Shown here: positions 1 to 64,000 of the stretch, piece after piece
Numbering within the stretch: position 1 is the stretch's first letter
Layout of the letters: the number at the start of each line of letters is the position of its first letter
DNA from: Takakia lepidozioides
Lineage: Eukaryota > Plantae > Bryophyta
Length of the DNA stretch: 64,000 nt
Direction: 5' to 3'
NCBI GenBank assembly: GCA_030704615.1
Contig: CM060731.1
Location: 18,104,001-18,168,000 of the forward strand
Program-made: the position numbers and the translations under genes
Notes under the pieces: generated by a model
What the model saw: only the letters and a program-made list of their open reading frames with translations
Database searches by the model: none
What the model was told of the DNA's origin: nothing

Positions 1-842
1 TCACAACCATAGTGATGTTGCCTCCCAATACAAACAGTAAGTGGCAACCTATGGATGCAGGAATCATAAGATGTTTCAAAGCTCATTACAAAAAGCTTTT
101 TATTCATCATCAAATTGAGAGTTTAATGGCCGATAGAGCTCCCGCGGTTGATGCATACCAAACTGTCCAGATGGTTGAGCAAGCATGGAGCATCCATGTA
201 AGTTGTGATACCATTAGGCATTGTTGGAGGCAATGTGGTTTGTTTCAAATGCCGAACCTGAATGGGCTCTCCGGAACGGAGATTGGTGATGCTTCTGGAT
301 GAAGTACAAATGTAGAGTTGGATGAAATTGATGGACTTTTGTATCAGTTCGCTGAGCTTTCCGTCCTTCATGGTGTTGAGGCTCCGACCATGATGCCTTG
401 GAGTTTCTTAATTTTGAGGCTCAGTTTGATTTAAACGAGCCATTTCAACCAAACGATGATGAGATTTGGGACGTGGTTGGTCCAACGGAAGAAGTCGAGG
501 AACACGACGAAGAGGAAATTTTAATTCCACAAGAGTCCGCAGTATTATTTTCAAAAGTTAATGCCGCACCACATACTATTCAGCTTTATATCAAAATGTT
601 ATCAATTCAAAAAGAATTGCACACCGCTAGGACATCCAATTCTAGACAAACGGACCTTTTTTCTTACTTAAATTTAAATTAATGTGTAAATGTTACTTTC
701 CATCTAGTGGACCTCGTTTAAGTGTGACCTTTATAATTGTTAGGGTGGGATATTTTTCCCTCCTTTAGGGTTAGTTGTTATATATCTGTAAATGTTATGT
801 TTTCCTTACTCTCCATGCATAACATTTAAAGAGGGCCGACTG
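1..842 (+). mobile_element. 3' part of a pogo/Tigger-like (Tc1-mariner, DDE_1) DNA transposon, degenerate
   Basis: ORF 12-302 LPPNTNSKWQPMDAGIIRCFKAHY matches the DDE_1/CENP-B-type signature LPxNxTSxxQPxDxGII; an acidic tail follows (398-682). The element ends ...GAGGGCCGACTG followed by TA (843-844), as pogo elements do. Confidence 0.75.
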
Positions 843-2260
843 TACAGTGCCTGTCTGGATTGGTAATGTATATACTCCAGGAAGATGTGCGGCGTCAGAG
901 AGAAATATGGGCACATGTGAAGATGAAAGCCTACAGCAGAAACAACATCACATTCATGTGTGTGCCAGAGAGGGTCAGGTGCACCAGTCCCTTCCTCCAG
1001 TCCAATTAAGTCTTGTATGTAGTTAGCAGTGGCATCTCTTCAACCTTATGGGGAACCTGTTGGGCCAATCCAAACTTTCTCTTTTGCCAACAGATATTGA
1101 GGGCTGAAATATGAGAGGCATAGCTTCATTGCACAAGTATCTTGACTGAGCTGCCTCTGGTAGGTATGTGGATCAAGGGCTTGGAAGATAACAGCAGGGG
1201 AGGGAGGGAGGAGGTGAGGCAGAAGAGAGGACCGTGACAGTCAAAAGTGACAGAAGACAGTAGTTCACGAAACTCAGGAGTTGAGAAATTAAGCACGAGA
1301 TGGGTGGAAGGGGCTTGGAGGTGTAAGACAAAAGAGGACTTTCTGTGTGGTATTCTGTGCTCATAAATGAGAAAGTAAGAAAAAAGGAATGTTTGGAAAG
1401 AGAGCAATATACTTCAATACGTATGTGTGAATATACAGATATCGATGTATATTAAGTCATTTCTTCTGAAGTTGCTTCGTCTCTTCACTTTGGCAATGTG
1501 GCCCTCATGAAGCTGGGTGGCGGGTCCGGCGATAGGGACATAGTAACACACTAGACCTACCCATAAACGCCCTAAGGCACAGAATAGGGATGTACTCATC
1601 TGAACATATATGCTATAGACTTTAAGCTAGCACGAAGGGAAGTTAAGGAGGGTAGAATGGCTGTCAGTCAGTACCTCACACATGGGTTTCTCCTCCCAAG
1701 ACCAGCATCAATTAAAGTGAGGACATGCAAAATTATCCATGCTAAAGTGAACAAGAAGCTTCAAGATGGCGTTACAGATGCAAGCAAACATATGCAAGCA
1801 ATTTTTCTTTCATTGGAAACTAACTCAAATCACAAGTAAAACCTACTTACAAGGGGGCCGAGCAGAGTGGCACATGTGAGTGCCAGTCTCCATGATCCTA
1901 CGGGCAAATGATCTGTGTCCCAGATCTGGTGGGAACTAATGAGCAACTTCAAATTCAGAATGTCCTGCCTGACAGCAATGTGGAGAGAGGTCGTGTGAAA
2001 CAAATATACAGATGGCAGCCAGCTGGAGATCAGGAAAGAGTCAACCTTCAAGAACCTAGGGTTCATCCTCATGTCATCATGTACCAGTGTCGGAAGTCAA
2101 ATTTAGTTTCATATTTGTGTCTAGCTTTACATCAAAGTAGGTTACCTCCATTTGGTTTGCAACCTACCAGGAGAGAGTGCCTGGACCTTTGCCCAGGTAT
2201 TCAACTCACAATTAAACGTTGAGCAACGAGAGAAACCTCAAACTCAATTGGAATTCCACA

Positions 2261-4530
2261 TCATTGTGAGATAATGAGGCGCAATATCTTCCCCGAAAAC
2301 TTGAAAGAAAGCTCTGTCTCCTCCAAACAATGATTCTTTTCCTCCCGTGTCCAGCCCTGAAACAGAGTGAAAAGATAAGATCAAATCAAATTTCTTTGAC
2401 TTCCGTAAAACAATTCAAGTTATAAATTCGGAAAGATGAATGTCATTGCAATCTCTCTCAACTGACAAGCAGGTTCATATCCAAGAGAACATGTGACAAA
2501 TTACAGCAAGCCCTCAACCACGCTCTCTGTTGCTGACAGATGAAACTCATCATTGAGTTCAGAGAAGGGTATTCAACAGCTGAGTAGGCAAGTTACAGGT
2601 GCTTGTTGACACAAAAGATTTCCCTGTATACTTATCCATACATGTCCAAAATATTTATCTTCCCGTACAGTGATGTGAAGAAAAACAGATTCTAAAAACT
2701 GTTGCTTGCTTTGGCATGCGGCCCTTATACATGCATCCTTCCAGTGATGTGAAGTACAGTAAGAACACATAATCAGAACTCCAGCAAAATAAGACATGCA
2801 TATTTGAGGTTTGGAGAAGAATTTCCACCCACACAACACGGACAATGGGATTATTCCTCACCTCTGCAACCTTGTTCAGAGTTGCCTTGACAGCAGCCAG
2901 CAACTCAGGAAGCTCCTTGTCCCACTTGTAAAACTCCAGCTCCCTTCCATCCAATATCATTTCTGCCACCTGTGCCCACCTCACTCTGCTTAACCCTCTG
3001 ACTGCTCAGATAGACTGTTGTAAACTGCTATTTAATAAAAGTTGAGTAACCCAATTACCTAGATACCTTGGGAGAGGGGTGACACAAATACATGCTAATG
3101 AACACTGCTAAAAGAATATTTAGCTACATCTCACAGCAGGATTCTAAACCTTAATCTCAGGATGAGGTAGAAATAATACCTTCTTCCCAATGAATCGACC
3201 GCCAGCTGAATGCGCAAAATAGACATTGTAAAAATGGCAAATGAAAGCAGGAACATCCTTCTCTGACAGTTCGGTCAACAACTCTGCATATGATGTTCCG
3301 GCATTCCCCGGCTCTGGAATCCTGTGGCCTTGGCTCTGAAACCATGCCAAATCTTTAGCCAACCTTTCAGAGCGTTCCAGGCCCGTGTTTCTGAATTCTG
3401 CATCTGCAGTCAGCAGCACATCTTCATGTCATCAAGATCCCTACAACGCCCTACCAGTCCCAAGAAATTTGCCTGTATCCGCTCAAGACTCAAGAGTGCT
3501 GCGACAGTGCCAGGTAGCAGTACTGGAATGTGATAGAAGCTGAAATTGGCTTAAGCCAGAGCACCAGTCAAAAGACCAGCCATGAGGTGTGGAAGTCATT
3601 TACCGAAAAATCTGACATCTAATAACGTGACAGTGTATACTTCTAAGCACCGTAATGGGGCGTTATGGCTCAATAACCACTTGCATGTGCGTGTTTCCCC
3701 ATACAATTCATGTCAGAAAAGATCTAACTTGAAAACAGTACAGTCTCTACTCTAGTAACGGGATGTACCTTTAGCGGATGGGAGGAAGGAGAATTAAGGA
3801 AAAAAGAGTAAAAGCAACACAGGCACTTTCCTCTTTCAGCTCCACAAAGGTCCCCGCACAAACTGGTCATAAAGAATGCCCTCCCTAAGCCACCTAATAA
3901 TTCAGTCTGCAACTTGCAAACTTCCGCAACAGAGAAAAGGGTCTTACACGAAGGGTGGGAAGCTTTGGCAACAACAGTTTCCATGGTATCATACACCACC
4001 TTGCTATTCACCAGGAACTTGAGATAGCCGTCAATCGACGGCTCCCACTTGGCCACCGGCTGCACGTCTGCCTGCTTCTCCCCCTCCTTTGATTGGTCCT
4101 TGGTATGCAATTTCATGGCCACAAAGCGCATCTCTTCCACGAATCCTTTAGCTTCTCCTGGATACCTTGTCTTGGGCTTTTCCGGCGCCGCGGACTCTGC
4201 TCGCACTTTCAGTCGACCGACAGACGCCGACGTGCTTGCGCTCTCGAACCCTAGCCCTTGCAATCTTCCCAAATGGTATGAGCTTTGGTGTCGGAGCTCT
4301 ATGGCTATCGCCCGCAAATCCCGACCATAATTTGTTACGAAGTGCAGACCGCTGCTTGACCTAGACCCTCCTCTTTGAAGGGGTGAAGCCCGCTCTCTCA
4401 GGCATGCAACGGCAGGCGCCGCCCTTGAGCAGCAGCTGTCTGTGGCCCTTTGGCAAGCAGGTTGCGTGTGCTTGGAGTTTGAAGGCCCTACATTCAAGCA
4501 TAACGCAAGCTCCCCCACAGAAAGTGCCAT
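2261..4530 (-). CDS. HO1: Plastid heme oxygenase 1 (biliverdin-forming), 4 exons: 4530-3948, 3403-3180, 2969-2862, 2356-2261; ~336 aa
   Basis: Motifs [46 protein letters not shown] and [13 protein letters not shown]. All three introns are GT-AG with matching phases, the spliced length is 1011 nt ending in TGA, and the N-terminus looks like a transit peptide. Confidence 0.95.
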
Positions 4531-5189
4531 CTCAATCAAACGACGAAAGGATTGCAAACGCGATAGAATCCACCTTCCAAGCAAATAACAACAGAGAAAT
4601 CAACCATACAAATGAATGAAGCTCAGTGAGAAACAGCCGATGCTGCTGACGACGTTCAGCTCGATAGTAGAACGAGAAATTTTTCAATCAGAAACAAAAT
4701 AAAGAAGAGATGAATCTGAGACAAATAGTGGTGGTGCGTGCAAATGGAGCGAGAGATAGCAAGGGCCGCAGTGCAGAGAGAGTGACCGGGGTGCGTGCAC
4801 GCCAGCTCCCGCTGCCTTTGCAAGACACTCCACCGGCTCCTTATCCCCCCCTCGTTACTTATATGTGCTCCGTTAGGGTGCCCCCGTTAGTTAGCGGTTG
4901 TTGTTGGTGCTTTTGTTCTTTTGTTGGGCTTGCAAACAACACAATCATAGATCATATGGAACAGGGACCCTTATTTTTATTTTATTTTTACAGGGACCTT
5001 GTTTGCAAAGTGTCCAGGAAACCCAAAAACGGACCCCTGTGTTTACCACATGTCATTTTTCGTGTTTTGACCAGCGTTGCCACGGTGTGTAAGGTATTAA
5101 ATTCTGGTATGTGCACAAGTATATCAAAGACCCTACCCACCTAATATCAACCAAGAGACATACCCCGGTTATGAACAGGTTGCCCCCAA

Positions 5190-5345
5190 TAAATCCAGTG
5201 GTAATGGGCACATACCACATTGGATGTGGTTGTGGGTTCAAACCACGGTTTGAGGTGTCATGAAGGTGTCCTCTTTTCAGCTGGAAGGTAGTAGCCCTTG
5301 TGGTGAAGTGACACCATAAGTTACGCTCCCTTGGGGAGGCGTCAT
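5190..5345 (+). mobile_element. tRNA-headed SINE-like repeat (copy 1)
   Basis: A-box-like CAGTGGTAATGG and B-box-like GGTTCAAACC; the body (AAGGTGTCC...GGAAGGTAGTAGCCCTT...CATAAGTTACGCT) is similar to 57355-57505. Confidence 0.5.
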
Positions 5346-6388
5346 ACATCATAGCTGCGGTGGCACTCCTTCAATGTTCAATGTAGTGGCTATTAATGCA
5401 ATTGACTTCATCTAACACTGAATCAACTTGCAATCACTGTATTGTTCTACTTAGAGACACTTACAATTTTACGTTTTTGTTACTACAAAAAGAATTCTTT
5501 GATTTGAAGTATCTATTTGGGAGTTCTGTTAGAGCATGACCAGTAGCAGGGTTTTTTGGCGCCCTATCTTCAAAATAGTGTGGCCACCAAGGGATCCGGC
5601 AGCACATTCTCGTACTTCAAAATGGTGACCCTCACCAGATTTCGTCCCACTCCCGCACTATCTACCGCGAGCTTGGAGAGCGGCATTCTCCCGCACAACC
5701 ACAGGATCCGCTGCCCTTGCCAACAACTCCATGGTCAAATGGATTGGGAGTTTTCTTCTTGCTACCACCTCGAACAGCCCAGGTGGCGGGGCCCATGGTC
5801 CATGATCTGCCACCTCAGCCTCGCGCCATTACTCTACGCCAAGCATTAGATGGGGCCTGGAGTTGAATGCGAGGGAGCCGGTTCAGCCAGCGTGGACCCC
5901 CGCCACCCCACGGCCACCCCCGCCTCCATCGCCCGCACACCGCGCGGGCGCTGCCGTGCGACACGCCCTCCCGCGCCTCATGTTCCCGCTTGCCAGGACA
6001 TGAGTCGTGCCCTCTCCCGCATCCCCATCCCTCCTCCCATCCTGCCCTCATGCATGGCATCGCCCTCATCCCCCATGCATGCCTTCATCCTCGCCATGCT
6101 ACATGGTATCCCAATGCCCACTTTCAAAAATCGTGTCGGTTGCTTAGCTGCTCCTGGTCGTTTTCAGAGACCACTCCAAAATCTCCACACTGTAGACATA
6201 AGTTGGTTTAGCATCTATGTACATTTGGACATGGTATGTCCTCGTTGTGGAGAGTCCAATGGAGCCCAAAGCGACCAGCATGAATGTTGTTGAAAGCTCA
6301 CTAGCACCCCTTCGTAAAGGAACTTGTCAAAATGTTGATGCTGCGGATTTTCGGGCACAAAAGTCTACCTTGGAGCACGGAGCGGAGC

Positions 6389-6442
6389 TGGCATGAGTTC
6401 TTTAAAGATCCTTCACGATGGAGGGACAACCGTAATCGCAAG
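6389..6442 (+). pseudogene. Captured exon end encoding the first half of an OSB-type PDF motif (WHEFFKDPSRWRDNRNRK); inverted copy at 14995-15048
   Basis: Resembles WxxFFxNPxxWWDNRxxK of organellar ssDNA-binding (OSB) PDF motifs and ends at AAG|GTGTGG, a possible phase-0 donor. Confidence 0.7.
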
Positions 6443-6792
6443 GTGTGGCTTTCTCTTAATGTATGAGGTGAAGAAGTTTGGCTGAACGAAATGTGGTGTC
6501 ATGGAACGCGATGATCGTAGGATATGCACAGCACGGGTGTGGGATGGAGGCTTTGGAGACCTACGAGCAAATGATGTGCGGATGGGCTTCAGAAGGACAT
6601 AATGCAGAGCTACACCACATGACAATGTCTGATGATTATGACTGTTTGGATTGTTTATAGATATGTTTTTGTTTTTGGTGGAGTGCTTGGAGGTCGAGTT
6701 TCTTTTGTATATGCGGCTTCCATTACCTGGTTTGTGGTTTGAGGTTTGTACTTACCATGAAGAGGGAGTGAACAACATGAACTGATCAATGA

Positions 6793-7082
<290 letters not shown>

Positions 7083-7599
7083 ATTGGTGGTTCGTGGAGA
7101 TATCATGTTCTGAATGCCCAACCCTGCCTCCCTGCCTTGTCCCCAAATATTTCAGTATGGCAGGGCCTGTGACATGAATTGAGACCATTTGAGTTAAAGC
7201 AAGGAAATAGTCTGTTCATATAAACTTACAGTACAAATCAACATAATAGTGAAGAGTACTTTTTACTAGATTGCAACTGGATGTGAAAATACATCTTTTT
7301 GTAAGGAGGGTGATTGTTCACTTGCCTTTCGTGTTCCAGGATGTAGAGGTTGCTTGGTGCATGCGACAAGCTTTTTGGTAGCCATCGTGAATGCGTTGTT
7401 GGCATGTGAAAGGAGAGGAACAATACAGACACTCCTTTCTTGTGGAATTGCAATAGGTACATTCAAAGCACATGTGCTACATCTGGAGAGGGATTATATG
7501 AAGGTCTTGAATGGCTCTCAAGCAACATTGCCAATAAGGTAAGGTGTAAAGTTATGTGTATCAAGACTAACTCTGTTATCTAAGCTTTAACTTCCGCAA

Positions 7600-9155
7600 G
7601 CATGGAACCTTGGAAACTTGTGGTTAAGACCTGGAGTAACCATATCATGGTTGTTTGCGTTTGCAATGCGTGTGCGAGCCTGGAAGCCTTGGAAAAGGGC
7701 AAAGTGGTCCATGGTGATATCGTCGAAACTGGAATAGTACCAGACGTCATTCTGAACACATGCCTTGCTGGATATATATGCCAAATGTGGGAGTATTGAA
7801 GATGCAAAAGGAGTGTTTGGATGGCTGAATGAAATGTGGTATCATGGAACGCGATTTTCGCAGGATATGCACAACATGGGTGTGGGATGGAGGCTTTGGA
7901 GACCTATGAGAAAATGATGCGCAGAGGGGTGAAGCCCAACCATATAACGTTTGTTTGTGTTTGCATATGCGTGTGCGAGCATGGCAACCTTGGAAAAGGG
8001 CAAAGAGGTCCATGGTGATATTGTCAAAGCTGGAAGAGGCTTTTCGTTACTTCCGAAGTATGCAACAAGAAGGCTTGAAGCCCAACAAGGTCACCTTCAT
8101 GAGCATCCTCAATGCATGTGCTGCGGCTATGGAACAAGGCGAGCGGGTCCATGCCAAAATCAAGATAGCTAGATTTGAGTCAGATCTCCAAGTAAGCAAA
8201 TGCTTTTGTCAGCATGTATTGCAAGTGTAGGAGTATATAGTGAATGCACACCAAGTTTTTGACAATATGCATACACAATATGTGATTGCATGGACTGCGA
8301 TGATTGCAGGACTACCTAAGGAAGGGCATCGCGGAGAGGCAATCGAATACTCTTAGCAAATGCAACAGACACGCGTGAAGCCTAACAAGGTCACCGTTAT
8401 GAGCATCCTGAAAGCATGTGGCAACCGGGAACAAGGCAAGTATTTCCATGCGAGCATCATCAAGGCTGGATTTGAGTCAGATCTCCTTATGGGCACTGCC
8501 CTTGTCAGCATGTACTGCAAGTGTGGGGATGTGGTGGATGCAAGCCAAGTGTTTGACAAAATGCCCGAAGGAGATGTGTTCTCATGGAATATGATCATTT
8601 CAGGGTCAACTCAGCAAGGACGTGGTGCGCAAGCATTTGATTTCTATTAGCAAATGCAAAGAGAAGGTGTCAAGCCTGACCAGATCACTTTCATTAGTAT
8701 CCTTAGCGCATGCTCCAAGTTAGCGGCGCCCTTGCATGAAGGTAGGAAGGTCCATGACCACGTGGTCAATTCTGGATTTGAGTCAGATGTCTTAGTGGGT
8801 ACTACTCTTATGTCGTATGCCAAGTGCGGGAGTCTCGGGGATGCAAGACAAGTGTTTGACAAAATTATTGGAAAGAACACAGCATCATGGAATGTTATGA
8901 TTGTAGGATATCCCCAGCATGGTTTGGGTACTAAGGCCCTAAAACTCTTTGAAGGGATGCAACAGGAAGGGGTGAAACAGACCAACGTCACTTTTATTGG
9001 AATCCTCTCTGCATGCAGTCATGGCGGGCCTACTAGATGAGGGCTATCATCACTTCCATTCTATGAGTCAAGTTCATGGTATCACACCAACAAAGTTGCC
9101 TTATGGTTACATGGTTGACCTTCTTGGCCGTGCATGGCGTTTGGATGAAGCAGAC
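7600..9155 (+). pseudogene. PLS-class PPR pseudogene (through the S2/E1 region)
   Basis: Repeats such as VSWNAIFAGYAQHG, KPNKVTVMSILKAC, ALVSMYCKCG and YGYMVDLLGRA, with multiple stops and frameshifts. Confidence 0.9.
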
Positions 9156-12100
9156 TTTAGTGTTGTACAGAACAGGAGCCTCTGTGAGTTTTGCGGGAAG
9201 TCAGTGACTCTTTGGGCATGAAAGAGCCTTGAATCCTGTGTAATCTGATGGCCACTCTGTTCTTGCAGCAACTATGTGGGTAGCCTTCATGCACCCATAA
9301 AAGGTTTTTAACTGATTTATTTGACAAAATGTAGCATGTTTGGTTTTCCTTGCTTCCACCGAGATATCATGCTTGTGTTCATGATATGCATGCTATGTCT
9401 TTGTCACTACCTGAGAGAACCACTTATGGAATTCCATCCTCCAATTCGAGAACTATATCTAACTTAGTTGTTGTGGATTACTTTAAAATAATGTTTGTTA
9501 ATGTAGCTCCCTTAGTGCTCTAATGCCAAATCATCTATTCGTTATCATCTTCCTTGTGCTCTATCTGAAGATGATAAACTTTCTCTTGCCTCCCCTTATG
9601 ACAAACTTGTTGAGATTCTTGTCACTTTGAAAGCACCACAATATGCTAATTATAGAGTTATTTAAGGCTAAGTGGTTAACCAAAGAGAATTTTTCCTTAA
9701 CATGGCCGATGACATCTTCACTTGACACTCGGGTTTGCGTCTCTCACAGGGCCCCTCATTTCTGGAACGCAATCACCCTACCATTTCCAAGTGCATTTGC
9801 AACCCAAGTGGAGTCCATAAAACTTCATGTGTGCTTACATATGTCCAATTAGTTGCGAGTGCCGGAATTTCCCTATAGGGTCATGTGACATAAGGATGTG
9901 AAGATGCTTAAGAACAATATACGTTGGGCTGCTCATGGCTTGGACTGGCATGCAACAGTCTCATGGATAGGGCATGGTTGCCTGCATGATTGTTTTTACA
10001 TGCAAGTTGGAGAGCCACCGCATCTTTGGGATGAATGAACCATCATGGATGAAGATTAGAAGTTATCATACTATGAATGAAAACACATGCAGAAAGTAGG
10101 AGTGCATATGTGCATATAGTGCCTGTACAAGGGAATGATGTCATGAATGGTATCATGAAACCATAAAAGCGTAATACCATTCCCATCCCAAATGGAAGGA
10201 AAGCATGCATGCAAGGTTTGAGATGGAAGTTGGATACCCACTTTGAAAGAATTATGGATATGCACTCTGTTGCATTCATAAAATTTCCAAAGCATTGAGA
10301 ACGAACCATATAGATGAAGCATGATACGTCATGGAAACAGTAGGATTTCAACTGTTGGCACCAATGTCATTGTGGTAAAATAAGAAACAGGGGAATGTAC
10401 ATAGGATGCACCTTCCCACAATAACAACTTGAACAAACCCCATCTTCAAAGTGATGAAAGCAGATAGCGTCCCGTACAACAATTGCTTGGCCAAAAATCT
10501 TTGAGATGAATTTGGTGGAGGTGTGGCAGTCACCACACACCCGAAGATTGTTGAGGAGACAGGGGCGTCCTAGGGGTCGTGCTGATGAGCCCAAAACCAA
10601 TGGCCAGCTTCTCACTGTGGTGACAAAGAGAAAATTCATTTTGCTCCATGTAATACAAAGTGTGTGTAAGGCACATACCCTGCCTCCTTCATCTGCCCAG
10701 ACAATCTTCTCAGCTTAGCATGGATTTCACTAATTTTGGGATGCAATTTGTCATCTACAACTGTAAAGGTGTGCACCATGTTCCCAACCTCAATACAGCA
10801 GCAACCTGGCTCCTTTTTAACCCCTCTGACCTTCATCATCTCTCTCACCTTTGCACTATCGTTCCACCTGCCAGCTGCAGCATAGATGTTTGATAGCAAC
10901 ACATAAGTCACAGCATCTTGGTCATCCACTTAGAATAGATGTTGCCGCATGTTCAGCCATTGAGCCACATTGCCATGGCTTTTGCAGGCACCAAGCAAGG
11001 CCATCCACACCACCATATTTGGTTCCATTGGCATTTTAGTATTGAGGTCCTTTGCTTCATCCAATTGCCTGCACGTCCAAGAAGGTCCACCATGCAGCCA
11101 AAGTGCTTTACCGTCGGAGTCACGCCGTGATCTGGACTCAGGGAATCGAAGCAGCATCTTTCTTCATCCAGTAGGCCAGCATGGCTGCATGCAGAGAGAA
11201 CATATAGAAAGGCACTACTGAAGCCTTCCTTTTGCATTCGTTCCAATAGTTGCAAGACCTCCCTAGACAACCATGTTGGGCATATCCTACGATCATCGCC
11301 CTCCACGACAGCATACCTTGTTCAGCCATATTGTCAGATACTCCCTTTGCATCCTCAATGCTGACATTTGGCATACATGTCCACCAGGGCAGTGTCCAGA
11401 ATGAAATCTGGTACAATTCCGGCTTTGATGATGTCACCATGCATGGACCTCTTTGCCATTTTCCAGACCTGCCAGGCTTGCACAAGCACACCAGAAGCAC
11501 TGGGGTCAGAAAAGTATTCACTCTACAGCTTCTCCTCATCCCTGTTACCTGTTTCTGGATACTTTCCTATTGTCACATTGGCACATTTGGCATATATGTC
11601 CACGAGGGTATTGCTCAGACTCACATCTGGTACAATTCCAGCTTTGGCGATGCAACCATGCACCTCTTGCCCTTCTCCAGGGCTGCCAAGCTTGCACACG
11701 CACTGCATTTAACACACATAAACGTTATATGTGGTCGGGCTTCACCCCTTCCCCGATCATTTGCTCATAGGTCTCCAAAGCCTCCATCCAGCGCCCCTGC
11801 TGTGCATACCCTGCAAGCATCATGTTCCATGACACCACATCTCGTTCAGCCATACTGTCGAACACTCCCTTCATACATGTCCACGAGGGTATTGTTCAGA
11901 ATGACATGTGGTACAATTGCAGCTTTGACAATGTCGCCATGGAGCTCTTTGCCCTTCTCCAGAGCTGCCAGGCTTGCACACGCATTGCAGACTATCAAAG
12001 GTTCACTCAACCAGTAACTTGCAGAAATCAACATGAAAACTTAAGGCTGATTTCGATAAGAGGGAAAAACAGGGTGAAATGTTTTGAAGAAGGTGCCTTC

Positions 12101-13039
12101 ATTAGCAGTGCCTGATTTTATCAATTGTGCCGCTGTTGCTGCTGATAGCAACACATAAGTCGCGACATCTTGTTCATCCTACTTGAGAATAGATGTTGCA
12201 GCATGTTCAGCCATCTCCACATTGCCACGGATTCTGCAGGCACCTAGTAAGGCCTCCAAACCATAGCATTTGGTTTCATTGGCATTTTGTTAATGAGCTC
12301 CTCTGCCTCATCCAATTGCTCCATGTGTCCAAGAAGGTCCACCATGCAGCCAAAGTGCTTTACTGTCGGAGAGACACCATGATCTTGACTCAGGGAATCA
12401 AAGTAGCATCTTCCTTCATCCAGTAGGCCAGTGTGGCTGCATCCAATTGCCCCATCTGTCCAAGAAGGTCCACCATGCAGCCAAAGTGCTTTACTATCGG
12501 AGAGACACCATGATCTTGACTCAGGGAATCAAAGTAGCGTCTTCTTTCGTCCAGTAGGCCAGTGTGGCTGCATGCAGAGGGAACATATATAAAGGTGATA
12601 TTGTCCGGCTTCAAGCCTTCCGTTTGCATTCCTTCAAATAGTTGCAGGGCTTCCCTATTACAACCAAGTTGGGCATATCTTGCAATCATAGCATTCCAAG
12701 AACACTCCATTTGAATCTTCAATGCTCCCACATTTGGCATACATGTCCACAAGGGTACTATGTAGAATAACATATGGTGACGATGTCACCATGGACCTCT
12801 TTGCCCTTTCCGAGAATAAGCTTGCACATGCCTTGCAAACACAAACAAATGTGATGCGGTCGGGCTTCCCCCCTTCCCACATCATCTGCTCAAAGGTCTC
12901 CAAAGCCTCCATCCCGCGTCCTTGTTGTGCATATCCTGCAATCATCGCATTCCATGACACTTTGTTCAGCCATATTGTCGAACAACCCCTGTGCATCTCC
13001 AATGCTCCCACATTTTTGCATACATGTCCACCAGGGCAG

Positions 13040-15599
<2,560 letters not shown>

Positions 15600-15969
15600 T
15601 TACTCTACTATGATATGGTGGGTTGTTGCTCGAGCTCTTGCCAGCCCACTCACTATCTAGCTTGTGTGCCTCACCCTATGCTTCACTGAAATAGTGATAG
15701 AGCGGCAGTTTAGTGACTGACTGCTCTTAGAACAATGCTTTTATTACCTTAAGCTTTGCTTGTGTCTTATCTAATACCAGACCCAAGATATATGTACCAC
15801 TTGTCATAACATTCTAGAACTAACATGAGAGACTCTCATCTTGGTATGTGCGTTAGTGTAGTATAATAAGGGTTAGTAGCAGGTTGTTGTAAGGCTTGGG
15901 CTTCGTTTATTGGTCTTGGACACAATTAGACAGATTCTGGACATATTAAACATGATGATTAATGTTTAA

Positions 15970-16725
15970 CCCTTAAAGGATGAGCACCATTTTGGTGGGC
16001 CCACTAAAAAAATATGGCATAAACTCATGGATACGGATGTAACATTTTACCCCCAATCATCCATACATACGAACCTTATACTTATGTACATATCTACTCC
16101 ATCCATATCTTGTGAAAGTGTAGTCAATTTGACCATTGCATTTGGGAAATTATATCAAAAATAATTTGTCCCAATTTGTAAATGTATTTTAAGATTGCGT
16201 GGAAAAAATGGTTTGACCACTAAATTCAAGTATCAAGCTGAATTTTCTGAGGCATATGCCATCCATAATCTGATTATATGGCACCTACGGACTCTTTCCC
16301 CCAAAAAAAGCATACCGAAATTCCAAAAACTGAGATAGGTTGCTTCGTATCTGGGGGATAATGTCATGGTTTGGCTTCTTTCCCAAGTACACCCATGAGG
16401 TGATATTTGTTTTCTAATTCCCCTAGTAAGTAAGTTCACACTAACTTTACATAGTGCCTTTGGCATTTGAGACCTGGATGTTATTTTCAAGATTGCCCAT
16501 TTGGCCTGCCATGTGGGCAGGTCAACGGGTTTGGACACTGGATTTCCGGTCCCCCAACACTTTGAAAATTTTTAGGGAGCGGAGCTTGTATTATTTTAGG
16601 GCGCTGTAAAGTCCCACATATGCTTCTCCCTGACATGAGCACTTTACCTTCAGGAATCAATTCCATCCACTGTCATCCATGAAAGTTGGATCGTGGCAAA
16701 AAACTGACGCGTCGTCATTTAGGGG
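15970..16725. mobile_element. Putative piggyBac-like MITE
   Basis: TTAA on both sides (15966-15969 and 16726-16729). Termini CCCTTAAAGGATGA vs reverse complement CCCCTAAATGACGA match at 11/14. Non-coding interior. Confidence 0.5.
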
Positions 16726-17669
16726 TTAAGGATGGTGGCTTTTAAGTTGGATGAAACAAGTATGTATCATTACCAACCACCTTAAAATATGTGGATACAA
16801 GGTTGAGTCATAATGAATTTTTGGTGCATATATATATTTTGAATGTTACGTATGTATGATACTTTGACTACACACCGGCTCTAACTGGTCATCCCATTAT
16901 GGATGACCAACTATAGCCGGTCCAATATTTTGAAATAAAATATATCTCAAAAAATTTCCCCAATTTTCTAATGATTGTTTTGTTTGATGTAGTGTCCCGT
17001 GGGATGAAGGCCTCGAGCTGATAGCTCCATCCCGTCATCCAAAAATGAAAATGCAGAGTAGTTTTTTTTTAATTTGCAAAGGGGCCTAAATTTGGGCTGC
17101 ACTGCCAACGGTGGCATTTTGTAGGATGTAACCCAATTGGACTGCAAATTTGCAGATGCGAAGCCAACGACACTACGGCGTGAGCGTTGGCCGTTAGCGT
17201 TGAGCCCACGCTCATGCCACATCAGCGTGAACTGACACAACCAATTACGACAGAAATGGCACCTATATTCGGGGGGCCTATAACCGTGGGATCTTTCCAA
17301 TTTATTTTGACAAATTTTGTTGCCTTTTCAATGAAACCGACACTATATATATAAAAATTGAAAGAGACTCCACTACACCTATACTGATTGTTGCGTATAC
17401 ATTTGTTTGTGTCTTACTCTCAAATAATTGCATCATTTTAACACTGGTTGTTTGTTTACTACTATTCAACGTCGCACTGGGAATGTTGTACTTGATCAGA
17501 TACATCCACAACACTCTTTGATATTAAAAGCGTAGTAATGAAATAAAAAATTTCAAACATACAATGAAAGTAATAGTGCATTTGCATCCTCATATGTTCC
17601 AATTATGCATACAACAAACACTAGACCTCAGCCGGTAAGTAAGTTGTGCAATGCCCAAGTGGTCATACG

Positions 17670-17900
17670 CTATGTGCTACTATCACGCTGCAGAAGTGTG
17701 TCGATCTCGTTGTGACTCACAATGGCTTGGTGAATATAAAAGTCTCGTTTGGGATCACAAATCATCTTCTTCAGAAATATGCAATACAAGTGCTTGCATA
17801 GGACGAATTTTCCTCTTTTTCCAAAACTAGTTGACTGCATGCCAACAAAATCGGGACACGCGCAATTTGGAAAATTTGACACTGTAATGTCATAGGGCCC
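17670..17900 (-). pseudogene. SWIM zinc-finger fragment, probably transposon-derived
   Basis: CACPDF-x15-CKHL matches the CxC-xn-CxH SWIM pattern; no intact gene or clear termini nearby. Confidence 0.55.
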
Positions 17901-19074
17901 TTGTCCTGCAAAACAGATGTCGTGTGATTATTGTGTACACCCGACCATATCCCGGATGCGGAACTTCCATCGTACCTCTAGTCGAACGTGAAGCATTCTT
18001 GCAGATTCGACCTTGCCAAAGTGTTATGCAGTTGGAGGGAAACGTCCAAACATCTTTCCATTCCATTTAGTGGGGTAAATGAGCTCCATGAGAAGACATT
18101 TGAGAACTACCAGGTTTCGGAGCACCTATAGGGACAATGGGGCATCTAACATTTACATGTATCAAATGTTGGATTGCAAACGGACAAAGCATGTCTAAGC
18201 CATGGACTTTTGAAACCAGATTCTGATCACTGTCTTTTCAACCATATTAAGTTTATGGACTCTAGAGAGGTCATGTGCACTTTCCAATTGCTCTAAAATA
18301 TTGAATGTTGGGGGCCAGTTTTCTGGACATTGTAATGATATGTTTATATAGACAAACTGATTTGTCATTTTGAACCTATCGACTAAATTATACACAAAAA
18401 ATCACATTTCTTCAAAAGTCCATAGCCTCTTCTCTTTTGTTCTTCTTTTGTGTTACCTTTTACTGAAAGGGTATAGGTTCTTGTTATCTCGAATGGCCCC
18501 AACAAATATGGATAAATAAGTCATGAAATCTATGTCAAAACATAACCCTGGTGGCAAATTAGCTATGCGAAGCTTCGGTGGACCGATAGAAAATTTTGTC
18601 GTAGGTAGCAGGTAGTGTGGACCCCATCATTTGAGGGGTTGGATGGACTTTCATGGACATCACCATCTGTCGTTTTGGGTTCACCCTATACATTTACCGA
18701 GCATAACAAGCATGTAAGAGGAGCAGTCCACTTTAGCAAAATGTAGTATAAATCGCTGTAGTAGAATGCTAAACCCAAAAAGGTCCTTAGCAATTATTAT
18801 CTTTTGGCGGAGGGTATTCTCATATTGCTTTGCTCTTCCCAGGGCTTATACGAGCGGTGGACAAACACTATACACCTTGAACATACACAGTGCATATGTT
18901 GAGCCAAATTATAATCACCACAAAGAACCCAAGCCCGAAGCTTTTAAACCTAACCTATACAAGTTTGCTAAATGGCTACGATCCATTGACTGTCCATCTC
19001 AACCAATCTCCATCACTTATGGCAAACCACCTCATTCTAAACTCAATCATACACTAGCTGTTAGAGTAAGACAA

Positions 19075-19487
19075 TGTCATGGTTTTAGTCATGGTTAACT
19101 AGAATTACCTACTTCTAGTTAACTAGGACATTTTGGATATATAAATGTGTATTTTGTGTGTTGGGACTTCATTTGGTCTCACATGCCAAGTGAGGTGTCA
19201 AGCCTCACTTGGGACATGGGGATAGGTTTTCCCCTTGTGAGGATAGAGGATGCTCATCTTCTTGTAGTTGAGCCTCCATGAGCCTCTCTCAACTCCATAG
19301 CTCTAGGTATTGAGAGGGAGTGTGTTGAGGGCTCTGTAGGGTGGATTCCCTTAGCAAGGGTGCCCTTGGCTTGACTTAGTTTATGTGATAGAGTGGATTT
19401 CACTTGGAAGGACTAGGGCTTGTTTTTAGTGTGATGCTTTGAGAGCTTTCATTGTCTTCCACTTCTCTTATTTCTCATCTCTTATCA
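19075..19487 (+). repeat. Terminal repeat A1 (5' LTR part)
   Basis: Direct repeat of 54586-55000 with a TATA-like GATATATAAA at ~19136-19145. Confidence 0.92.
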
Positions 19488-19554
19488 CTCCAAGAAGATC
19501 AGCTTATGCTTGTGAGTGCGGAGTGTAAGAATTAGTTTTGCATTTGTATGTTAA

Positions 19555-20933
19555 AGAGGTTGAGAGCTAGGAACCAGCCTTGGATGGTTCCACCTCCATG
19601 CAAACGTTCCCTCCTCTCATTGCTGAACAAGGTTATTGTATCTTGCCTCCCACTCATGTATGGATGGGTTGTTCTTCAGTATGAAGTCATGCGCTTGCTC
19701 AATCACCATGGTCGACAATTTTACCCTCTACAATTTTTTGGGCAAAACGATGTCCTTGGTTTGTGCATTCAGACTCTGCTGGGTAAATGGCTCCCTCGTT
19801 TTGTGGGTCCTGAAGGGGGATGGTGGAAACTGCTGGTCTCCAACAATATTTCCACTAGTTCTCCTCTCACGGCTGTCTCATGGGCCCCTTCCACTCGTTG
19901 GATCTCCCAAGGTTTTAGACACAAAACCTCGGGGTCCCCCCTATGGGCCTCTATCTCGGGTTCTTCCTCTTCCTTCCACATCCGAGGAGCTTCCTCATCC
20001 ACCCTTGCCATGTACTCCGTGCAATAGAACAACATAGACGCCTCCGCCATGCTACCCTCCGGGTGCGCCATTTGTCTTACAAATGCAACGCTCAAAGAAG
20101 TACATCCACCGAGAATGAATGGGGCCAGCAATCGAAGCCTCTTCCACTAAGTGCATTATCAAGTGCACTTGGATATCAAAGAAAGAGGGAGGAAGGTTCA
20201 TCTCCAACATACACATTACCTCCGCCGCCTCCTTCTTCATGCTTTGAAAATGCTTCCTCCAACTCTTTGGAGCAAATCCACTGGAACAAGCCTCCCAATC
20301 TATACATTGTCTCGCAAACCTTGGGAGTCAATGTCCCACGAACTGCAATGGGCAAAATGTCTTGCAAAATATTGTGGTAGTCATGAGATTTCAAACCATG
20401 GACCCCGTCGTCTTCGCTGAACTTCATACGGAGGGATGACCCATAACCAGTTGGTGTTCGGATAGCACTTATGGTGGCTATCACTTTCTTGTATTCTTCA
20501 TTTGTCCATTGCCAAGGTGCGCGCCTATACTTCCACCGTACAACACCCTTGGGGTCCACACCATTTTGTTCGGCCCATAGACGGCGCATGCGACCCTGCT
20601 CCTCAAGCTCCTTTCTAACACCAAGAGAATCTCTTTTTGCAGCCACTCCCTTCTTTGCCGGCGTGCCATGAAGAACTCGAAAAAAGGACAAACAGACATT
20701 CTTCTCAATATGCATGGGATCTAGAAGATGACGAATCTTCAGGTCCTACATATACCCCCACCCGCAAATACTTACACAAATATTTTGACATGAAAGTTAC
20801 AATGTAACTCATACAAAATGTGCAATATCATATGCATGCATAAGGATATTGATGGTGTTTTTGTGGAATATATACCACCCAATATGGCAACTCGTAAAAG
20901 ATTGAAAGTCGCTTTATGCCGGGCATCTGTTAA
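19555..20933 (-). pseudogene. CACTA (En/Spm) transposase fragment, antisense inside the retroelement leader
   Basis: LDPMHIEKNVC, GLKSHDYHNILQ, LPPSFFDIQVHLIMHLVEE, RWMYFFER and PEGSMAE (TNP2/DUF4218-type motifs); retains an intron-like gap at ~20748-20875; no TIRs. Confidence 0.85.
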
Positions 20934-21539
20934 GGTATCAACATTGAAAGGACTTAGTGAAATTTAAGGGCCTTTAGAGGACTGTTTGGAAGATATTTGA
21001 GGGCCCTTGGAGGAGTGTTTGGAGGATTTTTGGGGTCCTTGGAGGAGTATTGGAGGACCCTTCGAGGAGCTTCGGTGGACAATGTTGAAGAGCTCTTGAA
21101 GGATTGATTGAGGGATATTTGAAGAATACTTGCCACGGCCATACAAGCGAGTGGATAGAGACAGGAGGGAGAGTGGTGGGATGAGAGCATTCTGGGGTTA
21201 GGAATTGCTTTAGTTTCTCTTCCCCATAGTCTTTCACCCTCTGTGTAGGCCAAAACCTTTCCGTAGATGGAGGCAAGAGTCAGTCCGGGTTTGGGCTGGG
21301 GTGTCCTTGCAGGAGCGACACTGTGGAGTGTTTTTGGTGTGGGGGAGTTACTGTCTTGATTTTCTTGTGTTTGGATCCCCTCCACACCTGCATGCTTGAT
21401 TGTGCGTCATGTTAGCTTTGTGTGGGCGCTTGTTTTCATAGGAGGTTGGTTCGGATTTGATCACCGGCCAATCCTAGAGTATTCTGTCGGTGGTGAGGCT
21501 GGAGTGATGACCAGCAAGACCGCCAGTGTTTCTTCTATG

Positions 21540-22876
21540 GTGAGGTTGGGTTGATGACCAGCAGACCATAGGAGTGTTTGCGGTGGATGCAGGTGCAGGT
21601 ACAGGTCTACGTTAAAAACCTATTATTCCTGCTTGAACCACTAGCCGCAACAGGTTCTCTACCCGGTTACCTTGTGAAAAGTGGGGATCCGTGCCATTGT
21701 TGTGGGACACAATGGAGGAGATGTATGGAGCTACCAAGGGGCCACATAGGTACTCTGGAGCTATGGGCACCATCGAGCTTGATGACTTCATACAAGAGTT
21801 TGACAGTTGGTGTGATTTGTAGCAAATGCGCAATCCACAACTGTTTACGCCCTTTATAGCGCGGAAGGGGCTATTCCAGCACCTTGAGGGGCCATCCATG
21901 GATGATTACCCTGAATTTAGGCGGGGATATGCGGTGGAGATTGAGGAGTGACGAGAGTATTGGTCACCTAACTATGTCTCCATCACTAGAGGCACAAGGG
22001 CAGCAACGACACTAGCAGCTACACAAACATCTCCAACTGCAAGCACTAGTAGTGGGACAAGTGGTATAGGAGCTGGGAAATCCACTCAAGCTCCTGCTGC
22101 AGCACTAGCACCCGTGCCTGCCTTTAACCCAGTTGTGGAGTTCTTCAAGGAGTTGAGGAGAAACTACCAAGGGATAACGACAGAGAAGTTGCGGAGCTTG
22201 CAATAGTTCCAACGAAGGCCTACTGAGAGTTTGAGGGAGGCTTACACTCGCATGAGGCGCTTGATAAATGTAACCCAAGGGATTACAGAAGCTCAGGTAG
22301 TCCAATTTTGATATAGGATCCTGGACAAGGAGCTGAGGAGAAGGGTGCGGGATGCAACTCTCCTACAAGTAGCCCAACCCACCTTAGCAAACGTATTTTT
22401 GCTGGTAGAGCGGATAGAACTCAATATGGTGGAGGAGCGGGTGGTTATGGTGGGATTTGGCAAGGTGACACAACGAAGTGGAGTTCCTAGCCAACAACAA
22501 TCAACTCCCCAACATGCTCAAGGCAATAAGGGGGCTCAGATGAAGCCTAGGGAAGGCCATACAAGATCTCAGATTCAGAGGTCTCTCCCTTCATTCTCAG
22601 GCCAGCAACAGACGAGTGTGTCATGCATGTTGGGATTGTGGAGGACCCCATATCAAGAAGGATTGCCCGGAGAGAGACAAAGGGCCGGCACATGCACAGC
22701 CTACACAACTACACTGTGGGCATTGTGGAAAGTATGGGCATGAGGAGGCCCATTGTTATGACTTGCATCTTGAGCTACGGCCAGGCCAGTTCCAAGGAAA
22801 CAATGGTGGCCGAGGACGAGGCAATGTAGTCCAGAGAGGTAGAGGAGGTAGCACAGGGTCAGGGTCAAGGTCATGA
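21540..22876 (+). pseudogene. Retrotransposon gag (degenerate) with two zinc knuckles
   Basis: FQRRPTESLREAYTRMRRL (gag major-homology-like), knuckles CWDCGGPHIKKDC and CGHCGKYGHEEAHC, then an RGG-rich tail; in-frame stops. Confidence 0.8.
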
Positions 22877-23619
22877 CCAAGGCATGGTAGATAGACTTGC
22901 CCAGCTAGAGCAACATCTTGCTGCCATGGCCATTACTCATGTTGTACCAGCTCCAAGGCCTGAGGTTCAACCCACCTGCACAACCTCCTATGCCTAGGGA
23001 AGACCAGATTGGTATGGGCTTCATGTGTGGAGCCGCACTTGCAGGGCCATTGCATGTATTGGACTCTGCTGTTGCTGTCACTCGAGCAGCAACGCGTGCT
23101 CCTAAGCCAAGAGGAGCGGATGTGGATTTTGATCCACAAAGGGGGGAAGCAAGTCATCAGACAAGGCTTCCACAGTCCTTTACATTGGCTAAGACAATGC
23201 CAACTACGCCATCGATGGCACCCGCTCGCCCAAATGTGTCAGAGGTAGAGCCACGAGTGTCATTGGGGAGAGTAGGTGTGGCTCGGGAAATGCCAGTGGG
23301 TGGTGCTGCAAAGCAAGGTACAGCCAGTACATTGTTAGGGGCGGCTACGGCTGTTTGTCAAGCTCCATTGTTTTCTGCAATGACCATTGCAATGTCGAGG
23401 ATTCGGCCAGCTGCTGTGTTCAGACTAGCAGCTAGACTCTGTGAGAGTGGTGATGCATCGGCACTATCTGCGGAGATAGCAGATAAGGTGCACTCTATGG
23501 ATGCTTTGGATTCGAGGGTGAAGTCAGCCACAGCTGCGCCATGGAAAGCAGCAGCTATAAGGTTGCAGGAGTTGCCAACTAGGCCAGCCAGCACAGCATG
23601 GTGACTCCTGGAGTAGTCC

Positions 23620-24040
23620 TGGTGGACAATCACGATGGAGTGTTTCAGTTGGGTGGTCCAACCGAGAGGAGGTATAGGCCACTGCGGGTTTGTTGGACTC
23701 GGGAGCACAGCCTTTGATATTGGGGAGAGCAGCAATTGCAGGCTTAGGCCTTACAAAGGCAGACTTGGAGCCTTGCCCTTTCCAAATTCAAACATCTTTG
23801 GGTGGTTCAGAGAAGGCGCGAGGGATTACAGGCCATGAGCGCTTCATTTGACTTCAGCCGGATCATCCTACGGACGGCTCACTAAAGCTATTGTTACGGA
23901 TGCGATGTCCTATGATGTGTTTGATGGTGGGGCTGTGTTGTACCCCATGGGATTTACTCTGGACTTTTGGGAGGAAACAGCATCCTACAAGCCGGAGTGG
24001 CAGTCAGGGGATGGCCGACGTGCACTGCTCCCAGTGCGGT
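23620..24040 (+). pseudogene. Retroviral-type aspartic protease (degenerate)
   Basis: LLDSGAQPLILG at ~23690-23725 and downstream YDVFDGGAVL (an ILG-equivalent motif). Confidence 0.75.
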
Positions 24041-24399
24041 TTATTGGGAATGTAGCGGTGGATCATAGGAACATGATGCCCATATTGGCTGCATTCTCAG
24101 GGGTCGTGGCTTGGGGTGGTGAGCTCTTGGAGGGTAATAGCCATGCAGATGATAGGCCACCATCTGATGAGGACAAACAACTGGCATACAAGGCTGAGTT
24201 GCTTCCTCATGTGCCTGTTCATATTCCACTGTGGGGTACGGTTGGGAATTTGTAGCGAGTAGCAGACGAGTGTGTGCACCAAACATGGCATGAGGCTTTT
24301 CCATTGATGAATGAGGAGAGTTTAGTGACATCACCTGGACCTCCTCAGTTAGCTCATTTGGACACAATGCCCATTACCTGGCAACCACCTGACTCAGGG

Positions 24400-24668
24400 A
24401 TTTGCTTGCTAGACATGTTTGGAGGCATGAGCACTGGGCTTAGAGGAGTGTTGTAAGCTGGGATTAAAGTACGAAAGTACTTGTATGTGGAGAAGGATGA
24501 GATAGCTTGGCGTATTTCTATGCGCCACGTTGCCTTGCTCACACACCAGTATCCTGAGTTGCTACCTCTCTCAGCAATTCAATGGTACCAAAAGGCCTTG
24601 CTAGCAGACATTACCTTGCTGGGGGCGGATGATTTGGGCCGGCATGGTGCAATTGACTTGGTGATAGC
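24400..24668 (+). pseudogene. C5 cytosine methyltransferase, N-terminal half (motifs I-III and start of IV)
   Basis: ICLLDMFGGMSTG (I, SAM-binding FxG), YLYVEKD (II), ADITLL (III), IDLVIA (start of IV); cut by CACTA-1. Confidence 0.85.
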
Positions 24669-27600
24669 CACTAGAAGCATTCGTGTCTTTTCCGAATCGA
24701 CTACATGTCCAAAACCACTGAGGGAACAACTTTGAGATGTTTGTTACTACTGCACAGTCGTAACGGATAAATTCACATTTCTAATGGCGGATAGAAGTTG
24801 CATCAATGAATCCGCAGTCGACACAATATTCGCGGCGATTTAATTCAATTACGTAAATTGTTTTTTTTTTTAAACAGCAATTACAAGTGGTTTTAAGCAC
24901 TAGAGAACGACTCTTAACAACTAGGCATTCATTGCACACCCTATTCAAAAATGGAATTTTTATAAGTGCTCCACATGACTCATGACGTGGAATATTTTAA
25001 TGTATTTTAGGGCTTGTGTGGCTCGTAGAGATTGTTCTAATCGTCGGATGTAAAATGATCTAAGGGTGGAAGAGTAACTTCGTCCTTTGCCTGAATTTGT
25101 CTAAGTGTTGGGAGAGGGATGGAGGCTTGAGAGAGAGACGAACAAGTGATGCGAGAAGGACGAAGACCAAATCGAGGCCCATGTCCTGTTGTTGCAAGCG
25201 TTTATGGCGTCAAGGGCGCATTATGTGCAAATGTGGGCTCTTGGCTCCCCTTTGTACCATGATTTGGTATTCTTCCTGATGATTACAAGGTTGTGGGAAT
25301 CAGCTTGGTCTTAGCAACCCATATTTTAATCTCTGCCCGCTCAGCTGCACCGTGGTGGTTCTTACGAACCAATCCCACATTACCTGACTAGAGATACAAG
25401 CAGCACGCACAAGAGGTCTTCTTGGGTTCATGGTCAGTCTAATCCGCAATGGGTCATGACACAAGGTAGAGGACAATGTGGTGAGGGCACCTTCTTCTTC
25501 GAGCTATTTCAGCCTGTTTTGCCGAGATGTAGTGTCGTGGAGTGCGATGCTTGCAGGTTATGTACAGCAGGGACGTGGGATGGAGGCTTTGGAGACCTAT
25601 GAAGTTGCGAAGGGAGAGTTTGATAACATGGCTGAACAAGATGTTGTCTCAAGGAACACGCTGAATCTCGCAAGATATGGCCAGCATGTGTGCGGGATGA
25701 GGGCATTGGAGACATATGAGCAAATGTTGAGAAGAGGTGCAGCCTGACCGGGTCACGTTCATTTGTGTTTGCAATGCATGTGCAAACCTGGCAGCCCTGG
25801 AGACTTGGTAAAGGGCAAAGAGGTCCATCGTGACATTGTCAAAGCTGGAACTGTACCAGATGTAACAATACCTCGTCGACATGTATGCCAAACGTGGGAG
25901 CATTCCCTTGTGGACAAGGAGTGTTTAACAATATGGCTGAGCGAAATGTGGTGTGGTGGAACGTGATGATCGCAGGACATGCACAACATGGGCGGGGATT
26001 GCGGGTTTTGGAGACCTATGAGCAAATGATGTGGGTCTAGGGGGTGAAGCCCGAGCACATTACGTTTGTTTGTGTTTGTAGTGCATGTGCGAGCCTGTTG
26101 GAGAAGGGCAAAGAGGTCCATGGTTGCATCGTCAAAGCTGGAATTGTGGTAGATGTCATTCTGAACATGAATACCCTTCTAGATAGGGAGTGTTCAACAA
26201 TATGGCTGAGCGAAATGTGGTGTCGTGGAAAGCGATGATCGCAGGACATGCACAACAGGGGCGGGGATTGTAGGTTTTGGAGACCAGTTGATGTGGGAGG
26301 GGGTGAAGTCCAACCACATTACGTTCAGAGAGTTCAAATGCCTCTCCACCATGACCTTGCTTAGCTAACCATGCCTTGTTGATGTTGTTGTCTTGCACTT
26401 GAGCTGTTTTTGGACACTGGCTGGAACATCCACAAGGCGGCTCTGCTCGAGAGAGAAATCAGCTTGAATGCAGGGGCAGATTTTGAGATCATAATCGCCA
26501 CTCAGAACGTTGTTCTTTGCACCGGCATGGCATGTCAGCATGCATATCAGCCCAAACTCATTACTCCGTGAGCCTTCCACTGCTGGAGTGTGCCCATTCA
26601 AGCCAGATCTTCAAAACGCAGGGATGGAACGGGGTTTTGAAACCAGCATTGCCTAATTGGATACCCAATTCAGCTCCGCATCTTGGTCCATTGATCTGCT
26701 GCACATTGTGAAGTTTTCTGCCCGTTCACCGCAAGTTGAAGAAGGAGTATTCTTAAAACACGGGTACTCATAATCTGAAAATGGCTCCAGCTTATGTTGC
26801 TTGAGTGCGGATATGAGTGTGGTTGGCTTGGCAGCTTTACATCTGGTCCATCCCACTCGATATGATGAGCAGGTTCAGCTTGACTTCTCTCACACAAAAG
26901 ACGCTGCCAAGATGGGGTTTGCTGCCCTAGATGACTTCTCGTCGTTGTTCTGGGCTGCAACATACAATTAATCTGGCCCATGGCGAGGGGCCTTGCCTTC
27001 CACCAATCATCTGTAAGTCCTGTGAAACTGTTTTTGTGGCAGTTTCTAAGCAGTGGGCAGCGATGGTGGGCTGTTGTAGGATTTGATGAACTCAATGCCG
27101 TGTACTGACAGCAACCCCTCATCTCTTATGCAAGCATTCAACAAGCCAAGTTGACTGCAGAGCATATTCAGCCCCCCACGTTTCTAGTTGCCTAATGTTC
27201 TTCATCTCCTGGGCAGAGCATTTTCCAGGGTCTCCATCTGTGATGACACACTATCTTCTCATGTGGTTCAGCGTTTGGTCTTGCTCTTGTTTGCACCACC
27301 CCCAATGAAGGGCAGTTCCCACCTGCTTGATTCTCTCTATATGGTTGTCTTGGGTCTTGGCAGGGTTTCCCACAACCGCCTTTCCTTTTCAGACTGCCAG
27401 TCATCAGCCTCGTTCTCCAATGCTTCACTTTCTTCCCAAGTGAAGTGCTCTCCTCTTTTATGCTTCAACGTCCCTGCATATGTCTTTTCCTTCATCTCCC
27501 GTGGTGCTTTCGAATGAATGAGCACTGATTTACATCTGTTGGCAACATTTACGGTGTCCCTTTCCTTGCATGCCACTGCAGGCTCGCATTGACTTTCTTG

Positions 27601-30600
27601 GCAGGGAAGTCTCCTCCTTCTCCCTCATTTTCTGGCTTTGTTGGTGCCCCCACTCACCATGCTATCAGGGCTGCACTTATTTTATGGTGTTGCGCCAGCC
27701 AAGGGCGATCTTTCACTGGTCCGATTGTTGGCAACAGCTGATTGGAGTCTTCTTGGTAGAGTCTCCCACGAGCTCCCATCAATTTCAGGCATCAGGTTTT
27801 CTACCCTGCCCTTCCACTTTTCATAAGCGAGGTGCCTGTCTTCCTCCCTTTCACTCTTCAGCCTCTCAGGCAGATTTTTCTTCATGCGATTGCTGCTCCC
27901 ATACTTCCAGTCCTTGTTTAATTTTCTCCAGCCATCACCCTCAGATTTGACAAGGTATTGCTGCCCTTCCTTGTGTCTTTCCTCACTCCCAGCTGCTGGT
28001 TTTATCCAGATTCACCTCTCATCCTTGCCTGGGGTTTTGCTTGCCAAACAGCCCTTGTGTGGGGAACTTCAACGAAAGGCAACATCTCATTCTCAGCTCC
28101 TGTCTTTGTACCTCTTTGCAGCAGTCCAGCCTCGGGTGCCTCACTTTCTGATTGCTGGGTTGCATTCTTCGCCGCCAACCTTTGACAAGAAAGTGTGCTC
28201 CATCTTCCTCATCTCCTACTGGTTCCCTTGATGCTTCACCTCGTATGTCTTCCTCCTCATGTTTTACCAGCAGCTCCCATGCTTGAATTGCTACTTTTCC
28301 TCGTAGTTGATCTTGTGCTTTCCTTTTTCTCCATAGCCTAATCAACAGTTTTGTCTTGGCAGCTCCCTTGCCATGAGTGCCTTGTCTCACTGCATTTCCC
28401 TTGGCTGCCCACCATCCGTGGAGTCTTTCTTGCACTATTCTGACCCTCGTTGGCATGCACTTTGCTGCGATGCCCCACATGTATTTGTTGCTCCCTTTAA
28501 TCATCAACATAGTGCTCCAGAGCCAGTTCCTCATTGTTGACCAGTTGACCTTCTCAGCCCTTGGACCCCATTTTCCCTTCTCCCATGTTGCCTCGTCTTT
28601 CTGCTTCATCATTTGCTTTACTTGCACGATGTTGCTTCTTCCCTACAGCTCATCATGTGTTGTGGCTCTTTCCCATGTTGCACTCACTCCCATCATACGT
28701 TGTGCAGTTGATAAGACTGAGATGAGTTGATAGGGGGAGGGCTTGCTGGTGTATGTTGTCCGATAGGCCCCATGCACAGAGTCAAAGCTGGAAGTCAGCC
28801 TTGCAAGGACCCAAGTGAGAGAAGTCTGGTGGGGGTAGCATCTTGGGGGATGGCAGTTAGGGCAATGTGTGTCTAGGGCAATATATGTCATAGCAGCGGG
28901 TGATGTGCTGCCAATTTTGAGGATAGAGACAGCCTTTAAGCTGTAGATTTGTATAAGTGGTTTCTTCTTACACATATTGCTCCCAGTTTGCCACAACTAG
29001 TTGTTTGCGTTTGTAGTGCATGTGCGAGCCTGCTGGGGAAGGGCAAAGAGGTCCATGGTTGCATCGTCAAAGCTGGAATTGTGGCAGATGTCATTCTGAA
29101 CAATACCATTGTGGACAGGGAGTGTTCAACAATATGGCTGAGCGAAGGATAGAGTGTAATGACTGCTAATGAGGGCACCTTCTTCAATTTCACCTTGTTT
29201 TCCCCTCTTATCAGAATCGCCCCTAATTATTCATGTTTGAATTCTGCAAGTTAGCTGGTTTAGTGAAGCTTTGATAGTTTGGAGTGACTTTGACATGATT
29301 CTGCCAATGTGACAACAGGAAAGTATCAGAAACAGGTAACACAGAGATGAGAAGTTGTGGAATGAATATTTTTCTGACCCCAGTCAATGGTGGGACAATC
29401 GAGGCAAGAAGGTGAATGTTTGTTGGATTATAGAGAGTAGCAGATGCAATTGAGCGTAGGAACTAGTGTGATAAGTTGAGTTGGGTGCTTCCTAGAACAA
29501 GTCTAGGCTGTCATCGTCAACTGCTAGCAACAAGGCAAGGTTGTATGCATGATTCGTGCGAGGCATGGATAGTTCAAGGAGCAAGGATAGAGTGTGGGTG
29601 CAGATTCACCCAAGAGGTCCAGATTAACTGTGAAGCTACAAGAAACCTGCATGGGTAGATGGTCAACTGGCAGCAACGGCACAATTGATAAAATCAGACA
29701 TTGTTAATGAAGGCATCTTCTTCAGCACATTTCACCCTGTTTTTCCCTCTTATTAGAATCGGTCCAAAATTTCCATGTTGAATTATGCAAGTTAACTGGT
29801 TGAGTGAATCTAGTTTGGAGTGACTTTGACATGATACTGCTATGTGACAACAGGAAAGTATCAAAAAACAAGTAACAGACATGAGGAGAAGCTGTGGAAT
29901 GAATACTTTTCTGCCCCCAGTCAATGATGGGACAACCGAGGCAAAAAGATGAATGCCTGCTACATTTCAGAGAGTAGCAGACGCAATTGAGCATAGGAAC
30001 TAGTGTGATAAGCTGAGTTGGGTGTTTCCTAGAACAAATGTAGGTTGTCATTGTCAACTACTAGCAGCAAGGCAAGGATGAATGCATGATTTGTGCAGGG
30101 GCATGGATAGCTGAAGGAGCAGGGATAGAGTGTGGTCCAGATTCATCCTAGAGGGCCAAATTTCAAGCAAAAGATTTACCTATGATTCCCTGTGGATCAA
30201 TAACTACAAGAAACCTCCATGGGTAGATGGTCTATTCCGTGGAACTCACTGAAGTCTTGCATTATGAGGATCAGAACTGCTTGACTTGCACGAGGCCTTG
30301 ACCCTTAGGCAATCCCCAGAGCACAGTAGCTTTTGGGCTGCTTTTTTACTTTGTGTTTTTCATTTTGTCCCATAAGCTCTTTGAGCTTTCCGCAGATGTA
30401 ATAAAGTACCATTTTGTTTCATTTCATTCATTTTCATTTCATTTGTTTCATGGCATGTCTTTCATCGTTTGTGCATTTCTAATGCATGATTAGTTCTCTT
30501 GTATGGCATTACTAGTCGACTCACTACAAACACCAAAACTCCAAAGCATGAATCACTATGAATGATTGTTCAAGTACTTTCGAGCACTTCATGTAAAGTA

Positions 30601-31083
30601 GTAAAGCAGTGGTTGCGCCAACTTCCGCAGTCGCAATTGCCACTGGGCATGTAGCACTGCAAGTTATGTGGTCTACTACCACGTGGCGCCTCGGGCCCGT
30701 GGCCACGTGGCAGCAGTGGTGCTCGTCGTGGCACCGCCACGTCGGCATCCACATCGTCGTCCACGTCCGCGTCCATGTGTCACCGCGCTTCAGTGAGTCG
30801 GTCCACTCATCCGGAGGGAAAAGTCAAAGTCAGCCCAAAAGGTCAGACACACGGGCAGCCCGCCTGGTTACGCCACGTGGTTCTTCAACATTAATCGCAT
30901 TAATTGCTGAGCAGTTGTTCGCGCGTCTGCGTCCTTTACCACTCCAATCATTGGATGTCCAACCCAACTACCACGTCTGTTGTAACTAGTCTGTTGTAAC
31001 TTCCAGTTGATCCCAGTTTTTTGACTTTTACGACTCAAAATGAGTCGTTACCCCAGTGGTAAATGACACGAATGCTTCTAGTG
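24669..31083. mobile_element. CACTA-1: non-autonomous Pack-CACTA carrying PPR, PDF-exon and unidentified gene fragments
   Basis: 19-bp TIR CACTAGAAGCATTCGTGTC / GACACGAATGCTTCTAGTG; 3-bp TSD AGC (24666-24668, 31084-31086); removing it restores the DNMT frame. Confidence 0.95.
25530..26330 (+). pseudogene. PLS PPR fragments inside CACTA-1 (another piece at ~29000-29145)
   Basis: [24 protein letters not shown] and KPEHITFVCVCSACASLLEKGKEVHG. Confidence 0.85.
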
Positions 31084-31086
31084 AGC

Positions 31087-31760
31087 TGGATGGCCTTGCC
31101 AATGACACTCTCCTGCAGGTCATGGGAATGGCTTGCATGATGCAAGGTCGCATTTGTTTTGGGAGATGTTACGAGTGTTGCGTGACTTGCAGGGGAGACA
31201 AGTGCAACCTCCACCTTACATCCTGGAGAATGTTCCTCTCATGGGGGATTCTCGAGCCAGGGTTATGGCTAGTGTGCATCAGGTGCGGTCTTGGATTGGA
31301 CCAGCTGTATTATTGGATGCAGCTGCAGTGGTTTCACGGGCACATAGGCCTAGGTTGTGGTGGACCAATCTTGCACCACCAGAGTTGCTCAAAAGAGCCT
31401 ATGATTCCATTCAACGGCCACCCAACCTCACGGTTGAGGGCATTTTGTACTAATGGAGGCAACCACAGAGAGTGCGACATGGTGACTGTCCACCTTTAGC
31501 GGTGGTCAATCGAGTAGGGCAACCACGTGCGGCCTTGCCTACACTCATTCATAGTTTTTCCTTGTCTCATGCTTTTTGAGACAATGGTCCAAGGTTGATT
31601 TGGGACAATGTGCTACAGCAATTGGTGGAGCCTAATGCGGATGAGCGAGAGCGGGCAATGGGGTTTGCCACGGGCACTACAGCTGTGCTAGCTAAGTTAG
31701 AGGCATCACGACGCCAGGTGTTGGGTCAGGCAATGGATCTCAATTGCTTGACATGGGTCA
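31087..31760 (+). pseudogene. C5 cytosine methyltransferase, C-terminal half (motifs IV-X), DNMT3-like
   Basis: GWPCQ (catalytic Cys codon 31097-31099), GLHDARSHLFWE, YILENV, SRAHRPRLWWTNL, NADERERAMGF and RRQVLGQAMD. Confidence 0.88.
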
Positions 31761-32259
31761 TTGGCTTGTGCATGGCTGAGCAACAAAGATTACATTGGTG
31801 GCTACTTCTGCACTTCCATTGGATATTGCACCCTCTCTGCCAACCGGGACGGTGGAGGCAGTGAGTGGGGGCGAGCACAGGATCATGGAGTGCAAACATC
31901 CATGGCAAATGTGGGATGAGATGCGGAAAGAGAGAGACATTGGATCTCTCAAGGAGCAATATGAGGAGTGGGGAGAGCCATACACAGAGGATCAGTTAGA
32001 GGCCAAGGTGGCCAAGGCTCTTGAAGAGGTTGAGGATGTTTCTTTTGCGGAGGATGTTCTCAAGGTGGCTATGGCGGAGCAAGTGGAGGCTACGCCACAG
32101 TCAGGGTGGGCGGACAAGGCCCAAGAGGTTGCTATCTAGCAATCAAAGGATGCGTCTCCTACCTCCAAGCCTGGTGTACCCAAGGTTGTAGTCACTGAGG
32201 ACAATTGGGAACCAGATGTTGGACCTATAGTCACCGGAGGAGAGAGACGGAGGATCCGG

Positions 32260-32750
32260 CGATTTCTAAGGGCTTATAGAAATTGCTTTACCTTCAGTTT
32301 GAAGGATTTATGGAGTTTGAAGGGTCAAGAGATTCGTATTGATTTGACAAATGACACGCCAATTTTTCGAAGGCCCTACAAGTATGGTGACATGGAGAGG
32401 ACATTGATCCAGTCACGGACTATGGAGTTGTTCGAAGCTGGATTGGTGGAGTTGTCAGGTGGGGAGTATGCCTCGGCAACGGTGATGCCAGCTAAGAATG
32501 ATATCTATATGGCAATTGGACAGAAAGAAGGATGTGTGGGGACTATCATCCTGTGAACCGTCAGACTAAGTCTGATAGATATGCCATGTCAACTCCAGAA
32601 GAAATCTTTGATGCCATTGGGCATGCGAAGGTGTTTAGCACATTGGACTTATGATCGGGTTATCACCAGCTTCAAGAGTACGATTTTCAAGTGGTGCATC
32701 GAGCCGATATAGTCAACCAGGATGCGAATGGATTGAGTCGTAATTCATGC
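32260..32750 (+). pseudogene. Reverse transcriptase N-terminus fused by deletion to the end of RNase H
   Basis: PIFRRPYKY, RMCGDYHPVN and KVFSTLDL*SGYHQL run directly into QEYDFQVVHR; the YxDD region and most of RNase H are missing. Confidence 0.85.
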
Positions 32751-32962
32751 ATAAGTAAGCTTGATGATACATGAGCTCATTGGCATGGTGAGACGGACGA
32801 GGAGATGGTGCCAGGATGGCACGCATCTGCCTTTTTGTGCATTCTAGGAATGGGAGCTCAAGCTGGTCAACCCCATGGGATTGGTCATGGAGATAGTGTG
32901 CATGACGATCCATAGATCAATGAGGAGCTTGGTGGTGCTAAGGATGTCACGAAGATGCAGCA

Positions 32963-33991
32963 GTGTTGGCCTATCTTCGTGCCGGAGAGACAGCAGCTAG
33001 TGTGACTGCAAAAGGGAGAGATCGGATCCTACAACGTGCCAAGAGGTTCAAATGGGAGGGGACTCACCTACTCCGTATATGGGAGGATGGACGAGTGAGG
33101 ATTGTGCCTCATCCAACACAACAAGCGCGATTGGTACGCCATGCCCATGAGGAGTTGGGACATTTTAGGGGTGCGGCTCACTCATAGTTTGCTGCAAGGG
33201 CAGTACTGGTGGCGGGGCATGCACATGGATGTGCAGCAGTTAGTGGCAAGATGCATGGTGTGTGATAGAGTGCGGGCTTCTTTCAACGCCCCTACTCCAC
33301 AATTGCATCCTTTACCCATTATGGTTTGGGCTATCGTTGGAGCCTTGACTTTGCAGGCCCATTACCACTAACGATTCGCCATAACAAGTATGTGCTAGTG
33401 ATGGTGGAACATTTCTCCAAATGGATTGAACTGGTGGGATTGCCTGACAAGGCAAGTGATGGGGCTGCGTATGCATTCTTAGATCGAGTGCTTAGCCAAT
33501 TTGGTGCTCCAGCCGAGGTACTCACGGACCAAGGGAGAGAGTTCTTGGGGGGAGTTTCAGGCTTTGTGTGAGCAAGCCTTGATAGACCACCGCACTACTT
33601 TTCAGGATCATCCCGAGGCTGATGGCTTGGCGAAGAGAGTTGTTCAGACAGTCAAGAGGGGTTTGCGCAAGTACGGTTGGCAAAAGGGACATCTGGGAGA
33701 TTGGGACCTTTAGCTGCTTTGGTTGGCTATGGGCTATAGGTTCAGCAAACAAGCGTCACTTACCTCTTTCTCACCTTATTTTCTTATCTTCGGCCGAGAG
33801 CCCGATTTGCCTGCATGTATTCGCAGGGAGGCTGCAGTAGTCCTTGACCTTGATGATCCGGATGTGTGGACACAAGCGTGTGACCAGCGGGCAGAGTTAT
33901 TCAAGAGAGTCATGTCTATGGCTTTTGAGAACCTTGCTATTGCCCAACACCGAGACACATTGATGTATGTCACCATACGTGGAGGCGGATA
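32963..33991 (+). pseudogene. Gypsy integrase (HHCC and DDE core), frameshifted, cut by CACTA-3
   Basis: AHEELGHF...CMVC, WSLDFAGPLP, VLTDQGREF, HPEADGLAKR and SPYFLIFGREP. Confidence 0.9.
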
Positions 33992-34589
33992 CACTACTAC
34001 AGATTAACGTTTTTATGACAACAGGTGATATAAACCTTGGTAACCATGACTATATATGTGACTACGAAGTGATGAAACCCGCATTTTAATATATTTTAAT
34101 CTAATGCAGTCATACGTTTTACTACATGACTAGGAGCCGCGGTCAACCATTGTTGACCAAGAACATAGGCTTGGTTTATATAACTAGTAGTCATACGCAA
34201 TACTACACGTCAGACACGTGCCATATAAGCTTATGACTAAATGACTACACCACTACTACACATTGATGACATGCCATAGAAGCTTATGACTACATGACTA
34301 CAGGAGGTTTCACAGCTCTGTTTATATGACTACATCACTACACGTGGCATCTTAAGATATATACATGAATGGGTTCATCCATTGGATGACCTCATCCATC
34401 TATCTTCGAAGCACTTGTGTCAATAGAATGACACAAAGTGCAAAAAGTTAAAAAATTCAAAAAGTTGCTTTAGGGTTGCCCACGTTCAGCCGCGAACAGA
34501 GAGGGCTGGGACTTAGCCTCCTTTTGCCCGACTTTTGCCTCCCTCGCTACCATATGTTTTCTTAGTATCGAGCCGTGAGAACTTGGAAC

Positions 34590-36831
34590 AAGATGATCGC
34601 AGGATATGCAATGGAGGGGCGTGGGATTGAGGCTTTGCAACCTATTCTTGAGCAACTTATGCACCTTTCTTGAGTTTATTCTTGAAAATGATGCAGGAAA
34701 GGCGAGGATATGCACAGCGGGGGTGTGGTATAGAGGCTTCGGAGACGTATGAGCAAATAATGCGGGAAGGGGTGAAGCCGGACCGGGTCACGTTCGTTTG
34801 TGTTTGCAATGCGTATGCAAGCCTGACAACCCTGGAGAAGGGTAAAAGGTCCATGGTGCCATTGTCAAATTTGGAATTGTACCCGATGTCATTCTAAACA
34901 ATACCCTCGTATGCCAAATGTGGCAGTATTGAGGATACAAAGGGAGTGTTTGAGAATATGGCTGAACGAACTATCGTGTCCTGGAGTGTGATGATCGCGG
35001 GATATTCCCCAGCATGGATATGGGATGGAGGCATTGGAGACCTATGAGCAAATGATGCGGGAAGGGGTAAAGCCAGACCTGGTCACATTCCTTTGTATAT
35101 GCAATGCGTGTGCGAGCCTGGCAGCCCTAGAAAAGGGCAAAGAGGTTCATGGTGACATCATCAGAGCTGGAATTGTACTCGGCATCATGCTGAACAATAC
35201 CCTCGTGGACATGTATGCGAAATGTGGGTGCATCGAGGATGCGAAGGGAGTTTGCAACAATGGCTGAACGATGCTTGCGGGTATGCACAGCAAGGCCGCG
35301 GGAAGGAGGCTTTGGAGACCTACGATCAAATGATGGCGGAAGGGGTGAAGCCCGACCATATCACGTTTGCATTTGCAATGCATGTGCAAGCCTGATAGCC
35401 CTGGAAAAGGGCAAAGAGGTCCATGGTGACATTGTCAGAGCTGGAACTGACTCTGGAGACCTATGGACAAATGATGTGGGAAGGGGTGCAGCCTGACCAG
35501 GTAACGTTTGTTTGCATTTGCAGTGCGTGTGCGAGCTTGGCTGCCCTGGAAAAGGGCAAAAAGGTCCATGTTGACATCATGAAAGCTGACATCGTCCTAG
35601 GTTTCATTCTGAGCAACACTCTCTTGGACATGTATGCCAAATGGAGGATGCAAGGGAGCCCCGAGGTCCATCATCTGGAGTAGTCTCTCCACTGGTGATC
35701 CGAAAATGTATACCTTTGTTCTGTTGCGTCTTAAGAGAACACGGTGGATTCAATGCTGTAGTAACTGCTATCCCATATCATCACCTGGTTCTCTTTCTAC
35801 TAAATCCTTTCAGCTTTCTTCGCCGTCTTCTTCTTCTGCTCCCGCTTTTGCCTTGCACTTACCACTTCACTCTTTTCCTTATTTGATAATATGGCTGAAT
35901 GAAATGTGGTGTCATGGAGTGCGATGATTGCAGGATATGCCCAACATGGTTGTAGTAGGGAGGCCCTGCAATTACTTGAAGGAATGAAAAAGGAAGGCTT
36001 GAAGCCAAACAATATCACCTTTATGTGTGTTCTCCAAGCATGTAGCCATGGGGGCCTAGTGGATGAAGGAAGACACTATTTTGAATCCTTATATCGAGAT
36101 TATGGCCTCATTCCTACAGTGGAGCACATTAGCTGCATGGTGGACCTTATTGGCCGTGCTGGGTGGTTGGACGAGGCTGAGGACTTCATTAACAAAATGC
36201 CAGTCCAACCAGATGCTGTAGTGTGGAAAGCCTTGCTTGGTGCCTGCAGAATTCATGGCAATGTGGAGGTGGCAGAACGCGCGACAAAATCTATTCTCAA
36301 GTGGGATCAACAAGATGCTCCATCTTAATATGTGTTGTTATCAAATATTTATGCCGCAGCTGGCAGGTGGGATGATACTGCAAAGGTGAGGAAAATGATG
36401 GAAGTCAGAGGTGTCAGAAAGCAGCCAGGTCACTGCTCCATTGAGATTGGCAATGGGGTGCACACTTTTGTAGTAGATGACAACTTGCATCCACAAATTG
36501 AGGAAATCCAAGCTGAGTTGAGAAGATTGTCTTGGCAGATGAAGGAGGAGGGATATGTGTCTGACACGCGCTTCGTGTTGCATGATGTGGAGGAGGAGGC
36601 AAAGGAATTTTCTCTTTGCCACCACAGTGAGAAGCTGGCCATTGCTTTTGGGCTGATCAGCACAGCCCCAGGGACGCCTCTTCGAATCATCAAGAACCTT
36701 CGGGTATGTGGTGACTCCACACGGCCACTAAGTTCATCTCAAAGATTGTTGGACGAGCAATTATTGTACGGGATGCCAACCCCTTTCACCACTTTGAAGA
36801 TGGGGTTTATTCTTGTGGGGAGTACTGGTGA
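34590..36831 (+). pseudogene. PLS-E1-E2-DYW PPR RNA-editing-factor pseudogene
   Basis: PLS repeats; HISCMVDLIGRAG; stop at 36326; KQPGHCSIEI; [13 protein letters not shown]; LRVCGD with a 1-nt deletion; ...[14 protein letters not shown] ending 36831. A non-PPR insert lies at ~35650-35880. Confidence 0.92.
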
Positions 36832-37877
36832 AATGATGTTTCTTTTTGAAAGGTGAGAGTGTCTTGCTTCATTGATTACTCTCCTTGGTTCATTAACCTC
36901 TCCCTGCAAATGGTGTCTGTGATGTATTGTTGAGGATATTTCCTCTGTGGCATACCAATCCTCAAGAGAGCGAATTGTGGGGTCTACCCACCAGGAGGAT
37001 GAAACTGAGATTGAAATTGCATGTATGCCTGCACTGCTGCTTTAACTCCTGATTTGGTGGCGGATGTGACACATGGCTGTCGTTGGACTAACACATTTGT
37101 GGTTCAAAGAAAAAATTGGGTGCGAGTGAGAAATAAATCTTAAATTTCCGATAGTGACAGGTGCTAGGTGTAAAGGGGGTGATCTTCACATGTTCTCAAC
37201 CTGTGAACAAAAATGTATGTATGATTTGTTGGCTATCCTCTGATTTCTCTAGCCATATTCTCTACATTCCAATATGGTGTGACCATACGATGTCTGCTAC
37301 TCGGGTTTGAATCGGGCTCGCTTTCTGTTTGTCATACACCCCATTCCACATGCTGCCATGTGTTGCTTCTATCCTAATTTCTCATCTATTCACTTCTGAT
37401 GGAACAAGAAAGAAGGCACAAGAAAAATGCACATGCCACTTGAAGGTGGAGTTTAGGTTCGAGTTTATACAAACCTGTTGCTATGTTGTAGCTAAATTGT
37501 TTCTGAACAGTACTCTCGTGGACATGTATGCAAAATGTGGGTGCATCGAGGATGCAAAGGGAGTGTTCAACAGTATGGCTGAACGAGATGTGTTGTCGTG
37601 GAGTGCAATGATTGTAGGATATGCATAGCAAGGGCGCGGGATGGAGGCTTTGGAGACCTATGAGCACCTTCTTCAATACATTTCAGCCTGTTTCCCTTGT
37701 TATCAGAGTCGTCCCTCAATTTTCAGGTTAAATTCTGCAAGTTAGCTCGTTGGTGTAAAAAGGTGAATGCCTGTTGGAAGCTCAACATAGGAACTTGAGT
37801 GATAAGTAGGGTTAGGGTGTTTGCTGGAATAGAGAGGCAAAGATAGCTGAAGGAGCAGGGATAGAGAGTGGGTCCAA

Positions 37878-37973
37878 ATTCATCCGAGAGGGCCATATTT
37901 CAAGCACAAGATTACGTATGATTCCCTGTGGATCAATAGCTACAAGAAACCTACATGGGTAGATGGTCAACTG
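37878..37973 (+). pseudogene. Second half of the OSB-type PDF motif (best-preserved copy)
   Basis: IHPRGPYFKHKITYDSLWINSYKKPTWVDGQL. Other copies at ~29604-29670, 30141-30232 and 38438-38530, and on the minus strand at ~40395-40460, 40930-41000 and 53455-53500 (HPKGPDFK). Confidence 0.75.
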
Positions 37974-38434
37974 GATGCCGCGCAGCAGCGGCATAGCTGA
38001 TAAAATCAGGCACTGGTAATCAGGGCACCTTCTTCAACACATTTCACCTTGTTTTTCCCTCTTATCAGAATTGACCCTAAATTTCCATGTTGAATTCTGC
38101 AAGTTAGCTGGTTGAGTGAATGTAGTTTGGAGTGACTTTGACATGATACTGCCACTGTGACAACATGAACGGATCCAAAAACCCGTAACAGAGATGATGA
38201 GAAGCTGTGGAATGAATATTTTTTTGACCACAGTCGATGGTGGGATGCTGAGGCAAAAAGGTGAATGCTTGTTAGATTACATGAGAGTAGCAGACGCAAT
38301 TCAGTATAGGAACTAGTGTAATAAGCTGAGTTGGGTGTTTCCTAGAACAAATCTAGGCTATCATTATCAGCTGCAAGGCAATGATGTATGCATGATTTGT
38401 GCAGAGGCATGGATAGCTGAAGGAGCAGTGGGTG

Positions 38435-39533
38435 CAAATTCATCCAAGAGGGCTGGACTTCAAGCTCCAGATTACCTTGATTCCAGGTGGATCAAGTAGC
38501 TACAAGAAACCTGCATGGGTAGATGGTCAAGTAAAGGCAGGAGTTGCAGCGGCACAGTTGATAAAATCAAGCACCTCAACCATGACCACAACTTCTGAAA
38601 ATAGAGGATCAAGAGAAGGAGTCCACAATGCCTCTTCTGGAACTTTTGGGCATGTGAAGATGCTTTGTGAGGCAGGCAGACTGATAGAGGCTCTACAGAC
38701 TTTAAACCAAGGAGGCATTCCAGCAGATTCAGGTATGTATGTCTGTCTCTTGCTTAAGTGCATCAAGATGAAAGGTCTGGAAGCTGGAAAGTAGGTGCAC
38801 ATGACTCACATTATCTAAAGTGGATTCACACCAAATGTTTTTTTAACTCAACACCCTTGTCAACATGTATGTTAAGTGTGGGAACATCGTGGATGCTCAC
38901 CAAGTGTTCAACAGAATGCCTCAACGATCTTTGATCACGTGGAATGTAATGTTGGCAAGATTTACCAAGCATGGGTGTGGTAGGAATGCTTTTGGAGACC
39001 TATGAGCAAATGTTGCGCAAAGGGGTGAAGCCCAACCACATCACATTTGGCTTGTGTTTGCAAGCAGGGGAGCTCTGGAAAAGGGGAAAGAGGTCCATGG
39101 TGATATCGTCAAAGCTGGAATTGTACCAGATATCATTCAGAACACTGCCCTGGTGGACATGTATGCGAAATGCGGGTGCATTAAGGATGTGAGATGTGGT
39201 GTCGTGGAACGCGATGCTTGCAGGGTATGTACAACAGGGACTTGGTATGGAGGCTTTGCAGACCTATGATCAAATGATGGGGGAAGGGGTGAAGCCCAAC
39301 CACATCACGTTTGTGTGCATTTGCAGTGCATGTGCAAGCCTTGCAGCCCTGGAAAAGGGCAAAGAGGTCCATGGTGACATTGTCAGAGCTGGATTGTACT
39401 CTATGTCATTCTGAACAATACCCTGGTGGACGTGTATGCAAAATGTGGGTGCATCGAGGATGCAAAGGGAGTGTTTGACAATATACAAGATATGGTGTCA
39501 TGGAATGCCATGCTTGCAGGATATGCACAGCAG
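38435..39533 (+). pseudogene. 5' part of a PDF-motif plus PLS PPR gene, truncated by CACTA-2
   Basis: ORF 38432-38794 runs from HPRGLDFK..KKPAWVDGQV into LCEAGRLIEALQ...YVCLLLKC and is followed by PLS repeats. Confidence 0.8.
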
Positions 39534-42500
39534 CACTAGAAGCATTCGTGTCATTTACCACTGGGGTAACGACTCATTTTGAGTCGTAAAAGTCAAAAAA
39601 TTGGGATCAATTGGAAGTTACAACAGACTAGTTACAACGGACGTGGTAGTTGGGTTGGACATCCAATGATTGGAGTGGTAAAGGACGCAGACGCGCGAAC
39701 AACTGCTCAGCAATTAATGCGATTAATGCTGAAGAACCACGTGGCGTAACCAGGCGGGCCGCTCGTGTGTCTGACCTTTTGGGCTGACTTTGACTTTTCC
39801 CTCCGGATGAGTGGACCGACTCACTGAAGCGCGGTGACACATTTCCGCGGACGTGGACGACGATGTGGATGCCGACGTGGCGGCGCCACGACGAGCACCA
39901 CTGTTGCCACGTGGCCACGGGCCCGGGGCGCCACGTGGTAGTAGACCACCTAACTTGCAGTGCTACATGCCCAGTGGCAATTGCGACTGCGGAAGTTGGC
40001 GCAACCACTACTTTACTACTTTATATGAAGTGCTCGAAAGTACTTGAACAATCATTCATAGTGATTCATGCTTTGGAGTTTTGGTGTTTGTAGTGAGTCG
40101 ACTAGTAATGCCATACAAGAGAACTAATCATGCATTAGAAATGCACAAACGATGAAAGACATGCCATGAGACAAAATGAAATGAAAATGAATGAAATGAA
40201 ACAAAACGGTACTTTATTACATCTGCGGAAAGCTCAAAGAGCTTATGGGACAAAATGAAAAACACAAAGTAAAAAAGCAGCCCAAAAGCTACTGTTGCTC
40301 TGGGGATTGCCTAAGGGTCAAGGCCTCGTGCAAGTCAAGCAGTTCTGATCCTCATAATGCAAGACTTCAGTGAGTTCCACGGAATAGACCATAGTTATTG
40401 ATCCACAGGGAATCATAGGTAAATCTTTTGCTTGAAATTTGGCCCTCTAGGATGAATCTGGACCACACTCTATCCCTGCTCCTTCAGCTATCCATGCCCC
40501 TGCACAAATCATGCATTCATCCTTGCCTTGCTGCTAGTAGTTGACAATGACAACCTACATTTGTTCTAGGAAACACCCAACTCAGCTTATCACACTAGTT
40601 CCTATGCTCAATTGCGTCTGCTACTCTCTGAAATGTAGCAGGCATTCATCTTTTTGCCTCGGTTGTCCCATCATTGACTGGGGGCAGAAAAGTATTCATT
40701 CCACAGCTTCTCCTCATGTCTGTTACTTGTTTTTTGATACTTTCCTGTTGTCACATAGCAGTATCATGTCAAAGTCACTCCAAACTAGATTCACTCAACC
40801 AGTTAACTTGCATAATTCAACATGGAAATTTTGGACCGATTCTAATAAGAGGAAAAACAGGGTGAAATGTGCTGAAGAAGATGCCTTCATTAACAATGTC
40901 TGATTTTATCAATTGTGCCGTTGCTGCCAGTTGACCATCTACCCATGCAGGTTTCTTGTAGCTTCACAGTTAATCTGGACCTCTTGGGTGAATCTGCACC
41001 CACACTCTATCCTTGCTCCTTGAACTATCCATGCCTCGCACGAATCATGCATACAACCTTGCCTTGTTGCTAGCAGTTGACGATGACAGCCTAGACTTGT
41101 TCTAGGAAGCACCCAACTCAACTTATCACACTAGTTCCTACGCTCAATTGCATCTGCTACTCTCTATAATCCAACAAACATTCAGTTTCTTGCCTCGATT
41201 GTCCCACCATTGACTGGGGTCAGAAAAATATTCATTCCACAACTTCTCATCTCTGTGTTACCTGTTTCTGATACTTTCCTGTTGTCACATTGGCAGAATC
41301 ATGTCAAAGTCACTCCAAACTATCAAAGCTTCACTAAACCAGCTAACTTGCAGAATTCAAACATGAATAATTAGGGGCGATTCTGATAAGAGGGGAAAAC
41401 AAGGTGAAATTGAAGAAGGTGCCCTCATTAGCAGTCATTACACTCTATCCTTCGCTCAGCCATATTGTTGAACACTCCCTGTCCACAATGGTATTGTTCA
41501 GAATGACATCTGCCACAATTCCAGCTTTGACGATGCAACCATGGACCTCTTTGCCCTTCCCCAGCAGGCTCGCACATGCACTACAAACGCAAACAACTAG
41601 TTGTGGCAAACTGGGAGCAATATGTGTAAGAAGAAACCACTTATACAAATCTACAGCTTACAGGCTGTCTCTATCCTCAAAATTGGCAGCACATCACCCG
41701 CTGCTATGACATATATTGCCCTAGACACACATTGCCCTAACTGCCATCCCCCAAGATGCTACCCCCACCAGACTTCTCTCACTTGGGTCCTTGCAAGGCT
41801 GACTTCCAGCTTTGACTCTGTGCATGGGGCCTATCGGACAACATACACCAGCAAGCCCTCCCCCTATCCTGCATCAACTCATCTCAGTCTTATCAACTGC
41901 ACAATGTATGATGGGAGTGAGTGCAACATGGGAAAGAGCCACAACACATGATGAGCTGTAGGGAAGAAGCAACATTGTGCAAGTAAAGCAAATGATGAAG
42001 CAGAAAGACGAGGCAACATGGGAGAAGGGAAAATGGGGTCCAAGGGCTGAGAAGGTCAACTGGTCAACAATGAGAAACTGGCTCTGGAGCACTATGTTGA
42101 TGATTAAAGGGAGCAGCAAATACATGTGGGGCATCGCAGCAAAGTGCATGCCAACGAGAGTCAGAATAGTGCAAGAAAGACTCCACGGATGGTGGGCAGC
42201 CAAGGAAAATGCAGTGAGACAAGGCACTCATGGCAAGGGAGCTGCCAAGACAAAACTGTTGATCTGCCAAATGATTCAGCAAAAACAAATTCAACTGTAG
42301 TGGTTCTCCCATCGCAGAGAAGGGTCCATTCGACACCCATCACACCATGTCAGGTTGAGGTCCTCACACACACACCTACACACCGAGAATTTGCGAACCC
42401 ACATCAGCTGGGAGAACATGGAAATTACCCCGTGGATCACATGCAAGCATGAATGAGAAATGGGTTTATGTTACATGGGAGATTTTGGTGTACCTGCGCG

Positions 42501-45500
42501 ACATGCAACTCTGTCTACATACTCCATAAGTCGTTGTCCCAAGACCCAAGTGGACAGGGGAGGCCGGTGAGTCTGTACCACAAATGGTAATCATACAACA
42601 GAGGGTACTGCTGCCCAACGTGCAAAAGCCGCCGGCTGCAGGATGCTAGGCATGCAAACTCGGGCATAGCACGCCTCCTCTGCACCCCACTCCGTCCCAA
42701 CCAGTGCAAAACAACCGTGCATGCATTGACTGCCCTCTGGCTTTCTCTCCAGGCATTTGGGGGTCTACGATCTGCTACATGTAAGTGTCTTTGAATGCGA
42801 CGATCAAAGGATCCGGTCACTTGCAGTTGTCGTCTCAAGGGCAGCATTGCAAGAATCAGAATTAAGTAAGAAAGATGGTGGAAGAAGCTGCAAACAGCAA
42901 ATGAGTGAAGTGGCAGGGCGATGCTCCATTTTTAACATGCTCCCCTTCCCGCCATGGTGATAGAGCCACACAAATGGACTCCCTTCCCGCCACGGTGCAA
43001 TTTCACGGCAACGGAACGGGATTGTCCGCCGAAACGTGATTTGGAGATGGCCTAAGACAAGTGGCGCAGGTTCTGGCCTTGTAGTCAGGTTGTTCACACT
43101 TCAATGCACACATTTCATACACATTCAACCATATGCCCAAGATCACAACGTCGTCAATCGTGAAAATTGAAATTCCACGTACGTCCTCCGATTCCTTACA
43201 CACACACGAACTGTAGAGACACGTCGTTTTCCTGGATGTCGTTGTTTGAGTCGATTTTGGTCATTTCTCTCAGTGTCTTGTTGAAAAGATTCTAGTTATG
43301 ATGGGAAGCATCGTGATGGCTTTTAAATGGTTTGCTGTTGAGTGTAACTTTTCATCATGTTGTGGAATCTACCGGTTGGTATAAAAAGTCAAATGTCTTC
43401 TCTGCCAAAGGATGTGCGGCTGAACCTTTCAAATTGAGATTGCAGGAGGAGGGAATTGACGGTAGTGAAATGGGAGTGGCAGAGCCAAATTGAGGAATCT
43501 CTGCAAAGGAGAATCCGGTCCCCTGCAACGGCGTGCACAAACAGCATTGAAGAGGCTCCCCAACAAAAATGAGTTCCCCTCGCCCATGCGGAGGACTTCC
43601 AATTAATCACCCCTGTAGACGGAACACCCGAGATGACAGGTTGTGGGAAAGAGAAGTGGCACGTGCCCGAGCCCTTGAGCTTTCAAGGATGCCATGCCCA
43701 TGTGAACGTTGTTTGGGCACTACAAGTAGATCTGAGGACGGTGTGCGCACACATCTCCTTCACCACAAAAGACATGAAGCATTTCGGGTGTGGATTGGAG
43801 ATGGACCTGCAGACGAAGACGATGAGGAGTGGGCACAATTGGACAATGCACACCCCCGAGGGAGCCATACAGACAGGCCAGACGAGGACTATGTCATGGG
43901 CGCAGGACATGAACCAGGCATGGACGGAGGGGTGGAGATTACTCGAATGTTGCAGTCCTGAAGCATTCCACATCATGGACGATGCTGAAGAGGGGGACGG
44001 CGCTACGACAACTGGGGATGGTGATGACGCAGGAAATGAAGGCATTCACGTGGGGGAAGGCGTGGAAGGAGGTGGAGATGGAGAATTGAATTCTGCACAC
44101 ATGACACTAGAAGAAGCATGTGTGCCACTGTACGAGGGATGCAAATCCACAAAGCTTGCTACCACCATGCTGTTGATGAACCTGTGCACAACCCACGGTG
44201 TCTCAGACCAATTTGTGGAGGAGTTGTTCTCTTTGCTTCGGCTGAACTTGCTTCCACAACCAAATGAAATGCCAAAAAGTTGTCACATGGCCAACCAAAT
44301 GATTGGGAAGCTCGGCCTCAACTACATGAAAATACATGCATGTCCAAAAGGACATGTACTTTTCAGAAGAGAGTACAAGGATGCTATGGAGTGCCCCAAA
44401 TGCGGTGCAGCCCGATACCATGATTTGGGCAGGTTACAACAGCCAGCCAAGGTGTTGAGGCACTTTCCCCTTATCCCCCGTCTATTACGAATGTACAAAT
44501 GCAAGACCATTAGTGAGCTCATGACTTGGCATTCCAGGAATGCCTCAAACGATGGTTTGGTAAGGCATGTCCCAGATTCCCTTGCATGGAAGCATATAGA
44601 TGCAACTTGGCCCGATTTTGCCGAGGACCCACGCAATGTGCGATTGGCTGTATCTACGGATGGAGTAAACCCATACGGATCAAAGAGTTGCACATGGTCC
44701 ACATGGCCCATGCAGTTGGTGGCATACAACCTGCCACCATGGTTGACAACAAAGAAATTCTTTGTCATGTTGTCTCTCTTGATTCCAGGCAAGGAGTCCG
44801 TGACAAATGCAAACATAGATGTGTATTTGCAACCATTGATTGAAGAGCTACAGGAACTATGGATTGGAGTTGAAGCTTACGACATTTTGAAACCAGTAGG
44901 GCAATGGAGTTTCACCCTCCGTGCCATACTCATGTGGTCAATCCACGATTTCCCCGCATATGGCCTTGTTGCGGGTTGCAAGACGAAGGGCTACAAAGGG
45001 TGCCCCATTTGTGGGCCCTATGTGGATTCACGGCACTCAAAGCCACTAGGGAAGACAATATACATGGGGCATCGACGTTACCTTGCAAGAAACCACCCCT
45101 ATCGACGAGCAGGATGGCACTTCAATGGATGTGTTGAAAAGAGAATGGCACCAAATGCTATGACACCGGAGGAGACATTGCAATTTGCAAAGGAGAAAGA
45201 GGCGTTCATGGAGATTGGAGGGAGAGACGGAAGTAGTGCGGATCCAGCCATGGAGCACGGGGTGAAGCGCCGGACAATCCTTTGGGATTTGCCATACTGG
45301 AAGGTGCATGAATCCCCCCCCCCCCCATTCACTCACTTTCTTTCACATTGTGCTTCTTGGAATTACCTTTACTGTCAGGAGTCCTTCCACCAACTCCTAA
45401 GTCAGTGTAACTACTATGCAGTAGATGTTGAAGTCGTACACCTCACTGTGGAGAGGATCGTGGAGTTGTTGAAAGCAGAATGTAGTAACATGGACAACTT

Positions 45501-48500
45501 CTGCCACATATTCTACTTTTTTTGCCCATAGAACTTCGTCTCATGGGAGGACATTTGGCATTTCAGAACCTCTTGCAGCGGTACCTCCTGGACCCCATGC
45601 ATTATGAGAAGAACTTCTGCAGAACATTCTGAAGACTATCTTTGGGGAGAAGGATACGATAAACGTACGAAAGGACATGGAGATTGAAGGGATACGGTCA
45701 CATCTGTGGCTAAGGCCTGATCCAAATAGACCAGGCAAAGTGCTCATGCCAGCAGCATCATACGTCCTGACCAAATCAGAGCAAGAGGATTTTTTGAAGA
45801 CATTGGGAGCCATGAAAGTGCCAACCGGATTCTCGGGTGCTTTCCAAAAGCATGCCATAAACAAGAAATGGTCGGGGATGAAGTCACATGATCTACACGT
45901 GATGATGCAATAGATTTTGCCAGTGTGCATTCGGGGTACGATGGCGCCAGGTCCTCGAACAGCCATAATGCGTGTAAGTCGAGTGTTTAGGAAGATTTGT
46001 GCGAAGGTGTGGGATCCGAGGGACATTACATCGTTGCATGAGGATGTGGCTATGACCCTATGTTTGCTGGAGAAAGAATTCCCTCCATCATTCTTTGACG
46101 TCATGACGCACTTGCTAGTGCATCTTGTAGAGGAGTTGCATGTGTGTGGGCCCGTAGCCAGCCGTGGATGTACCCCATGGAGAGGTACATGAAAGATCTG
46201 AAGGGGTATGTACGCAACATGGCACGGCCAGAGGGGAGTATGGCGGAGGGCTACATCCGCGACGAAGCCCTGGGCTTCATGACAGAGTATATGTCTTCAT
46301 TTGATGCAATACAACGACGGGTGTGGGACGAGAACGAGGAAGAAGGAGTTGTAGGCGAGGTCCTAGAAGGTGGTGGAACAAACGTGCCATGAGCCCGCGC
46401 CTTCGGGATGTGGCACATGATTATGTGCTGAACAACACAACAACCATGACACCATGGAGACAGTGGGTGCCAACTTACATCCCTCCTGTGCTATTCTTAA
46501 TGGTCTTTGTATGCTGGAATTACATATATATTGTCACAAGTCATTCCGGCCACTATGGGAGTGGGATCGTGTACTAACAGGGTGCTTCAGACGACTACAG
46601 AGGGTGTTTCGTAGATCTTGGTTGTTGCTTGCAAGTGATTATGAAGTAGGCTGCATCACTACAGTGTGCTTGAAAGGACACACACTCTGCATGTGGCATG
46701 CATGTACAGCACGGTGTTGGTCAGGGGGACTGAGTTGCAGCTTCTATTTGGTTTCTGCCAGAAAGTACGCAGCGGAGAAGGTCCGCCTGAAAACGGAACG
46801 GAGTGCATTTGCAAAAGCATGGCGGAGGGGCGGTCGTAGGCGCAGATCCCCGGTGGAGTACCCCACAACAATGGAGGAGCTGCAGCCCTTTACAGTGTGG
46901 GTCAGATCTGCAATTGCAGTGTACGCATCAGAGAACGAGGACCCGATGAGGGCATGGTGAGTCTGTCATTCCCCCCAGGGCTGATTGCCACTTCGTACCG
47001 GTCAATGAAAGCATATGGCAATCACTATAGAGTGGACGATGCCAACACCAGCCTCCTGGTGACTTATGACAGCGGAGTGGCATCATTTTTTGAACAAGAG
47101 AGTAGGAGCTATGCACGAGATCAGAATCCAATTTCATGCCATGTGCAATATGTAGGAGTGATCAAAGAGATCCTTAAACTAGACTATGGTCTTGTGAAGC
47201 CAATTCTATTCCGTTGTTCTTGGGTAAAAGCCAATATGGTAGGAGAGAATGCCACCATGAAACGGGATGAGTACGGGTTCCTCCTTGCTGATTTCAGAAA
47301 AATGCTACCACAAGATGAAGAGCCATTCATCTTCCCATCGCAAGTTGAGCAAGTTTTCTTTTCAGATGACACCCATGCGCCGGGATGGAAGGTGGTTCTT
47401 CACAAGGACCCCCGGGCCAAACGAGTCGTGGCCGACGTCCATGATCTGGACCTAGGGGAGAATGCCGACCACGAGGGTCTGAGGGAACCACGAAATCTAC
47501 CAGATACGGCCGAACCAGTCTCTTTGGAAGGAGCAGTTACCTTTAATGAGGAAGACATTCCAGGGTTGGTAATTACCGCAAGGCAAATTGCAGATGTGGG
47601 TAGTGAAGGGGAAGATTATTTGGATATAGATAGTGAGCCCAGCTGAATCTCAGTGTCCATTAAGCGAGCAGCTCATAGATGAGAGCTATGCTAAGGACTC
47701 TTACTGTCCTTAGAATCCATTTTGTACAGTCCTGCAAGCGCGCAAGGGCGAGACAGTTAATAGTATCGATAATGTCCCGGTATATGGTCCGTACTGTCTT
47801 GTGAACAAACCTTTTTTTGTTCTGCCAATATTGTTTCTGACATGTGAGGAGAGGATCGTCTTCATGTACGGGAAGTAGACGTGAATGTGTGCATGCATTT
47901 TCTGGCCCAGCTGCATGCTTTCCAGGAACAAAGACCAGTGGAATGGGGGGTGTCTCCAAAGGAGCAGGACCGAACGACACCTTTTTGTGCTTCCCTTGCT
48001 TTCCTTTTCACCGTTGTTGCATTCTCCCACCTGCCCAACAGCAGCACTCTCGAAGCAATAACATGACATATGTTGCAACATGGTCTTCTTCACCAGCAAA
48101 TGGGCTTTTTTGCTACATGTACTGCCACGTCCACATTAACGTTGATCCCTGCAAGCACTTGGCAAAACGCCCCAAAGCCGCAAATCCAGCAACCACCACA
48201 AACACATCTAACTGATTGTAGTGACACGGGAATAGCTCACTTGTAGAGGAATTGAACCTCCAGCCAAATGAATGGCTCTGCCCCTTGTAGCACAAGTGCG
48301 ATGCAAAAACAAGGTGAGTACAAAATGAAGAAGCACTTACGAGGTCCCCATCCCTCGGATGGGCTCCCACTTGTGCTCTGGAACTGTGCAGGCCTGACTA
48401 GCACCAAATTGCATGAATCCTAAGCCTGAATGTCAAAATGCAGGTTTATGTCGCGATGCAGCACGCCATCATCTAACCTGTAGTTTCCAGTTTCACTGGT

Positions 48501-49961
48501 GTCACAACTGCCTTCAAGTCAACATCAAATTAAGTCCACCTATGCGCAAATCGCAGAATGTCTCATGACACCATCTGCCGCCGCTGGTTTGGCATGATAT
48601 GATTGTAGTTCACAACCTTAATGAACGCTTTCAGCCTTGACCTCTTTGCGATCTTCTTCTGTGACTACTTCTTCATAATTTATGAAAGGGAAAAGCAGCT
48701 ACACATCAAATTCTTGCAAGTACAGCGGGGTACTCAGGCCTCCTTGGGAGAAAGAGTGCCATAAACACAGACACATCCTTAAATGTAAAAATTGGAGAAG
48801 CGAACGTCTGGTGGCAATAACTGCCTAAACCAGAATTATACTCCATTCCAGCGCACATGTAAAGGGTCGGATGATAACTCGGAATCCCAGTTGGAGATAA
48901 TGAGACGAATACATGACTATCTTGCGAGTTTCAACTTTCTTGGAGGTAGTTTCCAGTTTCTCTGGTGTCACAACTGCCTTCAAGCTGGGTTTAGAGAAAT
49001 TAAGTCCCACTCGCAAATGCAGAATGTCTCCCTTATCTGCGTGGGCAAAATGGGGTTGGCATGATATGATTGTAGTTCACAACCAAAGGGCATATTCTTC
49101 AGCCTTGACGTCTTTGCGATCTTCTTCTGTGACGCCTTCTGCATAACTTGTGAAATGGAAAAGCAGCTACACATCAAATTATTGCGATGCCACTCAATGG
49201 CACTATGAAGGTTTTGAGCATGCTGTCAGAAAACTAGACGGGCAAAAACCCAATTCAACAGCCTCACCTTGCGTGGATACTTGGGAATTGATGCCAGAAG
49301 GCCATGCCCGTATGCGCACTCCATCGTGCCTCCATCCAGCACATTCTGTAAATGATGAATGACCAAGACCCCGATGTCACACCGTTCTGAGAAGCCACTA
49401 CGCGCGCTCACAGTATACGAAGGCCTTGCCGTGTCAGGATTTCCATTCCCACGTCCCGCCATGTCCGACGCAGCACTTGCATCCTTGTCTCTGCCAGGTG
49501 GAGGCAACACGTAATAAAAAAATCTATTCCCCCAAGGCCACATTTTGTTTACCTCTTTTTGTGAAAGCCACGTCAGCAAATGTGCTGTCGAGTCATGGGT
49601 GCAATGAATGCGCAGTGGTTCATGGAGTCGTTGAGTCGACTACATATTCACTTTAATGAATAAATATCTTTATTCCATTAATCGAATTAGGAAAGAAAAT
49701 TTGTAGTCGCATGTGCAGTAATTACAACCACTTGTAATTTTGGCTTTTTCAAATTTTATGTATTTACACAATTCGTAAAATAGCCCGGAATTCTGCTACG
49801 ACTCCGGAGTCGTTGACCCCACTTCTGTCCGCCGTTTGAAATGCCCCCGTGGGCCCACATTGTCTGTTTCGACTCTCCAGTAGTCCCGTTTACTACCAAG
49901 TGGTTCCCGGAGTGGTCGCGGACATGAAGTCGAATCGGAAAAGACACGAATGCTTCTAGTG
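39534..49961. mobile_element. CACTA-2: same TIR family as CACTA-1, inverted, with a degenerate transposase; flanks do not form a TSD
   Basis: CACTAGAAGCATTCGTGTC at 39534 and its inverse ending at 49961; flanks are CAG and CTC; 39534-42263 is the reverse complement of ~28340-31083. Confidence 0.85.
43569..47646 (+). pseudogene. CACTA/En-Spm transposase (TNP2/Transposase_21 with DUF4218- and DUF4216-type regions), disrupted
   Basis: MPCPCERC, KIHACPKGH, RNVRLAVSTDGVNPY, IHDFPAYG, GMKSHDLHV, FPPSFFDVMTHL, WMYPMERY and DEEPFIFPSQVEQVFF; frameshifts plus a stop at 45911. Confidence 0.92.
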
Positions 49962-52900
49962 CTCTATCCTCAAAATTGGCAGCACATCACCCGCTGCTAT
50001 GACATATATTGCCCTAGACACACATTGCCCTAACTGCCATCCCCAAGATGCTACCCCCACCAGACTTCTCTCACTTGGGTCCTTGCAAGGCTGATTTCTA
50101 GCTTTGACTCTGTGCATGGGGCCTATCGGACAACATACACCAGCAAGCCCTCCCCCTATCCTGCATCAACTCATCTTAGTCTTATCAACTGCACAACGTA
50201 TGATGGGAGTGAGTGCAACATGGGAAAGAGCCACAACACATGATGAGCTGTAGGGAAGAAGCAACATCGTGCAAGTAAAGCAAATGATCAAACAGAAAGA
50301 CGAGGCAACATGGGAGAAGGGAAAATGGGGTCCAAGGGCTGAGAAGGTCAACTGGTCAACAATGAGGAACTGGCTCTGGAGCACTATGTTGATGATTAAA
50401 GGGAGCAGCAAATACATGTGGGGCATCGCAGCAAAGTGCATGCCAACGAGGGTCAGAATAGTGCAAGAAAGACTCCACGGATGGTGGGCAGCCAAGGGAA
50501 ATGCAGTGAGACAAGGCACTCATGGCAAGGGAGCCCAAGACAAAACTGTTGATTAGGCTACGGAGAAAAAGGAAAGCACAAGATCAACTACGAGGAAAAG
50601 TAGCAATTCAAGCGTGGGAGCTGCTGCTAAAACATGAGGAGGAAGACATACGAGGTGAAGCATCAAGGGAACTAGTAGGAGATGAGGAAGATGGAGCACA
50701 CTTTCTTGTCAAAGGTTGGCGGCGAAGAATGCAACCCAACAATCAGAAAGTGAGGCACCCGAGGCTGGACTGCTGCAAAGAGGTACAAAGACAGGAGCTG
50801 AGAATGAGATGTTGCCTTTCGTTGAAGTTCCCCACACAAGGGCTGTTTGGCAAGCAAAACCCCAGGCAAGGATGAGAGGTGAATCTGGGATAAAACCAGC
50901 AGCTGGGAGTGAGGAAAGACACAAGGAAGGGCAGCAATACCTTGTCAAATCTGAGGGTGATGGCTGGAGAAATTAAACAAGACTGGAAGTATGGGAGCAG
51001 CAATCGCATGAAGAAAATCTGCCTGAGAGGCTGAAGAGTGAAAGGGAGGAAGACAGGCACCTCGCTTATGAAAAGTGGAAGGGCAGGTAGAAAACCTGAT
51101 GCCTGAAATTGATGGGAGCTCGTGGGAGACTCTACCAAGAAGACTCCAATCAGCTGTTGCCAACAATCGGACCAGTGAAAGATCGCCCTTGGCTGGCGCA
51201 ACACCACAAAATAAGTGCATCCTGATAGCATGGTGAGTGGGGCACCAACAGAGCCAGAAATGAGGGAGAAGGAGGAGACTTCCCTGCCAAGAAAGTCAAT
51301 GCGCGCCTGCAGCGGCATGCAAGGAAAGGGACACCGTAAATGTTGCCAACAGATGTAAATCAGTGCTCATTCATTCGAAAGCACCATGGGAGATGAAGGA
51401 AAAGACATATGCAGGGACGTTGAAGCATAAAAGAGGAGAGCACTTCACTTGGGAAGAAAGTAAAGCATTGGAGAACGAGGCTGATGACTGGCAGTCTGAA
51501 AAGGAAAGGCGGTTGTGGGAAACCCTGCCAAGACCCAAGACAACCATATAGAGAGAATCAAGCAGGTGGGAACTGCCCTTCATTGGGGGTGGTGCAAACA
51601 AGAGCAACCAAACGCTGAACCACATGAGAAGATAGTGTGTCATCACAGATGGAGACCCTGGAAAATGCTCTGCCCAGGAGATGAAGAACATTAGGCAACT
51701 AGAAACGTGGGGGGCTGAATATGCTCTGCAGTCAACTTGGCTTGTTGAATGCTTGCATAAGAGATGAGGGGTTGCTGTCAGTACACGGCATTGAGTTCAT
51801 CAAATCCTACAACAGCCCACCATCGCTGCCCACTGCTTAGAAACTGCCACAAAAACAGTTTCACAGGACTTACAGATGATTGTGGAAGGCAAGGCCCCTT
51901 GCCATGGGCCAGATTAATTGTATGTTGCAGCCCAGAACAACGACGGGAAGTCATCTAGGGCAGCAAACCCCATCTTGGCAGCGTCTTTTGTGTGAGAGAA
52001 GTCAAGCTGAACCTGCTCATCATATCGAGTGGGATGGACCAGATGTAAAGCTGCCAAGCCAACCACACTCATTTCCGCACTCAAGCAACATAAGCTGGAG
52101 CCATTTTCAGGTTATGAGTACCCGTGTTTTAAGAATACTCCTTCTTCAACTTGCGGTGAACGGGCAGAAAACTTCACAATGTGCAGCAGATCAATGGACC
52201 AAGATGCGGAGCTGAATTGGGTATCCAATTAGGCAATGCTGGTTTCAAAACCCCGTTCCATCCCTGCGTTTCGAAGATCTGGCTTGAATGGGCACACTCC
52301 GGCAGTGGAAGGCTCACGGAGTAATGAGTTTGGGCTGATATGCATGCTGACATGCCATGCCGGTGCAAAGAACAACGTTCTGAGTGGCGATTATGATCTC
52401 AAAATCTGCCCCTGCATTCAAGCTGATTTCTCTCGAGCAGAGCCGCCTTGTGGATGTTCCAGCCAGTGTCCAAAAACAGCTCAAGTGCAAGACAACAACA
52501 TCAGCAAGGCATGGTTAGCTAAGCAAGGTCATGGTGGAGAGGCATTTGAACTCTCTGAACGTAATGTGGTCGGACTTCACCCCCTCCCACATCAACTGGT
52601 CTCCAAAACCTGCAATCCCCGCCCCTGTTGTGCATGTCCTGCGATCATCGCTTTCCACGACACCACATTTCGCTCAGCCATATTGTTGAACACTCCCTAT
52701 CTAGAAGGGTATTCATGTTCAGAATGACATCTACCACAATTCCAGCTTTGACGATGCAACCATGGACCTCTTTGCCCTTCTCCAACAGGCTCGCACATGC
52801 ACTACAAACACAAACAAACGTAATGTGCTCGGGCTTCACCCCTAGACCCACATCATTTGCTCATAGGTCTCCAAAACCCGCAATCCTCGCCCATGTTGTG

Positions 52901-53350
52901 CATGTCCTGCGATCATCACGTTCCACCACACCACATTTCGCTCAGCCATATTGTTAAACACTCCTTGTCCACAAGGGAATGCTCCCACGTTTGGCATACA
53001 TGTCGACGAGGTATTGTTACATCTGGTACAGTTCCAGCTTTGACAATGTCACGATGGACCTCTTTGCCCTTTACCAAGTCTCCAGGGCTGCCAGGTTTGC
53101 ACATGCATTGCAAACACAAATGAACGTGACCCGGTCAGGCTGCACCTCTTCTCAACATTTGCTCATATGTCTCCAATGCCCTCATCCCGCACACATGCTG
53201 GCCATATCTTGCGAGATTCAGCGTGTTCCTTGAGACAACATCTTGTTCAGCCATGTTATCAAACTCTCCCTTCGCAACTTCATAGGTCTCCAAAGCCTCC
53301 ATCCCACATCCCTGCTGTGCATACCCTGCAAGCATCGCACTCCACGACAC
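49962..53350 (-). repeat. Inverted copy of the CACTA-1 cargo (~25530-28930), including PPR fragments at 52560-53350
   Basis: Mirrored ORFs 52979..53233 vs 25649..25903, 52029..52232 vs 26653..26856 and 50166..50519 vs 28377..28730. Confidence 0.92.
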
Positions 53351-53834
53351 TATTTCATTTGCTCTGTTACAGCAGAGACCATCCCTGGTGTGTTCATTGG
53401 TCCATCCTTTCCTTCCCTCCCCCTCCTCTCTTTCCCTCTTTTTCTCTCTTTTCGAATCATAGGTAATCTGGAGCTTGAAATCCGGCCCTTTTGGATGAAT
53501 CTGGACCCACACTCGATCCTTGCTCCTTCAGCTATCCATGCCTGTGCTTGCAAGGTGAAAACGCAGAGCTCCTGCAGTTCAAGAAGATGAAGATCCGGGC
53601 ATTGCGGGCAGTTCCAAAAACTTGGCGCGACGATTTCTATTGGCCTATTTTGCGCGGGCTGTCCGGGCAGATTCCAAAGAAATTGATGACGACAGTCACT
53701 TCGCACTTATCACTCCGCAGTGATGGTAGAACTGACTTCGTGTTTGTCACTGCAGAGTGATGTAGTCATAATCGCACTTATCACTGCAAATGTAGTGATA
53801 TTTGTAGTCATAAAAACGATAATCTGTACTAGTG

Positions 53835-54240
53835 ATATCGACCGGGTATTTGGAGATTCAACCCTGGGGACTATGTGTATTTGCAGCAAACAGCACCTAC
53901 GACCTTGGATGTCACAGCAGGACGTGTGGTTCTACGGGTACGAGAGGTGTTGCCTTCAGGAGTGTTGATTCTGGAGGGTCAAGATGGCATGGTATGGGAG
54001 GACCATGTGCGTAATTATGCGCCATGTCACCTTCCACATGTGGATGGGAGGATAGATCCCAACCTTGCAGTGGTACCTGCAGGGTTGCGTTGCATGCTAT
54101 GTGGGCATGCTGGTGGTGCAGCCACCATGCTGGTATGTGATAAATGCTCAAGGGGGTGGTACATGGGATGCTTGACACCGCCACTTGAGGAGGTTCCTAG
54201 TGGAGAATGGTTGTGTCCACGATGCCTTGGACAGAGGTAG
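53835..54240 (+). pseudogene. Integrase C-terminus plus PHD finger
   Basis: Rejoins in frame across TSD ATA as RGGGYRPGIWRFNPGDYVYLQ and ends CMLC...LVCDKC..GWYMGCLTPPLEEVPSGEWLCPRC (C4HC3-type PHD with His replaced by Tyr). Confidence 0.88.
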
Positions 54241-54498
54241 TGGGACATAACAGTGGTGAGGTTGACAAGTGATCCAAGGTCTAGCTAACGAGAGTTCAAT
54301 GCCAGGGACACCCAATTGAAGCCATGGATTGCAGGAAGGCGAGTAACGATGGGGCTACTTTTGCACCCGACTTCTTGACCTATTGACTTCAGATACTGGG
54401 ACTTGGGCGATTGATGACCAAAGTGATGATCTTATTGGGATGGATACTTGTCAGCTATCCGGTGTTAGATGGACCTAATCACCAGCTAGGGGGGCGAT

Positions 54499-55086
54499 TG
54501 TGGCATAGCTTTCTAGGATTGTATGCTTAGGATGTGTGATAGACATCGATGTATGTTGTGGCACGATGCTTAGGTGCACGACAGCTGTCATGGTTTTAGT
54601 CATGGTTAACTAGAATTACCTATTTCTTGTTAACTAGGACTTTTGGATATATAAATGTGTATTTTGTGTGTTGGGATTTCATTTGGTCTCACATGCCAAG
54701 TGAGGTGTCGAGCCTCACTTGAGACATGGGGATAGGTTTCCCCCTTGTGAGGATAGATGATGCTCATCTTCTTGTAGTTGAGCCTCCATGAGCCTCTCTC
54801 ACCTCCATAGCTCTAGGTATTGAGAGGGAGTGTGTTGAGGGCTTTGTAGGGTGGATTCCCTCAGCAAGGGTGCCCTTGGCTTGACTTAGTTTATGTGATA
54901 GAGTGGATTTCACTTGGAAGGACTAGGGCTTGTTTTTAGTTGCTTCATGCTATGAGAGCTTTCATTGTCTTCCACTTCTCTCATTTCTCATCTCTTATCA
55001 TTGTGGCATAGCTTTCTAGGATTGTATGCTTAGGATGTGTGATGGACAACGATGTATGTTGTGGCACGATGCTTAGGTGCACGACA
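54499..55086 (+). repeat. 3' terminal repeat block B1 (54499-54583) - gc - A2 (54586-55000) - t - B2 (55002-55086)
   Basis: The 85-bp B segment TGTGGCATAGC...GCACGACA occurs twice around A2 and is absent from the 5' end. Confidence 0.9.
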
Positions 55087-55165
55087 ACAATCACTATGCT
55101 AAATATTATCATAATCCCTCATTGTTTTTTTAACCACCCTCTGTCCATCCATTAATGATGAGTCA

Positions 55166-56215
55166 CACTACAAGAGAAACTGGTTTTTTTTACACATTTT
55201 TTTACCACTGCAGGTGTAAAAAAAGCCACCTGCTCACATCCCCCTGGGTGTAAGGTAAACCGTGTTGATTCCGCGACCCTGTAGAAAAAGCCAGTGGTGT
55301 CGAAAAAGCCATCTTACACCCATCTACACCCTGACGTGGCGCCTGGTCTGTCTGGCTTTTTTGATATGGTTTTTTTTACACCCGTTTTGACTGGCTTTTC
55401 TTACATCCATTTTGACTGGATTTTTTGACAGCTTATCTTACATCCTGCTTGATAATGTGGCGAATTAAAAATTAAAAATTCAAATTCAAAATTCAAATTT
55501 TAAATTTTGGCGGTTCAAAAATTCGAATTTTAAAATTCAAAAATGCAAAATTTGAAATATGCATTGACTGTTGATCCCGCCTCATCCCAGGTCAACGGTT
55601 GACCGCACACCATCCTACACATTACTAAACAATACACATTTGATCCTAAGACCTCCTCATAATAGCAACACTAAGTCAGTATACACTAACCAACACACCT
55701 ATTACACATACATGCACAACATAAGTGGTTTGATTGTATATAAACATAACAAACTTTGCCCTACCAATGTGGCATAATCCACACTAGTGTAAAATAAGCC
55801 CAGTAACCTTTTTCACACCATGTCTACTTAGCATACCACCTCTGAGTCCCTTAATCGACGTGTACTACTAATGTGGTATAATTTACACTAGTGTAAAATA
55901 AGCCCAGTAACCTTTCTCACACCATGTATAGTCAGTATACCACATCATATAGCTCCATTGTGTGGATTAACTTTACTATATGGTTCATTCTCACACCGGT
56001 GTGAGATAAGCCTTGTACACTGTTGGACATCTTCTTGGTCAACAACCGTTGACCACAGAAGGTGTGAGCTTGGTGTAGACTAGTCTACATGAAGCGGTTT
56101 TTCTTACACTGGCTCATTCTACACCATCGAAATTTTACAGTGGTGTAAAATTTTGTGTAAGAAAAGTCAGGTGTGAATACCTTTGTTGTAAAAAAAACCA
56201 GGATCTCTTGTACTG
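55166..56215. mobile_element. Small non-autonomous CACTA (MITE-like, 1050 bp)
   Basis: TIR CACTACAAGAGAAACTGGTTTTTTTTACA vs reverse complement CAGTACAAGAGATCCTGGTTTTTTTTACA; TSD TCA on both sides; TACAC(C) subterminal repeats. Confidence 0.9.
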
Positions 56216-57354
56216 TCAATAGCTAAGTCGAGTAAGTGGACGGACAAGTGGTTTGATGTATCTATATGATTATTTTGATGACCAAGTTGTAGCCCAGTGG
56301 TATGGGCACAAACCACCTCGGGAGTGGTTGTGCCTTCAATCCAGTGGCAGGGTATGCAGAAGAGCCATCCTTGGTGGCCGATCGAATGCGCTTATTGTTT
56401 ACGACCCTTGAGGTCCATTTTCTCTCCCTTAAAGGCGTCTACCTTTATATATATCCTAGATGTTAAGTACATATGCAAGTCTCAAATTTGGCCACATCTA
56501 TGTATACATCCTAATATAAATCCTTATATACCTAGAGGGTATATGTGGGTACTCTCCCCAACTCTAGTTTAAACCAATGTTGGCCGAGTATAGCATCTGG
56601 ACCCGGAGCTAATGTAATTGGAGTAGAGGCGGCTCTAGATAATATAGGTGTAGGTGGAGTAAATAAGCCTGAACAAAACGTGTCATTCTCTCTGGCTCTT
56701 TTTTCTTCGTTGTGACATTGTGACACAAGTACTGCCGGTTGGGGTTGGTGATGCAGTATAAGATAGATACATTACAGGTGGACACATTCTGATTGGAATT
56801 CTGATGTAATATTACTTGTAATCATATATTTACCATGGACCTGTGGAAAATTAGGTGCACAACATTTAGAATTTTGATGTCAAAGGATGTCCTAGTAAAT
56901 AGGAAATTAATTAGTTGGCATTCGGCTAAAACACAGTTGTAAACAATCTTAGTGTAAAAGCAGTTTTGCACGTGACATACACACTGAAAATTCCAGAAAA
57001 TAATAAAATAAATAAACAATCTGATAACCTATGAAACCGGTATTTTTAAGATGGCATACCCGATAGATTGAGAACTGGACACAAAAAAAAATCATGTGTA
57101 TGAGGATCTGTAACCGGGATGTTTTTCAAACTTATTAGGATACCCTACCTTGGCCATTCATTTTTTTCAAAGATGCCATAACCAGGAGTGGAAGAAGGCT
57201 CAAAACATGGTACCCGGGCAACACTCATTTAAACCCACATGGCACAATCACTAGAAGTGGTGTACAGTCTACTATGGATAAGTATTACCCCTCGGAGTAC
57301 CTAAAATGTAACACTTGGAGAGATCTAACAAGATATCATATAGAGAAACAACCA

Positions 57355-57505
57355 ACATGTAGCCTAGTGGTAAGGGCATATACCCTCTTACGAGTGGTTG
57401 TGGGTTCAAAACACCCTCTTGGTTGTTACAAAGGTGTCCACCTTCGTACCGGAAGGCAGTAGCCCTTTTGGATCAAGTGACATCATAAGTTACGCTTGCT
57501 TCGGC
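57355..57505 (+). mobile_element. tRNA-headed SINE-like repeat (copy 2); a similar head lies at ~56288-56350
   Basis: GTAGCCTAGTGGTAAGG...GGGTTCAAAAC followed by a body similar to 5190-5345. Confidence 0.5.
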
Positions 57506-58074
57506 AACGTCCACCTTTTCAGATAGAGAGGAAGAATTCAAAATATAACACTTAGAACTACATCATTTATCCAAGGCATGACATACAAATTGTAACATTT
57601 ACATACTAGAGCAACTTTATTCATGTGAATAGAGTGGAATTGTTTGCACAAAAATAAGAATATAATGTTTATCTGTTTGTTGGTGGAATGACTAACGGGC
57701 CACAAACCTGGAAAAACCCTAAAAATAACGGAGAAGACTACGCGTACCCAACGAGTTGAATGCAAGCGTGGGAGCCTTGTCAGTAAGGTTGCCGGGATGG
57801 CCGTACCGGCGTTGTTCCGGCGTGACGCGCTGTCAAATTCCCCCCTCCCCCACCCTTGCTACCCTCTCACCTATGAGCCTGAATTATAGAATTAGACATT
57901 AGAAATCCAAAGATTTGGCAAGAAGTGGATGATAGCATGGTGGCTATGTGATACACCTTATAAGGATCGGGTTTGAGGTTCAATTTGTGGTATTCGAAGC
58001 ACATTGAGTGATTGGTTGCATATGTGATTAATTAATTTATTTTTCATCTCCAAAATAATTCCAAGTCCAAGATC

Positions 58075-58360
58075 CCAGCTCCGCTCCCATGTTCCTAGTA
58101 TCCGCTCCATTGCTGCCTTCCTTGCTTCCAGTCCCGCTCCCCTATCCTTGAAACCTTGTTCCCGGTCCCCTCCCCGCCCTGTGGAACATGGCTCGCCCTG
58201 TTCTCGCTCCCCCTCGCCCTGTGGAGTGCGGCTTGCTCCCCTGTTCCCGGTCCCCTCCTGGCTCCTGTGGAGCGCGGCTTGCTCTCCTGTTCCCGGTCCT
58301 TGCTCCCCTCCTCGCTCCCTTGTCCCACTATGGGGAGCGGGGATCAAGGAGCGGGAACAT
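58075..58360. repeat. Degenerate tandem repeat (CCTGTTCCCGGTCCCCTC / CCTGTGGAGCGCGGCTTGCTC units), partly palindromic
   Basis: Several ~45-bp units visible; CCGCTCCCATGTTCC and its complement GGAACATGGGAG are both present. Confidence 0.6.
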
Positions 58361-60420
58361 GGGAGAAAATTGGAGAATGTTTGGGAACATGGTCCTAAAG
58401 GTGGGGAAGATGAAGAGGGAACACGAGGTGTGGAGCGCTCCCTACCTTCCCAGTGGGGGATGAGATTTGAGTGGCCGGAGCCTCCCGGAGCTCCGGCAAC
58501 GGGCCCATCACCTCACACGCTTTCCTTAAACTCGTTGGGTAAGCGTAGTCCTCCCCAAAAATAACACTTTAAAAGGGTATTTTAACCCAAAAAAAATTAT
58601 ATAATATTTTCCCTACAAAAATATAAAAATCCTATCATACATAAGATAAGGTAAGATAAAGTTTGTTTAACGTCGAGTGAAATTACAGAGCCTACTGCTC
58701 AACACACATGCCATCGAGGGCCCAATGGACGGTTTGAAGGAACATGTCGAAGGATCAAAGGACTCGGCTACCTGCTCAAGTACATAGAGAAATAACAATT
58801 ATCCCTCTAGCTATCACTTATCCACAATGGACTATATGCCTTTACTACTTTTATTTTTTTTCATTTTTTGTTTTACCTTACTACTTGACTTAATGTACCC
58901 TGGAATGGTCGAGCAGCAGCGCATAACGCTGTGTAAGACGTCGGTAGGGCGAGACACGCGGCGCGCACAGCGTTCGGCACTGCTGCGAGGCCTTTCCAGT
59001 GCGTTAAGGGTTTTGAGTGTTTATGTGCCACGTGTCATATTATTATTGGGAAAGAAGCGAAACAGCGCATTATGACCGTAATCTGCACTTAGGGCGCATT
59101 ACGTCCGTTATGTGCAGGCTATCGCGGACAGTGGAATATATTGAATATTATTAGTCTGTTATTTGGCGTAATACACACCCAAAATCCTTAACGTTGGATG
59201 TATGCCAATTAGGCCACCGGGGGAAAGGACTACCTTATCGAGAGCAACTTGCATCAATGTTTCCCGCCATTTCTTATATTTTAAATATTAAAGAATATTA
59301 ATTTCTAATATTTTTATCAGTTTTCTTTTCAAATAAAAAATAAAAACAAACACTTATTTTTTAAATATATTAAATAAAATATAACAATGCTGACGTGGCA
59401 TTTCTCAAACCCGGTGTCAAGTGTCAATGCCTCTATCTAGAAAGGAATATATCTGGGAAGCTTCTATGAATGGTGAGCTGGTGTGGCAGAGGATGAACCT
59501 GGGCCTCCTTGATTCCTGAGCCATATCTGAGACATTGATTTACCATCCCTCACATTTGTCAACACTCCCCTCTATATACAACAGAATTTGTCCACACACA
59601 GAGACCTGGAGAATATACAAAACACTGTAATTGATCCCAGTGTATCCTTTCTTGAAGGTTATATTAGACTGAAAGTTATCCGCTAACACAACATCATGCA
59701 TGCCACTCATCAGACTATTGAGTCTGTATTAATAAGTGCCATTGCAACAATAAGCACAACTGCAAACTACTCAAAATAATGTGTTTTTCATCTTGCAAAC
59801 CTGGCAGACCCCCCCTCAAAAGCAAATAAACTGTGTGAGCCAATTCACTATACACCAGAAGAAGGTTTTAGATTTCCTCATTGCATGAGGAGGGCTTTGA
59901 GGGAGAGGCAGGAGGGTGAGGAAGACAAATCATTAGTGTATACTGGCCATGTGGTCACACACACTGCGCTCAGCTTGGACAGGCAGATGTTTTCCATGTT
60001 TTCCAAGCGTTGTTTGAGTGGGGTCACTGAGCAGAACCCTGCCTATAGCCAGCCAGACATCTATAGGCGATGTTCCACTGTGTACTGTGGACTGGTGACA
60101 CTTGTGCTAAATCACAGGTTTTGAAAAATCTAAGAATAACTACTAGGATAGCCGGTGATGCCTGGGAACCACCGGCCAGCCTGATACCTGCCAATGACCC
60201 TATACATGACCTCATTGTTGAAGGCTAGTTGAGACCCAACATTGTACAATTAAATTTGACATCAGAGGTCCCCAAAAGGGCCTTCACCAGCGCCTCTCCT
60301 ACTTTCAAAAATAAAACAGAGAGAGGGAGAAAGGTCCCAATGGGTGGTCCCAACTGTGCAACTGGCTTCAATTGTTGGCATTGGTGCCACTAAGGTAAAT
60401 GCTTGAGTATATCGATGGGT

Positions 60421-63400
60421 TTAGGGGTTTGTTCTCATCCCTCTCTGTTGAGACAAAACACGCCCTTCTGGGAGACAGCTCTCCACACGACCAAACCTGC
60501 TGGGAGGCCAAATCACGTGCGTAACCTTTCCCCTCATCAATGCCAAAGGAATCTGCAACCCCACACCACAGACCCTAAGAAACCAACATACAAACCGAGT
60601 TCAATTGAGATGCATGACTACTCTAACGCATTTGTGTCATACGTACTGGGAAGTAGGATTCAAGCACAAGTCTCTGACTTCTGGCAGCAAAGAGTAAAGC
60701 AACGAGAGAGCCAGGGTTTAGCCAAAGTTATGAATAAACATCCTTATTTGACATAGTTCAGCCTTTGGGAGCGGAGAGGACTCACAGGGCCAAAGGACTT
60801 GGAGTCCAAGCTCACCTCCCCATTGTCCCCTTCAACCCAGCAATGACCTTTCGGCACCTGGAGCAACATCCAGAACAGCCTATAAGAAAAATCAACCTAC
60901 AGCCAGATACACTGATGACACTAAAATTGGAAGAGGAAGAATCCTATCTGCAATTTTGGTTAAAACAGGACCTGGAGAATCTCGTATGTGCCTGGCACAG
61001 TCACCCAATCACCCTGCAAAGCAATCAATCTCTTCACCATCCACATCTTGGGTTCCATTGGGGATCTGCAAATCAGGTCATTCTTTGAATATATCAGACA
61101 GGATCCACGAGGAAAGTCACCAAGGAGGCAGGATAGCCCACAACCAAAGGTGCACAAGAAATATCTGAAAGGCACCCTGGTCAAGCCTTGCATTAGCTAT
61201 GCAGATCAAGAGAGATGATGCTGACATACTCATAAGACTTCTTTCTCTTTCTTTGACTGCAATGCTACAAGGAAGCCAAAAGAATGCAATCATAAGACAT
61301 TGTTTGCCGTAGCCTTGTGGCCCTTGACCAGTGCTCAGTTTGAGCGAAACACAAAGGGACAGAAACTACCCTTGTCAGGGGCTGACACCAGTAGTATGAC
61401 TTACCTTGGAATAGACAACTGCTCTGAGTTTTCCAGATATCCTCTAGAAAACCCTTTACACAAGCATCAATCTGCTGTCTGTGGTTTGCCCAATAACTAG
61501 GCCCCAAAAGGGCCTGGGCTTTTGGCTCAGCCTCGAGACTTTCATAGTTGGAAAACAGAGGTACAGGCACAATTCTCTTGAATGATTTGAAGAGGACGTC
61601 TCTCTGGTGAGAATACCCAGGACAATGGATCAGAAAGTGAATAATGTCTTCAGGTTGCCCACACAACGGGCATTTGCAATCCCCCTTTCCTCTCTGCTTC
61701 TGTTTGCTGTTCAAAGGTAGGCTTCCTGCCCTGAGTTTAAATTTCAGTCTAGTGCCGAGGAAGCCAAAAGAGAGAGAGGAGAAGAGAAAAAGATGTATAT
61801 AGAGAGCCTATGAGAGCCTAGTAAACTAAGAGGTAACCAATGATAATATGTGAGAGCCACATCCATGATAAAGAATAGAAAACCACACCGGGACAAAGCT
61901 TCAAGGAAAGACACACAGAAGGAGAAATTTAAGAATGCTGTCTCATGGCTTAGAGAGTGACTCAAAGAGTACAAGACCAATCAACACTACACTCTATCAG
62001 TTGCTATAGGAAAGCTCCACAGTTAGGACTTGAAGAAAGAATCTGTTCTTGATCATTTTGAATAGATAGATACAAAGGGTGAAATGCCAAATATGTATTT
62101 ATTCGTGCAGAGAACAGTCCTTATTTACTTCCCAAAGAGACAAAAGCATGCCCTTCATCTAACAACATGAACATAGTGAGATGTACTCCATAGATCCAAA
62201 ACCCAGTTTCGATGCAGAAAGAAAGGGCACAAGAGAGGGAAGACTGATAGGAAGAGATCAGAATGAGGGTAAGGACATGGAGAGTGAGTCATGTACTCAG
62301 AAGACCATGACATTGTGAGAAGATATCAATATGTAAAAGGCTGCACCTGAACACCACAACATCGCCACGAGAGAAGCTGTAGGTGCGAATCGAAAGTTTC
62401 TCTAAGAAAACCAAGTCGGACTTCAGATACCCCAAGGCATCGTCTCCACCAGGGTTGAGTGTAGGCTGCATAGACTGGCCATGCATAGTTGCTACACTGC
62501 CAAATCTGTTCAAGAGGCAGAGATAGTCATTTACCTGCACCAGGGCTACAAACCTATCCCAATAATATGAACTTAAAAACTCCTTATCTCAATAATATAC
62601 GAGGAAAAAGCCTAAACGATCCTCAAAACACTGAAGGTTTGGCAACTAGGTTCAAGTAGGTTTGGCTGCCTCTTCTAACAGGGGCGCCCGCGTCTTTCCC
62701 AGATCCAAATGAGGTACATTGATGGGTTTTATCCAGGATTTTGGAAGGACCCATCCCGCTCCCTGTTGGTTTGCTTTATGAAGAGTGTCTTTCCAGGCAC
62801 TCCAAACATTTATATTTGCTGCAACGTGTCATCCATCATATAATGGTCTGATGTCCAGCATGGAAGGAAAATCCTGCATCATAGAGATAGGCTGGAAACC
62901 ATATAGGTCACTGCCCTTAACTCGCTGTCCCTTTGTCCAGACCCACAAGTGTTGCTGTAGTAATTAACATTATCACCTGATGTGTATAGCGACGCTAAGG
63001 AGTGTGGATGAAATTTTCAATTCTTTAAACTTCTCAAGACATACCTCCTTCGGAAGTTAGTGAACAAGATTGCAGGCCAAGGTTGTAGCTCCCAAGGACA
63101 TATGAACACCTGAAGTCTGAAAAAGACTACTCTCAATTTCTCCTCAGTTTTGGACAACAAGTACAATTCGAGCATCTGAAGGGCTCCCTCATTGGGCACT
63201 AGGCTATAATTCAACCTAAGAATGGGTTGCATACTGCTGGGAGTAAGAAAAACCATTAGGGACCAAGAGATCCATGCGGTGGGCTCAGATTTTCTCATAT
63301 GGGAAGGAACTTTCTGGAGGATAAGGGAAGGCAGAATCAATTTCATTTGATTAGGTCAGCACAATTACTTAGCGCAAGCCTTCCAACATGTCACTGGCCT

Positions 63401-63884
63401 CCATTCTGATATCGCCCCCTACTGCATCCAAACTGGACACTGGTTCTATCGCAACAAGCCTAGCACGAGCGAAGTCTGATGCTAGATCTCACCTTTGACT
63501 CTAAAAACTGTCAATCACGATTTCTGGCAAATTGGCCACAGCTTCCTGAATGAAGCGATTTTGAGGGTTTATGTCTATCGCCCCTGCATTTCCTTAGCCA
63601 GGTCTGCAGCAAAGTAAAAATACCCAGCTCCAAGGATTTGAAGCCATGGCGAGTCACGACCCTTATTTAGTTTGAAACCTAGTTGGATCCCGGTGAAGAT
63701 TACCAAAATGCACCTGAAAAAGTTCCCCGCCTAATATATCATGCAGTCCCCTAGACTCATACGCAAGTGAAACCTGTGTAACATGAGTGTATGTGAAAAA
63801 CCTGTCAGAAATTGTACCGCCCACGACCGCCCCCGCCATTACCCGCTTGGTCAGCAGCCATAGCCAACCCCCAACTCCCTGCAT
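60421..63884 (-). CDS. IMP2: Mitochondrial inner membrane protease subunit 2 (peptidase S26), 5 exons: 63884-63802, 62505-62347, 61065-60972, 60857-60786, 60552-60421; 179 aa
   Basis: GQSMQPTLNP (catalytic Ser), RGDVVVFRSP, VKRLIALQGDW (catalytic Lys), VPKGHCWVEGDN...DSKSFGPIP and VIWPPSR. All introns are GT-AG, phases are consistent, and the spliced length is 540 nt. Confidence 0.93.
61265..61740 (-). mobile_element. LINE 3' remnant in IMP2 intron 2
   Basis: CPLCGQPEDIIHFLIHCPGY matches the C-terminal CCHC motif of LINE ORF2. Confidence 0.7.
62600..63700 (-). mobile_element. Possible LINE endonuclease remnant in IMP2 intron 1
   Basis: Weak, broken resemblance to APE motifs (GGDI, LLVPNG, LNYSLV, GSD). 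Confidence 0.35.
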
Positions 63885-64000
63885 CGACCTTTTGTCCCTC
63901 ACTCTTCCTTCCAGGTCTGTGACCTCACCATCTTCTTCCTGGAACCATGGCTTTCTAAGGATACCACTAACTACTCATCACCCTCCCCTAATCACTACTA

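What the first reader, a model, noticed from the sequence alone, without database searches (positions are those of the whole stretch)
24400..31760. Gypsy retrotransposon encoding its own DNMT3-like cytosine methyltransferase between protease and RT
Seen: removing CACTA-1 and one AGC TSD gives ...IDLVIA|GWPCQ*HSPAG...FWE...YILENV...RAHRPRLWWTNL...ERAMGF...RRQVLG, preceded by LLDMFGG / YVEKD / ADI. These are C5-MTase motifs I-X in linear order, inside pol. Known: linear order and the AHR.R..W.NL and ER..GF motifs resemble DNMT3 rather than the circularly permuted plant DRM enzymes. I recall DNMT-bearing retrotransposons being reported from dinoflagellates and a charophyte alga, but they are not a standard feature of land-plant LTR elements. 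Inference: the family may methylate its own cDNA or insertion site. The domain is invisible to ORF scans because it is split by 6.4 kb. This copy is dead (stops at 24454 and 31103).
Basis: partly seen in the sequence, partly recalled or inferred. Interest (0 to 1): 0.95.

Follow-up and report, generated by a model that had tools for sequence, protein, structure and literature searches.

The report
Dead Gypsy retrotransposon carrying DNMT3 methyltransferase
This is a broken, 36-kb-stretched copy of a very abundant land-plant jumping gene whose polyprotein carries its own DNMT3-type DNA-methylating enzyme; elements of this kind have so far been published from only one green alga.

Summary
A CACTA transposon (24669-31083, TSD AGC) splits a C5 cytosine methyltransferase domain. 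The two halves join exactly at one residue of intact relatives' polyproteins. The domain lies between protease and RT of a Ty3/Gypsy element.

By profile search and predicted fold it is DNMT3-type and not circularly permuted like DRM.

The element is larger than reported, 19075-55086. A second CACTA (33992-53834, TSD ATA) separates integrase from a C-terminal PHD finger. The terminal repeats are "split direct repeats" (A1-internal-B1-GC-A2-B2), with a 4-bp TSD. This is the arrangement published for KnitGypsy-Dnmt3 of Klebsormidium.

The copy is dead: four stops in the DNMT domain, a frameshift, and loss of most of RT and RNase H.

It is not a one-off capture. Intact PR-DNMT-RT polyproteins exist in metagenomes and Closterium, degenerate ones in Marchantia and Riccia. 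About 12,000 DNA contigs of the same organism match this stretch.

A second architecture (RT-RH-DNMT-INT-PHD) forms a separate clade.

The kind is known. The land-plant occurrence appears unpublished, but this scan has already noted it many times on other DNA of this genome. Enzyme activity and role remain untested.

The parts
19071..19074 (+). Left target-site duplication, ACAA
   Evidence: The same 4 nt follow B2 at 55087-55090.
19075..19487 (+). Repeat A1 (TGTCA...TTATCA), the left terminal repeat
   Evidence: 96% identical to A2 over 416 columns.
19488..21639 (+). Unassigned 2.1-kb leader between A1 and gag. It holds a minus-strand ORF at 20176-20715.
   Evidence: ORF list. The ORF has no Pfam match. 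Possibly foreign DNA; not resolved.
21640..22880 (+). gag-like region, broken by stops and frameshifts, with one canonical CX2CX4HX4C knuckle
   Evidence: Three-frame reading. No Pfam hit on the knuckle ORF, so this rests on reading the sequence only.
23678..24252 (+). Aspartic protease region (LLDSGA active-site motif) and the linker to DNMT
   Evidence: tblastn of P0294 residues 671-719 and 740 onwards; three-frame reading.
24256..24668 (+). DNMT3-like domain, N-terminal half (motif I LLDMFGG, YVEKD, IDLVI), with stop TAA at 24454
24669..31083 (.). CACTA-1 transposon inserted into DNMT motif IV. TSD AGC at 24666-68 and 31084-86. It carries PPR repeat fragments.
31087..31861 (+). DNMT3-like domain, C-terminal half (PCQ, FWE, ENV, RAHRPRLWWTNL, ALPTL, ERERAMGF, LGQAMD), with stops at 31103, 31451 and 31577
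32140..32675 (+). Linker and N-terminal part of reverse transcriptase
   Evidence: tblastn of P0294 residues 1324-1495.
32670..32762 (+). Deletion scar: the rest of RT and RNase H (about 375 aa) are missing
   Evidence: P0294 residues 1495-1870 are unmatched. A related contig of run X7 has 984 letters here (table 5).
32954..33991 (+). Integrase (H2C2 zinc domain and rve core), with stops and frameshifts
   Evidence: Pfam PF17921 at 37.5 bits and PF00665 at 44.9 bits; tblastn.
33992..53834 (.). CACTA-2 transposon, 19,843 bp, TSD ATA at 33989-91 and 53835-37. It holds PPR-DYW sequences and a nested LTR element.
53836..54240 (+). C-terminal end of Pol with a PHD finger and the stop codon of the polyprotein
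   Evidence: Pfam PF00628 at 38.8 bits. P0294 residues 2215-2344 continue directly from the integrase part. Translation.
54484..54497 (+). Polypurine tract (AGCTAGGGGGGCGA) immediately before B1
   Evidence: Sequence. The same tract precedes B1 in the Riccia copy.
54498..54583 (+). Repeat B1 (TTGTGG...CGACA), followed by GC at 54584-85
   Evidence: 97.7% identical to B2.
54586..55000 (+). Repeat A2
55001..55086 (+). Repeat B2, the right end of the element, followed by TSD ACAA at 55087-90

Best explanation
What it is. Window 19075-55086 is one old, dead insertion of a Ty3/Gypsy-type retrotransposon of the Gypsy-DNMT3 kind. Its single gag-pol polyprotein reads gag, protease, DNMT3-type C5 cytosine methyltransferase, RT, RNase H, integrase, PHD finger. 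The element is bounded by split direct repeats (A1-internal-B1-GC-A2-B2) with TG...CA ends and a 4-bp target duplication.

Damage after insertion. Two CACTA transposons landed in it, one inside methyltransferase motif IV and one between integrase and PHD. Most of RT and RNase H was deleted. Stops and frameshifts accumulated.

How the family most likely works (inferred, not shown). The polyprotein is cut by its protease. The freed or Pol-linked DNMT uses S-adenosylmethionine to methylate cytosines of the element's own new cDNA or of the chromatin at the integration site. The PHD finger on the integrase reads a histone H3 tail state and guides where this happens. I put about 40% on self-methylation of cDNA or of the new insertion. 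The remainder is split between action on host DNA in trans, a role on RNA, and a non-catalytic role.
For: Shown:
- The two DNMT halves join exactly across CACTA-1, and the whole element is collinear with intact polyproteins.
- The motifs are conserved against 11 relatives.
- A profile of 12 family DNMT domains hits DNMT3A at 5e-22, DNMT3B and 3C near 1e-19, DRM at 2e-11 (only in permuted order) and HhaI at 5e-10.
- The window piece alone hits only DNMT3A, 3B and 3C.
- An AlphaFold model of a relative's domain (pLDDT 89) has DNMT3A, 3B or 3C as all top 50 PDB matches, TM 0.81-0.85 by target length.
- PHD, H2C2 and rve pass the Pfam cut-offs.
- The split repeats, polypurine tract and TSD can be read directly. 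The same PPT-B-GC-A-B layout and the CACGACA-GC-TGTCA junction occur in a Riccia copy.
- The arrangement A-coding-B-A-B is the one published for KnitGypsy-Dnmt3.

Family-wide presence:
- Intact 2188-2374-aa ORFs with PR-DNMT-RT exist in metagenomes, and the same order occurs in Closterium proteins.
- Marchantia and Riccia copies are 61-64% identical in the DNMT domain.
- The DNMT and integrase trees give the same split, and the same clade of the window copy with the liverwort and L002 copies.
- 12,265 DNA contigs of the same organism lie on 31087-34013, with dozens per site in the DNMT part.
Against: - No enzyme activity has been shown for any Gypsy-DNMT3. The Klebsormidium domain gave no methylation in yeast, a result its authors called inconclusive.
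- Most family members have GWECQ instead of the usual PCQ context in motif IV.
- CpG depletion of the element (observed/expected 0.41) matches the whole window (0.47). It therefore says nothing about self-methylation.
- Every land-plant copy I fetched is degenerate.
- No tree with canonical DNMT3, DRM or Klebsormidium sequences could be built, because I had no reference sequences for them.
Confidence: 0.9

Rival explanations
1. The domain is retained in the family but does not methylate DNA. It would act instead as a DNA- or RNA-binding module, a decoy for host silencing factors, or an RNA methyltransferase.
For: The Klebsormidium Gypsy-DNMT3 domain gave no DNA methylation in yeast. Motif IV reads GWECQ in most members, with glutamate where C5 methyltransferases usually have proline.
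Against: The catalytic Cys, ENV, the RxR of motif VIII and the glycines of motif I are invariant or nearly so across both architecture classes, at 43% mean identity. The predicted fold superposes on active DNMT3 catalytic domains. The yeast result was called inconclusive by its authors, because human DNMT3B also failed in that assay.
Confidence: 0.12
2. A one-off capture: this single copy picked up a fragment of the host DNMT3 gene, for instance by template switching or through the gene-fragment-carrying CACTA elements around it.
For: Both CACTA elements in the window carry host PPR gene fragments, so gene capture does occur in this region.
Against: The DNMT halves lie outside the CACTA element, in frame order with PR and RT. 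Intact relatives have the same order in one ORF. The DNMT and integrase trees agree. Dozens of other DNA contigs of the same organism cover each checked site of the DNMT part.
Confidence: 0.02
3. A host DNMT3 pseudogene that happens to be flanked by pieces of a Gypsy element after nested insertions.
For: The region is a dense nest of transposons.
Against: There are no element ends or target duplications between PR, DNMT and RT. The match to single polyproteins is continuous from residue 671 to 1495 apart from the CACTA insertion. There are no introns and no PWWP or ADD domains. The closest relatives are retrotransposon copies, not host enzymes.
Confidence: 0.02

Closest known systems
KnitGypsy-Dnmt3 of Klebsormidium nitens (de Mendoza et al. 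2018, PMC5890265)
   Same: A non-permuted DNMT3-related domain sits inside the Pol ORF of an LTR Gypsy element. The repeat arrangement is A-coding-B-A-B, which is otherwise typical of DIRS elements. The domain is conserved across copies.
   Different: The host here is a land plant with DYW-type PPR genes, not a charophyte alga. This copy is dead. [quoted passage not shown] The paper's text does not mention a PHD finger.
Animal and plant DNMT3 de novo methyltransferases (DNMT3A, 3B, 3C; Physcomitrium DNMT3)
   Same: Motifs I-X are in linear order. These enzymes are the best sequence-profile and fold matches. TM-scores are 0.81-0.85 by target length.
   Different: There is no PWWP or ADD domain. 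The domain is embedded in a retrotransposon polyprotein, and the histone-reader candidate is a PHD finger at the far C-terminus of Pol. About 22% identity. Motif IV is often GWECQ.
Plant DRM methyltransferases
   Same: They belong to the same DNMT3/DRM superfamily. They are the best single-sequence PDB hit for one intact relative.
   Different: DRM is circularly permuted: the match comes as two stretches in swapped order. The family profile scores DRM ten orders of magnitude worse than DNMT3A.
SymbioDIRS-Dnmt3 of Symbiodinium and DIRS/Ngaro split direct repeats
   Same: A DNMT3 domain inside Pol, and A-coding-B-A-B repeats.
   Different: Those elements use a tyrosine recombinase. This one has a DDE (rve) integrase, TG...CA ends and a target-site duplication.
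Chromoviruses (Gypsy elements with an integrase-linked chromodomain)
   Same: A chromatin-reader domain is fused to the C-terminus of the integrase.

Membership tests
C5 cytosine DNA methyltransferase (Pfam PF00145) | Motif I, FxGxG, the SAM-binding loop | tested here: met
   LLDMFGGMSTGL at about 24403-24438, aligned to the family motif.
C5 cytosine DNA methyltransferase (Pfam PF00145) | Motif IV catalytic Pro-Cys, motif VI ENV, motif VIII RxR | tested here: met
   GWPCQ (31088-31102, followed by a stop), YILENV and AHRPRLWWTNL are all aligned to invariant family columns.
C5 cytosine DNA methyltransferase (Pfam PF00145) | A score above Pfam's gathering cut-off | tested here: inconclusive
   The largest uninterrupted piece scores 20.7 bits against a cut-off of 22. 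Intact relatives pass: P0060 at 46.1 and P0018 at 30.5 bits. The joined peptide could not be submitted because it has no reference.
DNMT3 (as opposed to DRM, DNMT1, DNMT2 or bacterial enzymes) | Non-permuted order of motifs I-X | tested here: met
   The family profile aligns collinearly with DNMT3A (9-249 and 291-334). DRM matches only in swapped order.
DNMT3 (as opposed to DRM, DNMT1, DNMT2 or bacterial enzymes) | Closest solved structures by sequence and by fold are DNMT3 | tested here: met
   Window piece: DNMT3A at 6.6e-5, and only DNMT3 chains below E 0.1. Family profile: DNMT3A at 5e-22. Model of P0294:941-1298: all top 50 matches are DNMT3A, 3B or 3C.
DNMT3 (as opposed to DRM, DNMT1, DNMT2 or bacterial enzymes) | Placement inside the DNMT3 clade in a tree with outgroups | not tested
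   No canonical DNMT3, DRM or Klebsormidium sequences were available by reference.
DNMT3 (as opposed to DRM, DNMT1, DNMT2 or bacterial enzymes) | PWWP and/or ADD reader domains N-terminal to the catalytic domain | tested here: not met
   The domain is flanked by protease and RT. The only reader-type domain is a PHD finger at the Pol C-terminus.
Ty3/Gypsy LTR retrotransposon | Pol order PR-RT-RH-INT with an H2C2 plus rve integrase | tested here: met
   The order is seen in this copy, with RH deleted. It is complete in relatives.
Ty3/Gypsy LTR retrotransposon | Two identical full LTRs with TG...CA ends and a TSD | tested here: inconclusive
   The ends are TGTCA...CGACA and the TSD is ACAA. However, the repeats are split (A1 ... 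B1-GC-A2-B2), not two full LTRs.
Gypsy-DNMT3 (KnitGypsy-Dnmt3 type) | A DNMT3-related domain inside the Pol ORF of a Gypsy element | tested here: met
Gypsy-DNMT3 (KnitGypsy-Dnmt3 type) | Repeat arrangement A-coding-B-A-B | tested here: met
   A1 19075-19487, B1 54498-54583, A2 54586-55000, B2 55001-55086. The published description is quoted.
Gypsy-DNMT3 (KnitGypsy-Dnmt3 type) | Sequence kinship with the Klebsormidium copies | not tested
   No Klebsormidium protein appeared by name.
CACTA (En/Spm) transposon (the two insertions) | CACTA... terminal inverted repeats and a 3-bp TSD | tested here: met
   CACTA-1. CACTA-2.

The most novel reading that the evidence does not exclude
A very abundant land-plant Gypsy lineage, present in this genome and in Marchantia and Riccia, is or recently was active. 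It carries a working writer-reader pair (a DNMT3-type methyltransferase plus an integrase-linked PHD finger) and replicates through DIRS-like split direct repeats while using a DDE integrase. The element would deposit cytosine methylation on its own new insertions or at PHD-selected chromatin. Part of de novo methylation in early-diverging land plants would then be transposon-encoded.
Probability: 0.2. Interest if true: 0.8.

Novelty: new member of a known kind. Interest (0 to 1): 0.5.

Why it matters
Cytosine methylation is the host's main weapon against transposons, so a transposon that carries its own de novo methyltransferase is counter-intuitive. Only one Gypsy case has been published, in a charophyte alga, and no activity has been shown for it.

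This work shows that the same kind of element, with the same odd split repeats, is hugely repeated in a land-plant genome. It also has relatives in the model liverwort Marchantia. That widens the known host range, and adds a PHD reader finger to the picture.

It also separates two ancient architectures, PR-DNMT-RT and RH-DNMT-INT, which follow both the DNMT tree and the integrase tree.

The copy in this window is itself inert and has no functional consequence beyond its bulk.

Tried and rejected
- Pfam on the N-terminal DNMT pieces, the protease piece, the RT piece and the gag knuckle ORF gave no hits. Those parts rest on tblastn to relatives or on reading the sequence.
- A first direct-repeat search limited to 10-50 kb missed the terminal repeats. 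The whole-window search found them.
- The species could not be named. Run and organism names are coded. The best named DYW-PPR hits are only about 60% identical: Sphagnum, Taxus and others. I can say only that the host is a land plant with DYW-type PPR genes.
- CpG observed/expected as a trace of self-methylation was uninformative. The element scores 0.41 and the window 0.47.
- Expression is unresolved. The two runs guessed to be RNA hold only 4-5 contigs, less than 95% alike, and their RNA status is itself a guess. I draw no conclusion about transcription.
- A1 could not be found upstream in the Riccia locus, and no repeats were found in the metagenome contig L001. The full split-repeat layout is therefore shown only for the window copy, and its right half for Riccia.
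- The claim in earlier notes of this scan that liverworts hold intact copies was not reproduced. The Marchantia and Riccia loci I fetched are degenerate.
- dN/dS was not attempted. The available copies are about 60% identical at protein level, so synonymous sites are saturated.
- One-off capture and host-pseudogene readings were rejected (see the rival explanations).
Full report
**1. Observation**

A CACTA transposon occupies 24669-31083. Its 23-nt terminal inverted repeats are 96% complementary, and the triplet AGC is duplicated at 24666-68 and 31084-86.

- Left of the insertion, in frame 1, are LLDMFGG, YVEKD, ADI and IDLVI.
- Right of it, from 31088, are GWPCQ-stop-HSPAG, FWE, YILENV, RAHRPRLWWTNL, ERAMGF and RRQVLG.
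- The stops at 24454 and 31103 are real. Further stops lie at 24253, 31451 and 31577, and there is a frameshift near 31790-31860.

The joined peptide has no reference. I therefore searched its pieces separately, and read it through only inside scripts with X at every break.

Pfam PF00145 on the largest piece scored 20.7 bits, E 3e-4, just under the cut-off of 22. The match is nevertheless far beyond chance:

- phmmer of that 115-aa piece against 1.84 billion representative proteins gave 390 hits at E<=1e-3 and 94 at E<=1e-10, the best at 1.9e-40.
- tblastn with the intact polyprotein P0294 aligns residues 740-1039 up to base 24669 and residues 1039-1275 from base 31085. The same residue sits on both sides of the insertion.

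**2. The whole element**

P0294 is 2358 aa and reads PR-DNMT-RT-RH-INT-PHD. Its collinear matches to the window are:

| P0294 part | Window coordinates |
|---|---|
| PR and DNMT N-terminal half | 23684-24669 |
| DNMT C-terminal half | 31085-31777 |
| RT N-terminus | 32140-32675 |
| residues 1495-1870 (rest of RT, RNase H) | no match |
| integrase | 32954-34013 |
| residues 2215-2344, with the PHD finger | 53836-54225 |

The 19.8-kb gap between integrase and PHD is a second CACTA element, 33992-53834. Its ends are CACTACTACAG... and ...CTAGTG, and it duplicated ATA.

Pfam confirms the PHD finger (PF00628, 38.8 bits), the H2C2 zinc domain (37.5 bits) and the rve core (44.9 bits).

Upstream lie a protease with an LLDSGA motif and a gag-like region with one canonical CCHC knuckle. 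These two rest on reading the sequence only.

**3. The ends**

A whole-window repeat search found 19075-19487 (A1) and 54586-55000 (A2), 96% identical. An 86-nt repeat lies immediately before and immediately after A2: B1 at 54498-54583 and B2 at 55001-55086, 97.7% identical.

- The layout is A1-internal-PPT-B1-GC-A2-B2.
- The element ends are TGTCA...CGACA.
- The internal junction reads CGACA-GC-TGTCA.
- ACAA is duplicated at 19071-74 and 55087-90.

The Riccia sorocarpa relative (L004) has the same polypurine tract, the same B-GC-A-B layout and the same CACGACA-GC-TGTCA junction. The layout is therefore a family trait, not an accident of this copy.

De Mendoza et al. 2018 describe exactly this arrangement, "A-coding region-B-A-B", as typical of DIRS elements. 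They state that KnitGypsy-Dnmt3 has it despite a Gypsy domain composition.

Two earlier notes of this scan on neighbouring DNA had proposed the permuted repeats and the palindromic junction. I tested both here and they hold.

**4. What the methyltransferase is**

- The window piece alone matches only DNMT3A, 3B and 3C chains in the PDB, the best at 6.6e-5.
- A profile of 12 family domains (alignment A2) scores as follows:

| PDB family | E-value | Note |
|---|---|---|
| DNMT3A | 5e-22 | collinear through motifs I-X |
| DNMT3B / 3C | about 1e-19 | |
| DRM | 2e-11 | only part of the domain |
| M.HhaI | 5e-10 | |
| DNMT2 | about 1e-5 | |

- One intact relative matches DRM in two stretches in swapped order. 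This is direct evidence that the family is not permuted.
- An AlphaFold model of P0294:941-1298 has mean pLDDT 89.2 and pTM 0.88. All of its top 50 PDB matches are DNMT3A, 3B or 3C catalytic domains, at E about 1e-19 and TM 0.81-0.85 by target length.
- The window copy keeps motif I, the PCQ cysteine, ENV, the RxR of motif VIII, ERERAMGF and LGQAMD in register with its relatives.

I could not build a tree with canonical DNMT3, DRM or Klebsormidium sequences, because none was available by reference.

**5. Not a one-off capture**

- Intact ORFs of 2188-2374 aa with gag-PR-DNMT-RT-RH-INT occur on metagenome contigs. One example is L001, with a single 2327-aa gene.
- Closterium sp. NIES-53, -54 and -68 proteins show the same order.
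- Named land-plant relatives are Marchantia polymorpha AXG93_4079s1050 and Riccia sorocarpa R1sor_014310. Their loci hold degenerate PR-DNMT or DNMT-RT-RH-INT-PHD copies, 61-64% identical to the window's DNMT.
- In the same organism's DNA run, 12,265 contigs lie on 31087-34013 at 80% identity or better. All 30 bins are covered, with dozens of contigs at individual sites of the DNMT part.

The family is very abundant and carries the domain throughout.

**6. Two architectures**

Among the long hits, most read RT-RH-DNMT-INT-PHD (class A). One of these is a Monoraphidium neglectum protein. A minority read gag-PR-DNMT-RT-RH-INT, with or without PHD (class B). The window copy is class B.

- In a DNMT-domain tree of 112 rows, and independently in an integrase tree of 72 rows, each class is one side of a branch with support 99.
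- In the DNMT tree the window copy groups with L002, Marchantia and Riccia; in the integrase tree it groups with L002 and Riccia (the Marchantia locus has no integrase). Support is 99 in both.

The DNMT has thus co-diverged with the rest of Pol for a long time, and its position changed once. The trees are FastTree, midpoint-rooted and without outgroup, so they give no direction for that change.

**7. Host and state of the copy**

The window carries DYW-type PPR sequences (PF14432), which points to a land plant. The species is coded.

A1 and A2 differ by about 4%, so the insertion is not recent. Where this copy differs from the other contigs, it more often has A or T where they have G or C: 137 such sites against 70 of the opposite kind (table 1). 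This fits decay by deamination. CpG depletion is region-wide and gives no evidence for self-methylation.

A 2173-nt contig from a run guessed to be RNA carries 984 nt where this copy has 93 nt. That locates the RT/RNase H deletion. Because the run type is a guess, I make no claim about expression.

**8. Mechanism**

The architecture and the conservation of catalytic residues over deep divergence are shown.

What the enzyme does is inferred. The most likely role is methylation of the element's own cDNA or new insertion, with the PHD finger guiding the integrase-linked complex to a histone state.

The only published assay of a Gypsy-DNMT3 domain gave no methylation in yeast. Its authors called that inconclusive, because human DNMT3B also failed. 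A non-catalytic or RNA-directed role therefore remains open.

**9. Novelty**

The kind is published for Klebsormidium (PMC5890265). Later papers refer only to "streptophytes (Gypsy-DNMT3)".

My full-text searches found no report for land plants. The library lacks most subscription journals, so this is not proof of absence.

This scan has already noted the family hundreds of times in this genome, and several follow-ups reached the same reading.

The points specific to this window are:
- the exact CACTA split of motif IV;
- the second CACTA between integrase and PHD;
- a copy with both ends, showing the split repeats and the TSD;
- the split repeats conserved in Riccia;
- the class A / class B division.

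Noticed in passing
window 33992-53834: A 19.8-kb CACTA element (TSD ATA) is packed with PPR-DYW gene pieces. These include two adjacent ORFs (35906-36328 and 36332-36856) separated by one stop; the second carries E/DYW deaminase domains. This looks like gene-fragment capture by a CACTA element.
   Followed up: partly
window 41669-42263 and 49962-50553: A pair of 595-bp direct repeats, 97.8% identical, lies inside CACTA-2. It is probably the LTR pair of another, younger LTR retrotransposon nested there.
   Followed up: no
window 25523-26290 (inside CACTA-1): CACTA-1 also carries PPR repeat fragments. It shares 171-214-nt stretches (69-88% identical) with CACTA-2: 29346-29840 against 37982-38409.
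   Followed up: no
proteins P0014-P0336: DNMT-bearing Gypsy polyproteins fall into two architectures, RT-RH-DNMT-INT-PHD and gag-PR-DNMT-RT-RH-INT(-PHD). The two are cleanly separated in both the DNMT tree and the integrase tree. The first class includes a Monoraphidium neglectum (chlorophyte) protein. This suggests a much wider algal distribution than the one charophyte published.
   Followed up: partly
L004 13820-14410 (Riccia sorocarpa CM100797.1): The polypurine tract CAGCTAGGGGGGCGA and the junction CACGACA-GC-TGTCA are conserved between the Riccia copy and the window copy, although the A and B repeats themselves differ. This is a candidate integrase or strand-transfer recognition site.
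   Followed up: partly
window 54148-54165 (PHD finger): In this copy the PHD finger reads GWYMGC at the place where a C4HC3 finger has its histidine ligand, a further sign of decay. The position of the ligand rests on my knowledge of the PHD consensus, not on a residue-level alignment to relatives.
   Followed up: no
window 20176-20715, minus strand: A 179-aa ORF lies in the 2.1-kb stretch between repeat A1 and gag. It has no Pfam match. It may be a fragment of another transposon inserted into the leader.
   Followed up: partly
window 31700-33050 against run X7 record 16: A 2173-nt contig from a run guessed to be RNA matches the family at under 90% identity and includes the RT/RNase H part that is deleted here. 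If the run is truly RNA, some family members are transcribed.
   Followed up: no
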